A DNA stretch of 64,000 nucleotides from Elusimicrobiota bacterium (GTDB lineage: Bacteria > Elusimicrobiota > Endomicrobiia > Endomicrobiales > Endomicrobiaceae): assembly GCA_017525905.1 (NCBI GenBank), contig JAFXSD010000007.1, positions 3,531 through 67,530 of the forward strand, read 5' to 3'. The number at the start of each line of letters is the position of its first letter. Within the stretch, counting starts at the first letter, position 1. This document shows positions 1 to 64,000 of this stretch, piece by piece. The translations under genes were made by a program, and so were the position numbers. The notes beneath the pieces are model-generated. The model searched no databases. It was not told the origin of the DNA and was given only the letters and a program-made list of their open reading frames with translations.

Positions 1-1
1 G

Positions 2-2809
2 TTCGATATATCAAAAAATTTTATCAAAACAACATTTAAGAATATGTCATATTTAAAATACACAAAAGATATTTATATGTGTATTTTGGGAATATCGTGG
101 TTTTGGTTTGTAGGCGTGGTTTTGGTTTATCAAATACCGAATTTTGCCGAAATCGTTTTAAAAGGTCAACAGGATTTATATATTTTCTTGGCGCTTCTTC
201 TTACTTCCGGAGTTTTTGTCGGAGCATTACTTTCTTGTCTTTTGTTAAAGAAAGAAATATCAATAAAATATGTTCCTATTTCCGTAGTTCTTATGACTGT
301 TTTTATTGTGGATTTGTCGTTTAGCGCAAACTATGCACATGTTGCACTTACAACAAATATAGCTTTATCCGATTTCCTTTCGACTTTGTCGGGTATAAGA
401 ATAATAATAGATGTTTTTGCATATTCGTTGTTTGCAGGTCTTTATATTGTTCCTTTAATAACCATGTTACAGGTTTTGGCTAACAGAAAAATAAGAGCAA
501 GAGTTTTTGCTACAAATGCCGTTGTTAATGTTTTGTTTATGATAGCAGGTTGTTCGGTTTGTTTTATATTTATAAAAATGGGACTTGCTTTTCCTGTAGT
601 GTTAACATTAATAGCTTTGTTTAATGTGGTTGCTGCAATATATATTTGCACAATTTTACCTGCACACTTGTTAAGAATAATAGTCAAAAGAATTATAGAT
701 ATTTTATACAAAATAGAAGTTGTAGGAATTGAAAATTTTGAAAAATGTAAAGGCGGAACTTTAATTATCGCAAACCATACTTCGTTAATAGACGGTATAA
801 TTCTTTCCGTTACATTCGGGGAAAAACTTTCTTTTGCAATAAACAGTGATGTTATAAACAAGTTTTGGATGAAACCGCTGCTGAAAATAATAAAATATTT
901 CCCTGTAGATAATACCAATGTTATGGTCGTTAAATCGATAATTGACGAAATAAAAAAAGGCGGAATGGTTGTAATATTTCCGGAAGGAAGAATTACTACT
1001 ACCGGCGGACTTATGAAAGTTTATCCGGGTCCTGCCGTTATCGCAGATAAAAGCGATGCCGATATTTTGCCTATATGTATTGAAGGAATACAATATTCCG
1101 ATTTTTCATATTTCGGAGCAAAATCTAAAATTAAAAGACAAAGAAAAATTAAGCTTACTATTTTACCTCCGAGAAAACTTAATGTAAATCAATCCCTGTC
1201 GGATTCTAGAAGAAGAAACATTGCAATTACAAAACTTTATGATATTATGTGCGAAATGAAATTTGCGAGTAATTTTTCCGACAAAACTTTGTTTGAGTCT
1301 TTAATTGACAGTTTATCCTTGGTCGGAAGAAGAAAAAAAATATTGGAAGATATCAACAGACAACCGATAAACCTCGGCGATTTCTTAGGTGCCGTTTTTG
1401 CTTTTACACATAAAATAAGCAAGCAAACGGAAAATAAAGAGTATGTCGGAATTATTGCGGCAAATACTAAAACAATGATAGAAATATTTTTTGCATTGTC
1501 TGCTTTAAACAGAATTCCGGCAATGATAAATTTTACCGACAGTATTGAAAATATACTTTACAATTTAAAAAATGTAGGCATAACAAAAGTTTATACATCC
1601 AAGCGGTTTATAAAGGCTTCAAATTTAAACAATTTGACGGAAGCTTTAAAAGAAAACGGAATAAAAGTTATTTATGCTGAAGATATTAAGGACAGTTTTA
1701 CGATGTTTAATAAAATGTCCGCATATCTAAAATCTCATTTCCCCAGAATATACTATAAAAATATATGTTCCACATTTGATGTGTTTGCACCGGCAGTTAT
1801 ACTTTTTACATCCGCATTTAAAGGCAAAAGTAAAGCGGTTGTATTATCACATAAAAACATACAAGCTTCAAGAGCACAACTTTCAAGTGTTATGGATTTC
1901 GGTATTTTAGACAGTTTCTTTAATGCAATGCCGATATTTTCTTCTTTGGGACTTGTTGCCGGAACACTTTTACCGTTACTTAGAGGAATAAAGGTATTTG
2001 AATATCATTCGCCGTTACATTATAAAATGGTATCGGAGCTTGTATATGATACCGATTCTACGGTTTTGTTGGGAACTGATACTTTTCTCAGCGGTTATGC
2101 CAAAAATGCTCATCCGTACGATTTTTATGCAATAAGGTATGTTATCGCGGGAATAGAAAAACTTAAAGAAGAAACAATACAAATTTGGGAAGATAATTTC
2201 GGTAAAAGAATTTTTGAAGCTTACGGGACAACCGAAACAGCTTCAACGATATCCATAAATACTCCGATGTATTTTAAAGAGTACAGCGTGGGAAGACTAT
2301 TACCTTCCGTAGAATGTAAACTGGAATCTACGACGGCTTTTGTAGGTTCAAGTCATTTGCTTGTAAAAGGGCCTAATATAGCAAATTGTTATATAGAAAA
2401 TAAACAGCTTATTTCCAAAAAAGAAAACGGTGAATGGTTTGATACCGGAGATATCGTTGAAATAGACAGAGACGGATTTGTGTTTATGAAAGGTAAATCC
2501 AAAAGATTTACTAAAGTTGACGGAGAAAGTATATCTTTAACCGAACTTGAATTTAATATATCTAATATTTGGAAAGAATATAAATCTGCCGTACTTGCCG
2601 TTCAAAATAACAGAAAAAAAGAAATAGTAGTTTTTACTACCAAACAAGATGCGGATTTAGGTGATTTACAAAAATTTGCACAAGAACAAAAAATAGAAAA
2701 TTTTGTTCTGCCGGATAAAATAGTCGTTGTAGAAAAAATTCCTATAATAGGAACAGGTGCTACCGATTATACAAAGTTACACGAAATATTTAAGGAACTT
2801 AACAAATGA
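2..2809 (+). CDS. Aas-like fusion protein: membrane (LplT/MFS-like) segment, PlsC-type acyltransferase and ANL (acyl-ACP synthetase-like) domain. The 5' end is probably outside the window.
   Basis: The frame is open from nt 2 through the listed ATG at 44. About 210 aa of hydrophobic helices come first, then the HX4D box ANHTSLIDG and FPEGRITTTG, then ANL motifs (YGTTETAS, WFDTGD). The P-loop and A10 Lys are degenerate (see findings). Confidence 0.75.
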   Translation, partial: FDISKNFIKTTFKNMSYLKYTKDIYMCILGISWFWFVGVVLVYQIPNFAEIVLKGQQDLYIFLALLLTSGVFVGALLSCLLLKKEISIKYVPISVVLMTVFIVDLSFSANYAHVALTTNIALSDFLSTLSGIRIIIDVFAYSLFAGLYIVPLITMLQVLANRKIRARVFATNAVVNVLFMIAGCSVCFIFIKMGLAFPVVLTLIALFNVVAAIYICTILPAHLLRIIVKRIIDILYKIEVVGIENFEKCKGGTLIIANHTSLIDGIILSVTFGEKLSFAINSDVINKFWMKPLLKIIKYFPVDNTNVMVVKSIIDEIKKGGMVVIFPEGRITTTGGLMKVYPGPAVIADKSDADILPICIEGIQYSDFSYFGAKSKIKRQRKIKLTILPPRKLNVNQSLSDSRRRNIAITKLYDIMCEMKFASNFSDKTLFESLIDSLSLVGRRKKILEDINRQPINLGDFLGAVFAFTHKISKQTENKEYVGIIAANTKTMIEIFFALSALNRIPAMINFTDSIENILYNLKNVGITKVYTSKRFIKASNLNNLTEALKENGIKVIYAEDIKDSFTMFNKMSAYLKSHFPRIYYKNICSTFDVFAPAVILFTSAFKGKSKAVVLSHKNIQASRAQLSSVMDFGILDSFFNAMPIFSSLGLVAGTLLPLLRGIKVFEYHSPLHYKMVSELVYDTDSTVLLGTDTFLSGYAKNAHPYDFYAIRYVIAGIEKLKEETIQIWEDNFGKRIFEAYGTTETASTISINTPMYFKEYSVGRLLPSVECKLESTTAFVGSSHLLVKGPNIANCYIENKQLISKKENGEWFDTGDIVEIDRDGFVFMKGKSKRFTKVDGESISLTELEFNISNIWKEYKSAVLAVQNNRKKEIVVFTTKQDADLGDLQKFAQEQKIENFVLPDKIVVVEKIPIIGTGATDYTKLHEIFKELNK

Positions 2810-4980
2810 TAAATACATTAGTAAAAATTCTGTTTAATAAAAAGTTAATAATTGCTCTATCTAAATTTTTCTTAAGAGTTCAAGTAAAAGGGTTAGAGAA
2901 TATAAAAGATTTGCAGGGAAAAGTTTTGTTTGTCGCAAATCATAACTCTTTTATAGATGCAATTTTGTTATGGGCATTTATTCCCGAAAAGTTATGTTTT
3001 ACAATAAACCCGATAATAGCAAAAAAGTGGTATGTAAAACCTTTATTAAATATTGCTAAATTTTTTCAAATAGAGCCGAACAATCCGATGGCTGTAAAAT
3101 CTATGATAAGGGAAATAAATAACGGACACAAAATAGTTATTTATCCTGAAGGCAGAGTTACATCCACCGGAAGCATGATGAAAATTTATCCGGGACCTGC
3201 AATGATTGCAGATAAAACAAATGCACAGATAGTTCCTATATATATTGATGGTACTCAATATACAATTTTTTCGTATTACAGAAACAAAGTTAAAATAAGA
3301 CCGAGAACAAAAGTCGTATTAAATGTTTTTAAGCCTACAACGCTGAATATAGATAAAGAATTAAAAGGCGAAGAAAGAAAAAAAGAAATCACAAAACAAC
3401 TTTTTGATATAATGACAAATGCTAAATATTATTCTGCAACCGACGACAAAACTTTGTTTGAATCTTTAATTGAAGCAAAGAATTTTGTCGGAAGAAGAAT
3501 GAAGATTGTAGAAGATATAGCAAGAAAACCTTTAAATTACGGGCAACTTCTGACTGCAGCATTTGTTTTGGGTAAACAATTTACAAAGCACAGCGAACAA
3601 AAAGAAAAGGTGGGTTTCTTAATGCCAAATGCCGCAGCATCCGTAGTTGCTGTTTTCGGTATGCAGGCATACAATATTGTTCCTTGTATGTTAAACTTTT
3701 CCACCGGAACAAAAAATATGATTTCCTGTTGCAAAACCGCTGCGATTAAAACCGTTTACACTTCAAAACAGTTTGTTATAAAAGGCGGTTTTACGGATCT
3801 TATAAAAACTATGGAAGACGAAGGTCTTCAAATAATATATCTTGAAGATTTGAAAAAAGAAATAACTTTAAAAGAAAAACTTACAGGTCTTTTTGCTTCT
3901 TTCTTCCCGAAACATTATTACAACAAAATTAAAGGTGATGTGTCGGTAGAAGATCCTGCGATAGTTCTTTTTACCAGCGGTTCCGAAGGAGTTCCCAAAG
4001 GAGTTGCTTTAAGTCACAGGAACATTCAAGCAAACTTGAACCAGATAAGAGCAGTTTTATTCTTTGACACTCAAGACAGATTTTTTATGGCATTACCGAT
4101 ATTTCACTCTTTCGGTTTTACTTGCGGTATGATACTTCCTATAACAAGCTGTATAAAAGTGTTCTTTTATCCTACACCGTTACATTATAAAATTATTCCT
4201 GAACTTATTTACGATACAAACTCAACAATTACATTTACCACACCTACTTTCTTTAGCGGGTACGGTAAAAATGCTCATGCTTACGATTTTTATTCAATAA
4301 GACTTGCTGTTGTAGGTGCCGAAAGAGCAAAAGCGGAAACCGCGAAAAGTTTGTTCACGAATTTCGGTATAAATATTTTGGAGGGTTACGGCGCAACAGA
4401 AACCGCTCCTGTTCTTTCCGTAAACACAGCTATGTATCATAAAAAAGGTTCCGTAGGCAGAATTTTCCCGGGAATACAGATGAGATTAGATGATGTGCCG
4501 GGCATAAAAGACGGTAAAAAGTTGGTAGTTAAAGGCAGAAATGTAATGTTGGGTTATATAAAGAGTGATAATCCGGGAGTAATACAACCTTTGGAAGACG
4601 GTTGGTACGATACCGGAGATATTGTTTCGGTGGATAAAGATAACTTTATAACTATAAAAGGCAGAGCGAAAAGGTTTGCAAAGATTGCAGGCGAAATGGT
4701 TTCGTTAACTGCCGTAGAAGAAATGATAACGGCTTTATGGCCTACTTATCAGCATGCGGTTGTTACAATACCTGATGAAAAGAAAGGTGAACAGTTAATA
4801 CTGTTTACTACAAGACCTAACACAACCTTTAGTGAAATAAGTGCGGCTTTTAAATCTCAGGGATCAAGCGATTTGTTTGTTCCTAAAAAGATAAAAGTAT
4901 TGGAAGAAATGATTATTATGGGTAACGGTAAAGTTGATTATGTTACCCTTGGCCAGAAAGCTTCGGAGCTATTTAGTTAG
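2806..4980 (+). CDS. aas: 2-acylglycerophosphoethanolamine acyltransferase / acyl-ACP synthetase (Aas-like), a soluble paralogue of the upstream gene
   Basis: HX4D box ANHNSFIDA and YPEGRVTSTG are present. The ANL motifs are canonical: TSGSEGVPKG, GYGATETAP, YDTGD, GNGKVD. The start overlaps the upstream stop as ATGA. Confidence 0.8.
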   Translation: MINTLVKILFNKKLIIALSKFFLRVQVKGLENIKDLQGKVLFVANHNSFIDAILLWAFIPEKLCFTINPIIAKKWYVKPLLNIAKFFQIEPNNPMAVKSMIREINNGHKIVIYPEGRVTSTGSMMKIYPGPAMIADKTNAQIVPIYIDGTQYTIFSYYRNKVKIRPRTKVVLNVFKPTTLNIDKELKGEERKKEITKQLFDIMTNAKYYSATDDKTLFESLIEAKNFVGRRMKIVEDIARKPLNYGQLLTAAFVLGKQFTKHSEQKEKVGFLMPNAAASVVAVFGMQAYNIVPCMLNFSTGTKNMISCCKTAAIKTVYTSKQFVIKGGFTDLIKTMEDEGLQIIYLEDLKKEITLKEKLTGLFASFFPKHYYNKIKGDVSVEDPAIVLFTSGSEGVPKGVALSHRNIQANLNQIRAVLFFDTQDRFFMALPIFHSFGFTCGMILPITSCIKVFFYPTPLHYKIIPELIYDTNSTITFTTPTFFSGYGKNAHAYDFYSIRLAVVGAERAKAETAKSLFTNFGINILEGYGATETAPVLSVNTAMYHKKGSVGRIFPGIQMRLDDVPGIKDGKKLVVKGRNVMLGYIKSDNPGVIQPLEDGWYDTGDIVSVDKDNFITIKGRAKRFAKIAGEMVSLTAVEEMITALWPTYQHAVVTIPDEKKGEQLILFTTRPNTTFSEISAAFKSQGSSDLFVPKKIKVLEEMIIMGNGKVDYVTLGQKASELFS

Positions 4981-5203
4981 AAATTTTCACTTTGTGAATA
5001 CTTGAGGAATGGAAGTTTATAACTGTAGAAGTATAGAAACGACAACAGAAAAAGAAAGAAGAAATGAGAAATAAGTTGCAGGTTTTCATACATCTTTTAT
5101 CTATGCATTAAAACCTCAAAAAAAGCATAATGAATTGTAAAATATACAAAATAATTTGTAATGTATAATATATAATACATAAATAAAATAAGGACATATA
5201 GTT

Positions 5204-7060
5204 ATGGGTACAAGAGAAGATATCAGAAATGTAGCAATAATAGCCCATGTTGACCATGGCAAAACAACAATAGTAGATTCAATGTTAAAGGTTGCAGGTG
5301 AGTGGACCGTTAAAGAAGATGAAGTTCAAGATACGGTTTTGGATTCCGATCCTATTGAAAGAGAAAGAGGTATTACAATCCTTGCAAAGTGTACTTCAAT
5401 AAAATATAAAGACCATACCATAAACATAGTAGATACTCCGGGACATGCCGATTTCGGCAGCGAAGTTGAAAGAGTATTGAAAATGGTGGATAGTGCAATT
5501 CTTATGGTGGATGCGGCCGAAGGGCCTATGCCGCAAACAAGATTTGTTTTAAGAAAAGCGCTTGAACTCGGTTTAAATCCCATAGTTGTTATAAACAAAA
5601 TGGATAAACCGCAAGCCAATGCCAGTAAAGCAATAGATGATATATTTGAACTGTTTATGAAACTCGGTGCTACTGACAGACAACTTGATTTTCCTATATT
5701 TTATGCTTCCGGCAGGGAAGGTTGGGCAAGTACAAAAATAGATAAAAAAGGAACGGATGTTTCTCCGTTGCTTGACGGTATAATAAAATATGTTCCGGCA
5801 CCTGAAGCCGATATAGATAAACATCTTCAAATGCAAATAACAATGATAGATTATAACAACTTTTTGGGCAGAGTCGGTATAGGCAGAATATTGAACGGCT
5901 CAATTAAAAAAGGTCAAACGGTTCTTCTTGTGAATAAAGACGGTTCAACTCAATCTAAAGCCGTAAAAATAGAAAAGTTTTTAGGACTTGCAAAAGTTGA
6001 AGTTGAAGAAGCGTCTGCCGGCGATATTGTTTCCATATCCGGTCTTGAAGGGTTAAAAGTAGGTGATACGGTTTGTGAGTTGGAACATCCTTTACCGCTT
6101 GAACCGTTAGCTATAGACGAGCCGACAATATCTATGGACTTTTTAGTTAACGATTCGCCTTTTGCAGGCAGAGAAGGAAAATTTTTAACATCAAGACACT
6201 TAAAAGCAAGACTTGAAAAAGAAGCTCAAACAAATGTCGGTTTAAAAGTTGAAGAACTTGAAGGTGAGGGCAGATTTAAAGTTTCAGGCAGGGGAGAACT
6301 GCATTTAACCGTTCTTATAGAAAACATGAGAAGAGAAGGATTTGAACTTGCGGTGTCAAGTCCGGAAGTTATTTTTAAAGAAGTTGACGGGAAAATGTGT
6401 GAACCTATGGAATATCTTATTCTTGATATAGATTCGGATTTTCAGGGAGTAGTTTTTGAACTTATAGGTAAAAGAAGTGCACAGCTTGAAAATATGGTAA
6501 GCGAGGGTAAGGATCATTTGAGATTGGAATATATTATTCCGTCAAGAGCTTTGATAGGATTTAAGAACGAATTTTTAACGGCAACAAAAGGTACCGGAAT
6601 AATGCATCACAGCTTTCACGGATATTTACCGAAAGCAGATATTTCTTCGTTAAGAGGTAACGGAGTATTTATTGCCATGGCTCCGGGAAAAACTACAGCT
6701 TATGCTTTACATAATTTGGAAGACGGCGGAGAAATGTTTGTAGGTCCCGGTGAAGAAGTTTACGAAGGTATGATAGTCGGCCAAAATTCCAGAGAAAGAG
6801 ATCTTGTAGTTAATCCGTGCAAACCTAAAAAACTTACAAACATGAGAAGTAAAGCTGCCGATGAAGCATTGACCTTAACACCGCACAGAGTTATGAGTTT
6901 GGAACAATCTGTTGAATATATTGCTCCCGATGAACTTGTGGAAATTACACCTACGGCATTAAGATTAAGGAAAAAAATTCTTAACGCTTTAGACAGAAAA
7001 AGGACAGCAAGAAATGAAAGATATGAAGAAGCTCAACTCGAAGAACGGGAAGAAGATTAG
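5204..7060 (+). CDS. typA: Translational GTPase TypA/BipA
   Basis: G-domain motifs AHVDHGKTT, DTPGHADF and NKMD are present, the layout is EF-G-like, and the length is 618 aa. Confidence 0.95.
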   Translation: MGTREDIRNVAIIAHVDHGKTTIVDSMLKVAGEWTVKEDEVQDTVLDSDPIERERGITILAKCTSIKYKDHTINIVDTPGHADFGSEVERVLKMVDSAILMVDAAEGPMPQTRFVLRKALELGLNPIVVINKMDKPQANASKAIDDIFELFMKLGATDRQLDFPIFYASGREGWASTKIDKKGTDVSPLLDGIIKYVPAPEADIDKHLQMQITMIDYNNFLGRVGIGRILNGSIKKGQTVLLVNKDGSTQSKAVKIEKFLGLAKVEVEEASAGDIVSISGLEGLKVGDTVCELEHPLPLEPLAIDEPTISMDFLVNDSPFAGREGKFLTSRHLKARLEKEAQTNVGLKVEELEGEGRFKVSGRGELHLTVLIENMRREGFELAVSSPEVIFKEVDGKMCEPMEYLILDIDSDFQGVVFELIGKRSAQLENMVSEGKDHLRLEYIIPSRALIGFKNEFLTATKGTGIMHHSFHGYLPKADISSLRGNGVFIAMAPGKTTAYALHNLEDGGEMFVGPGEEVYEGMIVGQNSRERDLVVNPCKPKKLTNMRSKAADEALTLTPHRVMSLEQSVEYIAPDELVEITPTALRLRKKILNALDRKRTARNERYEEAQLEEREED

Positions 7061-7129
7061 AAATTTTTTATAAAGTAAAAAATTTGAGGAAATGATATAA
7101 TAACAAAAAATTTTATTTTAGGAGTATGT

Positions 7130-8023
7130 ATGAAAAAATTATCTTTATTGGCGGCAGCATTGGTTTTGTTGTTTTCAACAACGGTTTTTGCAGGAACAAA
7201 AGACGGTTGGGAATTGGAATTAAAACAGTTGGCGGTTAGTATTACAAGTACCGAAGTTCATAATTCTTCACCGACATTTACAAATGCAAGATTAACAACC
7301 GATTCTCAAACAGCAGTTCAGGGTAAGTTGGATTTTGATGCAAAATATTTTGCACCTAAATTGTTATGGACAAACAATTTGTTTATGGAATACGGAAAAA
7401 CATCAATAAGACCTGTAGATAAAGAAGAAGTGGTTACCGAAAATGCCGACAAAATCACGTTAACGACAGACTTAACTTACAGGTTATGGAAAGTTGAGGA
7501 AGATTTTTTAGGCGGTTTTGAAGCCGGTCCTTTTGCAAATATAGGTTACGAAACCGAATTTGAACCTGCGGAAATAGAAATAGACGGACATAAAGAAAGA
7601 GACAACAGGAAACAGGTTCTTAGAGGTAAAGTCGGTGCAAAACTTTTTGAAGGAAAATATTTGAAAGAATTGTATGCGGCTTATGTATTTGAAAGAGATT
7701 TTACATATACTCCGGAATCCACAAATACCGCTTTTGAAGCAGGTTTTAGAGCAGAAGCGGAAATAAGAGAAGGTGTAAAATTTGTAGCTTGGTCTTATTA
7801 CAGAGATTATCAAACTTACAGTGAAGAAAGAATCAGTGATTTGGATTATGAAATAGAAGCGGAATTGAGACTTGATGTAAAATTGTGGAACAATATTGCA
7901 ATAGCTCCGTTTATTAATTATTATTGTGCATCGGCACAACATTTTAATTGCGTAGCGGATAACTGGTATACCGGTATACAAATATCTTACAGCACATTCT
8001 TTAAAAAAGCTAAAGAAATATAA
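7130..8023 (+). CDS. Putative outer-membrane beta-barrel protein (DUF3078-like)
   Basis: It has a signal peptide (MKKLSLLAAALVLLFSTTVFA), alternating aromatic/polar beta-strand patterns, and an aromatic-rich C-terminus (ISYSTFF). Confidence 0.5.
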   Translation: MKKLSLLAAALVLLFSTTVFAGTKDGWELELKQLAVSITSTEVHNSSPTFTNARLTTDSQTAVQGKLDFDAKYFAPKLLWTNNLFMEYGKTSIRPVDKEEVVTENADKITLTTDLTYRLWKVEEDFLGGFEAGPFANIGYETEFEPAEIEIDGHKERDNRKQVLRGKVGAKLFEGKYLKELYAAYVFERDFTYTPESTNTAFEAGFRAEAEIREGVKFVAWSYYRDYQTYSEERISDLDYEIEAELRLDVKLWNNIAIAPFINYYCASAQHFNCVADNWYTGIQISYSTFFKKAKEI

Positions 8024-8043
8024 TTTATAACTGATTTACAGAA

Positions 8044-8079
8044 ATAAGCTCTATTATAAAAATAGGGCTTATTTTTTTT
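8044..8079 (+). terminator. Intrinsic terminator after the OMP gene
   Basis: The stem ATAAGCTCTA / TAGGGCTTAT has one G-T pair and is followed by T8. Confidence 0.7.
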
Positions 8080-8125
8080 ATTAATAAATGATAAAATGAT
8101 TTCAATAATATTACGGGAGAAAAAA

Positions 8126-8509
8126 ATGAAAAATATGCCGGAATTTAATAAAGTATCAAAACAATTGCTACAGGCAATGCCGTACCAATATGCAGGTAAC
8201 AACATAAATGTTTGTATAGAAACGGATGAATTTACCTGTCTTTGTCCGTGGACGGGGCTTCCGGATTTTGCCCACTTAAAAATTCAGTATGTTCCAAACA
8301 AAGTTGTTGTTGAACTGAAATCTTTAAAAATGTATTTACAATCTTACAGAATGGTAGGTATGGTTCACGAATCCGTAGTAAACAGTATTATGAAAGATAT
8401 TAAAGAATTGTTAAAACCAAAACAAATATATGTTGAACTTGTGTTTAAAATCAGAGGCGGAATCACGACAACCGTATCTGCGGGAAGCATTAAAGAATTA
8501 AAGAAATAA
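8126..8509 (+). CDS. queF: NADPH-dependent 7-cyano-7-deazaguanine (preQ0) reductase QueF, type I
   Basis: It carries the motif EFTCLCPWTGLPDF and the segment ELKSLKMYLQSYR. I prefer the ATG at 8126, which lies behind a GGGAG Shine-Dalgarno, over the listed ATG at 8096. Confidence 0.85.
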   Translation: MKNMPEFNKVSKQLLQAMPYQYAGNNINVCIETDEFTCLCPWTGLPDFAHLKIQYVPNKVVVELKSLKMYLQSYRMVGMVHESVVNSIMKDIKELLKPKQIYVELVFKIRGGITTTVSAGSIKELKK

Positions 8510-8527
8510 AATAAAAATTTTCAAAAT

Positions 8528-8570
8528 AAAAAAAGCACACCCGATTATAAAATCAAGTGTGCCTTTTTTA
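8528..8570. terminator. Bidirectional terminator between the convergent queF and 8580-9257 genes
   Basis: The stem GCACAC/GTGTGC is flanked by an A-run upstream and a T-run downstream. Confidence 0.6.
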
Positions 8571-8579
8571 TGTTATTAA

Positions 8580-9257
8580 TTATTGAAACAGATATGCTTT
8601 TCCGTCGTGAAGTATATAAGTTTTTCCGTCTATAACAATCATACTGTCACTGTTATTTGATGCCGGTTGACTTTGTACTTGTTGAGGTTGTGCCGCCGGA
8701 ACAGCTTTTTTAATTTCTTTTTTTACGGGTACGGGTTTCGGTGCAGGTATAGGTGCCGGAGTTGGTTCTGCCACGGAAGAATCATAAGCTGCATCTGTAA
8801 CTATAAAACATAAATCTTCTTCCCCGAAATAAACATCCGTTATTTCTACATCGTCGTTGTGACCTCTGAAATTAAAAGTAAATCTAACCACATTGTTGTT
8901 TTTTCTTGAAAATTTTCCGTCTTTTCCGAAATATCTTGGAAATTCTCTGTTCATATCATCTTCGAAGTACCCGTCAAATCCTTCGGAATCTCCCAGCTTT
9001 AATACCGGCATAGGTCTCATGTCATGAGTTTTTCCGTTGATTGTAATTGTGCAAGTTACATGTGATAAAGCAAGTGAAGAATTGTTTATAAGCTTGATTT
9101 CTTCATATACTCTTTGGTCAACAAGCGAACTTATGGTTGTTTCATAAACATATCCGCCCGACGGATCTTTTGTTACAACTCCGCTTTGTGCAAAAATCGC
9201 AGGAACCGTTAAAAAAGATGCTACAACAAAAACAGCAAAACTTTTAAAATTAAACAT
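8580..9257 (-). CDS. Secreted hypothetical protein with a Pro/Ala-rich linker
   Basis: It has a signal peptide (FAVFVVASFLTVPAIFA) and a PTPAPIPAPKPVP linker. I recognise no family. Confidence 0.55.
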   Translation of the reverse strand: MFNFKSFAVFVVASFLTVPAIFAQSGVVTKDPSGGYVYETTISSLVDQRVYEEIKLINNSSLALSHVTCTITINGKTHDMRPMPVLKLGDSEGFDGYFEDDMNREFPRYFGKDGKFSRKNNNVVRFTFNFRGHNDDVEITDVYFGEEDLCFIVTDAAYDSSVAEPTPAPIPAPKPVPVKKEIKKAVPAAQPQQVQSQPASNNSDSMIVIDGKTYILHDGKAYLFQ

Positions 9258-9405
9258 ATTTTTTCTCCTAAAATAATATTAACATGATAATAACCCTTTA
9301 AAACAATGTTGTCAATAAAAATTTTTTAATATTTTGTATTAAAATGATAAAATATATCGGTATATTATGCATTAATAAATATTTATCAAAGAAGGTAAAT
9401 AATAA

Positions 9406-11322
9406 ATGTCAAAGTTGATAGCATTTGTCGGTAATCCTAATGTCGGCAAATCCGTAATATTTAATAAACTTACAGGTCAGTATGCTGTTGTTTCAAATTA
9501 TGCAGGTACCACGGTTGATGTTACAAGAGGAAATATTACAATAGGTAACGAGCAATACCAAGTTGTTGATACTCCCGGCACATACTCTCTAATGCCGTTA
9601 TCGGAAGACGAGCAGGTTACAAGAGATTTAATAATAAAAGAAAAACCTAACATTATAGTGCAAGTTTGCGATATGAAAAATATTGAAAGGTCGTTACACT
9701 TGTTCTGTGAACTTGCATTGTTCAAAATTCCTATGGTATTGGTTTTAAATATGCGGGATGAAGCTATTCAGTCCGGAATCAGAATAAATGTAAAAAAGCT
9801 AACTGAAATTTTAGGTGTTCCGATAACCTGTTGTACGGCAACAACCGGTGACGGTGTAAGCGATATTTTAAAAATTATTCCTCAAGCAACAGTAAGTAAC
9901 TTAAACATTGAATATAAAAACAATAAAGATATTTTAACGGTGGAAAATATTTTAAAAGATAAATCTTCGATATCAAAAGTATTATCGGTATATTTGTTGT
10001 CCGGTGATAAAGATATTAAACAGTATGTCCCGCAAAAGTTGCAGGAGAAAGTTTTTAAGTTGGTATCTGATACTGTTAAAGATGAATACAAAATGTTTGC
10101 CGCACAAATATTTCATGATAACAACGAAACAATATTAAATATCGTTTCTAAAGTAAAAACAATAAAACACAGGAAACATAAAAGTATTATGGAAAAGATT
10201 GGCAACATTTGTTTGCAACCCTTTTGGGGAACGATAATAATGTTGTTCATCATTTTTATAATGTACGAATTTATCGGAGTGTTTGTTGCGGGTTTTGTTG
10301 TAGATTGGATACAAACAAAAGTGTTTGAAGAATTGATAAATCCGTTTATTGCAAATTGTTTCGATTATCTTGGAACCGGACCGGTTGTAAATTTCATAAA
10401 AGATCTGTTTGTCGGTCAGTACGGAATTTTTACAATGGCAATACCGTACGCTTTTGCAATAATATTCCCTATAGTTATTGCATTCTTTTCTTTTTTCGGG
10501 ATATTGGAAGATTCCGGTTATTTACCGAGATTATCTGTAATACTTAACAGATTGTTTTCGCTTGTAGGTTTAAACGGAAAAGCCGTTCTTCCCATGGTGT
10601 TGGGGGTGGGATGCGGAACTATGGCGGTGTTAAGTTCAAGAATACTCGAAACAAAAAAAGAAAGAATGATAGTTGTAATTTTGTTATCTCTTTCAATACC
10701 GTGTTCGGCACAATTGGGAATTATTCTTGCAATGTTGTCGTCGGTATCCTATAAAGCGACAATAGTCTGGTTATTGTGTATATTGTTTTCACTTTTCCTG
10801 GTGGGAAAGGTTTTAGATTTTTATGTTAAAGGCGAGTCTACAAACTTTATTATAGAAATTCCCAAAATGAGAATACCATCCGTAATAAACATTTTATCTA
10901 AAGTGAAAATGAGACTTGTTTGGTACATGAAAGAGGTAGTTCCTTTATTTATTTTGGCTACGGTCGGCTTGTTTTTTATGGACAAAATTCATTTGCTTAC
11001 AATACTTGAAAAATGGTTTTCTCCGATAGTGGTAAAATTTTTAGGGTTGCCTGTAGAAACAACAAGCACATTTATTATGGGCTTTTTAAGAAGAGATTAC
11101 GGAGCATCAGGAATTTATACTTTGGCACAAGACGGACTTTTGTCGGGAACACAAATTTTGGTTAGTGCGGTAGTTATAACTTTGTTTGTTCCTTGTCTTG
11201 CACAAAGTTTGATGGTAATAAAAGAGCATGGAATAAAAATTGCTTCAATAGTTTTTATAGCGATAACGACTTATGCAATTTTATTTGGAGGAACATTAAG
11301 ATTTATTATTTCATTTTTTTAA
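9406..11322 (+). CDS. feoB: Ferrous iron transporter FeoB
   Basis: The N-terminal G domain has GNPNVGKS and DTPG, followed by a polytopic membrane domain. The length is 638 aa. No separate feoA gene is adjacent. Confidence 0.95.
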   Translation: MSKLIAFVGNPNVGKSVIFNKLTGQYAVVSNYAGTTVDVTRGNITIGNEQYQVVDTPGTYSLMPLSEDEQVTRDLIIKEKPNIIVQVCDMKNIERSLHLFCELALFKIPMVLVLNMRDEAIQSGIRINVKKLTEILGVPITCCTATTGDGVSDILKIIPQATVSNLNIEYKNNKDILTVENILKDKSSISKVLSVYLLSGDKDIKQYVPQKLQEKVFKLVSDTVKDEYKMFAAQIFHDNNETILNIVSKVKTIKHRKHKSIMEKIGNICLQPFWGTIIMLFIIFIMYEFIGVFVAGFVVDWIQTKVFEELINPFIANCFDYLGTGPVVNFIKDLFVGQYGIFTMAIPYAFAIIFPIVIAFFSFFGILEDSGYLPRLSVILNRLFSLVGLNGKAVLPMVLGVGCGTMAVLSSRILETKKERMIVVILLSLSIPCSAQLGIILAMLSSVSYKATIVWLLCILFSLFLVGKVLDFYVKGESTNFIIEIPKMRIPSVINILSKVKMRLVWYMKEVVPLFILATVGLFFMDKIHLLTILEKWFSPIVVKFLGLPVETTSTFIMGFLRRDYGASGIYTLAQDGLLSGTQILVSAVVITLFVPCLAQSLMVIKEHGIKIASIVFIAITTYAILFGGTLRFIISFF

Positions 11323-11345
11323 AAAAATGAAATAATAATATAACG

Positions 11346-11462
11346 ATTTGCAATTTCTAACTACGACTTTGTATTTTTAAAATTTATGTACTCTTTCGCT
11401 CCGCTATATTTTTAGTACACCGCATTTTAAAAATACTTCGTCTCGTTTAAGAACTTGCAAAT
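11346..11462. repeat. Long imperfect palindrome (about 117 bp) at the left edge of the AT-rich island
   Basis: The arms at 11346-11383 and 11424-11462 are reverse-complementary with a few mismatches (ATTTGCAA...GTATTTTTAAAAT). An inner TGTACT/AGTACA pair flanks the core CTTTCGCTCCGC. Confidence 0.7.
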
Positions 11463-11507
11463 TTAAAGGCAACAATACAAAGAAAAGTTTAGGAGTCTGT
11501 TGTTTGT

Positions 11508-13142
11508 ATGAAAATAAAAGAAATTAGAATCAATAATTTTAAACGCTTTACGGATCTAACAATAACGGGGATTCCAGAAACTGCAAAGCTTGTAGTATTA
11601 GTTGGTCCAAATGGGTGTGGAAAAACTTCATTGTTTGAAGCATTTAATGTATGGTATCAAATTAAAGGCTTTAGTATGCTAGGTACTCACGATTATCAAT
11701 ACTATATAAAAAAATCTAATTATAATAATATTCAAGATAAGACATCAGTATTCTTTTTTGATGATATCAACAAAATAATTAAATTAATTTATTATGGATC
11801 AAGTTTAAGTAAGGGACAAATTTGTAGAAGTTTTTATTTTAGATCTGCATATAGAAATGAATCGAATTTTGTAATATCAAATTTAAGTAAACAAAAAAAT
11901 CCTATAAACGATATGGAAATAAATCGTAAAACTCTAATAACTACAGATGCTATTGTATCAGAAAATTATCATCGTTTAATTTCTTCGATTATATCAAGTT
12001 TATTTATAAAAGAAAATAATGATAGAACTGTTGAAGAATTAAGAAAAGAATTAATAGAAAAAATTCAAATTTCAATACATAATGTCTTTGAAGATTTGGA
12101 ATTATCATCATTGGGTGAACCATTGGAAAATGGTTCTTTTTATTTTACGAAGGGAAACTCAAAAAATTTTATTTATGCTAATTTATCAGCTGGAGAAAAA
12201 TCAGCTTTTGATCTAATATTAGATTTAATCATAAAATCTAGTTATTTTACAGATACAGTTTTTTGTATTGATGAACCGGAATCTCATATGCATACAATAT
12301 TACAATCAAAATTATTGAAGGAATTGTATTCTTTAATTTCTAAAAATTCCCAGCTTTGGATTTCTACTCATTCTATGGGAATGTTGAAAAAAGCAAAAGA
12401 ACTTGAAGAAGAAAATCCTGGGACTGTAGTTTTTTTGGATTTTGAAAATAGAGATTTTGATAACAAAGTTGTTATGACTCCTTCAAGAATTGATTCAACT
12501 ATGTGGAAACGATTTTTAGATTTAGCTCTTGGTGATCTATCAAAGCTTATTGCTCCAAAAATAGTTGTATTTTGTGAAGGAAATACAAATGGAAGAAAAT
12601 ATAAAGATTTTGATGCTCAAATATATACAAAAATATTTAATAGTAAATATCCGGATGTTAGTTTTGTTTCTGTTGGTTCATGCTCTGAAATTGAGAATGA
12701 AGAAAATATTAGTATGAAAATAATTTCTCAAACTTTAAGTAATTCTAAAAAAATTAAACTTGTTGATAGAGATGATATGAATGATAATGAAATAGAAGAA
12801 CTAAAAAATCAAGATATAAAAGTTCTGTCTAAAAGGCATATAGAATCTTATTTGTTAGATGATGAAATATTGAAGCTTCTATGTGAGAAAGAAAATAAAT
12901 CGGATAAATATGATGAGATTATATCTATAAAAAAAGCAAAATTAGAAGATTCTATTTCAAGAGGAAATCCAAAAGATGATATAAAATCTGCGAGTGGTGA
13001 CATTTATGTTGAGATAAAGAAAATATTACAACTATCGCATAGTGGAAATACCAAAGATGCATTTTTTAGAGACACATTAGCACCTCTAATTACGCCAGAA
13101 ACACAAGTTTATAAAGAATTAGAAAAAGATATATTTGAATAA
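11508..13142 (+). CDS. OLD-family-like protein: ABC/SMC-type ATPase fused to a Toprim/DUF4435-like C-terminal domain (GajA/PARIS-like)
   Basis: ATPase motifs are Walker A GPNGCGKTS, signature-like LSAGEKSAF, Walker B FCIDEPESHMH and H-loop ISTHS. The C-terminal part has VVFCEGNT (Toprim Glu), LVDRDD (DxD) and HIESYLL. Confidence 0.65.
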   Translation: MKIKEIRINNFKRFTDLTITGIPETAKLVVLVGPNGCGKTSLFEAFNVWYQIKGFSMLGTHDYQYYIKKSNYNNIQDKTSVFFFDDINKIIKLIYYGSSLSKGQICRSFYFRSAYRNESNFVISNLSKQKNPINDMEINRKTLITTDAIVSENYHRLISSIISSLFIKENNDRTVEELRKELIEKIQISIHNVFEDLELSSLGEPLENGSFYFTKGNSKNFIYANLSAGEKSAFDLILDLIIKSSYFTDTVFCIDEPESHMHTILQSKLLKELYSLISKNSQLWISTHSMGMLKKAKELEEENPGTVVFLDFENRDFDNKVVMTPSRIDSTMWKRFLDLALGDLSKLIAPKIVVFCEGNTNGRKYKDFDAQIYTKIFNSKYPDVSFVSVGSCSEIENEENISMKIISQTLSNSKKIKLVDRDDMNDNEIEELKNQDIKVLSKRHIESYLLDDEILKLLCEKENKSDKYDEIISIKKAKLEDSISRGNPKDDIKSASGDIYVEIKKILQLSHSGNTKDAFFRDTLAPLITPETQVYKELEKDIFE

Positions 13143-13234
13143 TATAAAAAAGGTGTTACTTAAAAAATTTGATAGCTAAAAGAAAAAATTGTTATTTGAA
13201 TTAAGATGGTGAGATAAAGGTATAAAACAAAAAT

Positions 13235-13263
13235 TTGACAAAATATACAGATGTATGTATAAT
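13235..13263 (+). promoter_or_regulatory. Consensus sigma70-type promoter (TTGACA-17 nt-TATAAT) directly upstream of the methyltransferase ATG
   Basis: TTGACA lies at 13235-13240, the spacer is 17 nt, and TATAAT lies at 13258-13263. The first in-frame ATG at 13271 is only 7 nt downstream. Confidence 0.5.
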
Positions 13264-13270
13264 AATATCT

Positions 13271-14866
13271 ATGTTAAACAATATATATTTATCAATTAAA
13301 GAAGCAAGTAACTGGGCAAGTAATTATTTAGGAAAAGAAGTAACTATTTCTAATATTTCTTATCTTATTCAATATGGAAGAATAAGAAAAATAGGGCATA
13401 ACGGTTCAACACAGATTTTAAAGTCAGATTTAGAAAGATATTATAAAAGTATAAACAAATCAAAAGAAATTGCTTGGAAAGAGAAATTAGGACAAGATTT
13501 AAATTGGAATTTATCTTTTGATAATTTAAAAGAAAAAGATACAACTAAACATGTTCATAGACTTCACCCTTACAAAGGAAAATTTATACCTCAACTAGTT
13601 GAATATTTTTTAGATGCACATACCGATAACTTTAAAAAAGAACAATATTTTTATAAGAATGATATAATTTTAGATCCATTTTGTGGTAGTGGAACTACTC
13701 TCGTTCAAGCAAATGAACTTGGTATTCATGCCATAGGAATAGATATCTCATCTTTTAATTCTTTTATTTCAAATTGTAAAATAAACGAATATTATATTGG
13801 CGAAATGGAAAAAATTATAAAAGATATTACTGACAAATTTGAAATAAAAGTAAATCAGTCAAATATTATAAACTTTGAAAATGAACTTATTGACCAATTA
13901 AATATTTTTAATAATAAATATTTTCCTGTGCCTGAATATAAATATAAATTAAGACAAAATTTAATAGATGAATATAAATATGGAAAGGAAAAAGAAAAGT
14001 TATTTTTATCCATTTATAGAAAATTAATCTCAAAATACAATGTTGATTTACTTAAAGAAAAGCCGAAAACTTTTTTGGAAAAATGGTATTTTAAAAATGT
14101 TTTAAATGAAATGAATTTTATATTTCAAGAAATTGAAAAAATAAAAAATCAAAATTCGAAAAAAATTGTAAGTTTAATTTTGAGTAGAACTATTCGTTCT
14201 TGCAGAGCAACAACACATTCTGATTTGGCAACACTTTTAGAACCTGTTAATACAACTTATTATTGTCATAAACATGGTAAAATTTGTAAGCCAATTTTTT
14301 CAATTTTAAAATGGTGGAAAACATATTCAAAAGATACAGTAAAAAGATTAAAAGAATTTTCAAACTTAAGAACTAATACTTATCAATATTGTTTAACTGG
14401 TGATAGTTCTAATATAAATATTGTTAAAGAAATTTCAAAACAAAATAAAAATTTAGGTGAAATTTTAAAAAATAGAAAAATTGACGGAATTTTCTCAAGC
14501 CCACCTTATGTCGGTCTTATTGATTACCACGAACAACATGCATATGCCTATGATTTATTCGGCTTCAAAAGAAATGATAATTTAGAAATAGGTTCTTTGT
14601 CAAAAGGACATACAAAACAAGCTCAAAAAGATTATATAAAGGGAATTTCAGCGGTTTTAAATAATTGTAAAAAATATTTAAAAAAAGATTATAATGTGTT
14701 TTTAGTTGCAAACGATAAATATAACTTATATCCGAAAATTGCAGAACTTGCCGGAATGAAAATAGTAAATCAATTTAAAAGACCAGTTTTAAATAGAACA
14801 GAAAAAGATAAAAATGCTTATGCTGAAATTATTTTTCATTTGAGGGAACAATATGATGGACAATGA
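13271..14866 (+). CDS. DNA methyltransferase (N4-cytosine or N6-adenine, alpha-class motif order) with an N-terminal HTH-like segment
   Basis: Motif I is DPFCGSGTTLVQANELG. About 270 aa later comes motif IV, FSSPPYVGLIDY. The N-terminus LSIKEASNWASNYLGKEVTISNISYLIQYGRI resembles an HTH. The listed ORF starts at the TTG at 13235, which I read as the -35 box. Confidence 0.8.
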   Translation: MLNNIYLSIKEASNWASNYLGKEVTISNISYLIQYGRIRKIGHNGSTQILKSDLERYYKSINKSKEIAWKEKLGQDLNWNLSFDNLKEKDTTKHVHRLHPYKGKFIPQLVEYFLDAHTDNFKKEQYFYKNDIILDPFCGSGTTLVQANELGIHAIGIDISSFNSFISNCKINEYYIGEMEKIIKDITDKFEIKVNQSNIINFENELIDQLNIFNNKYFPVPEYKYKLRQNLIDEYKYGKEKEKLFLSIYRKLISKYNVDLLKEKPKTFLEKWYFKNVLNEMNFIFQEIEKIKNQNSKKIVSLILSRTIRSCRATTHSDLATLLEPVNTTYYCHKHGKICKPIFSILKWWKTYSKDTVKRLKEFSNLRTNTYQYCLTGDSSNINIVKEISKQNKNLGEILKNRKIDGIFSSPPYVGLIDYHEQHAYAYDLFGFKRNDNLEIGSLSKGHTKQAQKDYIKGISAVLNNCKKYLKKDYNVFLVANDKYNLYPKIAELAGMKIVNQFKRPVLNRTEKDKNAYAEIIFHLREQYDGQ

Positions 14867-16919
14867 GAATAATATATTTAGATTAGCAGCTGTATTGTAT
14901 GCAGATAGTAACTATGATGGAATTAGCACTTTAGGTATCCGTAAAAAAATAATTGAATCTGTTTTTATAGAAAATTTAAAAAAAGAAATATCTATTCATG
15001 AAATTATTGATTTTATTGAATTAAATTATAATTTAATTTTTAGCGAACAAGACGTTAATTCTGTGTTGAAAAAATATAGTAGTGATTTTTATACTAGCAA
15101 AAAAGATAATATCTTATTTATTTCAATTCCACAAAAAAGGAAAAACAATATTCTCAATAAAATAAATAATAATATTGATTATTTTATTGATATTTTTATA
15201 AAAGACAACAAAAATAAATATATTGATATAGATATTAAGGATGTAATTTATAAATTTTTATATAATGTTTTCACTACCAATATCAATAGTTTTCAAAAAT
15301 TAATTACAAGTAAAAAAAACACAGAACTTAATAATAATTATAATTGTAAAGATAGCGAAAAAATTTTGATAAATAATTTTTTAGATTGGGATAATGATGA
15401 TAAAAATAAGGCTATATTTGATATCGCAAGTTATGCTTTAGAGTACTGCTTTTTAACAAACAAAAAAGATTCTAATGCATTAAAACTATCTAGTTTAAAT
15501 AATAAACAATTTTATATTGATACAAATATAATATATAGAGCGTTAGGTATTAATGGTGTTGATAGGCAAAAAAGATGTATAACTTTTTTACAAAAATTTA
15601 ATGAATGTAAAAATAAATTAATAATTTCAAAGCACACAGATAAAGAATTTAAAAGCACAATAGATTTTCACATAAAACGAATTCAAAACTCATTAACTAC
15701 TAAAATAAATTCAAAAGTATTTAGAAATTATAAAAAATTCAAATATAATTATGTAAAAAATGATATTTTTACATTTTATCATGAATGGAGAATTAACAAA
15801 AACAATACAAATTTAAATATATTTCACATTCATTTACTTTCTTTATATGATAACCTAAAAAAACAGTTTAATATATCAATAGATAATGATATTTTGAATG
15901 ATAAACAATTATATATCAAACAAAATATATTAAATAATTATGTAGAAGAGATTTCAAATATAAAATCTACTGAAAGAGATGATTATGGTGATGTTAAACC
16001 TGATGCTCAAAATATTTTATTAATAGAAGAAAAAAGAAAAAGTAATAAAGATAATATTTTTAACACTATATATTTTTTAATTTCTGCTGATAAACTTTTA
16101 CAAAAATGGGACTCAAATAGAGCTTATAAAAATGATGTTACTCCTATTGTATTATTGCCAAGTCAATGGTTAAGTATTATTTTAAGATATATAAATCGTA
16201 GCAAAGATGATTTTAAAAGCTTTGTCGCTTTTTTAAATTTAAAGATGAATGATAATGTGATAACAGGAGAACAATTTCAGGCAATTTTAGCTGGTGTCAG
16301 TGAAGTAACTACTAATATAGAACAACAGACTACTTTTGTAAAAAATTTTATAGATAATGATTTCAAAAAACAAAGAATTGAACCTGAAAATATTAAAGAA
16401 ACTGCCAAGTTGTATGCAAAAAAAGAACTTGAAAAAGAGAACGAAATATTAAAATCAAATTACGAAGAAGTAATGAAAGAAAATAAAAAACTAAAATTAA
16501 ATGAAAATAAAAATATTGAGATAAATCAAAAACAAAAAACTATAAATATGAAATTAATAAAAGATAATGTGAGTAAAGATCTGTTAAATTGGAAGATTAG
16601 AGGTGTTGTTTTCTCAATACTGGTTATTCTTTTTTGTGTTACGTCAATAGTATTGTTATTTTATTTTCGAGATTGGAAATATAATTATATTTATAGTTTT
16701 AGTGATTACTTAAATAAATTATGTAGAAACAGTGTAATTATTGATAAATTAATAGATATGATATTAACAGCTTTGTTTGCTGTACCAATGTTGTCTTTAA
16801 AAAATTTATTTTGGTGTCGTTTATTTAATAAAAAATTTATTAAGCAAAAGATGCAAGAATTAGAACAAAATTATAATGATAAATATAATATAGTTAATAA
16901 AAAATCAAAATTAATATAA
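14853..16919 (+). CDS. Uncharacterised 688-aa protein: N-terminal wHTH-like region, PIN-like core, coiled coil, and two C-terminal transmembrane helices
   Basis: It overlaps the methyltransferase gene by 14 nt. PIN-like elements are FYIDTNIIYRALG and a later YFLISADKLL. The coiled coil is ELEKENEILKSNYEEVMKENKKLK. The TM helices are GVVFSILVILFCVTSIVLLFYF and ILTALFAVPMLSL. Confidence 0.6.
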   Translation: MMDNENNIFRLAAVLYADSNYDGISTLGIRKKIIESVFIENLKKEISIHEIIDFIELNYNLIFSEQDVNSVLKKYSSDFYTSKKDNILFISIPQKRKNNILNKINNNIDYFIDIFIKDNKNKYIDIDIKDVIYKFLYNVFTTNINSFQKLITSKKNTELNNNYNCKDSEKILINNFLDWDNDDKNKAIFDIASYALEYCFLTNKKDSNALKLSSLNNKQFYIDTNIIYRALGINGVDRQKRCITFLQKFNECKNKLIISKHTDKEFKSTIDFHIKRIQNSLTTKINSKVFRNYKKFKYNYVKNDIFTFYHEWRINKNNTNLNIFHIHLLSLYDNLKKQFNISIDNDILNDKQLYIKQNILNNYVEEISNIKSTERDDYGDVKPDAQNILLIEEKRKSNKDNIFNTIYFLISADKLLQKWDSNRAYKNDVTPIVLLPSQWLSIILRYINRSKDDFKSFVAFLNLKMNDNVITGEQFQAILAGVSEVTTNIEQQTTFVKNFIDNDFKKQRIEPENIKETAKLYAKKELEKENEILKSNYEEVMKENKKLKLNENKNIEINQKQKTINMKLIKDNVSKDLLNWKIRGVVFSILVILFCVTSIVLLFYFRDWKYNYIYSFSDYLNKLCRNSVIIDKLIDMILTALFAVPMLSLKNLFWCRLFNKKFIKQKMQELEQNYNDKYNIVNKKSKLI

Positions 16920-16931
16920 TTTGAGGTTTTT

Positions 16932-17966
16932 ATGAATAAAGAACAAAAACAAGCCATTGCATTTGTGGTTATTGAAATACTTAAGTCTAGATTTGATTCT
17001 TTTCCAAATACAGCAACAATTTCAAGAAATGCTCCTTTTCATAAAGCTTTTTTGCAAGCTTTTTCTAAAAACTTTGAAGCTTTAAATTTAAATATGGATG
17101 CATCTATAACTATAAGTTCATGGATTCACGGATTGAATACAACATTAGGTCAATCTTTTTTTGAAAAGACAGCACAAATTGTTTCTGGTGGACAAAAAAG
17201 AGCATTTAAAGATCGAAAAATATATTCTAATCAAGTAAACACAATATCAAATATCATGATTGATCTTAAAAATGGTACACAAAAACCAAATGTAGCAAGA
17301 GAAGAAAGCTTACTTATGAATAATTCGAATGGAAATTTAACAGTTGCTCAAAATTTTGTAGCAGATTGTATTTTTGAAGAAAAAGATAGAATTGTTGTTA
17401 TAGAGTTAAAATCTGTTCGTCCGAATTCAGGTCAAATACACGATGAAAAACAAAAAATTCTTTCAGCAAAAGCAGTATTAAAACAATTATATCCAAATAA
17501 AATAATTTCTTATTATTTTGGTTTTCCATTTGATCCTTTGTCTGATACAGAAACAGGTTGTGACAAACAGAGATTTATGAATAGTGTTATTGAATTTTCT
17601 AAGTTTTGTGATGCAAAAGAAATTTTAATATCAAGTGAATTATGGGATTTTCTATCTGGACAAGAACATACTATGGAGGATATATTAAAAATTATTAGAG
17701 ATATTTCTACTGTTGATTTTAATGATAAATTTGATTTTATTTCATCCCATAATTATTTAAATAATGTCGAGAGATATAGAGACGTTGTATTAAGTTGGAA
17801 TATTTATAACGAAATTGAAATAATTAATAACTTTGAAAACTTGTTAACATTAAGTAATACAAACAAAACAGTTGATAGAAATATTCATTCAAGTCCATTT
17901 AATCAAGATGGAACTTATAATATACGAAGATATAATAATTTAAAAAAATTTATTACTATAAATTAA
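16932..17966 (+). CDS. Type II restriction endonuclease, PD-(D/E)XK fold, tentatively TdeIII-like
   Basis: It has a D...ExK signature (ADCIFEEKDRIVVIELKS). The N-terminal PFHKAFL...HGLNTTLGQSFFE resembles what I recall of the TdeIII family. It lies in the same operon as a methyltransferase. Confidence 0.55.
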   Translation: MNKEQKQAIAFVVIEILKSRFDSFPNTATISRNAPFHKAFLQAFSKNFEALNLNMDASITISSWIHGLNTTLGQSFFEKTAQIVSGGQKRAFKDRKIYSNQVNTISNIMIDLKNGTQKPNVAREESLLMNNSNGNLTVAQNFVADCIFEEKDRIVVIELKSVRPNSGQIHDEKQKILSAKAVLKQLYPNKIISYYFGFPFDPLSDTETGCDKQRFMNSVIEFSKFCDAKEILISSELWDFLSGQEHTMEDILKIIRDISTVDFNDKFDFISSHNYLNNVERYRDVVLSWNIYNEIEIINNFENLLTLSNTNKTVDRNIHSSPFNQDGTYNIRRYNNLKKFITIN

Positions 17967-18060
17967 AAATTTTAAAATAATTATAGTTAAATTTACAAGT
18001 TTATATTCTGTTTTACAATTTGTTAAATTTTTACAATATTTTCAAAGAATTTTAAAAAAA

Positions 18061-18702
18061 ATGAAAACGAAATTGATAGAAAATAACAGTAATGATTTGG
18101 TTGTGTTTTTAACAGGTTGGGGATGCGACGATAACCAGTTTAAAAATTTTTCTTCAAGCAAAAATTTGCTGTTGTGTTGGGACTATTGTACATTGGATTT
18201 TGAGTTTGATTTCAGTAAATATAATAAAGTAAGTTTATTAACTTATTCTGCGGGCGTTTTGACAGCATGTTTGTTGCAAGATAAATTTCCTGAATTCGAT
18301 AAAAAAGTTGCAGTAAACGGTAATCCGTTAATGACAGATAAGAAGTTTGGAATAAGCAAAAAAATTATAGATTTAATGTTGAACTTAAATTTAGATAACT
18401 GCATGGACTTTATATCAACCTATCTTGTCCACGATGAACAAGAAATGAAGAAATTCCTTTCTACACCTTCTTACAGACCGTTTGAAAGTTCAAAACAAGA
18501 GTTGATAAAATTGCAGGAGTATTGTAATTTAAAGTTTAAACCTGTGGACTTTGATAAAGTGATTTTGTCCGATAACGATAAAGTATTTAATCCGGCTACG
18601 CAACAGGAATATTTTAAAGGTAATTTTGTGTTGCTGAAAAATGCGTCACATCATACACCGTTTTTGCGATTTAGTTCCGTTGATGAAATTTTTAATTTGT
18701 AG
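18061..18702 (+). CDS. bioG: DUF452/BioG-like esterase (pimeloyl-ACP methyl ester esterase family)
   Basis: It is collinear with my recollection of Haemophilus BioG: MKTK..., LVVFLTGWG, LLLCWDY, FEFDFS, the nucleophile elbow YSAGV, AVNG, and DKVFNPATQ. Confidence 0.6.
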   Translation: MKTKLIENNSNDLVVFLTGWGCDDNQFKNFSSSKNLLLCWDYCTLDFEFDFSKYNKVSLLTYSAGVLTACLLQDKFPEFDKKVAVNGNPLMTDKKFGISKKIIDLMLNLNLDNCMDFISTYLVHDEQEMKKFLSTPSYRPFESSKQELIKLQEYCNLKFKPVDFDKVILSDNDKVFNPATQQEYFKGNFVLLKNASHHTPFLRFSSVDEIFNL

Positions 18703-18717
18703 GTAAAAAGAGGAAAA

Positions 18718-19347
18718 ATGAATCCAAACCCAAACAAAATATTTCCTAACAGAAAACTTAAAACAATAACAAATGTTAAACCTGCGATAAAAAACAAAAA
18801 TATTATTGTCGGAGACTTTACTTATTTTGCCGATACAGATTTTGAAAAGCATGTGACACACCACTATGATTTTATCGGTGACAAACTTATAATAGGAAAA
18901 TTTTGTCAGATAGCTGCAGGTGTAAATTTTATAATGAACGGTGCAAACCATCAAATGAATGCGGTTACAACTTTTCCTTTTTATATTTTTGAAGGGTGGA
19001 AACAACAAGTTCCGCCGTTAAACAAAATGCCTTTAAAAGGTGATACAATAATAGGAAACGATGTTTGGATAGGACAAAATGTAACAATTTTGCCGGGAGT
19101 ACATATCGGAGACGGAGCAATTATAGGATTAAATTCCGTTGTAGGAAGTGATATTGCTCCATATACGATAGTTGCAGGTAATCCTGCAAAAGTAATAAGA
19201 AAAAGATTTGATAATCAGTTGATAAAATTGTTGCTTAAGTTAAAATGGTGGGATAAGAGCATAAAAGAAATTAACGACTTAATCCCGATTTTAACGGATA
19301 ACAACTTGGCAGAAGTTAAGAAATTTCTAAAAAAATATTTGGCTTAA
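18718..19347 (+). CDS. vat: Vat-family xenobiotic (streptogramin A-type) O-acetyltransferase, hexapeptide repeat
   Basis: Similarity to remembered VatD runs end to end: NPNPNKIFP, IGKFCQIAAGVNFIMNGANH, KGDTIIGNDVWIG, GDGAIIG, GNPAKVIRKRFD and KWWD. Confidence 0.8.
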   Translation: MNPNPNKIFPNRKLKTITNVKPAIKNKNIIVGDFTYFADTDFEKHVTHHYDFIGDKLIIGKFCQIAAGVNFIMNGANHQMNAVTTFPFYIFEGWKQQVPPLNKMPLKGDTIIGNDVWIGQNVTILPGVHIGDGAIIGLNSVVGSDIAPYTIVAGNPAKVIRKRFDNQLIKLLLKLKWWDKSIKEINDLIPILTDNNLAEVKKFLKKYLA

Positions 19348-19361
19348 TATAGGAGAAAAGT

Positions 19362-20030
19362 ATGGCTATTAATATTCACAAGAGTAAAGAAAATATCGAT
19401 ATCGAAGAAGCTCTCGGAGTAATTTGGACTTCTCTTCAAAGAAACGAAGACGATTTCGACAAAGTTTCCGAAACAATAGAGAAAGGTGTATCACAAAACA
19501 TAACCAATATTCTTTTGGAAAAGAATTTTATAATTAAAGAAAAAAACAAAATAAAACTTACGGCTTCCGGTGAAGATTTAGGGAAACAGCTTACAAGAAG
19601 ACACAGACTTACCGAAAGATTGTTAGCCGACGTTTTGGATTTTAACAGACAAGACATAGAAAAAATTGCCTGTGATTTGGAACATAACCTTTCCACCGAT
19701 TTGGCAGACTCTATCTGTACATTGCTCGGACATCCAAAACAATGTCCGCACGGAAACCCGATTCCTGAAGGGAACTGTTGTAAAAATTCGAGCAGCAAAA
19801 TAGAATCCATAGTTGTTCCTTTATCAAAAATAGATATTGCAGAAGAGGTAACTCTTTCGTACATAGTTACAACAAATCACGACTATATGCACAAACTTTT
19901 ATCTATCGGATTGGTTCCCGGAACAAAAATAAAACTGCATCAAAAGTTCCCTACATATATCGTGAAAGTTAACGAAACGCAAATTGCTTTAGACGGTGAA
20001 GTTGCAAATCTTATTTATGTAAGAAAATAA
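19362..20030 (+). CDS. DtxR/MntR-family metal-dependent transcriptional regulator with a C-terminal FeoA/SH3-like domain
   Basis: It has TRRHRLTERLLADVL, HxxxCPHG metal ligands, and a C-terminal FeoA-like beta segment. Confidence 0.8.
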   Translation: MAINIHKSKENIDIEEALGVIWTSLQRNEDDFDKVSETIEKGVSQNITNILLEKNFIIKEKNKIKLTASGEDLGKQLTRRHRLTERLLADVLDFNRQDIEKIACDLEHNLSTDLADSICTLLGHPKQCPHGNPIPEGNCCKNSSSKIESIVVPLSKIDIAEEVTLSYIVTTNHDYMHKLLSIGLVPGTKIKLHQKFPTYIVKVNETQIALDGEVANLIYVRK

Positions 20031-20058
20031 AATTGTAAAGTTTTGTATAATTTAGAAT

Positions 20059-20517
20059 ATGAAAGTTTTAAAGATTATAATATTAACATTATTGATAACA
20101 TTTTTACTGTTTGTAGCGTCTGTTTATATAACTTTTAAATATATCCTCACTCCCGAACGAATAAAAAGTTATGTGCGAACTTATATAGAAACAACTATAA
20201 GCGAACAGTTTGAAAAATATAAAAAAGAACTGTTGGACAAATTATTTTCTTCAGGATTTATAATCAGCAAGGAACAAAAATCCGAAGTTAACAAAGATAA
20301 AAAACTCGATGACAATATTGAAAGTGTTGATGTGTTGGAAAAATCCGAAGATGACAATTTGGAAGGTGCAAAAATTACCAAAACGGAGATATTGCAGGGT
20401 ATAAATGATGTGAATGTGTTGACGGCAAAAGTGTTCAGCGACGTAAATACAAAAATGGAAAAATTGAAATATAAAGTAACCGAATATTTTGAAAACAAAG
20501 GTACAAAAGAGGAATAA
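20059..20517 (+). CDS. Membrane-anchored hypothetical protein
   Basis: It has a single N-terminal TM helix and an acidic coiled-coil-like tail. I recognise no family. Confidence 0.5.
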   Translation: MKVLKIIILTLLITFLLFVASVYITFKYILTPERIKSYVRTYIETTISEQFEKYKKELLDKLFSSGFIISKEQKSEVNKDKKLDDNIESVDVLEKSEDDNLEGAKITKTEILQGINDVNVLTAKVFSDVNTKMEKLKYKVTEYFENKGTKEE

Positions 20518-20518
20518 A

Positions 20519-21871
20519 ATGTTTAACGGAAAACAAAAAATACATTTTGTAGGTATCGGCGGATCAGGTATGAGCGGAATTGCCGAAGTTGCACTTAATT
20601 TAGGTCATCAGGTTTCCGGTTCCGATATAAAAAAAACGGAAGTAACACAAAGATTAAAAGAGTTGGGTGCAAAAATATATATAGGTCATAAAGCCGAAAA
20701 TGTGAAAAATGTGGATGTTGTTGTAACATCCACCGCAATTTCAAAAGACAATCCCGAAGTTAAACAGGCAATAAAAGAAAAAATAATTATTATTCCAAGA
20801 ATTGAAATGCTTGCGGAACTTGCAAGATTAAAATATACAATTACCATTGCGGGAACTCACGGAAAAACAACAACGACATCAATTACATCCATGATATTGG
20901 ACGAAGGCGGATTTGATCCCACCATAGTTATCGGCGGTAAATTAAAAAATTTAAAAACTAATGCTCGACTGGGGAAAGGGGAATATATAATCGCCGAAGC
21001 AGATGAATCCGACGGTTCTTTTTTAAAGTTGTCTCCGGTTTTAACGATTGTTACAAATATAGATAACGATCATCTCGACTATTACGGTTCTATGGATAAC
21101 TTAAAACAGGCTTTTATTAAACATATAAACAGCCTGCCTTTTTACGGTTGTGCAATGGTTTGTACCGACAGCCCTTTAGTAAAAGAAATTTTACCGTATG
21201 CAACAAGAAAGTATATTACTTACGGTTTTAAAGGAAATCCCGATATAACTGCTAAAGATATAACCGTTGTTAACGGTAACACTGAATATACAGTTATTTA
21301 TAAAGGAAAAAAATTAGGGAAAATTTTATTAAAAGTTCCCGGTGAACATAATGTGTTGAATTCTTTAGCGGCAATCGGTATCGGGTTACAATTCGATATA
21401 CCGTTTGTGACAATAAAAAATGCACTCTTTAAATTCGGCGGAGTAGGCAGAAGACTTGAAGTTAAAGGTGAGAAGAAAGGTATAACCGTTATAGACGATT
21501 ACGGTCACCATCCTACCGAAATAAATGCAACGCTTTCCGCGTTAAAGCATAATTATCCGCACAAAAGGTTGGTTACAATATTCCAACCGCACAGATATAC
21601 AAGAACTCAAAATTTGTATAAAGAGTTCGGTAAGGCGCTTAAAAAAGCCGATATTGTTTATGTTATGGATATTTATGCCGCAAGTGAAAAGCCGATAAAA
21701 GGTGTGACGGCGGATTTAATTATAGATTCGGCAAAACAAAACAAATGTAATGTTTGTAAGTTCACTGATATAAATTCCGTTGCCAAAACATTGAAAGAAA
21801 ACGATATTTTGTTAACGCTCGGTGCCGGAAATGTTTGGCAGCAGGGAGAAGAATTATTAAAAATAATATAG
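20519..21871 (+). CDS. murC: UDP-N-acetylmuramate--L-alanine ligase MurC
   Basis: It has HFVGIGGSGMSG and GTHGKTTTTS. I prefer the ATG at 20519, which sits behind an AGAGGA Shine-Dalgarno just after the previous stop. Confidence 0.93.
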   Translation: MFNGKQKIHFVGIGGSGMSGIAEVALNLGHQVSGSDIKKTEVTQRLKELGAKIYIGHKAENVKNVDVVVTSTAISKDNPEVKQAIKEKIIIIPRIEMLAELARLKYTITIAGTHGKTTTTSITSMILDEGGFDPTIVIGGKLKNLKTNARLGKGEYIIAEADESDGSFLKLSPVLTIVTNIDNDHLDYYGSMDNLKQAFIKHINSLPFYGCAMVCTDSPLVKEILPYATRKYITYGFKGNPDITAKDITVVNGNTEYTVIYKGKKLGKILLKVPGEHNVLNSLAAIGIGLQFDIPFVTIKNALFKFGGVGRRLEVKGEKKGITVIDDYGHHPTEINATLSALKHNYPHKRLVTIFQPHRYTRTQNLYKEFGKALKKADIVYVMDIYAASEKPIKGVTADLIIDSAKQNKCNVCKFTDINSVAKTLKENDILLTLGAGNVWQQGEELLKII

Positions 21872-22782
21872 AAGAATATTTGTTATCGATAAAATGTAAT
21901 TACAAGTGTAACGAACCGTTATCAAAACACACAACATTGTGTATAGGCGGTACCGCGGATTTTTTTGTTGAAGTTGAAACCGAAAAACAATTAATATCGT
22001 TATTAAAATTTATAAATGAAAATAAAATAAAATTTTTTGTTATTGGCGGCGGTTCAAATATTTTGTTTAGCGATGAAGGTTTTAGAGGAATAGTAATAAA
22101 ACTTTCGTCAAATTCAAACAGTGAATTCGGAAAAGTGGAAACTTGTGAAGGTAAAGAAAAACAGAATACGGAATATGTTTGTTGCGGCAGTGCCGTAAAT
22201 TTAGCTTATGCGGCAAGAAAAACCGCCGAACAAGGTTTAAGCGGGTTGGAATATATTTCATCAATACCCGGAACCGTAGGCGGTGCGGTTTTTGGAAATG
22301 CAGGAGTAAAAGAGAGTTCCGTTTCCGATGTAATTGAAAAAATAGAAGTTGTTGATTATTTCGGTAATAAAGAAATTTTAAATAAAAAAGATATAAGATT
22401 TGAATACAGAAAAAGTAATTTGGAAGACTGTATTATAACCAGGGTTTTTTTTATCTTGAAAAATGCTGATAAAAATGATATTTTAAAGACGATTTCACAA
22501 CAACTTGAAAGAAGAAAAAAATCACAACCAATCGGTACTAAAAATGCAGGGTGTATATTTAAGAACCCTAAAGATGACAGTGCGGGAAGACTTATAGATT
22601 CGCTAAACCTTAAACATTATAATGTCGGAGATATAGAGATATCCGATATACATGCAAATTTCTTTATTAATAAAAACAACGGTTGTGCAAAAGATATGTT
22701 AAGTTTAATTGAATTCGTAAAAAATGAAATTTATAAAAAATATAATATAAAACTTGAAACGGAAATAAGAATAATAAAATGA
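21835..22782 (+). CDS. murB: UDP-N-acetylenolpyruvoylglucosamine reductase MurB
   Basis: It has NEPLSKHTTLCIGGTADFF and an FAD-binding fold. The start is uncertain: the ATG at 21835 overlaps murC by 37 nt, and the TTG at 21880 is an alternative. Confidence 0.88.
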   Translation: MAAGRRIIKNNIEEYLLSIKCNYKCNEPLSKHTTLCIGGTADFFVEVETEKQLISLLKFINENKIKFFVIGGGSNILFSDEGFRGIVIKLSSNSNSEFGKVETCEGKEKQNTEYVCCGSAVNLAYAARKTAEQGLSGLEYISSIPGTVGGAVFGNAGVKESSVSDVIEKIEVVDYFGNKEILNKKDIRFEYRKSNLEDCIITRVFFILKNADKNDILKTISQQLERRKKSQPIGTKNAGCIFKNPKDDSAGRLIDSLNLKHYNVGDIEISDIHANFFINKNNGCAKDMLSLIEFVKNEIYKKYNIKLETEIRIIK

Positions 22783-23678
22783 TAAATTTAAAAAACAAAA
22801 AAATAGGTGTGTTGTGCGGCGGAACATCGTCGGAAAGAGAAATTTCTTTAATGTCCGGTAAAGAAGTGTATAATGCAATAAAAAAGTTGGGTTTTAAGGT
22901 TGTTTTGATAGATGTGAATAAAAATGTCGCAGAAAAATTAAAAAAAGAAAAAATAGATGTTGCATATATAACTCTTCACGGAACACCGGGTGAAGACGGT
23001 ACGATTCAAGGTATGCTTGAAGTTATGGGAATACCTTACACGGGTTGCGGAGTTTTTTCCAGTTCGGCAACAATAGATAAAATAATATCAAAAAAAATGT
23101 TTGAATATGCAAAAATTCCCACAGCCGAATGGACAATAATAGAAAAATTAAAACCTTTTGATGAAATATCTTATCCCGTGGTTGTAAAACCCGCATCACA
23201 AGGTTCTGCAATAGGGATATCGATAGTAAAAAATAAAAAAGAATTTGAAAAAGCGGTAAAACTTGCTTTTTCTTATGAAGACAGAATATTGGTGGAAAAA
23301 TATATTAAAGGTGTTGAAGTTACGGCGGGAGTGTTAAACGGCAGAGCATTACCGGTAATAGAAATAGTTCCCAAGGGTAAATTTTATGATTTTAAATCTA
23401 AATATACCGTGGGACAATCCACACATATTATTCCTGCAAGATTGTCGGAAAAGGTGTTGAAGAAAATACAAAATATTGCACTTAAAGTTTATGATGAATT
23501 CAGATGTAACGGAACGTGCAGAGTTGATATGATAGTAGATAAGAAAAATAATATATATGTTTTGGAAGTTAACACTTTACCCGGAATGACAAAAACATCT
23601 TTGTTTCCGGATGCGGCAAGAAGTATGGGATTGAGTTTTGAAGATTTAATATTGGAAATTTTGAAATCGGCAAAATAA
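22779..23678 (+). CDS. ddl: D-alanine--D-alanine ligase
   Basis: It has GGTSSEREISLMSG, an ATP-grasp fold and EVNTLPGMT. The start overlaps the murB stop as ATGA. Confidence 0.93.
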   Translation: MINLKNKKIGVLCGGTSSEREISLMSGKEVYNAIKKLGFKVVLIDVNKNVAEKLKKEKIDVAYITLHGTPGEDGTIQGMLEVMGIPYTGCGVFSSSATIDKIISKKMFEYAKIPTAEWTIIEKLKPFDEISYPVVVKPASQGSAIGISIVKNKKEFEKAVKLAFSYEDRILVEKYIKGVEVTAGVLNGRALPVIEIVPKGKFYDFKSKYTVGQSTHIIPARLSEKVLKKIQNIALKVYDEFRCNGTCRVDMIVDKKNNIYVLEVNTLPGMTKTSLFPDAARSMGLSFEDLILEILKSAK

Positions 23679-23679
23679 A

Positions 23680-24594
23680 ATGGCTATAAAAATAATTAAA
23701 GATAAAGCACCAAAAAAAAGAAAACCCATAAAAAAAACCGTCAACAAAAAAGCTAAAAGCGGTTATACGACAAGACATACCGATTTGGCTATGACATACG
23801 GCAGTATAAGTATAGGAAGAGGCAGAAAAAAGAGTTTAAGTAAAAAAATATTCAAAAAAATATTTAAGTTGCTTTTTGTCGGTTGTTTGGCTTTTGCTTC
23901 GTTTTTCGCTTATAATCATTTAATGTCATATTTATGTACTCTCGACAGATTTTTTATAGATTCAATAGAAATCACAGGTTGTAACAATGTTACGGAATCA
24001 GAAATAAAAAAATTGATACCTTTTGAAGTCGGAGACAGTTCTTTTGCGGTAAGATTGGGACAAGCCGAAAAAGAAATGAAAGAATATAAATCCGAATTAA
24101 AAGATATTTCAATGTCCAGGCATAATTGGGGAAAGAAAATAGTTGTTTCTTTAACCGAAAGAGTGCCGGAAGTGTTTGTCAGTATAGACGATAAAAATTT
24201 CGGACTCGATTTCGATAATAAGCCGTTCAGCTTAAGAGGAAATATGTTTGACATGAAAATTCCCACATTAAAATTTGCCGATATTGAACAGAGAACTTTT
24301 CTTCTTAACTTTTATAAGAAGATAAAAAAATATGTTCCGAATTTGGTTCCGGAAATTACGGAAATAAAATACGGAGAAATCGATGATATAGTTCTGACAC
24401 TGAATAACAGAACCGCTGTTTATTGGGGATTACCGAAAGAAAATAAAAACAAAGAAAAAACCGATAAATTACAACAAATTTTAAGCGATTTATCCAAAAA
24501 GAATAAAGAAGCTAAAAATATAGATTTAAGTTTTATTGATGACGATAAAAACAGAGTTATCGTAAAACTTTTTGTTGAACAAGAAGGAGTTTAG
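23680..24594 (+). CDS. ftsQ: Cell division protein FtsQ (POTRA) with a basic cytoplasmic N-terminus
   Basis: It sits in the expected position in the dcw cluster. It has a single TM helix, then a POTRA-like segment (IDSIEITGCNNVTESEI). Confidence 0.75.
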   Translation: MAIKIIKDKAPKKRKPIKKTVNKKAKSGYTTRHTDLAMTYGSISIGRGRKKSLSKKIFKKIFKLLFVGCLAFASFFAYNHLMSYLCTLDRFFIDSIEITGCNNVTESEIKKLIPFEVGDSSFAVRLGQAEKEMKEYKSELKDISMSRHNWGKKIVVSLTERVPEVFVSIDDKNFGLDFDNKPFSLRGNMFDMKIPTLKFADIEQRTFLLNFYKKIKKYVPNLVPEITEIKYGEIDDIVLTLNNRTAVYWGLPKENKNKEKTDKLQQILSDLSKKNKEAKNIDLSFIDDDKNRVIVKLFVEQEGV

Positions 24595-24596
24595 CA

Positions 24597-25826
24597 ATGG
24601 AAAAAGCAGATGCTATTATAAGTTTAGATTTGGGTACCAATTCTATTCACGGTGTAATTGCACAAATAAACGATGAAAATAAAATAGAGATTTTATCTGC
24701 CGATACTTTTTTATCGGACGGAGTAAGAAACGGAGTGATTTCCGATATCAGTGCCGCAGAGTTTACGGTGCATAAATTTTATACAAAAGCCGAAGATGAT
24801 TTTCATATTGAAAATTCCGATTTATTATGTGCCGTCAGAGGTTCTTTGATAGAAGTTACAACAGCCAATACAAGAGTAAGAATTGATGAAGAAGAAGGCG
24901 GAATAGTTACGGAAGATACTATTTCCGAAATTATAGAAAGGTTGGAAGAAGGAAACAAAATTCCCGATACAAAAGAGATAATTGATATAATTCCTCAACA
25001 GTATAAGATAGATGAACAGGTTGTTTCAAACCCGGTAAGAATGAGCGGTAAATTTTTGGAACTTACGGCTCTTATGATTTACGGAACAAAAAGCAACATG
25101 TCTAATATTAAACAGGCAACCGGCGGATATAAATTGAAATACGGATACAGTGCAATTTCCGATACGTTGGTTTCAAATGACGATAAAGAGTTGGGTTGCA
25201 TATTGGTGGATATCGGCGGTATGACTACCGGCATAGTTGTGTATGCGGAAGGTAAACTGAAATATTCTTTTGAATTAAATTTCGGTTCCGATTATATCAC
25301 AAGAGATATTGCCGCAAGACTTAAAATTACCAAAAGAGAAGCCACAAATATAAAAGAAAAATACGGTGTTATATTGGAAGAACTTATAAGTGAAAATACG
25401 GAATTTGAATATACCGTTCCCGGCAACAAAACACAAAAATTTACCGTAAGAGAATTGGTAGATATAATAAAACCTCAAGTAGAGACACAGTTGGAGCAAA
25501 TATTAAAAAATTTTAAACAAAGAGGTATAAGACCATCGGAATTTGTCGGAGGCTTTATACTTACCGGCGGCGGTTCTTTGCTTAAAGGAATGCCGGAAGC
25601 TTTTTCAAAATATTTTGAATCTGTTGCAAAATGTGCAACATTTACCGACGAAGATTTTGTTTGCTCGGATGATAATATAATTAATTCTCAAACTTATACT
25701 ACAGCACTTGCCATACTTAAAAACAGTTTAAAAACTTTAACGCCGACTGCATTGGAAAAAGGAAAGAGAAGTTCTAAAAAATCATTTTCACAAACAATTA
25801 AATCGTGGTTTAACAATTTAAGATAA
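24597..25826 (+). CDS. ftsA: Cell division protein FtsA
   Basis: It has the actin-like ATPase motifs LDLGTNSIHGV, VDIGGMTTG and LTGGGSLLKG, and it lies upstream of ftsZ. Confidence 0.92.
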   Translation: MEKADAIISLDLGTNSIHGVIAQINDENKIEILSADTFLSDGVRNGVISDISAAEFTVHKFYTKAEDDFHIENSDLLCAVRGSLIEVTTANTRVRIDEEEGGIVTEDTISEIIERLEEGNKIPDTKEIIDIIPQQYKIDEQVVSNPVRMSGKFLELTALMIYGTKSNMSNIKQATGGYKLKYGYSAISDTLVSNDDKELGCILVDIGGMTTGIVVYAEGKLKYSFELNFGSDYITRDIAARLKITKREATNIKEKYGVILEELISENTEFEYTVPGNKTQKFTVRELVDIIKPQVETQLEQILKNFKQRGIRPSEFVGGFILTGGGSLLKGMPEAFSKYFESVAKCATFTDEDFVCSDDNIINSQTYTTALAILKNSLKTLTPTALEKGKRSSKKSFSQTIKSWFNNLR

Positions 25827-25846
25827 GATTTCAACGGAGTATTAAT

Positions 25847-27022
25847 ATGGAAAATTTGGAAATAAGGTTCCCGGAACAGCAATTTGTAAAAACAAAATCG
25901 AATAACGGAAATCAGGAAAGAAATAAAAATGCAAATATTAAAATTATCGGAGTAGGCGGCGCCGGAACAAATGCCGTAAGCAGAATGGTTATGGCAAACA
26001 TTACCGGTGTTCAGTTATATGCCGTAAATACGGATATCGGCAGTCTAAAAAAATCTTCTGCAGATACAAAGGTGTCTATCGGAACAGGTTTAGGTGTAGG
26101 GGGAGATCCGATAAAAGGAGAAAGATATGCGGAAGAATCTTTGGATAAATTCAGAGATATGTTGCAGGGTGCCGATATGGTCTTTATTACAACCGGTATG
26201 GGCGGAGGAACAGGAACAGGTGCAGCTCCCATAATTGCAAGAGTTGCAAGAGAAATGGATCAAAACCTGAAAAAAATAGGTAAGCCCGGTATTTTGATAG
26301 TCGGAGTTGTTACGAGACCTTTTTCCGCGGAAGGTCCGGTAAGAGTATCAAATGCAAATAAAGGTATAGCAAACCTTAGAGAATATACGGATGCTTTGAT
26401 AATAATTCCGAACGATAAATTATTTTCTTCTTTAATAGATGAAAGAACCCACTATGAGCAGGGTTTTGCTTTTATAGATGATGTTTTAAGAAGAGCCATA
26501 GAATCCATAACGGATACAATAACAAAAACAGGTATTATAAATATAGATTTTGCCGATATTCAAGATGTTTTATCGGGAGCCGGAAATGCAATTATCGGAC
26601 TTGGTGACGGTAAGACATTGGAAGAAGCTTTTAAAAATGCAATAACAAACAAATTTGTTGAAGGCGACGATATAACCGAGTCGAGCAAACTGCTTGTAAA
26701 TATTTCATATTCCAATAACAGTTCATTTAATGTTGGAGATGTAAAGAAAATATACGATTATATACCAAAAGAGTTTAAACATTATGAATCTTTAAAAGTA
26801 GGGCATATAATAAATGATGATCTTGATACAAAAATAAGAGTATCCATCATTGCATCTTTCAAAAAAACAGAAGAAAAAGAAAAAATAAATAATGATTTAT
26901 TTGACGATGCCAAAGACAGAGAAAAAGAAGAAGAGCAACAGCAGCAACAAATACAAAACGAAGAAAATGCTGATGTGTTCGCAAGACCTGCTTACGAAAT
27001 TCACAGACCCACAAAATTATAA
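25847..27022 (+). CDS. ftsZ: Cell division GTPase FtsZ
   Basis: It has [10 protein letters not shown] and the tubulin signature [10 protein letters not shown], plus an acidic, Gln-rich linker and a C-terminal peptide. Confidence 0.97.
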
Positions 27023-27034
27023 TAATTACTTACT

Positions 27035-27700
27035 ATGCAAAAAAATAATATTATAATTTCAGAAAATGAATTTAAGACTTTTCATTTAACCACAACAAAG
27101 TTCTGTGGAAATATGAAAAACGCGGATGAAAGAAATAGCTTTTGTAAATCCGTAAATATTGATGCAAAAAAAATAGTTTTTGCTAACCAGGTTCACGGAA
27201 CCATGGTTAAAAAAGTTTCATCTGCCGATTGCGGAACTTTTATTGCCGATTGTGACGGTTTAATAACCGATGATAAAAATATTTACCTGTGTATTTTTAC
27301 GGCGGATTGTATGCCGGTATTTTTAGCTTCAAGAGATTATTCCGTGGTTGCATTGGTTCATGCCGGTTGGAGAGGTCTTGCCGGCGGTATTATAGAAAGT
27401 GCAACAATAAAATTTTTAAAAGATTTCGGTATAAGCAGTCAGGATATTTTTGCATATGTGGGACCGCATATAGGACAATGTTGTTACCGGGTTGGGAACG
27501 AACTAAAAAAAGCTTTCAACAGACCTGACGATGAAGAATATTTTTCCTTGGCAAAAGAAGCGCAGAGACAATTTGAAAAGTTAGGTATAAAAAGATCATA
27601 TATAAATTCTCATTGTACTTGCCACGAATATGAAATGTTTTTTTCTTACAGAAGAGAACCTACCGATAAAAGAATAATGTCTTTAATTAAATGTAAATAA
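27035..27700 (+). CDS. pgeF: Peptidoglycan editing factor PgeF (YfiH/DUF152, Cu-oxidase_4 family)
   Basis: It has QVHG, TADCMPV and HAGWRG motifs, and it lies immediately downstream of ftsZ. Confidence 0.85.
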   Translation: MQKNNIIISENEFKTFHLTTTKFCGNMKNADERNSFCKSVNIDAKKIVFANQVHGTMVKKVSSADCGTFIADCDGLITDDKNIYLCIFTADCMPVFLASRDYSVVALVHAGWRGLAGGIIESATIKFLKDFGISSQDIFAYVGPHIGQCCYRVGNELKKAFNRPDDEEYFSLAKEAQRQFEKLGIKRSYINSHCTCHEYEMFFSYRREPTDKRIMSLIKCK

Positions 27701-27710
27701 GTTTATAAAT

Positions 27711-27748
27711 AAAAAAAGCTTAAGACCGGTATTTGTCTTAAACTTTTA
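27711..27748. terminator. Bidirectional terminator between pgeF and tRNA-Phe
   Basis: The stem TTAAGAC/GTCTTAA has an A7 run upstream and a T-run downstream. Confidence 0.6.
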
Positions 27749-27763
27749 AATATTTTTAAAAAG

Positions 27764-27836
27764 TGCTGAGGGGCAGAATCGAACTGCCGACACAAGGTTT
27801 TTCAGACCTTTGCTCTACCGACTGAGCTACCTCAGC
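27764..27836 (-). tRNA. tRNA-Phe (anticodon GAA), with no encoded CCA
   Basis: The reverse complement folds as a cloverleaf: acceptor GCTGAGG/CCTCAGC, D arm GCTC-AGTCGGTA-GAGC, anticodon arm AAGGT-CTGAAAA-ACCTT, T arm GGCAG-TTCGATT-CTGCC, discriminator A. Confidence 0.93.
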
Positions 27837-27847
27837 ACTTTACTTCT

Positions 27848-28177
27848 TTATTCTTGTATAAGATCTTCTGTTTTTTCTTCAACAGGAGCAACTTCTTCTT
27901 CAACTGCCGGAGCTTGTTTTTTAAAAGCTCTTGAATATCTTGCTTTTCCTTTTTCTACAAATTCGGAAACTTTTGTTTTACTTTCAGCAACAAACTTCTT
28001 GCCTTTTTCTTTTAAATCCGCACCGACTTCGCCTGCGTCTTCAACGAAATCTTCGGTTAATTTTTTCAAATGAGCTCTTGTTTCTTTTCCTGTTTTCGGA
28101 GCATACAATAAAGCTGCTGCCGCACCTACAACTGCACCTAATAAAAAAGCAAAAAGACCACTATCTCTGTTATCCAT
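27848..28177 (-). CDS. YtxH-domain protein
   Basis: The N-terminal helix GLFAFLLGAVVGAAAALLYAPKTGKETR is typical of YtxH proteins. Confidence 0.75.
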   Translation of the reverse strand: MDNRDSGLFAFLLGAVVGAAAALLYAPKTGKETRAHLKKLTEDFVEDAGEVGADLKEKGKKFVAESKTKVSEFVEKGKARYSRAFKKQAPAVEEEVAPVEEKTEDLIQE

Positions 28178-28187
28178 AATATGCCTC

Positions 28188-28457
28188 CTACTTCTTTTTT
28201 CTAAAGATCATAGATGTTACTGCAGGTAAAACCGTCGCGACTATCTTAACCCAAGCTTTCGGGAAAAAGTTAGCAACTTCCAAAACTCCTTCCGAAACTT
28301 TATGAACCGAATCTAATTCGACATTAACTTTGTCTATAGTTTCTTCAAGTTTTTTTGTTGTTTTTGCTATTTGAACCAAAGTAAGTATAAGATAAACTAT
28401 GGCAACTATGATAGCTACTGTCAACAAAACTATACAAACTGTAATTATTTCGTTCAT
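28188..28457 (-). CDS. DUF948-like small membrane protein
   Basis: It has a single TM helix followed by a coiled coil (TKKLEETIDKVNVELDSV). It is adjacent to ytxH, a pairing I recall as common. Confidence 0.6.
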   Translation of the reverse strand: MNEIITVCIVLLTVAIIVAIVYLILTLVQIAKTTKKLEETIDKVNVELDSVHKVSEGVLEVANFFPKAWVKIVATVLPAVTSMIFRKKK

Positions 28458-28495
28458 ATCTTTTAAATTCTACCAAAAAAATATTTTTTTTTCAA

Positions 28496-29611
28496 CTATA
28501 TAATTGTTTTTCCTGATTCAAGCTCGAACAAATGAACCTTTTTCAAATCAAAAACCAACTCTATAACCTGGTTGGGTTTTGATTTATTATTTGAATCAAC
28601 TTTTGCAACCATTATATTTTTTCCGGTATTAAAATGTAAATAAATTTCGCTTCCCAAAGGTTCAACTATATCTACCGTCGCGGAAAATCCGCTGACTACT
28701 TGATGGGAAATACTTGCAAAAAGTTTATCATAAATATCTTCCGGTCTTACACCCATAACAATCTTTTGGTTAACAAACGGTTCAACTTTATCTTTCATAA
28801 AGTCGGGAACTTTAACGTCGAAAGAACCTTCTTTTAATACCAAACCGTCATTTTCTTTATAAACTTCAACATTAAAGAAGTTCATCGGGGGTGTTCCGAT
28901 AAAACCCGCAACGAATTTGTTTGCCGGTTTATCATATAATTCCAACGGACCTGCAACTTGTTGAATAATACCGTCTTTCATTACACAAATTTTGTCACCC
29001 ATTGTCATAGCTTCCGTTTGGTCGTGGGTAACATATATCATTGTACTTTGTAATCTTTCATGTAATTTTTTCAATTCGGCTCTCATTTGAACTCTTAACT
29101 TTGCATCAAGGTTTGATAAAGGTTCATCAAACAAGAAAACTTTCGGTTTTCTAACGATGGCTCTGCCTACTGCAACTCTTTGTCTTTGACCGCCGGAAAG
29201 CTGTTTCGGTTTTCTGTCCAACAAGTGGGAAATACCCAAAATATCGGCAGCTTCTTTAACTCTTTTATCTATTTCGGCTTTATCGTAACCTTTAAGTTTC
29301 AAAGCGAAAGCCATATTTTGATAAACTGTCATATGAGGATACAAAGCATAGTTCTGGAAAACCATTGCTATATCTCTGTCTTTTGGAGGAACATCATTAA
29401 CTCTTTTGCCGTCTATAAAAATATCACCTGCGGTAATATCTTCAAGACCTGCAACCATTCTCAAAGTTGTGGTTTTTCCGCAACCGGAAGGTCCTACGAG
29501 AATACAAAATTCTTTATCTTTTATTTCTAAATTGAAATCTTTAACAATTTTAACATCGCCATAACTTTTGTACACATTTTTTAAAATAATTTCGGCCATT
29601 AATTCCTCCAA
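28496..29611 (-). CDS. ABC transporter ATP-binding protein, MalK/UgpC/MsmK type (carbohydrate importers)
   Basis: It has Walker A GPSGCGKTT, signature LSGGQRQR, Walker B LFDEPLS and a C-terminal TOBE-like domain. No permease or binding-protein genes are adjacent. Confidence 0.88.
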   Translation of the reverse strand: MEELMAEIILKNVYKSYGDVKIVKDFNLEIKDKEFCILVGPSGCGKTTTLRMVAGLEDITAGDIFIDGKRVNDVPPKDRDIAMVFQNYALYPHMTVYQNMAFALKLKGYDKAEIDKRVKEAADILGISHLLDRKPKQLSGGQRQRVAVGRAIVRKPKVFLFDEPLSNLDAKLRVQMRAELKKLHERLQSTMIYVTHDQTEAMTMGDKICVMKDGIIQQVAGPLELYDKPANKFVAGFIGTPPMNFFNVEVYKENDGLVLKEGSFDVKVPDFMKDKVEPFVNQKIVMGVRPEDIYDKLFASISHQVVSGFSATVDIVEPLGSEIYLHFNTGKNIMVAKVDSNNKSKPNQVIELVFDLKKVHLFELESGKTII

Positions 29612-29674
29612 AACAGCTACAAAAATACAGTTGTTGAAATAAAATTATATACTTTTGATAAAAGATAGTCAAAT

Positions 29675-29829
29675 AACGGCAATGTATAATTTATAATTTA
29701 CAATTAAAGTGCCCTTCGGTCGATTTTGTAATAGATTACTTCGCTATGCTGGTAATTACTGAGTTTTGGCTTTAGCCCTGCGTCAATCCATAGCCGTCAA
29801 TTATACATTGTACATTATAAATTGCCGTT
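29675..29829. repeat. Inverted pair of tandem AATKTAY heptamer arrays flanking a GC-richer core of about 93 nt
   Basis: The left arm at 29675-29705 is AACGGC AATGTAT AATTTAT AATTTAC AATT. The reverse complement of the right arm at 29799-29829 is AACGGC AATTTAT AATGTAC AATGTAT AATT. Confidence 0.75.
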
Positions 29830-29998
29830 TAGGTTTGACACATTTTCATATATAATGTAAAATAAAAAGATATGTTTTGTGAAGATAATAAAACTTGTAT
29901 ACAAAATTTTTTGTTTCAAAAGAATTTTGAGTTTCGATGGTGAAAAACAGACAGTTTTCGTATGTTTAACCTAAAAAACTCAAAAGGAGAATTTTATT

Positions 29999-31375
29999 AT
30001 GTCAAAATTAAATAACAGTAAAAAAATAATTTTAAGTGAAGAAGATATACCTAAACAGTGGTATAACATACAAGCGGATTTGCCGCATCCTTTGGAACCT
30101 GCATTCAATACAAGAACAGGTAAAATTGCAACAAAAGAAGATTTGTGCCAAATTTTTCCGGAAGCAATTGTTGAACAGGAAGTAAGCAGAGAAAGATGGA
30201 TAGATATTCCGGACCAGGTAAGAGATGCTTATAAAATATGGAGACCGTCTCCGCTTATAAGAGCAACAAATCTTGAAAAATTTTTGGATACCCCTGCAAA
30301 AATATACTTTAAAAATGAAGGTGTAAGTCCTTCCGGCAGTCATAAATCAAATTCCGCAATAGCACAAGCTTATTATAATATGAAAGCGGGAACAAAAAGA
30401 ATAGCAACCGAAACGGGTGCCGGTCAATGGGGTTCGGCTCTTGCTATGGCTTGCAAAATGTTCGGCATAGAATGTGTAGTATATATGGTAAAAGTTTCGT
30501 TCCAACAGAAACCTTACAGAAAATCTCTTATGCAGGTTTACGGAGCAAATGTTTATGCAAGTCCTTCGATGCAAACCGAAGCGGGAAGAAAAGTGTTGGA
30601 AAAAGATCCTGACTGCACAGGTTCTTTGGGCATAGCAATATCTGAAGCAATTGAAGATGTTTTAACACATGAAAATGCAAAATATTCGTTGGGCAGTGTA
30701 TTAAACCATGTTGCAATGCACCAAACGGTTATAGGTTTGGAAGCAAAGAAACAATTGGAAATGATAGATGAATATCCGGATATAGTAATAGCTTGTTTAG
30801 GCGGCGGTTCAAATTTCTCGGGTTTAGCTTTTCCTTTTATAATGGATAAAATAAACGGCACACACAAAGATTTAAGAGCAATAGCTGCAGAACCTTCTGC
30901 ATGTCCTAAACTTTCTAAAGGTGTATATGCTTACGATTACGGTGATTTGTCCGGTTTTACGCCGGCATTCAAAATGTACACATTAGGTCATACATTTATG
31001 CCGAGCGGTATACATGCCGGCGGATTAAGATATCACGGAGCATCACCTTTGGTATCTGCAATAGTAAAAGAAAAACTTGCAGAATCCGTAGTAGTAAAAC
31101 AAAGAGAAGTTTTTGAAGCAGCTGTAACTTTCGCAAGATGCGAAGGAATTCTTCCTGCACCGGAATCTTCTCATGCAATAAGAGTGGCAATAAACGAAGC
31201 ATTAAAAGCAAAAGAAGAAGGAAAATCTAAAACTATATTGTTCAATTTGTCAGGTCACGGACATTTTGATTTAACGGCTTACGAACAATATTTGGCGGGA
31301 AAAATTCAGGATTGTAATTATTCCGAAGAAGAAGTTCAAAAAGCATTAAAAGATTTACCTAAAGTAAACTTATAA
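29999..31375 (+). CDS. TrpB2-type tryptophan synthase beta subunit-like PLP enzyme (long form)
   Basis: The length is 458 aa. The PLP-lysine motif is GSHKSNSA and the glycine loop is GGGSNFSG. No trpA or other trp genes lie nearby. Confidence 0.85.
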   Translation: MSKLNNSKKIILSEEDIPKQWYNIQADLPHPLEPAFNTRTGKIATKEDLCQIFPEAIVEQEVSRERWIDIPDQVRDAYKIWRPSPLIRATNLEKFLDTPAKIYFKNEGVSPSGSHKSNSAIAQAYYNMKAGTKRIATETGAGQWGSALAMACKMFGIECVVYMVKVSFQQKPYRKSLMQVYGANVYASPSMQTEAGRKVLEKDPDCTGSLGIAISEAIEDVLTHENAKYSLGSVLNHVAMHQTVIGLEAKKQLEMIDEYPDIVIACLGGGSNFSGLAFPFIMDKINGTHKDLRAIAAEPSACPKLSKGVYAYDYGDLSGFTPAFKMYTLGHTFMPSGIHAGGLRYHGASPLVSAIVKEKLAESVVVKQREVFEAAVTFARCEGILPAPESSHAIRVAINEALKAKEEGKSKTILFNLSGHGHFDLTAYEQYLAGKIQDCNYSEEEVQKALKDLPKVNL

Positions 31376-31424
31376 ATTTTGCTAAGCAAATTTTGAGGGA
31401 TAGAAGTATAGGGGTGTTTTTATT

Positions 31425-32459
31425 ATGGCTAACAAGACAGGGATTATTTGTACAATGGGACCTTCCACAAGGTCTGCAAAAATAATAAAGAGTCTTTCCG
31501 ATAACGGAATGACGGTCGCAAGACTTAACTTTTCTCACGGAACTTTTGAGCAATATGAAAAAGATATTGCTTTAATAAGATCCGTAAACAAGAAATATAA
31601 AAGGAATATTAAAATTTTAGGCGATTTGGAAGGACACAGAATAAGAATAGGTATGTTGGAAGGCGGAAAACCTGTTGAACTGAAAAAAGATCAAAAGGTT
31701 GTATTAACCAACAAAAAACTTATAGGAAATTCAAAAACTCTTTCTATAGATTATTCGGGTCCTATGTCCGATTTAAAAAAAGGTCTTGAAATATTTATAG
31801 ATGACGGTAACTTAAAACTTACGGTAATTGCAACAGGTAAAGATTCCGTTACCACCGTTGTTGGAATGGATTATCTTTTAAAAGAGCATAAAGGTATAAA
31901 TATACCTGCCGCAAAATTGCATTTTCCGGAAATAGAAGAACATGATAAAAAACATATTGAATTTGCAATAAAAAATAAATTGGACTACATTGCAAATTCT
32001 TTTGTAAGAAACAAATCCGATATGAAATATTTGAAAAAAGTAGTTTCACAACAACATCCTAAATGCCAACTTGTAGCAAAGATTGAAGACAGAGAAGGTA
32101 TAGATAATGTAGCTTCAATTCTTGAAGTTTGCGACGGTATAATGGTAGCAAGGGGTGATATGGGAATCTCTATTCCGTTGTGGACAGTTCCCGTAGTTCA
32201 AAAATACATCATAAGAAAATGCAGATCAAGACAGAAATTTGTTATAACAGCAACTCAAATGCTTGAAAGTATGGTGGAAAATCCTGTTCCTACAAGAGCT
32301 GAAGTAAGCGATGTTGCAAATGCAATTATAGACGGTAGTAATTTTGTAATGTTATCTGCGGAAACAGCGGTAGGAAAATATCCCGAAAAAGCTGTTGCAA
32401 TGATGGGCAATATAATAAAATTTACCGAAAAAAATATATATAGATTACCGTTAGTCTAA
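31425..32459 (+). CDS. pyk: Pyruvate kinase, short form lacking the C-terminal domain
   Basis: It has ICTMGPS, ARLNFSHG, MVARGDMGISIP and ETAVGKYP. The protein ends about 20 aa after the last A-domain motif, at 344 aa. Confidence 0.8.
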   Translation: MANKTGIICTMGPSTRSAKIIKSLSDNGMTVARLNFSHGTFEQYEKDIALIRSVNKKYKRNIKILGDLEGHRIRIGMLEGGKPVELKKDQKVVLTNKKLIGNSKTLSIDYSGPMSDLKKGLEIFIDDGNLKLTVIATGKDSVTTVVGMDYLLKEHKGINIPAAKLHFPEIEEHDKKHIEFAIKNKLDYIANSFVRNKSDMKYLKKVVSQQHPKCQLVAKIEDREGIDNVASILEVCDGIMVARGDMGISIPLWTVPVVQKYIIRKCRSRQKFVITATQMLESMVENPVPTRAEVSDVANAIIDGSNFVMLSAETAVGKYPEKAVAMMGNIIKFTEKNIYRLPLV

Positions 32460-32460
32460 A

Positions 32461-32516
32461 CGACAATGTATAATGTACAATTGTCGGTAAAAATTATAAA
32501 TTGTAAATTATAAATT
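32461..32516. repeat. Heptamer-repeat element upstream of the ZIP transporter gene
   Basis: CGAC AATGTAT AATGTAC AATT GTCG lies at 32461-32486, with 7-bp complementary ends. The reverse complement of 32492-32516 reads AATTTAT AATTTAC AATTTAT AATT. Confidence 0.7.
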
Positions 32517-32539
32517 AAAAAATACGGAGTATTTTTTTA

Positions 32540-33247
32540 ATGAAACAATTGTTGTTTTCTTTTTTGGCAATGAGTTCGGCACTATTTGGAACTTTTATAG
32601 TATTGAAATTTTCCGAATGGGCAAGAAAAAATTCCATATTGTTAATAGGTTTTGCCGCAGGTGTTATGTTATCCATAGCATTTGTTCATTTGTTGCCGGA
32701 ATCGGTGGAACATAATCCCAATGCAATAATTTATGCTTTTGTCGGTTTCCTGTTTATGTTTGTAATTCAACATTTTATATTTTTTCATCCTTGTCACGAC
32801 GATCATTGTCATGTTCATTTAGGAACACTTTCCACTTTCGGTTTATCTTTGCATTCTTTTTTTGACGGTATAGTTATAAGTATAGGGTTTGGAGCAAATG
32901 CTTATATAGGACTTATGACAACAATAGCAATAATGTTGCACAAGTTACCGGACGGTGTAACAATTACCGGAATTTTGATGCACTCGAATAAGTCCATAAA
33001 ACAAATAATATGTTATTCGTTAACGGTGGCAATATTTACTCCCGTAGGAACACTGGTGGGACTTTTCTTTTCTAACCAAATAGCACATTTAATAGGCAGC
33101 TTTTTAGCATTTACCGCCGGAACATTTATTTATTTGTCAGCGGCGGATCTTATCCCGGAAACGCATAAAGCTTCCAATAAAAAAGCGGGATTATGTTTGT
33201 TGTTGGGTGTAATAATCGTTTCATTCTTAGGCCACATTGCCCACTAA
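32540..33247 (+). CDS. zupT: ZIP-family divalent metal transporter (ZupT-like)
   Basis: It is a polytopic membrane protein with a His-rich loop (HPCHDDHCHVH) and the HKLPDG motif. Confidence 0.8.
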   Translation: MKQLLFSFLAMSSALFGTFIVLKFSEWARKNSILLIGFAAGVMLSIAFVHLLPESVEHNPNAIIYAFVGFLFMFVIQHFIFFHPCHDDHCHVHLGTLSTFGLSLHSFFDGIVISIGFGANAYIGLMTTIAIMLHKLPDGVTITGILMHSNKSIKQIICYSLTVAIFTPVGTLVGLFFSNQIAHLIGSFLAFTAGTFIYLSAADLIPETHKASNKKAGLCLLLGVIIVSFLGHIAH

Positions 33248-33252
33248 ACTGC

Positions 33253-33284
33253 AATTTACAATTTACAATTTATAATCTATAATT
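33253..33284. repeat. Heptamer array downstream of the ZIP gene, in the opposite orientation to the upstream array
   Basis: It reads AATTTAC AATTTAC AATTTAT AATCTAT AATT. Confidence 0.7.
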
Positions 33285-33320
33285 AACACAATTATTAATT
33301 TATTAATTAAGGATAAAATT

Positions 33321-36191
33321 ATGAAGAAATTAAAAATTTTGTTGGTTTCGTTGGCAGGCTTAATTGTCGTTTTATCTGTTGCGGCTGTTGTTGCCGTAAA
33401 AGTGTTTTTACCGGAAGATAAAATAAAAACATATATTGTGGATTATGCAAAAAACAATCTTAACAGAGAAGTTTCTTTTGATTCCATTTCCATTAAATTT
33501 ATAGGTATAGATTTAAAGAACTTTAAAATGTCGGAAAAATCCACTCTTAATGACGGAACATTTATAAAAGCCGATGATTTTATAGTAAAAATTTCTCCGT
33601 TGCCGTTATTATTTAAAAATATAAAAATCAGCAGAATTTTGCTTGATTCGATAGATATAAATATATTAAAAGACGAAAAGGGAGTATTTAATTTTGATGA
33701 TATAATACAATCTTTCCAAAATAAAGATTCTCAACAAGAACAAACAAATACCGAAGAAAAAGCCGATGAAAAATTACCTTTTGCAGTAAACATAAAACAT
33801 TTTGATATTAAAAATGCAAACATAAGTTATATAGATAAACAATCCAAACTTGATGCAAGTATCAAAAATTTGAATTTAAAAACAGACGATTTTTCTTTGG
33901 ATGACATTTTTTATTGCAAACTCTCTTTTGATTTGGCAGTTAAACAAAATAAACTTGATATTTCTTTACCGTTAAGTGCAAAATTTAAAACAAACTTAAA
34001 TAACTTTGATATGAACAAATTATTTTTGGATGTTAAAACATTTGAAACAATTTTCAATAATGCAACGATAAGTTTGCAGGGCAGTGTGGAAAATATAAAT
34101 AATCCGAAGATAGATTGTAACCTCATATTAAAAAATATAGACGATAAAACTTTCCAGGATTTCTTTAAATGCAAAACCGAATTTAAAGCAGACGAAATAA
34201 CATTTAAAACAAAATCGGCAATAAATATTTCTTCAATGAATGCAAATATTGAAAGTTTAAGTTTGGTTCTGCCGGATTCCAAGGCGGATGTTTCCGGAAC
34301 AGTTGATTGGGGTAAAGAAGATATTGAATACGATGTAAAAATGAATATTGATTTATTAATGGATAATTTTACAAAAATTTTTCCGGAATATAATTTAGCC
34401 GGAAGATTAAAAACGGATTTTGCGGCAAATCAAAATTTTTGTGAAGGAAAGCTTGGCTTGGAAAAAGTTTCATCAAAATCTAATTACGGGAAAATATCGA
34501 ATTTAAATACTGAAATTTATTTGAAAGCGGAAAACAAAACACCGTTACACAAAGTCGATTTTTCAACTCTCGATATAGACAGTCTCATTTTTAATATTAA
34601 ACAATTATCATTAAAATATAACGATTCCGATATTTCCGCAACCGGTGAACTTACAAAACAACCGAAATCCGTTCTTACTTTAAATTTACAATCTAAAAAT
34701 ATTTCAAATAATACTTTTAAAAATTTTTATGATTGCCCGGTAAAATTTATAATTCCGACATTGGATATGAATGCTGTTTTAAATTTAAATTTAAGTTCAA
34801 AATCTGCGGACATAACAAAATTTGATATTAAAATGCCGGATTCTTCCGCCAATGTAACCGGTTTACTTGATTGGAAAAAAGAGAAGAATTTTGTTTATAA
34901 TCTCTCTTTAAATTTGAATTTATTGTTAGACAGCATAGCAAAAAATTTCCCGGAATATAAAATGAAAGGAAAACTTGTTTCCGATGCAAAGGTTTCCAAT
35001 ACCAATTTTTCCGGTAACTTAAATTGTTCAAATGTGGCATTTGAATATTTGCCTTTTGCCACGATTTCGAATCTTAACTTACAGGCAACGGCAAAATCCA
35101 ACAATAATATTGTAATAAAATCGGCAAGCGGTATATTTAACGACGGCAATTTTAATGCAAACGGTTCGTTAATAGACAAAGATATAAAATTGAATTTTAA
35201 TATGGATAAATTAAAAATTGTTGCAAGCACTCAATCTGTTTCATCTTCATCATCAACAACATCGGCATCAAAATCATCATCATCTTCTTCATTTAATTAT
35301 AATATTTATACGGATATATCCATAGGTGAAGTAAACATTCCTTATTTGGCAAGTAAAAAAGCTACATTAAAAACTTCATTAAAGTCCGTAACAGATACTT
35401 GTAAAAAAACTAACGGAACATTCGCTTTGGTAATAAGTACGGGAACAATAACAAATGTAAATAAACTAACCGATAATAAGATAGCTAAAACATTTTTATC
35501 CTTATTTAATATTGTAAACAATAATAGAACCGAAGAAACAAAAGCCAACAGTAAAAACGATATAAGTTTCCAAAATATAGTTTGTGATGTTTTGTTTACC
35601 GATGGTGTAATAAATACGAACGATGTTTCAATAAAAATTCCTACCGCAAAAATAATAGCTAAAGGTACTGCAGATTTAAAAACCGAAGCTTTGAATTTGT
35701 CTGTAACCGCCGGCAATTATGCTGGGATGAAAATTAAGGGAACAATGTCAGATCCGAAAATTTCTTATGATGTCGCTGCCGCAATATCAACCGCTTTAAG
35801 TGATAAAAATGTTACGAACGCTTTAATGAGTTTATTTAAATCCGACAAGAAAGAAGAAACGAAAAAAGAAGAAACAAAGAAAGAAGAGGCAACAACAACA
35901 CAAGAAACCGCGAAACAAGAAACAAATAAAACTGAAGCAACACAAGCGGCAACTGCTTTAATGGGGTTGTTTAAATCCGACAAGAAAGAAGAAACGAAAA
36001 AAGAAGAGGCAAAGAAAGAAGAGACAACAACACAAGAAACCGTAAAACAAGAAACAAATAAAGCGGAGGCAGCACAGGAAGCCGTAAAACAAGAAGCAAA
36101 GAAGGAAGAAGCAACGCAAGAAGCAGTAAAACAAGAAACAAAAAAAGAAGAAACAACGCAAGAAACTGCTCAAACACAAACGCAACAATAG
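33321..36191 (+). CDS. AsmA-family large envelope protein with a low-complexity C-terminal K/E/T-rich tail
   Basis: It has an N-terminal TM anchor and AsmA-like N-terminal and C-terminal beta-rich regions. There is an internal duplication of about 95 aa (PEYNLAGRLKTD / PEYKMKGKLVSD contexts), a Ser-rich tract, and a repetitive tail. Confidence 0.65.
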   Translation: MKKLKILLVSLAGLIVVLSVAAVVAVKVFLPEDKIKTYIVDYAKNNLNREVSFDSISIKFIGIDLKNFKMSEKSTLNDGTFIKADDFIVKISPLPLLFKNIKISRILLDSIDINILKDEKGVFNFDDIIQSFQNKDSQQEQTNTEEKADEKLPFAVNIKHFDIKNANISYIDKQSKLDASIKNLNLKTDDFSLDDIFYCKLSFDLAVKQNKLDISLPLSAKFKTNLNNFDMNKLFLDVKTFETIFNNATISLQGSVENINNPKIDCNLILKNIDDKTFQDFFKCKTEFKADEITFKTKSAINISSMNANIESLSLVLPDSKADVSGTVDWGKEDIEYDVKMNIDLLMDNFTKIFPEYNLAGRLKTDFAANQNFCEGKLGLEKVSSKSNYGKISNLNTEIYLKAENKTPLHKVDFSTLDIDSLIFNIKQLSLKYNDSDISATGELTKQPKSVLTLNLQSKNISNNTFKNFYDCPVKFIIPTLDMNAVLNLNLSSKSADITKFDIKMPDSSANVTGLLDWKKEKNFVYNLSLNLNLLLDSIAKNFPEYKMKGKLVSDAKVSNTNFSGNLNCSNVAFEYLPFATISNLNLQATAKSNNNIVIKSASGIFNDGNFNANGSLIDKDIKLNFNMDKLKIVASTQSVSSSSSTTSASKSSSSSSFNYNIYTDISIGEVNIPYLASKKATLKTSLKSVTDTCKKTNGTFALVISTGTITNVNKLTDNKIAKTFLSLFNIVNNNRTEETKANSKNDISFQNIVCDVLFTDGVINTNDVSIKIPTAKIIAKGTADLKTEALNLSVTAGNYAGMKIKGTMSDPKISYDVAAAISTALSDKNVTNALMSLFKSDKKEETKKEETKKEEATTTQETAKQETNKTEATQAATALMGLFKSDKKEETKKEEAKKEETTTQETVKQETNKAEAAQEAVKQEAKKEEATQEAVKQETKKEETTQETAQTQTQQ
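35820..36190 (+). repeat. In-frame tandem repeat (135-nt period) plus shorter KKEE/QET reiterations in the AsmA-like tail
   Basis: The 38-nt stretches at 35835-35872 and 35970-36007 are identical (TTTAAATCCGACAAGAAAGAAGAAACGAAAAAAGAAGA). At the protein level LFKSDKKEETKKEE...QETNK occurs twice. Confidence 0.85.
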
Positions 36192-36223
36192 GCATACAAA
36201 TTTTATTAAAATATAAATTGAAC

Positions 36224-36267
36224 AACGGGGGATATGATCGAATTAAGTTCGGGATACCCCCGTTTTA
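36224..36267 (+). terminator. Probable intrinsic terminator after the AsmA-like gene
   Basis: The outer stem AACGGGGG/CCCCCGTT encloses an inner CGAA/TTCG hairpin and is followed by TTTTATT. Confidence 0.5.
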
Positions 36268-36467
36268 TTGGTTTTAACGGCATTAGTTTTTTGATAAAAA
36301 CCAATTGTAAAAAAATAACAAAAATTGATATTATTTATGAAATGTAACTTTTTGTTATATTCATATAGTCTAATAAGAGTGATGTTAAAAGGGTGAACAC
36401 AATTTGCAAACTGCTAATTTATAATTATTTATTCACCTTATAAATAAAGATTACGGAGTAATTTTTA

Positions 36468-37730
36468 ATGAAAAAGAAAATGTTTACATTAATAATATCT
36501 TGTTTAGCGGGATTTGTTTGTTATGCAAATGCCGAAAGTTTAACTTGGCAAGATTGTATGGATATGGCAAACAAAACGAACAATACTCTTGTTATGGCAA
36601 AACAGGATTTGCAAATTGCCGAATACGATTATAATGTGATATTAAACAGATATTATCCGTCGGTAAATTTCAGGTATGGTTTTACAAGAAGCGGTAACGG
36701 ACATGCTTCAAACAATTGGAGTGCAAGTTTAAATGCTTCACAAACAATATACAATTTTCAATCAAACGCCCAAATACACAGTCAAAAAGCTACCATAAAC
36801 AGAACGGTTGCACAGCTTACAAAAACTTCCGCTGATGTTTATTATTCAATAAGACAATCTTTTTTACAAATGTGTTATGCTCAAGAGAATATAACGCTTT
36901 TGGAAAGTATTTATACAATGAGAAAACAGTCTGCCGATATTGTTCGATTACAATATGAGGGAGGAAAAGAAAGCAGAGGGAATATGTTAAAAGCTCAAGC
37001 GCAAAAACAGTCTGCTTATGTAAGTGTATCGAATGCCAAAAGAGATTTAACCGTTGCAAGAAGATCTCTTGCTCAAAATCTCGGAGCGGATTTAAGTCCG
37101 ATATGTACGGTGGATTATAAACTTTCCGAAGTTGAAGATAATGAAGATATAGATGTTGATAATGCGGTGGCAAATTGTCCCGATGTTATACTTTCGTCTG
37201 CATCGGTAGAAATAACAAAATATTCGGTAGATTCTTCCAAAGGAAATCTTTACCCGAATATTGCGGCTTCGGCATCAGTAGGAGTTTCGGATGATACCCA
37301 TCCAATACCGCCTGCCGACAGCAAAAATTGGAGTGTCGGTGTGTCATTGAATTACCCTTTATTTTCCGGAGGTTTGACAAGCACATTAAATACAATAAAA
37401 GCCGCAAACATAAATTTGGAGAAAGCAAAAGAAAATTACAGGCAAACCATACTCAATACAAAAACAAGTTTGGAGGAAGTTTTGGCCGATATAGAACGAA
37501 CAAAAGATAACATAAAAATATATCAAATGTTTTTGGAAGCAGCCACTCAAAGACAAAAAGAAGCAACAATAAAATATAGAGCGGGAACGATGGATTTTCA
37601 AACTTGGCAGGATATTGAACAGGAGTATGTAAATTACCGAATATCACACCTTTCCGCTTTACATAATTATAATTTAGCTTTGGCCAAAAGAGATAGACTC
37701 TTGGGTAACACTAACGGAGAAATAAAATGA
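36468..37730 (+). CDS. TolC-family outer membrane efflux protein
   Basis: It has a signal peptide and a two-repeat OEP architecture. It is the first gene of an efflux operon. Confidence 0.8.
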   Translation: MKKKMFTLIISCLAGFVCYANAESLTWQDCMDMANKTNNTLVMAKQDLQIAEYDYNVILNRYYPSVNFRYGFTRSGNGHASNNWSASLNASQTIYNFQSNAQIHSQKATINRTVAQLTKTSADVYYSIRQSFLQMCYAQENITLLESIYTMRKQSADIVRLQYEGGKESRGNMLKAQAQKQSAYVSVSNAKRDLTVARRSLAQNLGADLSPICTVDYKLSEVEDNEDIDVDNAVANCPDVILSSASVEITKYSVDSSKGNLYPNIAASASVGVSDDTHPIPPADSKNWSVGVSLNYPLFSGGLTSTLNTIKAANINLEKAKENYRQTILNTKTSLEEVLADIERTKDNIKIYQMFLEAATQRQKEATIKYRAGTMDFQTWQDIEQEYVNYRISHLSALHNYNLALAKRDRLLGNTNGEIK

Positions 37731-38725
37731 AAAAAGCAGCAATAATTTTTACTATACTTCTTGTGTTGGGAATAATAATCACTTATCAGCTTAGAGACAA
37801 AAAAGAAAGAGTTGAGGTTATAAATTATGTGCCGTATACTGTTTCTACGGCCGATGTAAAAGAGATTATTGATACAACCGGTGAAGTTTCGGCTTTGAAC
37901 AGAGTAGAAATAAAACCTTCCGTTTCCGGAAGAGTTGATAAACTCTTGGTTAACGAAGGAGATACGGTAAGAAAAGGACAAGTGTTGGCATATTTAAGTT
38001 CTTCCGACAGAGTGGCAATACTTGATGCCGTAAGATCCAATCCGAACGAAAACATAAAAGATTGGGAGAATACTTATAAAGCAACCCCGGTAATTTCACC
38101 TATGAACGGAAAAATAATTTTAAGAAATGTTGTTGAGGGTCAAACAATTTCAACAAACGATATTTTATATGCTTTGGCGGATGAGTTGATAGTTTTAGCA
38201 AGTGTTGACGAATCCGATATAGGTAAAATTAAAAACGGACAAAGAGCCGAAATAACACTTGATGCTTACAAAGATGTTTCAATAAACGGTAAAGTGTTCC
38301 AAATTTTGGAAGAAGGGAAAAATGTCAGCAATGTTATTACTTATTATGTAAAAATAAGACCTGAAAAAACTCCCGCCTTTTTTAAATCTTTGATGACGGC
38401 AAATATTGATATTATCGTAAAAGAACAAAAAGATGCCGCGGTTATTCCGTGGGACAGCTTTTCCGAAGACGAACAAGGGAATACTTATGTTTTGGTCGGT
38501 GATAATATGCAACAATCAAAACATATAATAACGACCGGAATTTTAGACGGAGATAATGTTGAAGTTACTTCCGGACTTTCAAAAGGTGATACGATTTTGG
38601 TTAGAAAAAGGAGATATAATATTTCCATGACGAAAGAAGAAACAAAAGGTTTCTTATCGATGGGACCGGGAAAGAGAAAAACCGGTAAAGATATTTTAAA
38701 TAACGGGCAGAACAAAAAAGCATAA
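37727..38725 (+). CDS. macA: Periplasmic adaptor (HlyD/MacA family)
   Basis: It has an N-terminal TM helix and the lipoyl/beta-barrel motifs GRVDKLLVNEGDTVRKGQVLA. The start overlaps the upstream stop as ATGA. Confidence 0.8.
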   Translation: MKKAAIIFTILLVLGIIITYQLRDKKERVEVINYVPYTVSTADVKEIIDTTGEVSALNRVEIKPSVSGRVDKLLVNEGDTVRKGQVLAYLSSSDRVAILDAVRSNPNENIKDWENTYKATPVISPMNGKIILRNVVEGQTISTNDILYALADELIVLASVDESDIGKIKNGQRAEITLDAYKDVSINGKVFQILEEGKNVSNVITYYVKIRPEKTPAFFKSLMTANIDIIVKEQKDAAVIPWDSFSEDEQGNTYVLVGDNMQQSKHIITTGILDGDNVEVTSGLSKGDTILVRKRRYNISMTKEETKGFLSMGPGKRKTGKDILNNGQNKKA

Positions 38726-38760
38726 ATGTTTTTGTTGTAAGAGCGGAGAAAATTTTTATA

Positions 38761-40719
38761 ATGGAAAAGCATGTACCATTATTATCAATAAAGAATATCA
38801 CAAAAGTTTATAATATCGGGGATAACAGACTTGATATTTTAAGAGGTATAAATTTAACCGTTGAAGAAGGCGAGTTTGTTGCAATCATGGGACCTTCCGG
38901 TTCGGGTAAGTCCACTCTGATGCATATATTGGGTTTGTTGGACAGGCCTACCGACGGTGTATATGAAATATATGGTGAAAATGTTTTAAAATTTAACGAT
39001 AATCAAACCGCATTTTTAAGATCAAAAATTATAGGTTTTGTTTTTCAACAATATAATCTTTTAAACAAAATGACTGCTGCAGACAATGTTGCTTTGCCTA
39101 TGGTATATTCCGGCGGTAAAGACAGAAAAGAAAAATCCGAAAAGTTGCTTGCGGAAGTAGGATTAAGCGACAGAACGGAACATAAACCTACACAACTTTC
39201 CGGCGGGCAACAACAAAGAGTGGCAATAGCAAGAGCATTGGTAAACGATCCGAAAATAATTTTTGCCGATGAACCTACGGGAAATTTATCATCGAAACAA
39301 TCCAACGAAATAATGCAAATATTAACGGACTTAAACAAAAAAGGTATAAGCGTTATTTTGGTTACACACGAACCCGACATTGCAAAATGGGCAGACAGGT
39401 TAATAATGATTAAGGACGGACAAGTTCTTTCCGATACCATTCAAAAGAAAAAAGAAAAGAAAGAAGATACAAAACCTTTAAAAATAAAAAAAGAAACATC
39501 TCATTTAAGTATGGCGGAATTTGCAGAAAACTTTTTTTCCGCATTAAGAGCAATTATTTCAAATAAAACAAGATCAATTTTAACAATGCTTGGTATTATC
39601 ATAGGTGTTGCTTCTATCATATCTATGTTAGCGCTCGGCAGCGGAGCACAAAAATCTCTTGAACAACAAATAACATCTATGGGTACCAATTTGTTATATT
39701 TAATGCCGGGACGAATTTCGTTGGGAGGTGTTTCCGGTTCTGTAGCCAGAAGAATATATTTAAAAGATGTTGATGCTCTTGCCGAAAATACGGAACTGAT
39801 AAAAAATATAGATCCCAATGTAAGCGGTTCGGCACAGGTGGTTTACGGTAACAAAAATACAAATACTTCAATTACGGGAGCAACTCCCGTTTATCAATAT
39901 TTACAAAATGCTGTTCCGCAATACGGAAGATTTTTTACAAGATCCGAAAACGAAAATTTATCTAAAGTGTGTGTAATCGGAACAACCGTAGTAAAAAATC
40001 TTTTCGGTAATGAAGACCCTGTAGGCAAATACATTAAAATTAACAGAAAACAGTTTAGAGTCATAGGCATTTTACCGGTAAAAGGCGCACAAGGTTACAG
40101 AGACGGTGACGACATGATAATAGTTCCGTTAAATACCGCAATGAAAAGATTGCTGGGAACGAATTATGTGTCTTCTGTTGCCGTTGAAGTTCAAGAAGGT
40201 AAAATGAGCGAGACGGAAACTTATTTGTTGAAAACAATGCTTGAGCGAAACAAGCTTACATCCGAACAGGCGGATGCTTTTAGAATAAGAAATATGTCGG
40301 ACATGATACAAATGCTTACTTCGACAACACAAACGATGACAATGTTGCTTGGAGCCGTTGCCGGTATTTCACTGATAGTCGGCGGTATAGGTATTATGAA
40401 CATAATGCTTGTAAGTGTAAGTGAAAGAACAAGAGAAATAGGTTTAAGAAAAGCTATAGGAGCAACGAAAATAGCAGTTCTTTTACAATTTTTAATAGAG
40501 TCATCCGTATTGTCGCTTTTAGGCGGAATACTCGGTGTAAGTTTAGGTGTTGCCATATCGGTTATAGTTTCTAAAATTGCCGGATGGGCAACTTTTGTGT
40601 CGTCTTTTTCCGTAGCTTTATCAGTGGGATTTTCTGCAATTGTAGGTATAGTTTTCGGATTGTGGCCTGCAAAGAAAGCATCGGAATTGTCACCGATAGA
40701 GGCTTTAAGACACGATTAG
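38761..40719 (+). CDS. macB: MacB-type ABC transporter (ATPase fused to an FtsX-like permease)
   Basis: It has GPSGSGKST, LSGGQQQRVAIARAL and IFADEPTG, followed by MacB_PCD and four TM helices with an FtsX C-terminus. Confidence 0.88.
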   Translation: MEKHVPLLSIKNITKVYNIGDNRLDILRGINLTVEEGEFVAIMGPSGSGKSTLMHILGLLDRPTDGVYEIYGENVLKFNDNQTAFLRSKIIGFVFQQYNLLNKMTAADNVALPMVYSGGKDRKEKSEKLLAEVGLSDRTEHKPTQLSGGQQQRVAIARALVNDPKIIFADEPTGNLSSKQSNEIMQILTDLNKKGISVILVTHEPDIAKWADRLIMIKDGQVLSDTIQKKKEKKEDTKPLKIKKETSHLSMAEFAENFFSALRAIISNKTRSILTMLGIIIGVASIISMLALGSGAQKSLEQQITSMGTNLLYLMPGRISLGGVSGSVARRIYLKDVDALAENTELIKNIDPNVSGSAQVVYGNKNTNTSITGATPVYQYLQNAVPQYGRFFTRSENENLSKVCVIGTTVVKNLFGNEDPVGKYIKINRKQFRVIGILPVKGAQGYRDGDDMIIVPLNTAMKRLLGTNYVSSVAVEVQEGKMSETETYLLKTMLERNKLTSEQADAFRIRNMSDMIQMLTSTTQTMTMLLGAVAGISLIVGGIGIMNIMLVSVSERTREIGLRKAIGATKIAVLLQFLIESSVLSLLGGILGVSLGVAISVIVSKIAGWATFVSSFSVALSVGFSAIVGIVFGLWPAKKASELSPIEALRHD

Positions 40720-40785
40720 TAATTTAATAAATTGAAAGATACATTTTAACTGAAAATTATAATTGGTTTGTAAGGGGGAAAAAAT

Positions 40786-41310
40786 ATGAAAAAATTTTTA
40801 AGTTTGGTATTAACATTATTTGTAAGCGGTGTGGTTTTTGCAGCACAACCTCAGGAAAACAAAGAAAATTCCATGTTTGAACCGTCACATCATAATCAAC
40901 AAAAAATGAAACAAGAGTTTGATAAAATAGCAAAAGAACTTAATATTACCGAAGAGCAGAAACAAAAAATGAACGAAATGATGAAAGCCGATATGTCGAA
41001 AAAAAGAGAATTGAGACAACAAATAAGAGAAAAGATGGATGCTGTTGATGAAGAATTGATGAAAGAAACAATTGATATGAACGAGATAAATAAATTGGCA
41101 GCCGAAATTCAACAAATAAATGCCGAAATTTCAAAAATAAACATTGAAAGCAAACTGAAAGTAAGAAGTGTTTTAAGTTTTGAACAATACACTAAAATGG
41201 AACAAAACAGAAAACAAATGATGGGAAAATTTAAAAGGGATATGTCTGACAAACAAGATAATAGTGATAAAGATAAAAAGGCACAAGATGTAAAAAAACA
41301 AAAGAAATAA
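40786..41310 (+). CDS. Periplasmic Spy/CpxP-family (LTXXQ-type) protein
   Basis: It has a signal peptide, the LTXXQ-like motifs ITEEQ and LSFEQ, and an all-helical charged sequence. Confidence 0.6.
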   Translation: MKKFLSLVLTLFVSGVVFAAQPQENKENSMFEPSHHNQQKMKQEFDKIAKELNITEEQKQKMNEMMKADMSKKRELRQQIREKMDAVDEELMKETIDMNEINKLAAEIQQINAEISKINIESKLKVRSVLSFEQYTKMEQNRKQMMGKFKRDMSDKQDNSDKDKKAQDVKKQKK

Positions 41311-41323
41311 TAAAGTTTTAATT

Positions 41324-41369
41324 AAAAAACAGCGAACGGTTTTCTTATTTTCGTTCGCTGTTTTTTTTG
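41324..41369. terminator. Bidirectional intrinsic terminator between convergent genes
   Basis: The perfect 10-bp stem ACAGCGAACG/CGTTCGCTGT is flanked by A6 and T8 runs. Confidence 0.85.
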
Positions 41370-41377
41370 TGATGTTA

Positions 41378-42319
41378 TTAATAAAGTGCGGCTTTTAAAT
41401 TGTTGTTTTTGCGGTTAAAAACTTTTTTAATAAATCTTTTACATTTTGCCGTCGGAGCATTATATTGTTTTAATTTATTTTTTATTTCTTTAATTTTTAG
41501 TTCTGCTGCTTTTTTACCTTCGTTTACCATCAAATTGAATTTGTTAAATTCAGACCACGATATGTTTTTTATGTTAGGTTCTATTATTACATCTGCTTGT
41601 TTTATAAGTATTTCATAGAATAAATGGCTTGCAATGAAGTTGCATCTGTTCATAATGTCTTTTGATTTTGTAGGCAAACTTTCCAATTTCTTTAATTTAC
41701 TTTTAACATCACTTGCCAAAACAAAGTCTGCTCCGAACATTTTAGCTACAGTTACGGGTGTAACATTTACATGAGCTCCATCGGTGTACCATACATCATC
41801 TATTTGTACCGGAGGAAATACGCCCGGAATTGATGACGATGCCAAAACAATTTTTCTTAAAGGCCCTTTTGTGAAAATTTTTTCTTTTCCGTTGGTAATA
41901 TCTGTTGCTACACAAGCGAAAGGAATAATTGTTTCGGAAATATCAACATCGGGGATTATTGTGTTAACTAAATCTTCTAAAATAGAATGAGACAAAAAGG
42001 CATTCCCGCCTTCTTGTGATCCGTATTTTACAAATTCTCTTGCTTTTCTTATTAAACTTCTTGCGGATGTTACCTGATTCTCATCCTGCATTTTTTGTAA
42101 ATTCATTTTTGAAAAAAGAATTTCTGAAAAATATTGTTTCAATGTTTTTTCTATCTTTTCCGGAGTTTCTCCCATAGCATACAGCGCACCTATAACGGAC
42201 CCCATGGAAGTTCCGGTAATATAATCAAATTTAATGTTATTTGATTCCATTACTTTCAAAACACCTATGTGTGCCAATGCTCTTGCCCCGCCACCGCCTA
42301 ATGCTATTGCTGTTTTCAT
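41378..42319 (-). CDS. Patatin-like phospholipase
   Basis: It has the oxyanion motif GGGGARALAHIG, the nucleophile GTSMGS, and a DGA-type Asp (YTDGAH). Confidence 0.85.
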   Translation of the reverse strand: MKTAIALGGGGARALAHIGVLKVMESNNIKFDYITGTSMGSVIGALYAMGETPEKIEKTLKQYFSEILFSKMNLQKMQDENQVTSARSLIRKAREFVKYGSQEGGNAFLSHSILEDLVNTIIPDVDISETIIPFACVATDITNGKEKIFTKGPLRKIVLASSSIPGVFPPVQIDDVWYTDGAHVNVTPVTVAKMFGADFVLASDVKSKLKKLESLPTKSKDIMNRCNFIASHLFYEILIKQADVIIEPNIKNISWSEFNKFNLMVNEGKKAAELKIKEIKNKLKQYNAPTAKCKRFIKKVFNRKNNNLKAALY

Positions 42320-43380
42320 TTTTCATTTGCTCCGTTCTTTTTTCCTAATTGTCCGCATGCTGCCCCTATATCCAAACCTTTAGGTTCTCTTATGTTAACC
42401 GTTATACCGTTCAATTTCAATATTTTTTTAAAATTTAATATTGATACTTGTAACGGCGTTTTATAATCAAAGCTGTTTGTCTCGTTATACGGAATAAGAT
42501 TTACTTGCACACTCGGATTTACAAGCCCGGCAACTTTCATAAGTCTTGCAAGTCTGTGAGCATCGGTTGAAGTATCATTGAAATCTCTTAATAAAATATA
42601 TTCTATTGTAACCCGTGAATTTGTTTTTTTCAAATAATATTTACATGTGTTAAGTAAGTCCGATATATTTGTACCGAAATTGTTCGGTATGATTTTTGTT
42701 CTTTGTTTATCATCGGTTGCATGAAGCGACAGAGCAAATCTCACTCCCAACATTTCATTAGCAAGATTTTTGATTGCAGGAATTATTCCCATTGATGAAA
42801 CGGTAATGTGTCTTTTGCCGATATTCATTTCTTTTTTTGAAATAAGTGTTTTTATTACGGAAATGAGATTTTTGTAGTTCAGCATAGGTTCGCCCATACC
42901 CATAAACAAAACACCGGAAATTCTTTCCTTTATATCGTTTTCTATGTGCAATATTTCTTCTAAAATTTCGCCTCTTGATAAGTTCCTTGTAAATTTTGTT
43001 TTACCGGACAAACAAAATTTGCAAGAAACGGGACATCCTACCTGTGTTGAAATGCAAACGGTTTTTTTGTTTTCACTTGGCAGACATACGGCATAAATAT
43101 ATTTGTTATCGTAAGTTTTAAATGTATAACGAACAGTTCCGTCCAATATTGATTCATCTTTAATAACCTTGGTAAAACTTCTCAAAATAAAGGAAGATTC
43201 CAAATTTCCTCTGATATCTTTTGATATATTTGTAAAATCGTTGAAATCCAAAACTTTTTTGGAATAAACCCACTGGATGATTTGATCCGTTTTGTAATTT
43301 TCTTTAACGAAAGGTTTTAAAACGGAATACAATTGTTTAGGCTCTATATCAAGGAAGAATTGTTTTTGTTGTTTTGTCAT
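42316..43380 (-). CDS. rlmN: 23S rRNA (adenine2503-C2)-methyltransferase RlmN (radical SAM)
   Basis: It has the CPVSCKFC radical-SAM cluster, GMGEPMLNY, and a C-terminal conserved Cys (GAACGQL). Confidence 0.9.
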   Translation of the reverse strand: MTKQQKQFFLDIEPKQLYSVLKPFVKENYKTDQIIQWVYSKKVLDFNDFTNISKDIRGNLESSFILRSFTKVIKDESILDGTVRYTFKTYDNKYIYAVCLPSENKKTVCISTQVGCPVSCKFCLSGKTKFTRNLSRGEILEEILHIENDIKERISGVLFMGMGEPMLNYKNLISVIKTLISKKEMNIGKRHITVSSMGIIPAIKNLANEMLGVRFALSLHATDDKQRTKIIPNNFGTNISDLLNTCKYYLKKTNSRVTIEYILLRDFNDTSTDAHRLARLMKVAGLVNPSVQVNLIPYNETNSFDYKTPLQVSILNFKKILKLNGITVNIREPKGLDIGAACGQLGKKNGANEK

Positions 43381-44258
43381 TAATATATTACCTTTGGTGT
43401 TTTATATTTGTCCTCTTTAATAACATTTGCCATTTCTTCAAGTTTTTTTATCCTGTCATCAATAGGAGGATGAGTGGAAAAAAGATTTTGTAAATCTTTT
43501 CCTTTAAGAGGATTAACTATAAACATGTGTGCCGTATTCGCAGAAACATTGTTCGGCTCTTTTGAATTACCGTAAGCCAACTTTCTTAAAGCCGAAGCCA
43601 AAGCCAAAGGATCATTTGAAATTTTTGCACCGTCGGAATCCGCTATATATTCTCTTGATCTTGAAATTGCCATTTGAATTAACGATGCGGCAATAGGAGC
43701 TAATATCATCAACAATAACGCTATTATAAAATTTGAATTGTTCTTACTGTTTCGTCCTCCGCTGAAATAAAAACCGAACCTGACAAGAGTCATAACCGCA
43801 CCTGCTAAAGTTGCTGCTATGCAACTGATTAAGATATCTCTGTTTTTTACATGAGACAGTTCGTGGGCAAGTACTCCTCTTAGTTCTCTGTCATCCAACA
43901 ATCTTAATATTCCTTCGGTAACGGCAACGGCGGCATGACTGGGATTTCTTCCGGTAGCAAAAGCATTGGGCATATTTGTGTTTATTTTATATATTTTTGG
44001 TTTGGGAATTTTTGCCGACAATGCAAGTTCTGAAACAATACTGTGTAACCGGGGATCTTGTTCCGGTGAAACTTCTTTTGCTTTGTATGATGCCAAAACT
44101 ATTGAATCCGAAAAAAAGTAAGATATGAAATTGGATACTATCGCAACAATTAAAGCGATCTGCATTCCTCGTACACCGCCTATAAGTTCACCGATAATTA
44201 AGAAGAAAACAGTCATAAGCAACAGAAGAAAAAAAGTTTTTATCGAATTGCCGTTCAT
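43380..44258 (-). CDS. htpX: Membrane zinc metalloprotease HtpX
   Basis: It has the HELSHV zinc motif, TM helices, and C-terminal STHPPIDDRI. Confidence 0.9.
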   Translation of the reverse strand: MNGNSIKTFFLLLLMTVFFLIIGELIGGVRGMQIALIVAIVSNFISYFFSDSIVLASYKAKEVSPEQDPRLHSIVSELALSAKIPKPKIYKINTNMPNAFATGRNPSHAAVAVTEGILRLLDDRELRGVLAHELSHVKNRDILISCIAATLAGAVMTLVRFGFYFSGGRNSKNNSNFIIALLLMILAPIAASLIQMAISRSREYIADSDGAKISNDPLALASALRKLAYGNSKEPNNVSANTAHMFIVNPLKGKDLQNLFSTHPPIDDRIKKLEEMANVIKEDKYKTPKVIY

Positions 44259-44515
44259 TTAATAACCTCTTGAGATAAAATACTTAGAACATTATACTAA
44301 ATGTTTTTAATTTTGTATATTTATATAAAATTTAATAAAATATAAGACTATAAAAAATAGTTTTTTTTTAATATAATAAAAAAACATTTATTATGTAAGT
44401 TAAAAGTGTAAATTTTTAAAGTGAAACAATTATGATATGTTAATAGTCTAAAGTTTGTACTTGTTGTAAAAATTTGCACAGTAAAAAGATAAGTAACTTA
44501 GAGGAGTTGTTAAAA

Positions 44516-45442
44516 ATGAAAGTTTGTAAATTGGTTGCATTGTTGTTTTGCAGTTTGTTAATTTTGGGTGCATGCAAAAAAGAAGAAAATTTTATTGCAA
44601 AGGTAGGTAATACAGGTATAACCGTAGAAGAATTTTCCGAAAGAGTTATGTCGGCACCTCCGTCATATCAAGCATATATTAATACGGAACCGGGCAAAAA
44701 ACAGTTTATTGATTTGCTTGTCAGAGAAAAACTTATGTTGGAATCGGCAAAACAGGCCGGAATTAACAAGAGAGAAGAATATAAAGATTCTATTGAAAGT
44801 TTTAAAGAGGATCAGAAAAGACAGTTGAAAGATTATGAAGACGGTTTAATGATAGAAATGTATATTAAAGATATTCAGGAAAATACCATATCCGCAAGTG
44901 AAGAAGAAGTTAACAAATATTATGAAGAACATAAACAGGATTTTACGAATCCTGTGGCAGTAGTTGCAAAGCATATTCTTGTTCCGACGAAAGAAGAAGC
45001 AGAGGAAGCTCTTGCAAGAATAAATAAAGGGGAATCTTTTGATAAAGTTGCACAAGAAGTATCTACCGATAAAATTTCCGCACAAAGAGGAGGAGAAATC
45101 GGGCCTTTCAGAAAAGGAGAACTTGTAAAAGAATTTGAAGCTGTTGTGTTTGATTTGAAAAAAGGTGAAATATCCGAAGTAGTTGAAACTCCGTTCGGGT
45201 TCCATATAATAACAAAGGTATCGGAAGAAATGTTACAACCGGTTCCGGAAGATGTTGCAAAAGCTGAAATAAAAAGTATTATAGAAAAAACAAAATTTGA
45301 AAAATGGTTTGAAGATACAAAGAAAAAGTTAAAAGTTTCCGTAGATTATTCGAAATTGGATAAGGTGGGCGGTTCTGATTTCGAAGAAGTTGTTGAAGAA
45401 CAGCAAGAAGAACAGGCAGCAGATGAAGAAAGTTCGAAATAG
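44516..45442 (+). CDS. Parvulin-type peptidyl-prolyl isomerase lipoprotein (PrsA/PpiD-like)
   Basis: I prefer the ATG at 44516, behind a GAGGAG Shine-Dalgarno. It has the lipobox LILGAC, a PpiC domain (HILV...GGEIGPF...FGFHII) and an acidic tail. Confidence 0.8.
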   Translation: MKVCKLVALLFCSLLILGACKKEENFIAKVGNTGITVEEFSERVMSAPPSYQAYINTEPGKKQFIDLLVREKLMLESAKQAGINKREEYKDSIESFKEDQKRQLKDYEDGLMIEMYIKDIQENTISASEEEVNKYYEEHKQDFTNPVAVVAKHILVPTKEEAEEALARINKGESFDKVAQEVSTDKISAQRGGEIGPFRKGELVKEFEAVVFDLKKGEISEVVETPFGFHIITKVSEEMLQPVPEDVAKAEIKSIIEKTKFEKWFEDTKKKLKVSVDYSKLDKVGGSDFEEVVEEQQEEQAADEESSK

Positions 45443-45481
45443 TATTTAAATTAGCATTTGATCGGAAGGAGGAAAAATAAA

Positions 45482-46531
45482 GTGAGAAAAATTTTAACAT
45501 TGGTATTTATGATGTGTTTTGTTGCAGGAATCGGTTTTGCAGAAGAAGTTGTAGATAAAACCCTTGCAATTGTTAACGGAGAACCTTTGATGAGTTCTGA
45601 GTTTAATAAGTTGCTTGAGCCTATGATTCAGCAATATAAGGCAATGTCTCCTGTAGAAGAACAAACAGATTCAAAAATAAATGAGTTGAAAAATCAAATT
45701 TTGGAACAAAGAATCGAACAGATGGTTCTTACGCAGGAAGCAAAAAAACAAAAAATAAAAATCGTACAAAGAGAATTGGATGAAGCCGTAAATCAGGTAA
45801 AGAAAAGATTTCCGAGTGACGATGTTTTTCAATCCGAATTAAAGAAAGAAGGTTTATCTTTGGTTCAATTTGAAAAGAGAATAGAAGAACAATTGATGGT
45901 TCAAAAACTTGTTGAAAAAGAAATGAAAGGCAATATAAAACAACCTACGGATGCAGAAATAAAAAAATTTTACGATAATGTAAGAGCTAAAATGAAAGGA
46001 GAAAAGTTAAACCTTTCCAAAGAAGAAGAAGAAACCGTAGATGCCGTTGCAAAACTTTTAAAAAGAATGTCATCCGAGCAGGTAAGATTGAATCAAATTT
46101 ATATTAAATGCGACAAAGGTGCAACTGCTCAAGAAAGAAAAGCCGCGGAAGCTAAAGTTGCCAATGTAAAGAAGGCTTTAGCCGGCGGAGCAGGTTTTGC
46201 CGAAACATCCGAAAAATATTCCGATGATGCTTTACTCAAACAAAGAAAAGGAGATATGGGCTTTGTTATAAAAGGAGATTTGGATAAAAGATTGGAAGAT
46301 AAAGCTTTCAGTATGACTGTAGGACAATATACCAAAGAGCCTATACAAAGTGATTCCGGTTATCATTTTTTAAGAGTAACCGAAAGCAGAGCAAGCCAAT
46401 CTTTTACATATGAAGATGTAAAAAATGATTTGGCGGAAGTTTTGTACAGACAAAACGGTAAAAAACTTTTCGATAAATGGGTAGACGGTTTAAAAGCAAA
46501 AGCAAATATAAAAAGAAACCAAGTTTGGTAA
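45482..46531 (+). CDS. surA: SurA-like periplasmic chaperone/PPIase
   Basis: I prefer the GTG at 45482, behind a GGAAGGAGG Shine-Dalgarno. It has a signal peptide, a SurA_N-like region and a parvulin domain (GDMGFV...SGYHFLRV). It lies upstream of pdxA, as in the E. coli surA-pdxA arrangement. Confidence 0.75.
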   Translation: MRKILTLVFMMCFVAGIGFAEEVVDKTLAIVNGEPLMSSEFNKLLEPMIQQYKAMSPVEEQTDSKINELKNQILEQRIEQMVLTQEAKKQKIKIVQRELDEAVNQVKKRFPSDDVFQSELKKEGLSLVQFEKRIEEQLMVQKLVEKEMKGNIKQPTDAEIKKFYDNVRAKMKGEKLNLSKEEEETVDAVAKLLKRMSSEQVRLNQIYIKCDKGATAQERKAAEAKVANVKKALAGGAGFAETSEKYSDDALLKQRKGDMGFVIKGDLDKRLEDKAFSMTVGQYTKEPIQSDSGYHFLRVTESRASQSFTYEDVKNDLAEVLYRQNGKKLFDKWVDGLKAKANIKRNQVW

Positions 46532-46534
46532 CAG

Positions 46535-47467
46535 ATGTTAAAACCTAAAGTTGCAATAACAATTGGTGATCCGGCAGGAATAGGTCCGGAAATAGTTTTA
46601 AGGGCTGTAAATTCTTTGAAAGTTCAAAGGATTTGCAGCCCTGTTGTTGTCGGTGATAAAAAAATCATTTCAAAATATTTTAATTTGAATAAAAAATCAA
46701 ATAAAACAGAATTTGTATTCTCTTCCGATTATTGTGAAGAACCGATTTTGGGCAGCCCTTCAAAAATATCCGGGCTTATAGCTTGTGATGCAATAAAAAA
46801 AGCCGTAAAAATGTGTTTGGAAAATAAAACAAAATCTATGGTTACGGCACCGGTATCAAAAGAATCATTTAAATATGCCGGATTAAAATATTCCGGGCAT
46901 ACGGAATTTTTGGGAGCATTAACCAAAACAAAAAATTATTGTATGATGATGATTTGTGATGATATAAATTCGGTTATGGTAACAAGACATTTGCCTATAT
47001 CCGATATTTCATCGCAGTTAACACAAAAAGATATAATTTCCGCTACAAAACTTTCTGCGGATTTTATAAAAAAAATATTAAAAAGAAATCCCCAAATTTT
47101 ATTATGTGCATTGAACCCGCATGCCGGTGATAACGGAATTTTGGGTAATGATGAAAAAGAAAAAATTATTCCTGCTGTGAAAAAATTAAAAAAACAAGGC
47201 TACAATATTTGCGGACTTTATCCTGTAGATGTCGCATGGTCAAAATTCTTGAAAAACAAATATGATTTGATAGTGGGAATGTATCATGATCAAATAATGT
47301 TACCTTTAAAAATTTTAAATCCGAAACGGATAGTAAATGTTACCGCAGGACTTCCTTTTATAAGAACATCTCCGGGGCACGGAACAGCGTTCGATATTGC
47401 AGGTAAAAATGTTGCCGATCCGTCTTCCATGGAACAAGCAATAATTTATGCTGCAACCGGAAGATAG
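46535..47467 (+). CDS. pdxA: 4-hydroxythreonine-4-phosphate dehydrogenase PdxA
   Basis: It has ITIGDPAGIGPEI, GHTEFL, LNPHAGDNG and IRTSPGHGTAFDIAG. Confidence 0.9.
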   Translation: MLKPKVAITIGDPAGIGPEIVLRAVNSLKVQRICSPVVVGDKKIISKYFNLNKKSNKTEFVFSSDYCEEPILGSPSKISGLIACDAIKKAVKMCLENKTKSMVTAPVSKESFKYAGLKYSGHTEFLGALTKTKNYCMMMICDDINSVMVTRHLPISDISSQLTQKDIISATKLSADFIKKILKRNPQILLCALNPHAGDNGILGNDEKEKIIPAVKKLKKQGYNICGLYPVDVAWSKFLKNKYDLIVGMYHDQIMLPLKILNPKRIVNVTAGLPFIRTSPGHGTAFDIAGKNVADPSSMEQAIIYAATGR

Positions 47468-47539
47468 GATATAGCAGTTTTATTCGATGGAACTCATATC
47501 ATTAGAAAAAAAGCCTACAAAGATTAGGAAATTATATAA

Positions 47540-49456
47540 ATGCATAACAAAATAAAGAAAATTTTTAAATTAATAGATAAGCATAAAATAATATCTTTTG
47601 ATATATTTGATACGTTATTATTACGACCATATGTCAGGCCAACAGATCTTTTTTTACATATGGAAAGTCATTACAATTTGGAAAATTTTGCAATTGCCAG
47701 AATTCAAGCTGAAGAAGATGCAAGAAAAAACTTAAATAAAAACGAAATAACCTTAAATGATATATATAATTTTATCGGAGATAGGTTCAAATATTTAAAA
47801 CAATGTGAAATTGAATGGGAAACAAAAATTTTACAGATCAATCCTGAAATTAAAGAAGTTTATGACTATGCAATCAAACAAAATAAAAAAATTATTGTCG
47901 TTTCAGATATGTATCTTGACTATAACACCATTGATTATATTTTGAAAAAAAACAACTGTAAAAATTATGAAAAATTATATGTTTCTTCAGAATATAGTGC
48001 AACAAAGAGTAAAGGAGATCTTTATAAAAAAGTTATTGATGATTATTCAATGTATAAATCTTCGGATATTATACATATCGGAGATAATTATGATTATAAA
48101 AAGGCAAAAGAAAATAATATAGATGTTTTTAAGTATAAAACACCTATGTATTGTTTCCTTAAAGAGTTTCCGGAATATGGAAAATTTCTTGCGGAAAATA
48201 ATAATTCACTGAATTCGTCCGTAATTACTTCTTTATCGATGTTATATTGGATAAATACCGAAAGATATTCCGGAGTCGATTATTGGGAAAAGATTGGTTA
48301 TCTGTATGGCGGTGTAGTAGCTTACGGCTATTGTAAATTCATACAAAATATCGCCAATGAAAAAAAATTGGATAAATTATTATTTATAGCTCGTGATGGT
48401 TATTCGTTGCAAAAAGTTTTTAATTTATTAAATATTGATATGAAAACTTCTTACATATATGCTCCGCGATTACTAAATTTAATATGCAGGCTTGATTATG
48501 ACACAAATGACTATACTCAGGTAAAAGCTGTTGCCGATTTTTATGCAAAAGAATTTAAACTGCAAGTAAATACTGCAACAATTGAAAATTGCAATAAGTT
48601 TATAAATGAAAATTATGTACAAATAAAACAAAAAAGCATTGAATTATATAATTATTATAAAAATTATTTAAAGAAAGTATTGGATGATGATTCAAAAATA
48701 GGTATAGTGGATACTGTTACAATTAATTTTTCGGCACAAAAATTAATCGAAAATTCAATTAAAAACAGTTTATGGGGAATATATTGGATAGTCGAAAAAT
48801 ATAATTTATGTAATAACTTTTCCGAATTTTCCAAATATGACTTTGAGACTTTAAAGAGATATCGTGTTAAGGGATGGATATTTATTGAATTTTTATTGTC
48901 ATCGTCCGAATACCCGATAATTGGGATAGATAATTCAGGAAACCCGATATATAATCAAACTCCAAACAAATATGAAAAATTTGTTCATGATTTATACGAA
49001 CAGATAAGCAAGGGTGAAGTCGAATATACTAAAAAATTAATGTCAATATTCGGAAATTATAAACTATCTTTTGATTATAAGATTATTGTTTCTTGGATAA
49101 ATTGTTTTATTAAAAATATGCCGAAAAATGATATAAACAATATGAGAAATATTAAGCTTGGTGACGATATGGCTCACACAAAATATATACCTATGTTTTC
49201 AGAACATATAAGCTTTTGTAATTATTTATTAAATCCTTTAAAGACAAAGAAAGAAATTAAATCACTAATATGTAAATCCAATTGGCAAAAAATATTTTAT
49301 TCTATAATCTCACCGATTAAATTTCAAAAAGAAAAATACTATGGAACAAAATTATATAGAATTACAATACTACCACATTTAGAAAAATGCTTATTAGCTT
49401 TCAAAATTTTAAATATTGAGATATCGGTGGGAAATAAAATATATGACCGATTATAA
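47540..49456 (+). CDS. HAD-superfamily hydrolase-domain protein with a large uncharacterised C-terminal region (surface-polysaccharide locus type)
   Basis: It has HAD motif I, ISFDIFDTLL, then VVSDM and IGDN-type motifs. The gene is very AT-rich, and a GT2 remnant overlaps its stop. Confidence 0.6.
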   Translation: MHNKIKKIFKLIDKHKIISFDIFDTLLLRPYVRPTDLFLHMESHYNLENFAIARIQAEEDARKNLNKNEITLNDIYNFIGDRFKYLKQCEIEWETKILQINPEIKEVYDYAIKQNKKIIVVSDMYLDYNTIDYILKKNNCKNYEKLYVSSEYSATKSKGDLYKKVIDDYSMYKSSDIIHIGDNYDYKKAKENNIDVFKYKTPMYCFLKEFPEYGKFLAENNNSLNSSVITSLSMLYWINTERYSGVDYWEKIGYLYGGVVAYGYCKFIQNIANEKKLDKLLFIARDGYSLQKVFNLLNIDMKTSYIYAPRLLNLICRLDYDTNDYTQVKAVADFYAKEFKLQVNTATIENCNKFINENYVQIKQKSIELYNYYKNYLKKVLDDDSKIGIVDTVTINFSAQKLIENSIKNSLWGIYWIVEKYNLCNNFSEFSKYDFETLKRYRVKGWIFIEFLLSSSEYPIIGIDNSGNPIYNQTPNKYEKFVHDLYEQISKGEVEYTKKLMSIFGNYKLSFDYKIIVSWINCFIKNMPKNDINNMRNIKLGDDMAHTKYIPMFSEHISFCNYLLNPLKTKKEIKSLICKSNWQKIFYSIISPIKFQKEKYYGTKLYRITILPHLEKCLLAFKILNIEISVGNKIYDRL

Positions 49457-49517
49457 ATTAAGCATTGTTATGTTGGTATATAATGTAGAAAACAATTTAA
49501 ACAAACATGCCGATTGA
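49443..49517 (+). pseudogene. 24-codon remnant of a family-2 glycosyltransferase N-terminus
   Basis: ATG...TGA encodes MTDYKLSIVMLVYNVENNLNKHAD. It contains the GT2 start signature (KxSIVxxVYNxE) and then terminates. The ATG lies 14 nt inside the upstream gene, which is typical operon coupling. Confidence 0.55.
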
Positions 49518-49599
49518 TGTCATAAACAAATCACTATTCTTTATGCATTAGAAAAGTTTAAAAGTGGTTATTTGTCGTTAATTATAAATTGTTGTACTG

Positions 49600-49628
49600 T
49601 TGACTTTTTAAAATAATTTAATTATAAT
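49600..49628 (+). promoter_or_regulatory. Near-consensus sigma70 promoter for the infC-rpmI-rplT operon
   Basis: TTGACT lies at 49600-49605, the spacer is 17 nt, and TATAAT lies at 49623-49628. Confidence 0.5.
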
Positions 49629-49732
49629 AGTCCAAGTTGGTTAAAGTAGTCGTCCCGACTCACCTTCACCTTTTTTTAGGGAAGAGGTTTTAGAAGTTTA
49701 ATTATATATATTATATGTATATACTATTGGGG

Positions 49733-49765
49733 ACGGGTATCTTTATCCGTTCTATTTTTATTTTT
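49733..49765 (+). promoter_or_regulatory. Terminator-like hairpin plus T-tract in the infC leader (candidate attenuator)
   Basis: The 7-bp stem ACGGGTA/TATCCGT includes one G-U pair and has a 4-nt loop. It is followed by TCTATTTTTATTTTT and sits about 20 nt upstream of the infC Shine-Dalgarno GAGGGGGA. Confidence 0.45.
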
Positions 49766-49800
49766 GCAGGTAAAAATCCTGCGAGGGGGATTGTATAGAT

Positions 49801-50328
49801 ATTCGAAGATATCGTACTAATCAGTACATAAGAGTACCGGAAGTAAGACTTATTGATGAAAAAGGCGAACAGGTAGGAGTAGTTCCGATAGCAGTTGCTT
49901 TACAAAAAGCAAGAGATGCGGGACAAGATTTAATAGAAATTGCTCCTCAAGCGAAACCGCCGGTTTGTAAAATTATAGATTATTCAAAGTTTCGTTATGA
50001 GTTAGCAAAAAAGGAAAAAGAGTCTAAGAAGAAACAAAAAAATATACAGTTAAAAGAAGTAAGACTCAGAACAAGAATCGCTGAAAACGATTTTAATGTA
50101 AAGCTTAAAAAAATAAGAGATTTCCTCGAAGACGGAGACAAAGTTCAAATAACGGTTATGTTTTCGGGAAGAGAAATGCAACATAAAGATTTAGGTCTTG
50201 CCGTTCTTGAAAAAGTTAAGGCGGCAGTTGAAGATATAGCAGCTGTTGAAGGCAAATTGTCTTCTATGGGAACAAGGTCGTTTGCGACCTTAACACCTAA
50301 AAAGAAAGATTCTAAAAATAAAAAATAA
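49801..50328 (+). CDS. infC: Translation initiation factor IF-3 with a non-canonical start (ATT at 49801, or ATA at 49795)
   Basis: The ORF is missing from the track because it has no ATG. Its translation reads IRRYRTNQYIRVPEVRLIDEKGEQVGVV...AKPPVCKIIDYSKFRYE...ITVMFSGREMQHKDLG. The frame opens at 49774 after a TAA, and the SD GAGGGGGA lies at 49783-49790. Confidence 0.85.
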   Translation: MRRYRTNQYIRVPEVRLIDEKGEQVGVVPIAVALQKARDAGQDLIEIAPQAKPPVCKIIDYSKFRYELAKKEKESKKKQKNIQLKEVRLRTRIAENDFNVKLKKIRDFLEDGDKVQITVMFSGREMQHKDLGLAVLEKVKAAVEDIAAVEGKLSSMGTRSFATLTPKKKDSKNKK

Positions 50329-50345
50329 TTTGGAGGATATGTATT

Positions 50346-50546
50346 ATGCCTAAGATGAAAACTCACACCGGTGCAAAAAAAAGATTCAGAGCTACCGGAA
50401 CAGGTAAATTGAAGTATAAAAAATCAGGTAACAGACATTTACTTACCGGAAATCCGGGCGAAACAACAAGAAAATTGAGAAAATCTCAAATAGTAGATGG
50501 TACTGATATGAAAAGAATGGCAAAGTTTATGCCTTATGCAAAGTAG
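50346..50546 (+). CDS. rpmI: 50S ribosomal protein L35
   Basis: It has the N-terminus MPKMKTHTGAKKRF and is 66 aa long. Confidence 0.95.
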   Translation: MPKMKTHTGAKKRFRATGTGKLKYKKSGNRHLLTGNPGETTRKLRKSQIVDGTDMKRMAKFMPYAK

Positions 50547-50583
50547 TTTTGTTGGTTGTTTAGAAAATTAAGGAGAAAAGATA

Positions 50584-50931
50584 ATGAGAGTAAAAAACGT
50601 AGTTCAAACAAGACAAAGAAAGAAAAAAGTCTTTAGACTTGCCAAAGGTTATTATTCGGATAAAAACAATCGTTGGAGAATGACGATTCAACAAGTTGAA
50701 AAGTCTTTGGTATATGCATATAACGACAGAAAAGACAGGAAAGGCGTATACAGAAGAATGTGGATAGTAAGACTTAATGCTGCAGTTAGAGAAGAAGGTA
50801 TGTCTTACAACAGATTTATTTCCGGTCTTAAAAAAGCAAATGTTATTTTAGACAGAAAAATGCTTGCTGAAATTGCCGTTACAGATAACGCAACATTTAA
50901 ACAATTGGTAGAAATAGCAAAAGCTGCATAA
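50584..50931 (+). CDS. rplT: 50S ribosomal protein L20
   Basis: It has RQRKKKVFRLAKGYY...YAYNDRK...WIVRLNAA and follows rpmI. Confidence 0.95.
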   Translation: MRVKNVVQTRQRKKKVFRLAKGYYSDKNNRWRMTIQQVEKSLVYAYNDRKDRKGVYRRMWIVRLNAAVREEGMSYNRFISGLKKANVILDRKMLAEIAVTDNATFKQLVEIAKAA

Positions 50932-50937
50932 TAGCGG

Positions 50938-52257
50938 ATGAAAAATTCACCTGTTAAAACTATAATTTTATTTTTTATAGCTTTAATAATTTTGGGGACA
51001 GCATTGTTGTGTTTGCCTTTTGCAAGACAAGATGATGCTGTTTTCTCTGTTTTATCATGTTTGTTTACTGCTACATCTGCAGTTTGTGTAACAGGTTTAA
51101 CAGTAGTAGATATAGGAACTTACTTTACCCTTTTCGGGCAGATAGTTATACTTTTGTTGTTACAAATAGGCGGCCTCGGGTACATGTTGGTTTCAACCGG
51201 GTTAGGTCTTTTACTCGGGAAAATGGCTTTAAAAGACAGAAAGATAATGCAGGAACTTTTTGATATCAGTTCTTTTAATGAGCTTTTTAAATTATTAAAA
51301 AAAGCGGTAATTATTGTATTAAGTATAGAATTGTTGGGTGCGACAATTCTCACAATAGGTTTCTTGAAAGATTTTTCTTTGGGGAAAGCAATATATTGCG
51401 GAATATTCCATGCGGTATCTGCTTTTTGTAATGCCGGTTTTAGCCCGTTTGGTAACAGTTTGGAAAGTTTTTCCGGAACCCCCACAATACTTTATACTGT
51501 GGTGGCTTTGGTGGTTTTAGGCGGCTTGGGATTTTTTGTATTGGTAGATATAATAGATAAAATCAGAGGCAAAAATATAAAACTTACTTTCCACTCAAAA
51601 GTTATTATATGGATGACCGCTCTTTTAATAGGTATAGGATTTGTTGTTTTTTGTATAGGTCAAGCAGGTACATTTATAAACCTTGATTCTTCTTGGGGAT
51701 GGATTGTAAATAATGCTGTTTTCCAAGCAATAAGTTCAAGAACCGCAGGTTTTAATACTTTGCCGATGTCCACAATGACAACATTTACTGCATTTTTCTT
51801 AATAATGTTAATGTTTATAGGCGGCGGTCCGGGAAGTACCGCCGGTGGTATAAAAATCACCACTTTAACTTTGGTCTTTGTATTTATAAGAAGTGTTATA
51901 AAAGGGCAGGATGATTATGTTCTTGCTAAAAAGAGTATGGATTATGATTTGGTACGAAAAGCTCTTTTAGTGTTTATATTAATGATAATACTTGTTGTTA
52001 TGTTTATTACATTGATGTTGTTTGTTGAACCGCAACTTGATACGTTAAAGGTTATATTTGAAGCAGTGTCGGGTTTTTGTACCGTAGGATTATCTCTTGG
52101 TATTACTTCACAGCTATCTGTAACAGGTCAAATATTATTAATATTAGCTATGTTTGTAGGTAGAATTGGAGCAATAACAATACTTATATATTTAATGAAC
52201 AGAAAACCAGTTGCAAACAATATAAAATATCCTGAAGGCAGAATCCTTATAGGATAA
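50938..52257 (+). CDS. ktrB: TrkH/KtrB-family potassium transporter membrane subunit
   Basis: It is polytopic, with repeated pore-loop glycine motifs (VTGLTV, NAGFS, RTAGFN, CTVGLS). Confidence 0.85.
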   Translation: MKNSPVKTIILFFIALIILGTALLCLPFARQDDAVFSVLSCLFTATSAVCVTGLTVVDIGTYFTLFGQIVILLLLQIGGLGYMLVSTGLGLLLGKMALKDRKIMQELFDISSFNELFKLLKKAVIIVLSIELLGATILTIGFLKDFSLGKAIYCGIFHAVSAFCNAGFSPFGNSLESFSGTPTILYTVVALVVLGGLGFFVLVDIIDKIRGKNIKLTFHSKVIIWMTALLIGIGFVVFCIGQAGTFINLDSSWGWIVNNAVFQAISSRTAGFNTLPMSTMTTFTAFFLIMLMFIGGGPGSTAGGIKITTLTLVFVFIRSVIKGQDDYVLAKKSMDYDLVRKALLVFILMIILVVMFITLMLFVEPQLDTLKVIFEAVSGFCTVGLSLGITSQLSVTGQILLILAMFVGRIGAITILIYLMNRKPVANNIKYPEGRILIG

Positions 52258-52280
52258 AAATTGTAACAAATGGAGAAAAT

Positions 52281-52973
52281 ATGGCAAAAAAACAGTTTGG
52301 AGTAATAGGGTTAGGAACATTCGGATCAAATGTTGCAAAAGAGTTAGCAGCAAGAGAATTCCCTGTACTTGCGATTGACCATAAAGAAGAAGTTGTTAAC
52401 AGAATAAGTTCTTTTGTAACACAAGCAATAGTTGCCGATGCGACCGATGATATAGCTTTAAAAGATGCGGGAATTGCCGATTGTGATACGGTTATAATTT
52501 CCATGGGTGAAGATGTAGAAACAAGTATTCTTGCAACGCTTATAGCAAAAGATTTGGGTGTACCGAATGTAATTGTAAAATGTACAAGTATGTGGCATTC
52601 CAAAATAGCCGTAAAAATAGGTGCGGATAAAGTTATTTACCCTGAACTTGAAATGGCAAAAAAACTTGCAGAAAGTATGGCAAGTCCAAACATTTTGGAA
52701 CAGATAGAATTTTCTAAAGATTATAATCTTGTTGAAATAATGGCTCCTAAGGATTTGTGGAAAAAAACATTAAGACAAGCCAACATACGAAACAAATACG
52801 GAATAAATATTATTGCCGTAAAAAGAAATGTTCCGTTTATAAATGATGACGGACAAAGTGATATTAAAGAAGAAACCAATATTGCTCCCGGTCCAAATGA
52901 TGAAATTTTGGAAAATGATATTTTGGTTGTTGTGGGAAAAGAAGAACAATTAAAAAAGTTTAAAAAATTGTAG
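52281..52973 (+). CDS. ktrA: TrkA/KtrA potassium uptake regulatory subunit (RCK_N + RCK_C)
   Basis: It has the Rossmann motif GVIGLGTFGSNVAKEL and a C-terminal TrkA_C-like segment. Confidence 0.88.
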   Translation: MAKKQFGVIGLGTFGSNVAKELAAREFPVLAIDHKEEVVNRISSFVTQAIVADATDDIALKDAGIADCDTVIISMGEDVETSILATLIAKDLGVPNVIVKCTSMWHSKIAVKIGADKVIYPELEMAKKLAESMASPNILEQIEFSKDYNLVEIMAPKDLWKKTLRQANIRNKYGINIIAVKRNVPFINDDGQSDIKEETNIAPGPNDEILENDILVVVGKEEQLKKFKKL

Positions 52974-52980
52974 GTTATAT

Positions 52981-53253
52981 ATGGCGGAAGAAAAAACTCA
53001 GGAACAGTTGTTGGAATTGGCAAACTTTTATTTTTTGAACAGTAAATTTGAAGAAGCGGAAATTGAGTTTTATCAAGTGTTGGAAAAAGATCCTAAATGT
53101 TGGCAAGCATATTGCAGTTTAGGGCTGATATATGAAGAAAGAAAAGATTTTATAAAAGCAAAACAGATGTACGATAAAACACTTGAATTGAATAAAGAAA
53201 ATAAGGTCGCAAAAGAACATATTAGTAGAATTACGGGAATGAACAATGAATAA
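52981..53253 (+). CDS. Small TPR-repeat protein
   Basis: It has two TPR-like units (AYCSLGLIYEERKDFIKAKQMYDKTLELN). Its stop overlaps the pheS start by 8 nt. Confidence 0.6.
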   Translation: MAEEKTQEQLLELANFYFLNSKFEEAEIEFYQVLEKDPKCWQAYCSLGLIYEERKDFIKAKQMYDKTLELNKENKVAKEHISRITGMNNE

Positions 53254-54265
53254 TATTAATGAAATACTTAAAGAAGCATTAAACAAACTTCAAAGTGCAC
53301 AACTTGCAGATATTGAAAATATTAAAGTTGAATATTTAGGTAAAAAAGGTAAAATTACCGAAATATTAAAATCTCTTTCTTCGTTAAGCATAGAAGAAAA
53401 AAAGGAAATCGGTTCACAAGTTAATTTAGCAAAAACACAGTTAACCGAAGCAATGGAAGCAAAGAAAAAAGAAATTTCCAACAAAATTTTGGAAGAAAAA
53501 ATGAAAAACGAAAAGATAGATATATCCACAGCTTTTTCATTTGATTTTCCTAAAGGTCATTATCATATAATAAGTAAAGCAATAGAAGAGATGAGTGATA
53601 TATTTGTTTCTTTGGGATTTAATGTTTCCGGCGGCAGAGAAATAGAAACAGACTGGTACAATTTTGAAGCATTAAATATTCCTAAAGATCATCCTGCAAG
53701 AGATACTCAGGATACTTTTTATCTTGAAAATTCCGAAAACTTGTTGAGAACACAAACATCTGCAGCACAAATACACATTATGGAAGAATCAAAACCTCCT
53801 ATAAAAGTTATTGTGCCCGGCAGAGTTTACAGAAACGAAGCGACAGATGCTTCACATTCTGCAATATTTCATCAAATAGAAGGGCTTGTAGTAGGTGAAG
53901 ATATTACTTTTGCTCAACTTAAAGGAACATTACAATTATTTATAAACAGATTATTTAATCAGGAGTTACCTATACGATTTAGACCTTCACACTTTCAGTT
54001 TACCGAACCGTCTGCGGAAGTGGATATGAAATGTGTATTTTGCGGCGGTAAAGGTTGCAGAGTTTGTAAAGGCAGCGGATGGATAGAAGTGCTGGGATGC
54101 GGAATGGTTCATCCTAATGTTTTCAGGGCGGTAAAATATGATCCCGAAAAATATACAGGATATGCTTTCGGATTGGGTGTTGAAAGATTTGCAATGCTTA
54201 AATACGGAATTGACGATATGAGAGTTTTATACGAAAATGATTTAAGAGTTTTAAGACAGTTTTAA
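53246..54265 (+). CDS. pheS: Phenylalanine--tRNA ligase alpha subunit
   Basis: It has the class II aaRS motifs (HPARDTQDTFY, FRPSHFQFTEPS, GFGLGVERFAML) and a Cys4 ribbon insertion (CVFCGGKGCRVCKGSGW). Confidence 0.95.
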   Translation: MNNINEILKEALNKLQSAQLADIENIKVEYLGKKGKITEILKSLSSLSIEEKKEIGSQVNLAKTQLTEAMEAKKKEISNKILEEKMKNEKIDISTAFSFDFPKGHYHIISKAIEEMSDIFVSLGFNVSGGREIETDWYNFEALNIPKDHPARDTQDTFYLENSENLLRTQTSAAQIHIMEESKPPIKVIVPGRVYRNEATDASHSAIFHQIEGLVVGEDITFAQLKGTLQLFINRLFNQELPIRFRPSHFQFTEPSAEVDMKCVFCGGKGCRVCKGSGWIEVLGCGMVHPNVFRAVKYDPEKYTGYAFGLGVERFAMLKYGIDDMRVLYENDLRVLRQF

Positions 54266-54384
54266 CAAATTGTTGAACAATTTGTTGAGGTATAGAAGAC
54301 CGGAGGAATAGAAGTATAGAAGTGGAAGTATAGCGGTTAGTTAAGTTGTTTCAATACATCCATACCTCTATACCTCTATACATC
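54266..54384. repeat. pheS-pheT intergenic repeat cluster: a 19-nt perfect palindrome, tandem GAAGTATAG-type units, and their partially complementary copies
   Basis: CAAATTGTTGAACAATTTG lies at 54266-54284. GAGGAATAGAAGTATAGAAGTGGAAGTATAG lies at 54303-54333. The opposing CCATACCTCTATACCTCTATAC lies at about 54359-54381. Confidence 0.7.
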
Positions 54385-54417
54385 AAAAATCGCAAAGCTA
54401 TTTTTAAAGGGGAAAAA

Positions 54418-56778
54418 ATGAAGATTTCATATAATTGGTTAAAAGAACTGGTAGATTTTGATATGGAGCCGCAAGACCTTTGCAAAATGCTCACATTTTT
54501 GGGCGTTGAAACAACGGTTGTCGGCGGCGGAACAAATTGGTCCGGAGTTATTACCGCAAAAGTTTTGGACAGGCAAAAACATCCTAATTCAGATCACCTT
54601 TCAATATGCAAAGTTAATGATGGGAAAAAAGATTATCAAATAGTTTGCGGTGCGCCTAATGTCGCAGCAGGCCAAACCGTACCGCTTGCTTTGATAGGTG
54701 CGGTGTTGCCGGGGAATTTTGTTATAAAAGCATCTAAAATCAGAGGTGTATCTTCCGAAGGTATGATATGTTCTAAAGAAGAGTTGGGATTGGAAGAAAG
54801 TTCCGATGGTATAATGGTGTTGGATGACAAAACACCTTTAGGCAAAAAACTTGAAGATGTATTGGAAAAACAAGACACGATTTTGGAAATAGAAATTACA
54901 ACCAACAGAGGCGATTGTTTAAGTCATTGGGGCGTTGCAAGAGAAATTGCCGCAAAATTACAAAAAATTCCTACATTGCCGACACTTAAAACAGCAAAAT
55001 ATACGGAAAAAAATTTGGTGGAAGTAAAAGACAAAGATTTGTGTACAAGATATATCGGTTGTCATATAACAGGTGTAAAAATTGCTCCGTCACCCAAATG
55101 GATGAAAGATAAACTTGAAAGTTGCGGAGTAAAATCAATTAACAATGTTGTAGATATTACCAACTATGTTATGTTGGAATTAGGTCAACCGTTACATGCT
55201 TTTGATGCTACCACATTGTCAGGCGGAAAAGTTGTAGTAAGAAGAGCAAACGACGGCGAAAAGTTGGCTACACTTGATGGCAAAACTCACGAGTTGGACA
55301 AAAATAATCTTGTCATAGCCGACGGTTCAAAGGCTCTTGCGATAGCAGGTGTTATCGGCGGACAAAGTTCTTCGATAACAGATGCAACTACGGAAGTGTT
55401 TTTGGAAGCTGCCGTATTTAATCCGGGAAGTGTTAGAAAAACGGCAAGGAAATTAAATATTTCTACGGATGCATCTTACAGATACGAAAGAGGAACATCT
55501 TGGGAAGTTGCCGAAATGGCAAGCTGGAGAGCATTAAATCTTATAACAGAACTTGCCGGCGGAAGACTTGAAACAAGAGAAGATTATAATAGCCCCGACA
55601 ATGAAAAAGTTATAATAAATTTAAGAGTGGAAAGAGTAGAAAAACTTTTAGGTTATGCTGTTGACGAAAAAACAATAGCAAATATCTTAAGGTTTTTAGG
55701 TATAGAGATAAGTTCAAAAGTAGAACATGTTCTTATAGCCGAAGTTCCTTCTTACAGAAATGATATTAAAGAAGAAGTTGACTTGATAGAAGAAATTGCA
55801 AGAGTTAACGGCTATGAAAAAATTCCTATGGATATAGATTCCGGTATAAGTTCAACGGAACAAAAAGGATTAAACAAATTAACGAAACAAATAACCAACT
55901 CTTTGGTTGGACTTGGTTTTTGCGAAGCAATGAATTACAGTTTTGCCGAAATAAAAGATTTGGACAAATTATATTTAAAATACACATACAAAATTGCAAA
56001 TCCTATATCAAAAGAAAACGAAGTTTTAAGACCTTCTTTGTTAACCGGTCTTATGAAAAATTTTGATTTTAATATAGGGCAGGCAACAACAGATATAAAA
56101 TTGTTTGAAGTAGGTAAAATATTTGACGATAAAGGTGAAAGAAGAGTTTTGGGAATTCTTATGTCAGGTCCTGTATGGCAACCGTGGTGGAAGTGGGAAT
56201 CATCAAAACAAAATCCTGTATTTGATTTCTATTTTGCAAGCGGAGTTATATCGAATATATTGCCTTCAAAAGAGTTTACGATAGCGGAAAACAGAACACC
56301 TGCGAAATATTATCATCCGGGAAAAACAGCCGCTATAGTTTATCACGGTAAAGTTGTAGGTCAGTTCGGTGTTTTAAGACCGGATGTTGCAGAAAGTACA
56401 AACGACGAAGTTATATATGCTGAAATTGAAATAGAAAATATAGAAAAGAATTATAAGAACAAAATTAATGCTTATGAACATGTAGCAAAGTTCCCTGCGG
56501 TAAAAAGAGATATTTCCGTTGTTGCGGATAAAACAATTAAGTTTGAAAAAATAGAAAAAATTATTAAACATGTGATGAAAGACGGCGGAATATTAAAAGA
56601 CTGGACATTGTTCTCGGTATATGAAAGCGAAAAGTTGGGTGCGGGGAAAATAAGTTATTCTTTTAGATTAACTTACAGACACAACGATAAAACTTTGAAC
56701 GATAACGAAGTAAACAAAGATATCGCAATTCTTTTGGAAAAGTGGAACAAAGATTTGGGAATATCTTTAAGAAACTAA
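54418..56778 (+). CDS. pheT: Phenylalanine--tRNA ligase beta subunit
   Basis: It has the canonical N-terminus MKISYNWLKELV behind a GGGGA Shine-Dalgarno. The listed TTG at 54346 would add 24 residues that lie inside the repeat element. tRNA-binding, B3/4, B5 and FDX-ACB regions are present. Confidence 0.93.
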   Translation: MKISYNWLKELVDFDMEPQDLCKMLTFLGVETTVVGGGTNWSGVITAKVLDRQKHPNSDHLSICKVNDGKKDYQIVCGAPNVAAGQTVPLALIGAVLPGNFVIKASKIRGVSSEGMICSKEELGLEESSDGIMVLDDKTPLGKKLEDVLEKQDTILEIEITTNRGDCLSHWGVAREIAAKLQKIPTLPTLKTAKYTEKNLVEVKDKDLCTRYIGCHITGVKIAPSPKWMKDKLESCGVKSINNVVDITNYVMLELGQPLHAFDATTLSGGKVVVRRANDGEKLATLDGKTHELDKNNLVIADGSKALAIAGVIGGQSSSITDATTEVFLEAAVFNPGSVRKTARKLNISTDASYRYERGTSWEVAEMASWRALNLITELAGGRLETREDYNSPDNEKVIINLRVERVEKLLGYAVDEKTIANILRFLGIEISSKVEHVLIAEVPSYRNDIKEEVDLIEEIARVNGYEKIPMDIDSGISSTEQKGLNKLTKQITNSLVGLGFCEAMNYSFAEIKDLDKLYLKYTYKIANPISKENEVLRPSLLTGLMKNFDFNIGQATTDIKLFEVGKIFDDKGERRVLGILMSGPVWQPWWKWESSKQNPVFDFYFASGVISNILPSKEFTIAENRTPAKYYHPGKTAAIVYHGKVVGQFGVLRPDVAESTNDEVIYAEIEIENIEKNYKNKINAYEHVAKFPAVKRDISVVADKTIKFEKIEKIIKHVMKDGGILKDWTLFSVYESEKLGAGKISYSFRLTYRHNDKTLNDNEVNKDIAILLEKWNKDLGISLRN

Positions 56779-56865
56779 AATTTTTGTATTTTTATAATCC
56801 TATAGTCAGCGAAAGAGTGGACTTTCTGTTGACTATGAGCCCAAAATTATATAAAATACAAATTT
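56779..56865. repeat. About 87-nt nested imperfect palindrome between pheT and rplM
   Basis: The outer arms are AATTTTTGTATTTTTATAAT / ATTATATAAAATACAAATTT. The middle arms are CCTATAGTCAGC / GTTGACTATGAG. The central hairpin is GAAAG-AGTGGA-CTTTC. Confidence 0.75.
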
Positions 56866-56894
56866 AATATACTAAATAGGTAGGTTCGACTAAA

Positions 56895-57323
56895 ATGAAA
56901 AACGGTAAGACTTATCTTCCTAAAGCGGAAGAAATAAAAAGAAAATGGCATTTTATAGATGCTGACGGTCAAGTATTAGGTAGGTTGGCGGTAAGAGTAG
57001 CAGCTTTATTAAGAGGAAAAAGAAAAGCAATTTATACATCACATATAGATTGTGGAGACTTTGTTGTATTAACAAATGTTTCAAAAATTGTTCTTACAGG
57101 TAAAAAACTTGAACAAAAAACAGCTTTTTCTTTCTCGGGTTATCCCGGTGGAGCAAAATTAACTCCTTATTCAAAATTAATGGCAGAAAATCCTGAAAAG
57201 GCAGTAAGAATTGCAGTTAAAGGAATGTTGCCGCAAAATAAATTAGCTGATAAACAAATGAAAAGATTAAAACTTTTCAAAGGTGCAGAACATACTCACC
57301 AAGCACAAGCAGTTACAAAATAA
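56895..57323 (+). CDS. rplM: 50S ribosomal protein L13
   Basis: It has KWHFIDADGQVLGRLA...GDFVVLTN and is 142 aa long. Confidence 0.95.
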   Translation: MKNGKTYLPKAEEIKRKWHFIDADGQVLGRLAVRVAALLRGKRKAIYTSHIDCGDFVVLTNVSKIVLTGKKLEQKTAFSFSGYPGGAKLTPYSKLMAENPEKAVRIAVKGMLPQNKLADKQMKRLKLFKGAEHTHQAQAVTK

Positions 57324-57339
57324 GGAGAAATAAAATAAT

Positions 57340-57735
57340 ATGAATAATACAGGTTATTTAAAAGCAGGAAGAAGAAAAAATGCAGTTGCAAGAGTAAGAA
57401 TGTCTGAAGGTACAGGAAAAATCGTTATAAACGATAAATCTGTTGAAGAATATTTTAAAGGTTTACAGAGAAATACAAAAGTTGCTTTAAAACCTATTGA
57501 AGTATGGTCCGGTTCAAAAAAATATGATATTTATGTGAAAGTTAACGGCGGCGGAGTTTCCGGACAAGCCGGTGCAGTCAGCCATGCAATAGCAAGAGCA
57601 ATTTTAACCATAGACGAATCTATGAAAGATACATTGAGAAAAGAAGGTCTTTTAACAAGAGATCCAAGAATGGTGGAAAGAAAGAAACCCGGAAGACCAA
57701 AAGCAAGAAAGAGATTCCAATTCTCAAAGAGATAA
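57340..57735 (+). CDS. rpsI: 30S ribosomal protein S9
   Basis: It has GRRKNAVARV...GGGVSGQAGA...RDPRMVERKKPGRPKARKRFQFSKR. Confidence 0.95.
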   Translation: MNNTGYLKAGRRKNAVARVRMSEGTGKIVINDKSVEEYFKGLQRNTKVALKPIEVWSGSKKYDIYVKVNGGGVSGQAGAVSHAIARAILTIDESMKDTLRKEGLLTRDPRMVERKKPGRPKARKRFQFSKR

Positions 57736-57754
57736 TACTTACTGCAATATATAC

Positions 57755-57790
57755 AAAAAAGAAGGAGCCAAAAACTCCTTCTTTTTTTTG
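57755..57790 (+). terminator. Intrinsic terminator of rplM-rpsI
   Basis: The 9-bp stem AAGAAGGAG/CTCCTTCTT is followed by a T-run. Confidence 0.85.
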
Positions 57791-57801
57791 TTCTCATAAA
57801 A

Positions 57802-57836
57802 TAAAAAAGCAGGAAGAAAAGTCTTCCTGCTTTTTG
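57802..57836 (-). terminator. Intrinsic terminator of gdhA
   Basis: The 9-bp stem AGCAGGAAG/CTTCCTGCT has a 6-nt loop. The A6 on the plus strand gives a T-run on the minus strand. Confidence 0.8.
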
Positions 57837-57882
57837 TTATTTGATTTGGGATTATCTGAAATTACTTTCTTTCCAAATATAA

Positions 57883-59250
<1,368 letters not shown>

Positions 59251-59516
59251 TTACACAAAAAAATGAATAATTCATCATTTACTGCTTTATGAAAGCGTCC
59301 TTGCTTTCGTGAATTATTCAGTTTTCTATTAAAATCATATATAGTTGTGTTGGGAAGTATTTTACATTTTTGTTTTTTTGTTTGTCAATATTTTTTTTAA
59401 TATATGTTGTTTTATGTTATTTTGTAATTTCAATACTGTCTTTTTTGTTTGACAATAACTTCTAAAAAGTGATAATATAAAACATACTATATTTTAATAA
59501 AGAAGAGGTTTTTATT

Positions 59517-60230
59517 TTGTTTAAAAAATTTGTATTGGCTGTTGCCGTTATTTTGGGTGTTTGCATATATTCAAATAATGTTTATGCTGCAAATATTACT
59601 TATCTTGTAGATACTCCCACATATTCAATATTGGATTACGGAAGTTACGATATTCAGTTTAGAGTGTTTTCCGGAGGCGGAGTTCTTACAAAATTAAATG
59701 TGGGAATTTTTAAGGTTTTAAATATCGGTGTTTCTTGGGAATTGGGAGGCCTTATAGGTGCGGATGATGTTACCGTTGCCTTACCGGCATTGCAGGTAAA
59801 GTTGAATGTTTATTCCGGAAGCGAAAAATTGCCCGGCTTTGCAATTGGTTATGACGGACAAGGTTTTTTCTATAACAAGGATGATGAAGATTTCATTCAA
59901 AAAGGTAAGGGTGCATACATTGTATTCGGCAAAGAGTTATTTTTTCCCAGATTGGATTTTAATGCGGGTATAAATGTGAACGATTTTAAAGATCCGAGAC
60001 TTTTAGGATTTGTAAGTACTCATTATGAAATAATTGAAGAAGCTCTTATGGTGATGCTTGAATATGATAATCTCGGACAAGGTAAAGATGCAAGATTGAA
60101 CGGCGGTTTTAGAGTGTGGATAACCGAAAATTTTGATTTGGATTTTATACTTAGAAATTTTACAACAACCGATAAAGAAAAAAACGGTTGTGAAAGAATT
60201 TTAAAAATCAGTTATCAGAGCAGATTTTAA
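59517..60230 (+). CDS. Putative outer-membrane beta-barrel protein
   Basis: It starts at a TTG behind a GAAGAGG Shine-Dalgarno. It has the signal peptide [19 protein letters not shown], alternating strands and a C-terminal ...ISYQSRF. Confidence 0.5.
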
Positions 60231-60241
60231 GAGGAATTTTA

Positions 60242-61264
60242 ATGAGCGAATTTTTGTTGGATTTTGAAAAACCGGTAGTGGAACTTGAAAAGAAAATTTT
60301 AAGTTTAAAAGTTTCCGCGGAACACAGTAAAATAGATTTTTCAAGTGAAATTTCCGAACTTGAAGAAAAGAAAGAAAAACTGAAAAAAGAAATATATGGT
60401 TCGCTTTCGTCTTGGCAAAAAGTTATGCTTGCAAGACATCCGAACAGACCGTATACTCTTGATTATGTAAAAATCATATGTGAAAATTTTGTTGAGTTGC
60501 ACGGTGACAGAGCTTTCGGGGACGATCCGGCTCTTGTTTGCGGTCTTGCCACAATAGACAATAATCCTGTTGTTGTAATAGGCCACCAAAAAGGAAGAAC
60601 AATTCAGGAAAATATCGACAGAAATTTCGGTATGGCTCATCCGGAAGGATACAGAAAAGCTTTAAGACTTATGAAAATGGCTGAAAAATTTAACAGACCT
60701 ATAATAACTTTTATAGATACGGCCGGTGCATATCCAGGAATTGCGGCTGAAGAAAGAGGACAGGCTGAAGCAATAGCAAGAAATTTAAGAGAAATGTCTT
60801 ATTTGGATGTTCCGGTAGTAAGTATTGTTATAGGAGAAGGCGGATCGGGCGGTGCAATAGGTATAGGTGTTGCTAACAGAGTTGCAATGCTTGAAAACGC
60901 ATATTATTCGGTTATATCTCCGGAAGGATGTGCGGCAATATTATTCAGAGATGCATCGAAATCCAAAGAAGCAACCGAAGCACTGAAAATTACCGCAAAA
61001 GATTTATTGAAGAACGGTGTTATAGATGAAATAATAAAAGAGCCTGTCGGCGGAGCACATGTTGATGCTGTAGAAACCGCAATGAATATAAAGAGATTCA
61101 TAAATAAATCTCTTGCAAGTTTATCGAAAATGTCGAAGCAGGAACTTGCCGATGACAGATATATGAAGTTTAGAAAGATAGGCGTTTTTGAAGAACAAAC
61201 AACTAAACAAAAAAAAGGTTCTAAGAAGAAAAAAACTAATACAACAAAATCTAGGAGGAAGTAA
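60242..61264 (+). CDS. accA: Acetyl-CoA carboxylase carboxyltransferase alpha subunit with a Lys-rich C-terminal tail
   Basis: It has [43 protein letters not shown] and [10 protein letters not shown]. Confidence 0.93.
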
Positions 61265-61266
61265 AA

Positions 61267-62259
61267 ATGGCATTAGTACCAATGAAGCAAATTTTGGAAG
61301 AAGCAAAGAAAAAAGGGTATGGCGTTGGAGCTTATAATGTAAACAACATGGAACAAATCCAAGCTATTATGGCTGCAGCACAAGAAACACAATCACCTGT
61401 AATTATTCAGGCAAGCAGAGGAGCTTTAAAATATTCCAATTTTACATATTTAGGATATTTGATGAAAGCTGCTGTTATAGAAAATCCTACAATTCCTGTT
61501 GCAATGCATTTGGATCACGGAAATTCTTTGGACAGTGCAAAGAAAGCTATCGATTTAGGCTTTTCTTCCGTTATGATAGACGGTTCATTAAAAGAAGACG
61601 GTAAAACACCTTCAGATTATGAATATAATGTTAATGTAACAAGATCAGTTGTTGAATATGCTCACAAATACGGTGTTACCGTAGAAGCTGAAATCGGAAG
61701 ATTAGGCGGAATTGAAGACGGAGTTGGTTCAGGTTCCGCACATATTACCGATCCTCAGGAAGCATTACAGTTTGTAAAAGATACCGGAGTAGATGCTTTG
61801 GCAATTGCTATCGGAACATCTCACGGTGCATATAAATTTAAAGGTGCTAAAGTTTTAGCATTTGATGTTTTACAGGAAGTTAGAAAACTTATCGATATTC
61901 CTATAGTTCTTCACGGAGCATCATCTGTTCCTAAAGAATTAATAGATGCAGTAAACAAATATGGCGGAAAAATGCCCGGTGCAGAAGGTGTACCTATGGA
62001 ACACTTACAGAAAGCAATTAAGTTGGGTGTTCAAAAAATCAATGTTGATACCGATGGAAGACTTGCAATGACAGCTACAATAAGAAAAGTATTCACGGAA
62101 TCTCCTGAAAAATTCGATCCGAGAGATTATTTAGGCCCTGCAAGAACAGCATTGCAAGGTTTAATCGCAAGCAAAATGAAAGCTTTCGGTACGGCAGGAC
62201 ATGCAAGTGACTATGCTCCTTTAACATTGGAAGATATGAAAAAAGAGTACAGTAAATAA
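61267..62259 (+). CDS. fba: Class II fructose-1,6-bisphosphate aldolase
   Basis: It has GAYNVNNMEQ, HLDHG, GTSHGAYKF, LHGASSVP and NVDTD. Confidence 0.92.
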   Translation: MALVPMKQILEEAKKKGYGVGAYNVNNMEQIQAIMAAAQETQSPVIIQASRGALKYSNFTYLGYLMKAAVIENPTIPVAMHLDHGNSLDSAKKAIDLGFSSVMIDGSLKEDGKTPSDYEYNVNVTRSVVEYAHKYGVTVEAEIGRLGGIEDGVGSGSAHITDPQEALQFVKDTGVDALAIAIGTSHGAYKFKGAKVLAFDVLQEVRKLIDIPIVLHGASSVPKELIDAVNKYGGKMPGAEGVPMEHLQKAIKLGVQKINVDTDGRLAMTATIRKVFTESPEKFDPRDYLGPARTALQGLIASKMKAFGTAGHASDYAPLTLEDMKKEYSK

Positions 62260-62352
62260 TAAAAGTTGTTGACAATGAAAAAATTGTCTGTTATAATTAT
62301 TCCATAAGCGCACAAAGTTTTGTATATATAAAAAAAAGGGGGATTTTCAGTT

Positions 62353-62640
62353 ATGGCAAATTATGAAGTTAAAAAAGTAGGAATTGCATCTGTAGTGAAG
62401 AATTTTCCGATAGTGTTTGCGATACTTGGAGCATTGATCGGAATATTTACATTCTTTATTTTCCCTACAGACTTGGCAGCAAACTTAGGTTTTGGTGCAA
62501 GATTGCTTTCTTGGTTGATTTTCATCGTTCTTTATACTGTTATAATGTCGGTAGGTGTAATAGTTGTTGCATGGATTTACAACTTTATCACAGGTAAAGT
62601 TGGCGGTGCAGTTATCGAATTAGATCAAACTGCAGAATAA
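62353..62640 (+). CDS. Small membrane protein (two TM helices), hypothetical
   Basis: It has two hydrophobic helices and lies behind a GGGGGA Shine-Dalgarno. I recognise no family. Confidence 0.5.
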   Translation: MANYEVKKVGIASVVKNFPIVFAILGALIGIFTFFIFPTDLAANLGFGARLLSWLIFIVLYTVIMSVGVIVVAWIYNFITGKVGGAVIELDQTAE

Positions 62641-62655
62641 TTCTTTACATAATGA

Positions 62656-62698
62656 AGATAGTTTACCGTAATTTCATATTATGGTAAACTATCTTTTA
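62656..62698 (+). terminator. Intrinsic terminator
   Basis: The perfect 12-bp stem AGATAGTTTACC/GGTAAACTATCT is followed by TTTT. Confidence 0.8.
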
Positions 62699-62722
62699 AC
62701 TTTTCTTTAAGAAGGGTATTTA

Positions 62723-64000
62723 ATGAATCTTAGAGCAAAGCTTACCCTGTTTGTATCTTTTCTTTTACTGTTAGTTATCGTAGTTGTATCATATAATATT
62801 TTCGTTACACAAAAAAAAATCTTAACACAACAAATATCGGAAACCAGAAGCAGAGCTTTTAAAAGTTTTGTTTCTATGTGCAATGAAGCCATAAAAGTCA
62901 GGGACGATATTCAAGTAAATAATGCCGTAAAATTGCTGGTGTCAACATATAAACCGTCGGTAGTGTATGCAGGATATATAAATTTAAATAATGCCGTTAT
63001 GTATGCTTCAAGAGACGAAGACAGGAATATGGATTCGGTTCTTAAAGCCAGAATAAAAAAGGCAAGTAAAGATTACATAGAAATATATTCTTCTCTTACC
63101 GGAGAACAAATTTGTGAATTTGCGACTCCTTTTTTCTTCCAAGGAGAAAATGTAGGTACTTTTGTCGTGGGCTTTTCTCAGGATAAGATGAAGGAACAAA
63201 TAGATGAAAGCATTTCAATAATGTTATCCAAAATAAAAGTTATAGTTATAGTTACTTTTATTTTCGGAGTTTTGTTGGTATATTTCCTGGGTTATTCTTT
63301 CGTTAAGCCAATAAAAATTCTTACTGTTGCCGCAGAAGAAATAACCAAAGGAAATCTTGATGTGGAAATTAAAGTTAACAGAAAGGATGAAATAGGAATA
63401 CTTTCCAACACTTTTAATAATATGACAAAACAAATTAAGGAACTTGATACAATGAAAGACAGTTTCGTATCAAGTGTTTCTCATGAGTTGAGATCTCCTC
63501 TTTCTGCAATAGACGGATATTGCGATTTGTTAATAGAGTATGTAAATAAAGATTATTCCAAAGAACAACAATTAAAGGGACTTCAAATAATAAAGCAGGC
63601 AACGGTTCGTTTAACAAACTTTATAAATAACATTCTTGATTTGGCAAAAATGAAAGCAAACAAACTTGAAATTAAAAAAACGGATGCCGATATAACTGCC
63701 GTAATAGAAGAAATAGTTTCTTTATACGAACCTTTGGCCGCACAACAGAAAAAAAGAATTTATTCCGAGATAAAAGAAGAAATACCTTTTATAAATATGG
63801 ATATTGAAAGAATAAAACAAGTTGTAACTAATCTTGTAAGTAATGCAATGAAATTTACAAAAGAAAACGGTAATGTGGTACTGAAAGCTTTTCCTAATTC
63901 CGAAGGTTACGGAAATGATTATATTGAGGTGTGGGTTCAAGATGATGGTGTAGGTATTCCGAAACAGCAGGTGGATTTGGTGTTCCAAAAATTTTATCAA
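62723..64000 (+). CDS. Sensor histidine kinase (TM-sensor-TM-HAMP-HisKA-HATPase), with its 3' end outside the window
   Basis: The ORF is not in the track because it runs off the edge. I translated it by hand and found no stop. It has two TM helices, a HAMP segment (KPIKILTVAAEEITKGNLD), the H-box SHELRSPLSAI, the N-box NLVSNAMKFT and the G1 motif DDGVGIP. Confidence 0.85.
   Translation, partial: MNLRAKLTLFVSFLLLLVIVVVSYNIFVTQKKILTQQISETRSRAFKSFVSMCNEAIKVRDDIQVNNAVKLLVSTYKPSVVYAGYINLNNAVMYASRDEDRNMDSVLKARIKKASKDYIEIYSSLTGEQICEFATPFFFQGENVGTFVVGFSQDKMKEQIDESISIMLSKIKVIVIVTFIFGVLLVYFLGYSFVKPIKILTVAAEEITKGNLDVEIKVNRKDEIGILSNTFNNMTKQIKELDTMKDSFVSSVSHELRSPLSAIDGYCDLLIEYVNKDYSKEQQLKGLQIIKQATVRLTNFINNILDLAKMKANKLEIKKTDADITAVIEEIVSLYEPLAAQQKKRIYSEIKEEIPFINMDIERIKQVVTNLVSNAMKFTKENGNVVLKAFPNSEGYGNDYIEVWVQDDGVGIPKQQVDLVFQKFYQ

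What the first reader, a model, noticed from the sequence alone, without database searches (positions are those of the whole stretch)
11323..18060. AT-rich four-gene defence island: OLD/PARIS-like ATPase-Toprim, methyltransferase, membrane PIN-like protein and REase
Between feoB and bioG the base composition drops sharply. As spot checks only, I counted 8 G+C in the 60 nt at 15181-15240, against 31 G+C in the 60 nt at 10561-10620 inside feoB. The block holds four co-directional genes:
- 11508-13142 encodes an ABC ATPase fused to a Toprim/DUF4435-like domain.
- 13271-14866 encodes an SPPY DNA methyltransferase.
- 14853-16919 encodes a 688-aa protein of unknown family.
- 16932-17966 encodes a PD-(D/E)XK endonuclease.
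The last three genes are tightly packed. The methyltransferase and unknown gene overlap by 14 nt, and only 12 nt separate the unknown gene from the endonuclease, so the unknown gene sits inside what would otherwise be an ordinary type II M-R pair. No integrase or transposase is present. A 117-bp palindrome lies at the left border. I do not recognise a three-gene M / PIN-TM / R module with an adjacent single-protein OLD-like nuclease as any named defence system.
Basis: partly seen in the sequence, partly recalled or inferred. Interest (0 to 1): 0.85.

Follow-up and report, generated by a model that had tools for sequence, protein, structure and literature searches.

The report
Defence hotspot with R-M-embedded nuclease gene
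An AT-rich, horizontally acquired block in a rumen Elusimicrobia genome combines a PARIS-like nuclease with a restriction-modification cassette, and that cassette carries an embedded gene from a large uncharacterised family of membrane-anchored, probably PIN-type nucleases that repeatedly turns up inside restriction-modification operons.

Summary
In detail: four co-directional genes sit at the stated coordinates, and G+C is 0.23 against 0.33 outside (GC3 0.11-0.14 against 0.30-0.33). A relative whose FeoB is 93% identical has feoB directly next to bioG, so the block is an insertion.

It is two modules, not one four-gene system.
- Gene 1 is a fused ABC-ATPase/Toprim protein of the PARIS AriAB type (OLD family). 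Ca. Ruminimicrobiellum ovillum shares it at 90% nucleotide identity, followed there by a different R-M cassette.
- The second module (13266-18039) is a swappable cassette behind a conserved promoter. It holds an SPPY methyltransferase, the 688-aa gene and a TdeIII-family endonuclease.

The 688-aa protein matches nothing in Pfam, NCBIfam, PHROGs or PADLOC. Its family has about 900 clusters at 50% identity. The architecture is conserved: winged helix, PIN-like core with an invariant D-E-D-D set, coiled coil and two transmembrane helices.

In 14 of 42 other genomes it lies in a Type I R-M operon, and in 9 it follows an hsd gene within 22 nt. A sister strain carries an AIPR abortive-infection gene in its place.

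It is most likely an exchangeable, R-M-embedded defence nuclease. This is a good untested candidate, but the general concept is already published.

The parts
11339..11487 (.). Imperfect palindromic spacer element downstream of feoB. It is part of the ancestral feoB-bioG spacer, not of the inserted DNA.
   Evidence: It folds as a hairpin at 11345-11463 (-32.6 kcal/mol, z = -2.1). Window 11446-11487 aligns to the empty site of L050, 31 bp upstream of bioG. Inverted copies at 84-85% identity lie in the hexapeptide-transferase/dtxR spacer of L057 and L050. It is single-copy in the window and has no Rfam match.
11508..13142 (+). Gene 1: a single-polypeptide ABC ATPase (aa 1 to about 325) fused to a DUF4435-type Toprim nuclease domain (aa about 350-485, nt 12555-12962). 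It is a PARIS-like fused AriAB protein of the OLD family.
   Evidence: Pfam AAA_21 4.5e-20 and AAA_15 2.2e-16. The best PADLOC match is AriAB at 3.7e-31. The isolated C-terminus hits only the two AriAB models, at 7.9e-11 and 2.1e-8. Invariant residues include the Walker A GPNGxGK, D255-E256, H288, E357-G358 and D420-x-D422. The AF2 model has pLDDT 82.5. Foldseek hits: retron-Eco8 OLD-like effector 2.7e-11, Thermus OLD 6p74 2.2e-9 over 539 columns, plus PtuA and GajA.
13235..13263 (+). Conserved promoter TTGACA-17-TATAAT ending 7 nt before the methyltransferase ATG, which predicts a leaderless or nearly leaderless mRNA. It carries an ATACA-N2-TGTAT inverted repeat in its spacer.
   Evidence: It matches the consensus 12 of 12. 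The same element sits 6-7 nt upstream of the first methyltransferase ATG of two different R-M cassettes, in L057 and L053.
13266..18039 (+). Variable R-M cassette (M, embedded gene, R), bounded by sequence conserved with Ca. Ruminimicrobiellum ovillum.
   Evidence: In blastn, homology to L057 stops at 13265 and resumes at 18040. L057 carries a fused Dam-like methyltransferase, RE_AlwI and PDC-S57 in between.
13271..14866 (+). Gene 2: Type II DNA methyltransferase of the N6/N4 class, with an FxGxG motif (DPFCGSGTT) and an SPPY catalytic motif.
   Evidence: PADLOC MTase_II PDLC03249 at 8.5e-231 over nearly the full length. Pfam N6_N4_Mtase 4.8e-15. The motifs can be read in the translation.
14853..16919 (+). 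Gene 3: 688-aa protein of an unannotated family. It has a conserved N-terminal helix; a winged helix (aa 26-105, nt 14928-15167); a helical linker; a PIN-like core (aa about 215-450, nt 15495-16202) with invariant D223, E265, D384 and D413; a coiled coil (aa 511-575); and two transmembrane helices (aa 576-609 and 626-655, nt 16578-16679 and 16728-16817).
   Evidence: No hit in Pfam, PADLOC, NCBIfam or PHROGs. There are 373 homologues, and 903 clusters at 50% identity. Invariant columns are given. AF2 pLDDT is 81. Foldseek finds winged-helix repressors and the PIN-like HARP and AF1683, and the top viral hit is 'PIN like domain' (E 0.012, probability 1.0). Sub-threshold PF01850 hits fall in register. 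Hydropathy peaks are 3.07 and 1.83. A GAGGGA ribosome-binding site lies 6 nt before the ATG, inside the end of gene 2.
16932..17966 (+). Gene 4: Type II restriction endonuclease of the TdeIII family.
   Evidence: Pfam RE_TdeIII 3.4e-53 (181 bits against a cut-off of 27.2). PADLOC REase_II PDLC03509 at 4.1e-81. A GAGG ribosome-binding site lies 5 nt before the ATG.

Best explanation
The feoB|bioG spacer of this rumen Elusimicrobia lineage is a defence hotspot that holds two independently evolving modules.

Module 1 is a single-protein, PARIS-like (fused AriAB, OLD-family) ABC-ATPase/Toprim nuclease. By analogy with PARIS, it would sense a phage protein and then cut host tRNA or other nucleic acid to abort infection.

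Module 2 is a Type II R-M cassette driven by a conserved promoter placed directly before the methyltransferase ATG. It encodes an SPPY methyltransferase, then a translationally coupled 688-aa gene, then a TdeIII-family endonuclease.

The 688-aa protein is the interesting part. It is a cytoplasmic winged-helix plus PIN-like nuclease, held at the inner membrane by a coiled-coil stalk and two transmembrane helices.

I read it as an exchangeable, largely autonomous defence effector that rides inside R-M operons ('embedded'). It would add a second layer of defence, most likely nuclease attack on invading or host RNA/DNA at the membrane with an abortive-infection outcome. I do not read it as an obligatory third subunit of this R-M system.

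Shown: the insertion, the two-module structure, the domain families of genes 1, 2 and 4, the conserved architecture of gene 3, and its recurrent embedding in R-M operons.

Inferred: the PIN-type catalytic activity, the membrane topology (N- and C-termini inside), the defence function, and the leaderless transcription.
For: Insertion and hotspot:
- The relative with 93%-identical FeoB has feoB, 287 bp, then bioG.
- The relative with 85%-identical FeoB has two Dam-like methyltransferases plus a split REase in the slot.
- Ca. R. ovillum has the gene-1 homologue (88% aa) followed by a fused Dam-like MTase, RE_AlwI and PDC-S57.
- Homology with that genome runs over 11446-13265 and from 18040 onward.
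- G+C and GC3 are far below host values.

Gene 1:
- Homologues at 60-67% identity sit directly after hsdS in Type I operons.

Gene 3 family:
- There are 903 clusters at 50% identity, nearly all 660-720 aa long.
- D223, E265, D384 and D413 are invariant, each at the end of a beta strand or the start of a helix.
- PF01850 gives sub-threshold hits in the same register in 5 of 40 members.
- Foldseek finds HARP and AF1683 in PDB, and a viral 'PIN like domain' as top hit.

Gene 3 context:
- 14 of 42 loci have Type I hsd genes within 8 kb, all on the same strand. In 9 the g3 gene lies -22 to +21 nt from an hsd gene (most often hsdS), and in three it shows the 4-nt ATGA overlap.
- Other neighbours include PDC-S25 SIR2, DUF4365, a PLD nuclease, a C5 methyltransferase, a DUF4011 helicase, integrases, HipA and Fic.
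- Embedded members are scattered over the family tree.

Exchangeability:
- L065 has the same REase (98% aa) and bioG, but an AIPR family gene ends 19 nt before the REase ATG.
- L066 and L067 carry M (92%), g3 (92%) and R (66-69%).

Dispensability:
- One metagenome has a nonsense mutation in g3 (T15814A), and another has a 25-bp deletion in gene 1. The copies are otherwise 99.6-100% identical.
Against: - No experiment shows defence, nuclease activity or membrane insertion.
- The PIN assignment is below every curated threshold. The best Pfam score is 17.5 bits against 23.6, and Foldseek E-values are 0.012-0.9.
- Two thirds of g3 homologues are not next to recognisable R-M genes, so the R-M link is not obligatory.
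- Tight translational coupling to hsdS or to the methyltransferase could instead mean a physical partnership, as in the guardian rival.
- Gene 1 aligns to only part of the AriAB profile (positions 240-554 of 694). Pfam DUF4435 does not reach significance on this protein.
- Sigma-70 promoter rules are unverified for Elusimicrobia.
Confidence: 0.6

Rival explanations
1. R-M guardian, following PrrC logic. The 688-aa protein is a latent nuclease held inactive by the methyltransferase or specificity complex it is co-translated with. It is released when a phage anti-restriction protein disables the R-M system. Together with the PARIS-like gene 1, the island would form an 'anti-anti-restriction' battery.
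For: - The position is the same as prrC (after hsdS, before hsdR) in L024 and L034, and the equivalent M-g3-R order is found in the window.
- There are 4-nt or 14-nt overlaps with the upstream hsdS or M gene.
- M and g3 co-diverge (both 92%) while R is 66-69% identical in L066 and L067.
- Reviews describe PrrC and PARIS as R-M guardians.
- A strongly conserved N-terminal helix with low model confidence could be a docking motif.
Against: - About two thirds of family members have no R-M neighbour.
- The partners would have to be both Type I and Type II enzymes from unrelated families.
- There is no homology to PrrC or RloC.
- A natural g3 nonsense allele coexists with an intact R-M, which is neutral for this model.
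- Embedded systems tested so far mostly act independently.
Confidence: 0.15
2. M, the PIN-TM protein and R form one new obligate three-component restriction system, functionally linked to the adjacent OLD-like nuclease.
For: The three genes are tightly packed behind one promoter. The M-g3-R order recurs in a second, diverged version in L066 and L067.
Against: - Gene 1 is conserved while the cassette is swapped.
- No g3 homologue in 42 other genomes is next to a homologue of this M or R.
- The same R occurs with AIPR in place of g3.
- M and R match ordinary Type II families at full length.
Confidence: 0.08
3. The 688-aa protein is not a defence effector. It could be a membrane-tethered DNA-binding regulator, a maintenance or addiction factor of mobile R-M cassettes, or a protein of some unrelated membrane process that often lies in variable regions.
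For: - It has an N-terminal winged helix resembling transcriptional repressors.
- An inverted repeat lies in the cassette promoter.
- Many homologues sit near integrases, HTH proteins and toxin-antitoxin-like genes.
- One homologue lies on a Clostridium plasmid beside conjugation genes.
Against: - The same promoter and inverted repeat occur in cassettes that lack g3.
- The invariant D-E-D-D set argues for catalysis.
- The slot-mate in a sister strain is an abortive-infection protein.
- The neighbours are overwhelmingly defence genes.
Confidence: 0.12

Closest known systems
PARIS (AriA ABC ATPase plus AriB DUF4435 Toprim nuclease), fused AriAB form
   Same: Gene 1 has an ABC ATPase followed by a Toprim-type domain in one chain. 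The best PADLOC model is AriAB, and the isolated nuclease domain matches only AriAB models. PARIS papers note occasional fusion into one polypeptide.
   Different: Only part of the AriAB profile is covered. Pfam DUF4435 is not significant on this protein. Foldseek ranks the retron-Eco8 effector, PtuA, OLD and GajA ahead of AriA. Its relatives sit inside Type I R-M operons rather than in P4 satellites. The trigger and target are untested.
PrrC / RloC anticodon nucleases embedded in Type I R-M loci
   Same: Many g3 and gene-1 homologues share the genomic logic: an accessory nuclease gene placed after hsdS and before hsdR.
   Different: There is no sequence or domain relationship. PrrC is an ABC-ATPase-like NTPase plus an ACNase domain and is soluble. 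g3 is winged helix plus PIN-like plus coiled coil plus two transmembrane helices. g3 also occurs in a Type II cassette and as a stand-alone gene.
Embedded defence candidates of Payne et al. 2024 (HEC-01 to HEC-09, PDC systems; 'guilt by embedding'), especially HEC-09 (HTH plus NYN/PIN-like) and HEC-03 (ATPase plus PIN)
   Same: The concept is the same: defence genes inserted inside multi-gene immune operons. HEC-09 also combines an N-terminal HTH-like region with a PIN-like nuclease.
   Different: g3 matches no HEC or PDC model at E up to 0.1, although the library does hold them. g3 is about 690 aa long with a coiled coil and a membrane anchor.
TgvAB, a Type IV GmrSD-like pair embedded in the Vibrio cholerae VPI-2 Type I R-M
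   Same: It is an experimentally shown case of an independent defence module embedded in an R-M operon and complementing it.
   Different: The proteins are unrelated (DUF262/DUF1524), it is a two-gene system, and it has no membrane anchor.
PIN-domain nucleases (VapC toxins; HARP protein-only RNase P; AF1683)
   Same: The order of four invariant acidic residues (D-E-D-D) on a beta/alpha core is the same. There are weak structural matches to HARP and AF1683 and to a phage 'PIN like domain' protein.
   Different: The core carries large helical insertions. No curated PIN model reaches threshold. No antitoxin gene is present. The winged helix and membrane anchor are additional.
AIPR abortive-infection proteins
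   Same: An AIPR gene occupies exactly the g3 position, ending 19 nt before the same REase gene, in sister contig L065.
   Different: There is no homology to g3. AIPR is a soluble protein with a different fold.

Membership tests
PARIS (AriA/AriB, fused AriAB) | ABC-type ATPase with Walker A, Walker B and H-loop | tested here: met
   Pfam AAA_21, AAA_15 and SMC_N hits. Invariant G33-P-N-G-x-G-K39, D255-E256 and H288. Foldseek finds ABC-ATPase defence proteins.
PARIS (AriA/AriB, fused AriAB) | DUF4435-type Toprim nuclease domain (conserved E and DxD) | tested here: met
   The isolated C-terminus (aa 330-544) hits only the PADLOC AriAB models, at 7.9e-11 and 2.1e-8. E357 and D420-x-D422 are invariant. 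PF14491 is precomputed on two homologues at 50-59% identity. Caveat: PF14491 is not significant on this protein itself.
PARIS (AriA/AriB, fused AriAB) | Full-length agreement with the fused AriAB profile | tested here: inconclusive
   The best stretch covers profile positions 240-554 of 694.
PARIS (AriA/AriB, fused AriAB) | Activation by an anti-restriction protein (Ocr) and tRNA cleavage | not testable with these tools
   This needs phage or plasmid challenge and RNA analysis. The mechanism is taken from PMC11464382.
OLD-family nucleases (single-chain ATPase plus Toprim) | ATPase and Toprim domains in one polypeptide, with fold similarity to solved OLD proteins | tested here: met
   Foldseek gives 6p74 Thermus OLD at E 2.2e-9 over 539 columns, the retron-Eco8 effector at 2.7e-11, and GajA. 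PADLOC Old scores 4.1e-14.
Type II restriction-modification system (TdeIII family) | Endonuclease belongs to a curated Type II REase family | tested here: met
   PF09520 RE_TdeIII scores 181 bits against a cut-off of 27.2. PADLOC REase_II scores 4.1e-81.
Type II restriction-modification system (TdeIII family) | Cognate DNA methyltransferase with AdoMet-binding and (S/D)PPY motifs in the same operon | tested here: met
   PADLOC MTase_II scores 8.5e-231. DPFCGSGTT and SSPPY motifs are present. It shares strand and promoter with the REase. The two genes are separated by the 2.07-kb embedded gene.
Type II restriction-modification system (TdeIII family) | Defined recognition sequence and matching methylation | not testable with these tools
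   This needs a SMRT or nanopore methylome and cleavage assays. From memory, not tested: TdeIII is listed as cutting GGNCC, and SPPY suggests m4C.
PIN-domain superfamily (688-aa protein) | Match to a curated PIN model above threshold | tested here: not met
   The window protein has no hit. The best score in a homologue is 17.5 bits against a cut-off of 23.6.
PIN-domain superfamily (688-aa protein) | Four conserved acidic residues (D-E-D-D) at strand ends of an alpha/beta core | tested here: met
   D223, E265, D384 and D413 are invariant in 88 sequences. They sit after strands 219-222, 255-259 and 407-410 and at the start of helix 382.
PIN-domain superfamily (688-aa protein) | Fold similarity to solved or predicted PIN proteins | tested here: inconclusive
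   PDB hits: HARP 8kda, 7og5 and 8ssf at E 0.4-0.9 and probability about 0.5, and AF1683 at probability 0.23. BFVD hit: 'PIN like domain' at E 0.012 and probability 1.0 over 230 columns.
PrrC/RloC R-M-linked anticodon nucleases | Gene embedded in a Type I R-M operon next to hsdS | tested here: met
   True for 9-14 of 42 g3 homologues. The window copy sits in a Type II cassette.
PrrC/RloC R-M-linked anticodon nucleases | ABC-ATPase-like N-domain plus ACNase C-domain | tested here: not met
   There is no PADLOC, Pfam or NCBIfam hit of any kind for the 688-aa protein.
PADLOC HEC/PDC embedded candidates | HMM match to a listed candidate | tested here: not met
   Zero families at E up to 0.1. The library does contain PDC and HEC models.
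R-M controller (C) protein | Small (about 70-100 aa) HTH protein upstream of R | tested here: not met
   The protein is 688 aa with a coiled coil and two transmembrane helices.

The most novel reading that the evidence does not exclude
The 688-aa family is a new class of membrane-anchored winged-helix/PIN nuclease that is functionally coupled to the modification or specificity half of R-M systems, being co-translated with hsdS or the methyltransferase. It would fire when restriction is bypassed, or when foreign nucleic acid enters at the membrane. That is a PrrC-like guardian logic built on a different fold and extended from Type I to Type II systems. It is widespread in Bacteroidota and has been moved into Elusimicrobia.
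Probability: 0.2. Interest if true: 0.8.

Novelty: new variant of a known kind. Interest (0 to 1): 0.55.

Why it matters
R-M systems are the most common bacterial immune systems, and phages routinely disarm them. Genes that ride inside R-M operons, such as PrrC and TgvAB (and the analogous HEC genes embedded in Hma clusters), have turned out to be second-line defences.

This locus offers three useful things.
- It gives a cleanly delimited natural series at one chromosomal site: an empty site, three different R-M cassettes behind one conserved promoter, and the same endonuclease paired with either the 688-aa gene or an AIPR gene.
- It highlights a large family (about 900 clusters) with a fully conserved architecture that is absent from Pfam and PADLOC.
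- If the family is confirmed as a defence nuclease, it would add a membrane-tethered PIN effector to the repertoire. It would also give a tractable test of whether embedded genes act with their host R-M system or merely beside it.

Tried and rejected
- A genome scan with the single 688-aa protein found no relatives. It worked only with an alignment.
- Pfam, NCBIfam, PADLOC and PHROGs on the whole protein and on its sub-regions gave nothing above threshold.
- A profile search of PDB sequences gave only coiled-coil noise.
- Scanning all 88 members at once exceeded the size limit.
- tblastn of gene 3 against plasmids gave one Clostridium plasmid, and against phages nothing.
- Gene 4 had no plasmid match, and gene 2 had only partial methyltransferase-domain matches. 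I therefore could not show a contiguous M-R pair of this exact family elsewhere.
- The metagenome scan with gene 4 gave a single locus, which turned out to be informative.
- Rfam found nothing in 10800-18600.
- No flanking direct repeats or att-like sites were found. The best candidate, 20 nt at 80% identity (11423/18136), looks like chance.
- I considered the palindrome as an island border or terminal inverted repeat and rejected it, because it is present in the empty site and elsewhere in relatives.
- I considered MADS, because genes 1 and 2 gave weak mad3 and mad2 hits. I rejected it: NCBIfam MAD3 scores 27 bits against a cut-off of 420, and AriAB and MTase_II score far higher.
- I considered Menshen because of the NsnB hit. 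Its PIN-like domains lack the catalytic residues and its architecture differs.

Full report
**Observation.** G+C falls to 0.18-0.28 in the 1-kb windows from 11 to 18 kb, against about 0.30-0.38 elsewhere. Overall the island is 0.232 and the rest of the window 0.330. GC3 is 0.11-0.135 in the four genes, against 0.30 in feoB and 0.33 in bioG. The 14-nt overlap and the 12-nt gap are exact, and each downstream gene has a GAGG-type ribosome-binding site 5-6 nt before its ATG.

**Is it an island?** Yes. The organism is an Elusimicrobia MAG close to Candidatus Ruminimicrobiellum ovillum.
- All contigs that carry the identical BioG also carry the block.
- A relative whose FeoB is 93% identical has feoB, a 287-bp spacer and then bioG, with no island.
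- A relative at 85% has two Dam-class methyltransferases and a split Type II REase in the same slot.
- A relative at 74% has feoB directly followed by the dtxR-like gene.

The feoB|bioG spacer is therefore a variable defence hotspot.

**It is two modules, not one.** Ca. R. ovillum carries, at the same site, a gene-1 homologue (88% aa) followed by a different cassette: a fused Dam-like methyltransferase, RE_AlwI, and a T5orf172 protein that matches PADLOC candidate PDC-S57. Nucleotide homology between the two genomes covers feoB, window 11446-13265 (gene 1 plus the intergenic region, 90%), and everything from 18040 onward. The cassette at 13266-18039 is replaced.

The left break falls just after a perfect TTGACA-17-TATAAT promoter (13235-13263), which ends 7 nt before the methyltransferase ATG. 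The same element, including an ATACA-N2-TGTAT inverted repeat in its spacer, lies 6-7 nt before the first methyltransferase ATG of the R. ovillum cassette. It also lies before the third cassette, in L053, which lacks gene 1 altogether. I infer a leaderless or nearly leaderless methyltransferase transcript and cassette exchange by recombination between conserved flanks. Neither inference is shown.

**The palindrome.** The hairpin at about 11345-11463 is real. However, window 11446-11487 aligns to the empty site of the relative, 31 bp upstream of bioG. Inverted copies of the 150-bp element lie in another spacer of two relatives. It is a resident small repeat, and the left junction of the insertion lies between about 11488 and 11507.

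**Gene 1.**
- Pfam sees only the ABC ATPase. PADLOC's best model is AriAB, the fused PARIS form (3.7e-31).
- The isolated C-terminal 215 residues match only the two AriAB models.
- The alignment of 48 homologues has an invariant Walker A, D255-E256, H288 and a Toprim-like E357 plus D420-x-D422.
- The AF2 model (pLDDT 82.5) matches OLD-family and related ABC-ATPase defence proteins over nearly its full length: the retron-Eco8 effector, Thermus OLD, PtuA and GajA.
- The family is highly conserved (56-69% identity) across Treponema, Bacteroidales and Plesiomonas.
- In the two non-Elusimicrobia homologues examined (60% and 67% identity), it is embedded directly after hsdS in a Type I operon.

PARIS is described as sensing the anti-restriction protein Ocr and cleaving tRNA, and as occasionally fused into one chain. 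I file gene 1 as a PARIS-like fused AriAB/OLD-family protein. Its trigger and target are untested.

**Genes 2 and 4.** Gene 2 matches a PADLOC Type II methyltransferase model end to end (8.5e-231) and has DPFCGSGTT and SSPPY motifs. Gene 4 is a TdeIII-family REase (181 bits against a cut-off of 27.2). Together they are an ordinary Type II pair, apart from what lies between them.

**Gene 3, the 688-aa protein: annotation and structure.** It has no hit in Pfam, NCBIfam, PADLOC or PHROGs. PADLOC does contain the HEC and PDC candidates, so this gene is not among them. It has 373 homologues in the 90% clusters, mostly from Bacteroidota. A full HMM search finds 903 clusters at 50% identity, 401 of them below 1e-30, and nearly all are 660-720 aa long.

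Conservation is very strong over residues 1-510. This region includes an N-terminal FRLAAVLYADNNYE helix, FYLD223TN, E265, D384, S411-x-D413, VLLPSQW and DD452-453.

The AF2 model (pLDDT 81) shows the following order of elements:
- a winged helix (aa 26-105);
- a helical linker;
- an alpha/beta core in which the four invariant acidic residues sit at strand ends or helix starts, in the D-E-D-D order typical of PIN nucleases (rule quoted);
- a roughly 90-residue helix;
- two hydrophobic helices at 576-609 and 626-655.

**Gene 3: fold evidence.** Against PDB, Foldseek finds winged-helix repressors and, as the only other fold class, the PIN-like HARP RNase P and AF1683, all weakly. Against viral models, the top hit is a protein named 'PIN like domain' (E 0.012, probability 1.0). 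Pfam PIN gives sub-threshold hits in the same register in 5 of 40 members. I put the PIN-like assignment at about 0.8. It fails the curated threshold.

**Gene 3: context.** In 42 other genomes, none has homologues of the window's genes 1, 2 or 4 nearby.
- 14 loci have Type I hsdM, hsdS or hsdR within 8 kb, always on the same strand.
- In 9 loci g3 starts between -22 and +21 nt from the end of the adjacent upstream hsd gene (most often hsdS), three times with a 4-nt overlap.
- HsdS and N6_Mtase are the commonest families among the 132 nearest neighbours.
- Other neighbours are PDC-S25 (SIR2), DUF4365, a PLD nuclease, a C5 methyltransferase, a DUF4011 helicase, integrases, HipA, Fic and RhuM.
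- Embedded members are scattered over the family tree.

**Gene 3: variants within the window's own lineage.**
- L066 and L067 carry M (92%), g3 (92%) and R (66-69%).
- L065 carries the same R (98% aa) and bioG, but an AIPR-family abortive-infection gene ends 19 nt before the R start.
- Among otherwise 99.6-100% identical copies, one has a nonsense mutation in g3 and another a 25-bp deletion in gene 1.

**Interpretation.** The slot between M and R behaves like the embedded-gene slots described for Type I R-M, BREX, DISARM and Hma clusters and for TgvAB in Vibrio. The most economical reading is that g3 is an exchangeable, largely autonomous defence nuclease tethered to the inner membrane, adding a second layer to whichever R-M system it rides in (confidence 0.6).

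The PrrC-like guardian reading stays alive because of the tight translational coupling and the M/g3 co-divergence. It is weakened because two thirds of homologues lack an R-M neighbour (0.15).

**Novelty and score.** The island as such, gene 1 and the R-M pair are known kinds, and embedding is a published principle. What is new is the family itself and its architecture. So are its recurrent coupling to hsdS or M and the unusually clean natural series at this hotspot. It is a solid candidate among many, hence an interest of 0.55.

Noticed in passing
window 13235-13270; L057 10716-10751; L053 about 5918-5958: One conserved promoter (TTGACAAA..ATACAG(A/T)TGTAT..TATAAT) lies 6-7 nt before the ATG of three different R-M cassettes in three related lineages. 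This implies leaderless methyltransferase mRNAs. The 5-bp inverted repeat in the promoter spacer could be an operator.
   Followed up: partly
window 11339-11487; L057 17130-17277 (-); L050 13582-13718 (-): A palindromic element of about 150 bp occurs in different intergenic spacers of related genomes at 84-85% identity, so it looks like a small REP/MITE-like repeat. It is single-copy in this window and has no Rfam match.
   Followed up: partly
L046 (equivalent to window 15814); L048 (equivalent to window 11849-11873): Natural knock-outs occur in metagenome copies that are otherwise 99.6-100% identical: T15814A makes codon 321 of the 688-aa gene a stop, and a 25-bp deletion frameshifts gene 1. 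These two are among only five variants seen in 6.7 kb. I could not exclude assembly error.
   Followed up: partly
L065 3-899 and 916-1950: A sister contig has the same TdeIII-family REase (98% aa) and bioG, but an AIPR-family abortive-infection gene directly upstream instead of the 688-aa gene. Homology to the window starts at 16928. The contig is too short to show whether the methyltransferase lies further upstream.
   Followed up: partly
L060-L064: Homologues of gene 1 (60-67% identity) are embedded between hsdS and hsdR of Type I operons in other phyla. In one case other small genes are also present, including a weak ThsB_TIR hit and an AAA_14/DUF4143 ATPase. In another a Fic gene lies between hsdM and hsdS.
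   Followed up: partly
L053 5959-9485: The R-M cassette of the 85%-FeoB relative has two Dam-class methyltransferases. Its REase is split into 330-aa and 112-aa ORFs that match consecutive parts of one PADLOC REase_II model, so it is probably a decaying endonuclease with retained methylases.
   Followed up: partly
L025 12062-13576: A SIR2-like gene matching PADLOC candidate PDC-S25 (4.6e-150) sits 13 nt after the g3 homologue, with hsdM and hsdS upstream and an HsdR gene downstream. Two embedded candidates therefore lie side by side.
   Followed up: no
window 33001-35000 and 47001-50000: There are further dips in G+C (0.284-0.285 and 0.265-0.287, against about 0.33) that could be other acquired regions.
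   Followed up: no
The precomputed Pfam table labels PF09520 as 'HinfI', whereas hmmscan names the same accession RE_TdeIII. This is a naming inconsistency in the tables, not a biological signal.
   Followed up: no
window 8580-9257 (-) versus L057, L053: The 225-aa minus-strand gene between queF and feoB in the window is absent from relatives L057 and L053, where queF abuts feoB. This is another small variable insertion next to the hotspot.
   Followed up: no

What the first reader, a model, noticed from the sequence alone, without database searches (positions are those of the whole stretch)
14853..16919. Membrane-anchored PIN-like protein translationally coupled between the methyltransferase and the restriction endonuclease
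The ORF starts inside the last codons of the MTase gene (CAATATGATGGACAATGA) and ends 12 nt before the REase gene. Sequence features I can read are:
- an N-terminal region of about 200 aa that is wHTH-like
- FYIDTNIIYRALG, which resembles PIN beta-strand 1 with its catalytic Asp
- a later YFLISADKLL, a PIN-like distal Asp
- a coiled coil of about 60 aa
- two hydrophobic helices at the extreme C-terminus, GVVFSILVILFCVTSIVLLFYF and ILTALFAVPMLSL
A nuclease-like domain tethered to the membrane inside an R-M operon suggests an abortive-infection effector or a sensor. It could act as a fail-safe when restriction is blocked, or it could be a regulator of R-M activity. The PIN assignment rests only on short motifs.
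Basis: partly seen in the sequence, partly recalled or inferred. Interest (0 to 1): 0.8.

Follow-up and report, generated by a model that had tools for sequence, protein, structure and literature searches.

The report
Membrane-anchored PIN-like nuclease inside restriction operon
A 688-residue, membrane-anchored protein with a PIN-like nuclease core sits between the methylase and the endonuclease of a type II restriction operon; it belongs to a large unnamed family that repeatedly rides inside restriction-modification operons, in a slot that close relatives fill with known abortive-infection genes, so it is most likely a new accessory anti-phage gene.

Summary
ORF 14853-16919 (688 aa) overlaps the MTase stop by 14 nt and ends 12 nt before a TdeIII-family REase.

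It matches no Pfam, NCBIfam, PHROGs, PADLOC or PDB sequence model. It nevertheless has 373+ homologues, and 669 clusters at 50% identity, nearly all 650-720 aa.

An AlphaFold model (pLDDT 82) shows:
- a winged helix
- a helical region
- a PIN-like alpha/beta core
- a roughly 73-residue stalk helix
- a C-terminal two-helix membrane hairpin

Four acidic residues (D223, E265, D384, D413) are invariant and lie at the canonical PIN positions. Foldseek hits for the core are almost all PIN nucleases, but every E-value is above 0.01.

The gene is not tied to this R-M system. No homologue locus carries the same MTase or REase. Yet 13-15 of 46 species loci place it inside type I R-M operons, and these cases are scattered across the family tree. 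The rest lie in defence or mobile islands.

In relatives of this type II system the M-R junction is usually direct (34 of 58). It carries cargo in 15: AbiU/AIPR, GmrSD-HNH, an ABC ATPase and an unknown family. One contig has a 92%-identical MTase with AbiU in this exact slot.

Best reading: an autonomous embedded defence nuclease, not an R-M regulator or an obligate fail-safe. All function is inferred.

The parts
11508..13142 (+). Neighbouring single-gene defence candidate: an ABC-type ATPase of the OLD/AriAB/Gabija-like kind (544 aa). It lies in the same low-GC island but outside the M-X-R operon.
   Evidence: Pfam AAA_21 4.5e-20 and AAA_15 2.2e-16. PADLOC AriAB 3.7e-31, Old 4e-14, GajA and PtuA. 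Island GC is 18-26% against 31-38% in the flanks.
13235..13263 (+). Candidate operon promoter, TTGACA-17-TATAAT. The -10 hexamer ends 7 nt before ATG 13271, so the MTase mRNA may be leaderless.
   Evidence: It is the only 12/12 consensus match in 11200-18200. Sequence read. No terminator-like site lies between here and 17966.
13271..14866 (+). Type II DNA methyltransferase (N6/N4 class), 531 aa from ATG 13271.
   Evidence: Pfam N6_N4_Mtase 7e-15. PADLOC MTase_II PDLC03249 4e-231, full length. Gene callers give 531 aa.
14842..14846 (+). Shine-Dalgarno GAGGG, 6 nt before the target's ATG and inside the end of the MTase gene. It is the basis for translational coupling.
   Evidence: Sequence read directly.
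14853..16919 (+). The finding: a 688-aa membrane-anchored PIN-like protein, the embedded cargo gene.
   Evidence: ORF. 373 homologues. 669 clusters at 50% identity. AF2 model pLDDT 82.4, pTM 0.69. No hit in Pfam, NCBIfam, PHROGs, PADLOC or PDB sequences.
14874..14915 (+). Invariant N-terminal motif (residues 8-21, IFRLAAVLYADSNY). Its role is unknown.
   Evidence: F9 R10 L11 V14 L15 Y16 Y21 are invariant in 94 sequences.
14928..15125 (+). Winged helix-turn-helix (residues about 26-91: three helices and a beta hairpin).
   Evidence: Secondary structure of the model. Foldseek hits to HlyU, SarA, BlaI, PadR, F93 and Sso10a with probability 0.96-1.0 and TM(target) 0.45-0.7, but E-values of 0.3-1.
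15174..15497 (+). Helical region (residues 108-215). It contains an invariant stretch W179..N203.
15498..16157 (+). PIN-like alpha/beta core (residues 216-435) with long helical inserts after strands 2 and 3. The candidate catalytic codons are D223 (15519-15521), E265 (15645-15647), D384 (16002-16004) and D413 (16089-16091).
   Evidence: All four residues are invariant in 94 sequences. Strands are at 219-222, 255-259, 342-344 and 407-410. Domain model pLDDT 81, pTM 0.80. Foldseek PDB top hits are HARP, PRORP, VapC, PAE2754 and AF1683 (probability up to 0.98, E 0.04-1). BFVD top hit is 'PIN like domain', E 4.4e-3. hhalign against VapC 3tnd pairs D223 with D7 and E265 with E42, P=0.0033.
16158..16367 (+). 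Highly conserved helical extension after the core (residues 436-505: LLPSQW..ILRY..DDFKSFV.FLNL).
   Evidence: P436 Q438 W439 R445 Y446 D452 D453 F457 F460 L461 N462 are invariant.
16383..16601 (+). Cytoplasmic stalk helix (residues 511-583). The sequence varies, with indels, across the family. It is a probable coiled-coil dimerisation and spacer element.
   Evidence: Single helix 511-603 in the model. The profile hits only coiled coils in the PDB (PAR-4, tetherin, ATP synthase b; E 0.3-9). Alignment.
16602..16802 (+). Membrane hairpin: TM1 residues 584-605, a short outside loop 606-627 (W.YNY motif) and TM2 about 628-650.
   Evidence: Hydropathy peaks of 3.07 and 1.83. TM1 is present in 94/94 members and TM2 reaches 1.5 or more in 62/94. 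The hairpin is kept in a 34%-identical Clostridium plasmid homologue.
16803..16916 (+). Lysine-rich C-terminal helix (residues 651-688). It is predicted to be cytoplasmic by the positive-inside rule.
   Evidence: inference.
16923..16926 (+). Shine-Dalgarno GAGG, 5 nt before the REase ATG.
   Evidence: Sequence read directly.
16932..17966 (+). Type II restriction endonuclease of the TdeIII family (344 aa).
   Evidence: Pfam RE_TdeIII 3.4e-53. PADLOC REase_II 4e-81.

Best explanation
The gene encodes an autonomous, single-protein defence effector that has been captured as cargo in the slot between the methylase and endonuclease genes of a type II R-M operon.

**Shown by sequence**
- It is transcribed with M and R, probably from the consensus promoter at 13235-13263.
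- It is translationally coupled to both neighbours.

**Inferred anatomy**
- The protein inserts into the inner membrane through its C-terminal hairpin, with both ends in the cytoplasm.
- It pairs through the roughly 73-residue stalk.
- It holds a VapC-like PIN metal-dependent nuclease (D223, E265, D384, D413) and an N-terminal winged-helix/helical module about 10 nm below the membrane.

**Inferred action**
- The nuclease is kept inactive or out of reach of host nucleic acids until an infection cue arrives.
- The cue is read either by the N-terminal module or by the membrane hairpin.
- The nuclease then cuts RNA, the usual substrate of VapC-like PINs, and stops the infection by arresting the cell.

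**Role of the R-M operon**
The R-M operon is a vehicle. It provides shared expression and shared horizontal transfer, giving layered defence. It is not a required partner.
For: **The slot is a cargo site.**
- In relatives of this R-M family, M and R overlap directly in 34 of 58 metagenome loci and in L067/L068.
- Fifteen loci carry a 1.1-1.9 kb insert: AIPR/AbiU in 8, GmrSD_N+HNH, an ABC ATPase, and an unknown family in 4.
- L066 has an MTase 92% identical to the window's and AbiU in the slot (PADLOC 6.5e-55, Pfam AIPR 1.7e-37), with the same tight junctions.
- A 92%-identical orthologue keeps M-target-R.

**The family is autonomous but drawn to R-M.**
- 0 of 52 homologue loci hold this MTase, REase or ATPase.
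- 13 of 46 species loci are embedded in or abut type I operons. The layouts are hsdR-hsdM-hsdS-target with gaps of -4 to +11 nt, or hsdM-hsdS-..target..-hsdR. Two more loci lie nearby.
- Embedded members are scattered among solitary ones in the tree.

**The company it keeps.** Neighbours include PADLOC PDC-S02, S13, S25 and S26, a KAP NTPase, DRT2, putAbiC, an OLD-like gene, HEPN and an integrase.

**Foreign origin.** The island has 18-26% GC against 31-38% in the flanks. A homologue lies on a Clostridium plasmid.

**Nuclease.**
- Four invariant acids lie downstream of S1, downstream of S2, at the N-terminus of the helix before S4, and downstream of S4. These are the positions defined by Matelska 2017 (PMC5499597).
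- Fold hits are almost exclusively PIN nucleases, with VapC and HARP ahead of FEN/Exo1.

**Precedents.**
- Single-protein PIN defence without an antitoxin: DS-3 (10.1101/2025.01.08.631726).
- Guilt by embedding (10.1101/2024.01.29.577857).
- PIN genes coupled to type I R-M (PMC5499597).
Against: - No experiment exists for any family member.
- No curated model matches. PIN similarity is sub-threshold everywhere: Foldseek E >= 0.004, hhalign probability 9.8%, and Pfam PIN E=0.029 in 2 of 25 members.
- I could not read model coordinates, so clustering of the four acids in space is not verified.
- The substrate (RNA or DNA), the trigger and the outcome (abortive or direct) are all inferred.
- Some homologues lie next to housekeeping genes, for example mutS and rpsH in L003.
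- The second membrane helix is only moderately hydrophobic.
- Embedding proves linkage, not function.
Confidence: 0.55

Rival explanations
1. SNIPE-like direct defence. The membrane anchor places a DNA-binding winged helix and the nuclease at the site of genome entry. The nuclease then cuts incoming phage or conjugative DNA. Tethering keeps it away from the chromosome, giving spatial discrimination of self from non-self.
For: The logic is the same as SNIPE: membrane anchor, DNA-binding module and nuclease. SNIPE is shown to cut phage DNA during injection and becomes toxic when untethered (PMC13190303). The N-terminal fold resembles DNA-binding winged helices. The PIN superfamily includes DNA 5'-nucleases (PMC5499597). 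Co-occurrence with R-M systems, which also act on entering DNA.
Against: The best fold matches are RNases (VapC, HARP, PRORP). FEN1 and Exo1 matches have probability 0.04-0.2. There is no sequence or domain relation to SNIPE (GIY-YIG, DUF4041), and PADLOC, which contains PD-lambda-1, gave no hit. The domain order is inverted and the stalk holds the nuclease about 10 nm from the membrane.
Confidence: 0.17
2. PrrC-like guard. The protein is held latent by the R-M enzyme it is encoded with and is released when a phage anti-restriction factor blocks that enzyme.
For: The position copies prrC (hsdM-hsdS-prrC-hsdR) in several type I loci, and the window's M-X-R layout is comparable. PrrC is silenced by EcoprrI and activated by T4 Stp (PMC1484252, PMC2610378). 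Tight translational coupling would favour co-assembly.
Against: About 70% of homologues have no R-M neighbour. The partners are unrelated enzymes: EcoEI-like and HindI-like type I, and TdeIII type II. Linkage was gained or lost many times. The same slot takes unrelated cargo. PrrC, by contrast, is almost always R-M-linked (PMC3458546 abstract).
Confidence: 0.12
3. Selfish stabiliser. A single-chain toxin/antitoxin-like PIN protein, with the winged helix as a fused neutralising or autoregulatory module, makes loss of the operon costly.
For: PIN domains are the classic VapC toxins, and no separate antitoxin gene accompanies the family. Matelska 2017 noted PIN genes in type I R-M operons that lack antitoxins.
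Against: A conserved 700-aa architecture with a stalk and membrane hairpin is not needed for addiction. R-M systems already behave as addiction modules. Solitary chromosomal copies are stable across many samples, for example P0024 in 55 blocks.
Confidence: 0.07
4. Regulator of the R-M operon. A winged-helix controller times REase expression, or the gene acts only as a 2-kb spacer that delays R relative to M.
For: There is an N-terminal winged helix. REase translation is coupled to the end of this ORF.
Against: The family mostly occurs without any R-M. Canonical relatives of this R-M work with M and R overlapping directly. The invariant residues are the nuclease acids, not the helix-turn-helix. 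Controller proteins are small soluble proteins (my own knowledge).
Confidence: 0.04
5. Housekeeping membrane RNase (RNase Y-like) or another non-defence function.
For: Membrane anchor plus coiled coil plus nuclease recalls RNase Y (my own knowledge). Some copies lie near core genes.
Against: The distribution is patchy. The pattern scan, which needs one of two exact peptide patterns and so gives only a lower bound, found 46 loci among 185,579 species genomes, and they cross phyla. The window copy lies in a low-GC island, the neighbourhoods vary, and one copy is on a plasmid.
Confidence: 0.03

Closest known systems
PrrC / RloC anticodon nucleases ('restriction-linked ORFs') of type I R-M loci
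   Same: A nuclease gene nested inside an R-M operon, in the same position after hsdS in several homologue loci. The linkage to R-M is partial, as for RloC.
   Different: No ABC ATPase domain and no HEPN-type anticodon nuclease. The protein is membrane-anchored and PIN-like. It occurs with unrelated R-M types and mostly without any. Silencing by the R-M enzyme is not indicated.
AbiU / AIPR (PF10592) abortive-infection proteins
   Same: AbiU occupies the very same M-[X]-R slot in close relatives of this operon (L066 and 8 metagenome loci). It is of similar size (560-640 aa) and has the same overlapping junctions.
   Different: No sequence similarity. AIPR proteins are soluble and lack the PIN core, stalk and membrane hairpin.
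VapC-like PIN nucleases, and the DUF4935/PIN_12 group with long helical inserts (Matelska 2017)
   Same: Predicted strand order and the four acidic positions match. There are helical inserts after S2 and S3, as described for DUF4935. The gene is monocistronic and has no antitoxin.
   Different: No HMM match to any Pfam PIN family at curated thresholds. The protein is five times longer than VapC and carries a winged helix, a stalk and a membrane hairpin.
SNIPE (PD-lambda-1), membrane-bound nuclease
   Same: The overall logic is shared: inner-membrane anchor, nucleic-acid-binding module and nuclease in one polypeptide.
   Different: SNIPE has an N-terminal anchor, DUF4041 and GIY-YIG. Here the anchor is C-terminal and the modules are a winged helix and a PIN-like core. 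The two are not homologous.
Embedded defence candidates (HEC/PDC sets; Payne et al. 2024), e.g. HEC-09 (HTH + NYN/PIN-like) and HEC-03 (ABC ATPase + PIN)
   Same: Recognised by the same criterion, being nested in multi-gene defence operons. The effector is PIN-like, and HEC-09 also has an N-terminal helix-turn-helix.
   Different: No PADLOC v2.0.0 model matches. The host operon here is a two-gene type II R-M, a class not surveyed in that work. The membrane anchor is new.
DS-3 (DefensePredictor), single-protein PIN defence
   Same: A validated case of one PIN protein defending without an antitoxin, with its PIN core interrupted by a large insert.
   Different: The sequence relation could not be tested because the sequence is not at hand. 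The passages I read mention no membrane anchor for DS-3.

Membership tests
PIN domain-like superfamily | Three-layer alpha/beta/alpha fold with a parallel sheet (S1-S5) | tested here: inconclusive
   The AF2 core model (pLDDT 81, pTM 0.80) has strands at 219-222, 255-259, 342-344, 407-410 and 433-434. About 30 of the top 32 Foldseek PDB hits are PIN-like (VapC, HARP, PRORP, PAE2754, AF1683), with TM(target) 0.5-0.65 and probability up to 0.98. All E-values are >= 0.04. The BFVD top hit is 'PIN like domain', E 4.4e-3.
PIN domain-like superfamily | Invariant acidic residues downstream of S1, at the N-terminus of crossover helix H4 and downstream of S4, plus a fourth usually downstream of S2 (PMC5499597) | tested here: met
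   D223 follows S1, E265 is in the helix after S2, D384 is at the start of helix 382-395 before S4, and D413 follows S4. All four are invariant in 94 sequences, and S411 is also invariant.
PIN domain-like superfamily | Match to a curated PIN-family HMM | tested here: not met
   No Pfam hit for the window protein, even at E<=10. PF01850 is hit by 2 of 25 members at E=0.029, below the cut-off. hhalign against VapC 3tnd gives P=0.0033 and probability 9.8%, but the register is correct for D7 and E42.
PIN domain-like superfamily | Metal-dependent nuclease activity | not testable with these tools
   Needs biochemistry.
PrrC-type R-M-silenced nuclease | Obligate genetic linkage to an R-M locus | tested here: not met
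   13-15 of 46 species loci are linked to type I R-M and the rest are not. Linkage is scattered across the tree.
PrrC-type R-M-silenced nuclease | ABC-ATPase N-domain plus C-terminal anticodon nuclease | tested here: not met
   No ATPase or HEPN match in Pfam, NCBIfam or PADLOC. The model shows a winged helix and a PIN-like core.
Embedded defence gene ('guilt by embedding', Payne 2024) | Nested between genes of a known multi-gene defence system, on the same strand | tested here: met
   In the window it lies between M and R with a 14-nt overlap and a 12-nt gap. It is also nested in type I operons in 13 species loci.
Embedded defence gene ('guilt by embedding', Payne 2024) | The slot is empty in related systems and takes other defence genes | tested here: met
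   34 of 58 relatives have M and R adjacent. Fifteen carry AbiU/AIPR, GmrSD-HNH, an ABC ATPase or an unknown family.
Embedded defence gene ('guilt by embedding', Payne 2024) | Demonstrated anti-phage activity | not testable with these tools
   Needs phage challenge.
Integral membrane protein, two-helix hairpin | Hydrophobic helices of about 20 residues with positive-inside flanks | tested here: met
   TM1 585-603 has KD 3.07 and is present in 94/94 members. TM2 628-646 has KD 1.83 and reaches 1.5 or more in 62/94. The tail after TM2 is K/R-rich. No dedicated topology predictor was available.
SNIPE / PD-lambda-1 | [quoted passage not shown] | tested here: not met
   No Pfam or PADLOC match.

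The most novel reading that the evidence does not exclude
Two linked readings remain open.

1. The M-R junction of a two-gene type II R-M family is a hot-swappable cargo site where abortive-infection and other defence genes are exchanged. So even the simplest R-M operons act as carriers of a mobile defence repertoire.

2. The cargo here founds a new class of membrane-tethered PIN nucleases. Such a protein would sense infection at the membrane, or cut nucleic acid entering the cell. It would distinguish self from non-self by location, as SNIPE does, but it is built from unrelated parts.
Probability: 0.2. Interest if true: 0.8.

Novelty: new variant of a known kind. Interest (0 to 1): 0.58.

Why it matters
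If the family is a defence system, it adds a widespread effector that no current annotation resource recognises. It comprises 669 clusters at 50% identity, mostly Bacteroidota including gut Bacteroides, plus Elusimicrobia, Clostridia and others. Its architecture, a PIN-like nuclease on a stalk anchored by a C-terminal membrane hairpin, is unusual.

It also extends 'guilt by embedding' from large multi-gene systems to a two-gene type II R-M operon. About a quarter of the relatives examined carry an extra gene between M and R. That gives a simple rule for finding further defence genes, such as the unknown 379-454 aa family seen in the same slot.

The window offers a compact natural test construct: one promoter and three coupled genes.

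Tried and rejected
**Searches with no significant result**
- Sequence-model searches of the protein found nothing significant: Pfam at E<=10, NCBIfam, PHROGs, PADLOC v2.0.0, and PDB sequences by phmmer and by a 94-sequence profile. The only hits were coiled-coil noise and a spurious cytochrome c550 match.
- tblastn for the window's MTase, REase and ATPase in 52 homologue loci found none. I therefore rejected the idea that the protein belongs to this particular R-M system.
- The phage collection gave no match. The plasmid collection gave one, a Clostridium estertheticum plasmid.
- The REase has no plasmid match.
- A repeat search for island boundaries or target-site duplications around 11250-18150 found only AT-rich chance matches.

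**Searches that did not reach far enough**
- The profile search of 1.84 billion representatives with the core domain returned only family members among the best 150. No bridge to a named family was obtained.
- Full-length Foldseek gave mixed winged-helix and PIN hits. I repeated it on a core-only model, which sharpened the list but not the E-values.

**Readings considered and dropped**
- Mycoplasma-type genetic code: ORFs are intact under table 11.
- The TTG 13235 start of the MTase: it is the -35 hexamer.
- A controller-protein role.

- Model coordinates are not exposed to the script sandbox, so the geometry of the acidic cluster could not be measured.

Full report
**1. What is in the window**

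The ORF 14853-16919 (+) is real.
- Its ATG lies inside the last codons of the upstream gene (…caatATGATGGACAATGA). A GAGGG ribosome-binding site sits 6 nt upstream.
- Its stop is 12 nt before the ATG of the downstream gene, which has its own GAGG.
- The upstream gene is a type II N6/N4 DNA methyltransferase (Pfam N6_N4_Mtase; PADLOC MTase_II 4e-231).
- The downstream gene is a TdeIII-family restriction endonuclease (Pfam 3.4e-53; PADLOC REase_II 4e-81).
- One gene further upstream, 11508-13142, is an OLD/AriAB/Gabija-like ABC ATPase.

These four genes form a compositional island of 18-26% GC, against 31-38% in the flanks. The island lies between feoB and bioG.

The only perfect sigma-70 consensus in the region, TTGACA-17-TATAAT, is at 13235-13263.
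- No terminator-like site separates M, the target and R.
- The promoter's -35 hexamer is the 'TTG start' of the mechanically listed MTase ORF.
- The real start is most likely ATG 13271, as gene callers also chose.

The same island occurs on at least six metagenome contigs of the same organism, an Elusimicrobia MAG.

**2. What the protein looks like**

No curated library recognises it: Pfam, NCBIfam, PHROGs, PADLOC and PDB sequences all give nothing. It is nevertheless a member of a large, well-conserved family.
- There are 373 hits at 90% clustering, 37-48% identical over nearly the full length.
- There are 669 clusters at 50% identity with E<=1e-3. Nearly all are 650-720 aa, with the core at the same position.

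An AlphaFold2 model built on 94 sequences is confident (pLDDT 82.4, pTM 0.69). It shows, in order:
- an invariant N-terminal helix (FRLAAVLYADNNY)
- a winged helix at residues about 26-91
- a helical region at 108-215
- an alpha/beta core at 216-435, with long helical inserts after the second and third strands
- a very conserved helical extension at 436-505
- one continuous helix from 511 to 603
- further helices at 612-623, 631-657 and 660-687

Hydropathy puts a strong membrane helix at 585-603, present in 94/94 members. A weaker one lies at 628-646 and reaches the threshold in 62/94 members. The tail after the second helix is lysine-rich. The simplest topology is a hairpin with both ends in the cytoplasm and the 580-residue N-terminal part hanging from a stalk of about 73 residues. 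A 34%-identical homologue on a Clostridium estertheticum plasmid keeps every element, hairpin included.

**3. Is the core a PIN domain?**

Four acidic residues are invariant in 94 sequences:
- D223, directly after strand 1
- E265, in the helix after strand 2
- D384, at the start of the helix that precedes strand 4
- D413, two residues after strand 4, with S411 also invariant

These are the positions that Matelska et al. define for the superfamily (PMC5499597). That paper also describes long helical inserts after S2 and S3 in the DUF4935 group.

The fold and profile evidence is as follows.
- Foldseek with a core-only model (pLDDT 81, pTM 0.80) returns an almost pure list of PIN nucleases: HARP, PRORP, VapC2, VapC15, PAE2754, PAE0151 and AF1683. 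Probabilities reach 0.98 and TM-scores normalised to the target are 0.5-0.65.
- The best viral match is annotated 'PIN like domain', E 4.4e-3.
- hhalign of the family profile against Shigella VapC pairs D223 with catalytic D7 and E265 with E42. I verified that VapC sequence as identical to 3tnd_A.

The statistical support is weak everywhere.
- No Foldseek E-value is below 0.004.
- The hhalign probability is 9.8%.
- Pfam PIN is hit by only 2 of 25 members, at E=0.029.

I therefore call the core PIN-like by fold and active-site pattern, not a demonstrated member of any PIN family. VapC-type RNases match better than FEN/Exo1-type DNA nucleases, whose probabilities are 0.04-0.2.

**4. Is it tied to this R-M system?**

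It is not. In 52 loci encoding homologues, none has a relative of the window's MTase, REase or ATPase within 10 kb.

The family is nonetheless strongly drawn to R-M systems in general.
- Of 40 immediate upstream neighbours, 9 are type I specificity subunits.
- A recount finds 13 of 46 species-representative loci embedded in or abutting type I operons, and 2 more nearby.
- Two layouts recur. One is hsdR(EcoEI-like)-hsdM-hsdS-target, with gaps of -4 to +11 nt. The other is hsdM-hsdS-[other cargo]-target-[other cargo]-hsdR(HindI-like).
- The co-embedded genes match PADLOC's embedded 'phage defence candidates' PDC-S02, S13, S25 (SIR2) and S26, and a PifA/QatA-like KAP NTPase.

Solitary copies lie in variable islands:
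- one with DRT type 2
- one with putAbiC, an OLD-like ATPase and a KAP NTPase
- one bounded by an integrase, with a HEPN gene

Some copies lie next to core genes.

In a neighbour-joining tree, R-M-embedded and solitary members interleave throughout. Linkage has therefore been gained or lost many times.

**5. The slot**

This is the most informative result.
- More distant relatives of this R-M system (REase 52-53% identical, MTase 60-61%) have M and R overlapping directly.
- A 92%-identical orthologue of the target is again flanked by the MTase (about 90%) and a TdeIII REase (66-69%).
- One contig (L066) has an MTase 92% identical to the window's and a REase 72% identical. The gene between them is a 623-aa AbiU/AIPR protein (Pfam 1.7e-37; PADLOC AbiU 6.5e-55). 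It overlaps M by 25 nt and ends 17 nt before R.

A metagenome scan with the MTase gave 80 loci. In 58 of them a TdeIII-family REase follows on the same strand:
- 34 have the two genes adjacent
- 9 have a 146-390 nt insert, with small ORFs, one of them a GNAT
- 15 have a 1.1-1.9 kb insert

The large inserts are AIPR/AbiU (8 loci), an unknown 379-454 aa family (4), a GmrSD_N+HNH protein (1), an AAA_21/AAA_15 ABC ATPase (1) and one with no plus-strand ORF.

The junction between M and R in this type II family is therefore a recurrent cargo site, and the annotatable large cargoes are defence genes. The window's protein is one such cargo. At 44-48% identity to Bacteroidota proteins, it probably came from a pool that lives mainly in Bacteroidota.

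**6. Mechanism**

*Shown:*
- co-orientation
- overlapping or near-abutting junctions with ribosome-binding sites
- a single strong candidate promoter
- foreign composition
- a conserved architecture
- an invariant acidic quartet

*Inferred:*
- membrane insertion as a hairpin
- pairing through the stalk
- metal-dependent nuclease activity

*My best account (confidence 0.55).* The protein is an autonomous, single-protein defence effector. Its VapC-like nuclease is kept silent until infection and then cuts RNA, arresting the cell. The N-terminal winged-helix/helical module or the membrane hairpin reads the cue. The R-M operon supplies expression and a ride between genomes. Two precedents support this: single-protein PIN defence without an antitoxin (DS-3), and the high validation rate of embedded genes.

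*Rivals, in order of weight:*
- A SNIPE-like nuclease that cuts DNA as it enters (0.17). It has the same logic as the membrane-bound nuclease of PMC13190303 but unrelated parts, and the fold matches favour RNases.
- A PrrC-like guard silenced by its R-M partner (0.12). The partial, multi-type and repeatedly re-acquired linkage argues against it.
- An addiction-type stabiliser (0.07).
- An R-M regulator (0.04).
- A housekeeping membrane RNase (0.03).

**7. Comparison with what is known, and novelty**

- Nuclease genes nested in R-M operons are known. PrrC and AIPR are examples, and Matelska 2017 reported PIN genes coupled to type I R-M while explicitly finding none in type II contexts.
- Embedding as a discovery principle was published for Hma, BREX, DISARM and type I R-M.
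- New here are the family itself, which has no model in any library searched, and its architecture.
- Also new is the observation that a two-gene type II operon has a polymorphic cargo slot.
- I rate this a new variant of a known kind, interest 0.58. Everything functional remains to be tested.

Noticed in passing
window 13235-13271: The perfect sigma-70 consensus (TTGACA-17-TATAAT) ends 7 nt before the MTase ATG at 13271. No Shine-Dalgarno lies in between, so the MTase, and the whole M-X-R transcript, may be leaderless. The TTG 'start' listed at 13235 is the -35 hexamer.
   Followed up: partly
window 11508-13142: A 544-aa ABC ATPase with OLD/AriAB/GajA/PtuA-like matches sits just upstream of the R-M operon in the same low-GC island. 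It is probably a separate single-gene defence system.
   Followed up: partly
L102:2308-3444, L103:3321-4472, L142:2786-4147, L149:7569-8909: A second unannotated protein family (379-454 aa, no Pfam hit) occupies the same M-R slot in four metagenome relatives of this R-M system. By the same embedding logic it is another defence candidate.
   Followed up: partly
L072, L074, L090, L106, L110, L115, L117, L128, L143 (M-R junctions): Nine relatives have a 146-390 nt insert between M and R, with small ORFs of 61-126 aa. One is a GNAT acetyltransferase fragment or mini-protein. The others have no Pfam hit. They could be small regulators, remnants of lost cargo, or mis-estimated REase starts.
   Followed up: partly
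L053/L054/L066 versus window 13271-17966: Between close lineages the MTase (89-92%) and the cargo (92%) are far better conserved than the REase (66-72%). The REase is either evolving faster or has been exchanged.
   Followed up: no
L046:9977-12038 (Capnocytophaga gingivalis): The homologue is split into overlapping ORFs of 174 and 518 aa between hsdR and hsdM, which looks like a frameshift. In L034, L038, L039, L047 and L049 no intact ORF was recovered by my simple caller. Some copies may be pseudogenes.
   Followed up: no
L098:7575-9249: A 1.7-kb insert between M and R has no plus-strand ORF of 50 aa or more. It could hold a minus-strand gene, a non-coding element or a decayed cargo.
   Followed up: no
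window 11303-11338: A perfect 18+18 nt palindrome made only of A and T (TTATTATTTCATTTTTTT/AAAAAAATGAAATAATAA) spans the feoB stop codon at the left edge of the low-GC island.
   Followed up: no
L010:2632-3750; L031:6724-9897 and 12062-13573; L030:8743-9894; L040:12551-13399: Type I R-M operons of Bacteroidota that carry the family also carry several other embedded genes at once: YhcG/PDC-S02, a KAP NTPase, SIR2/PDC-S25, PDDEXK_4/PDC-S26 and Bro-N/PDC-S13. These are multi-cargo operons.
   Followed up: partly
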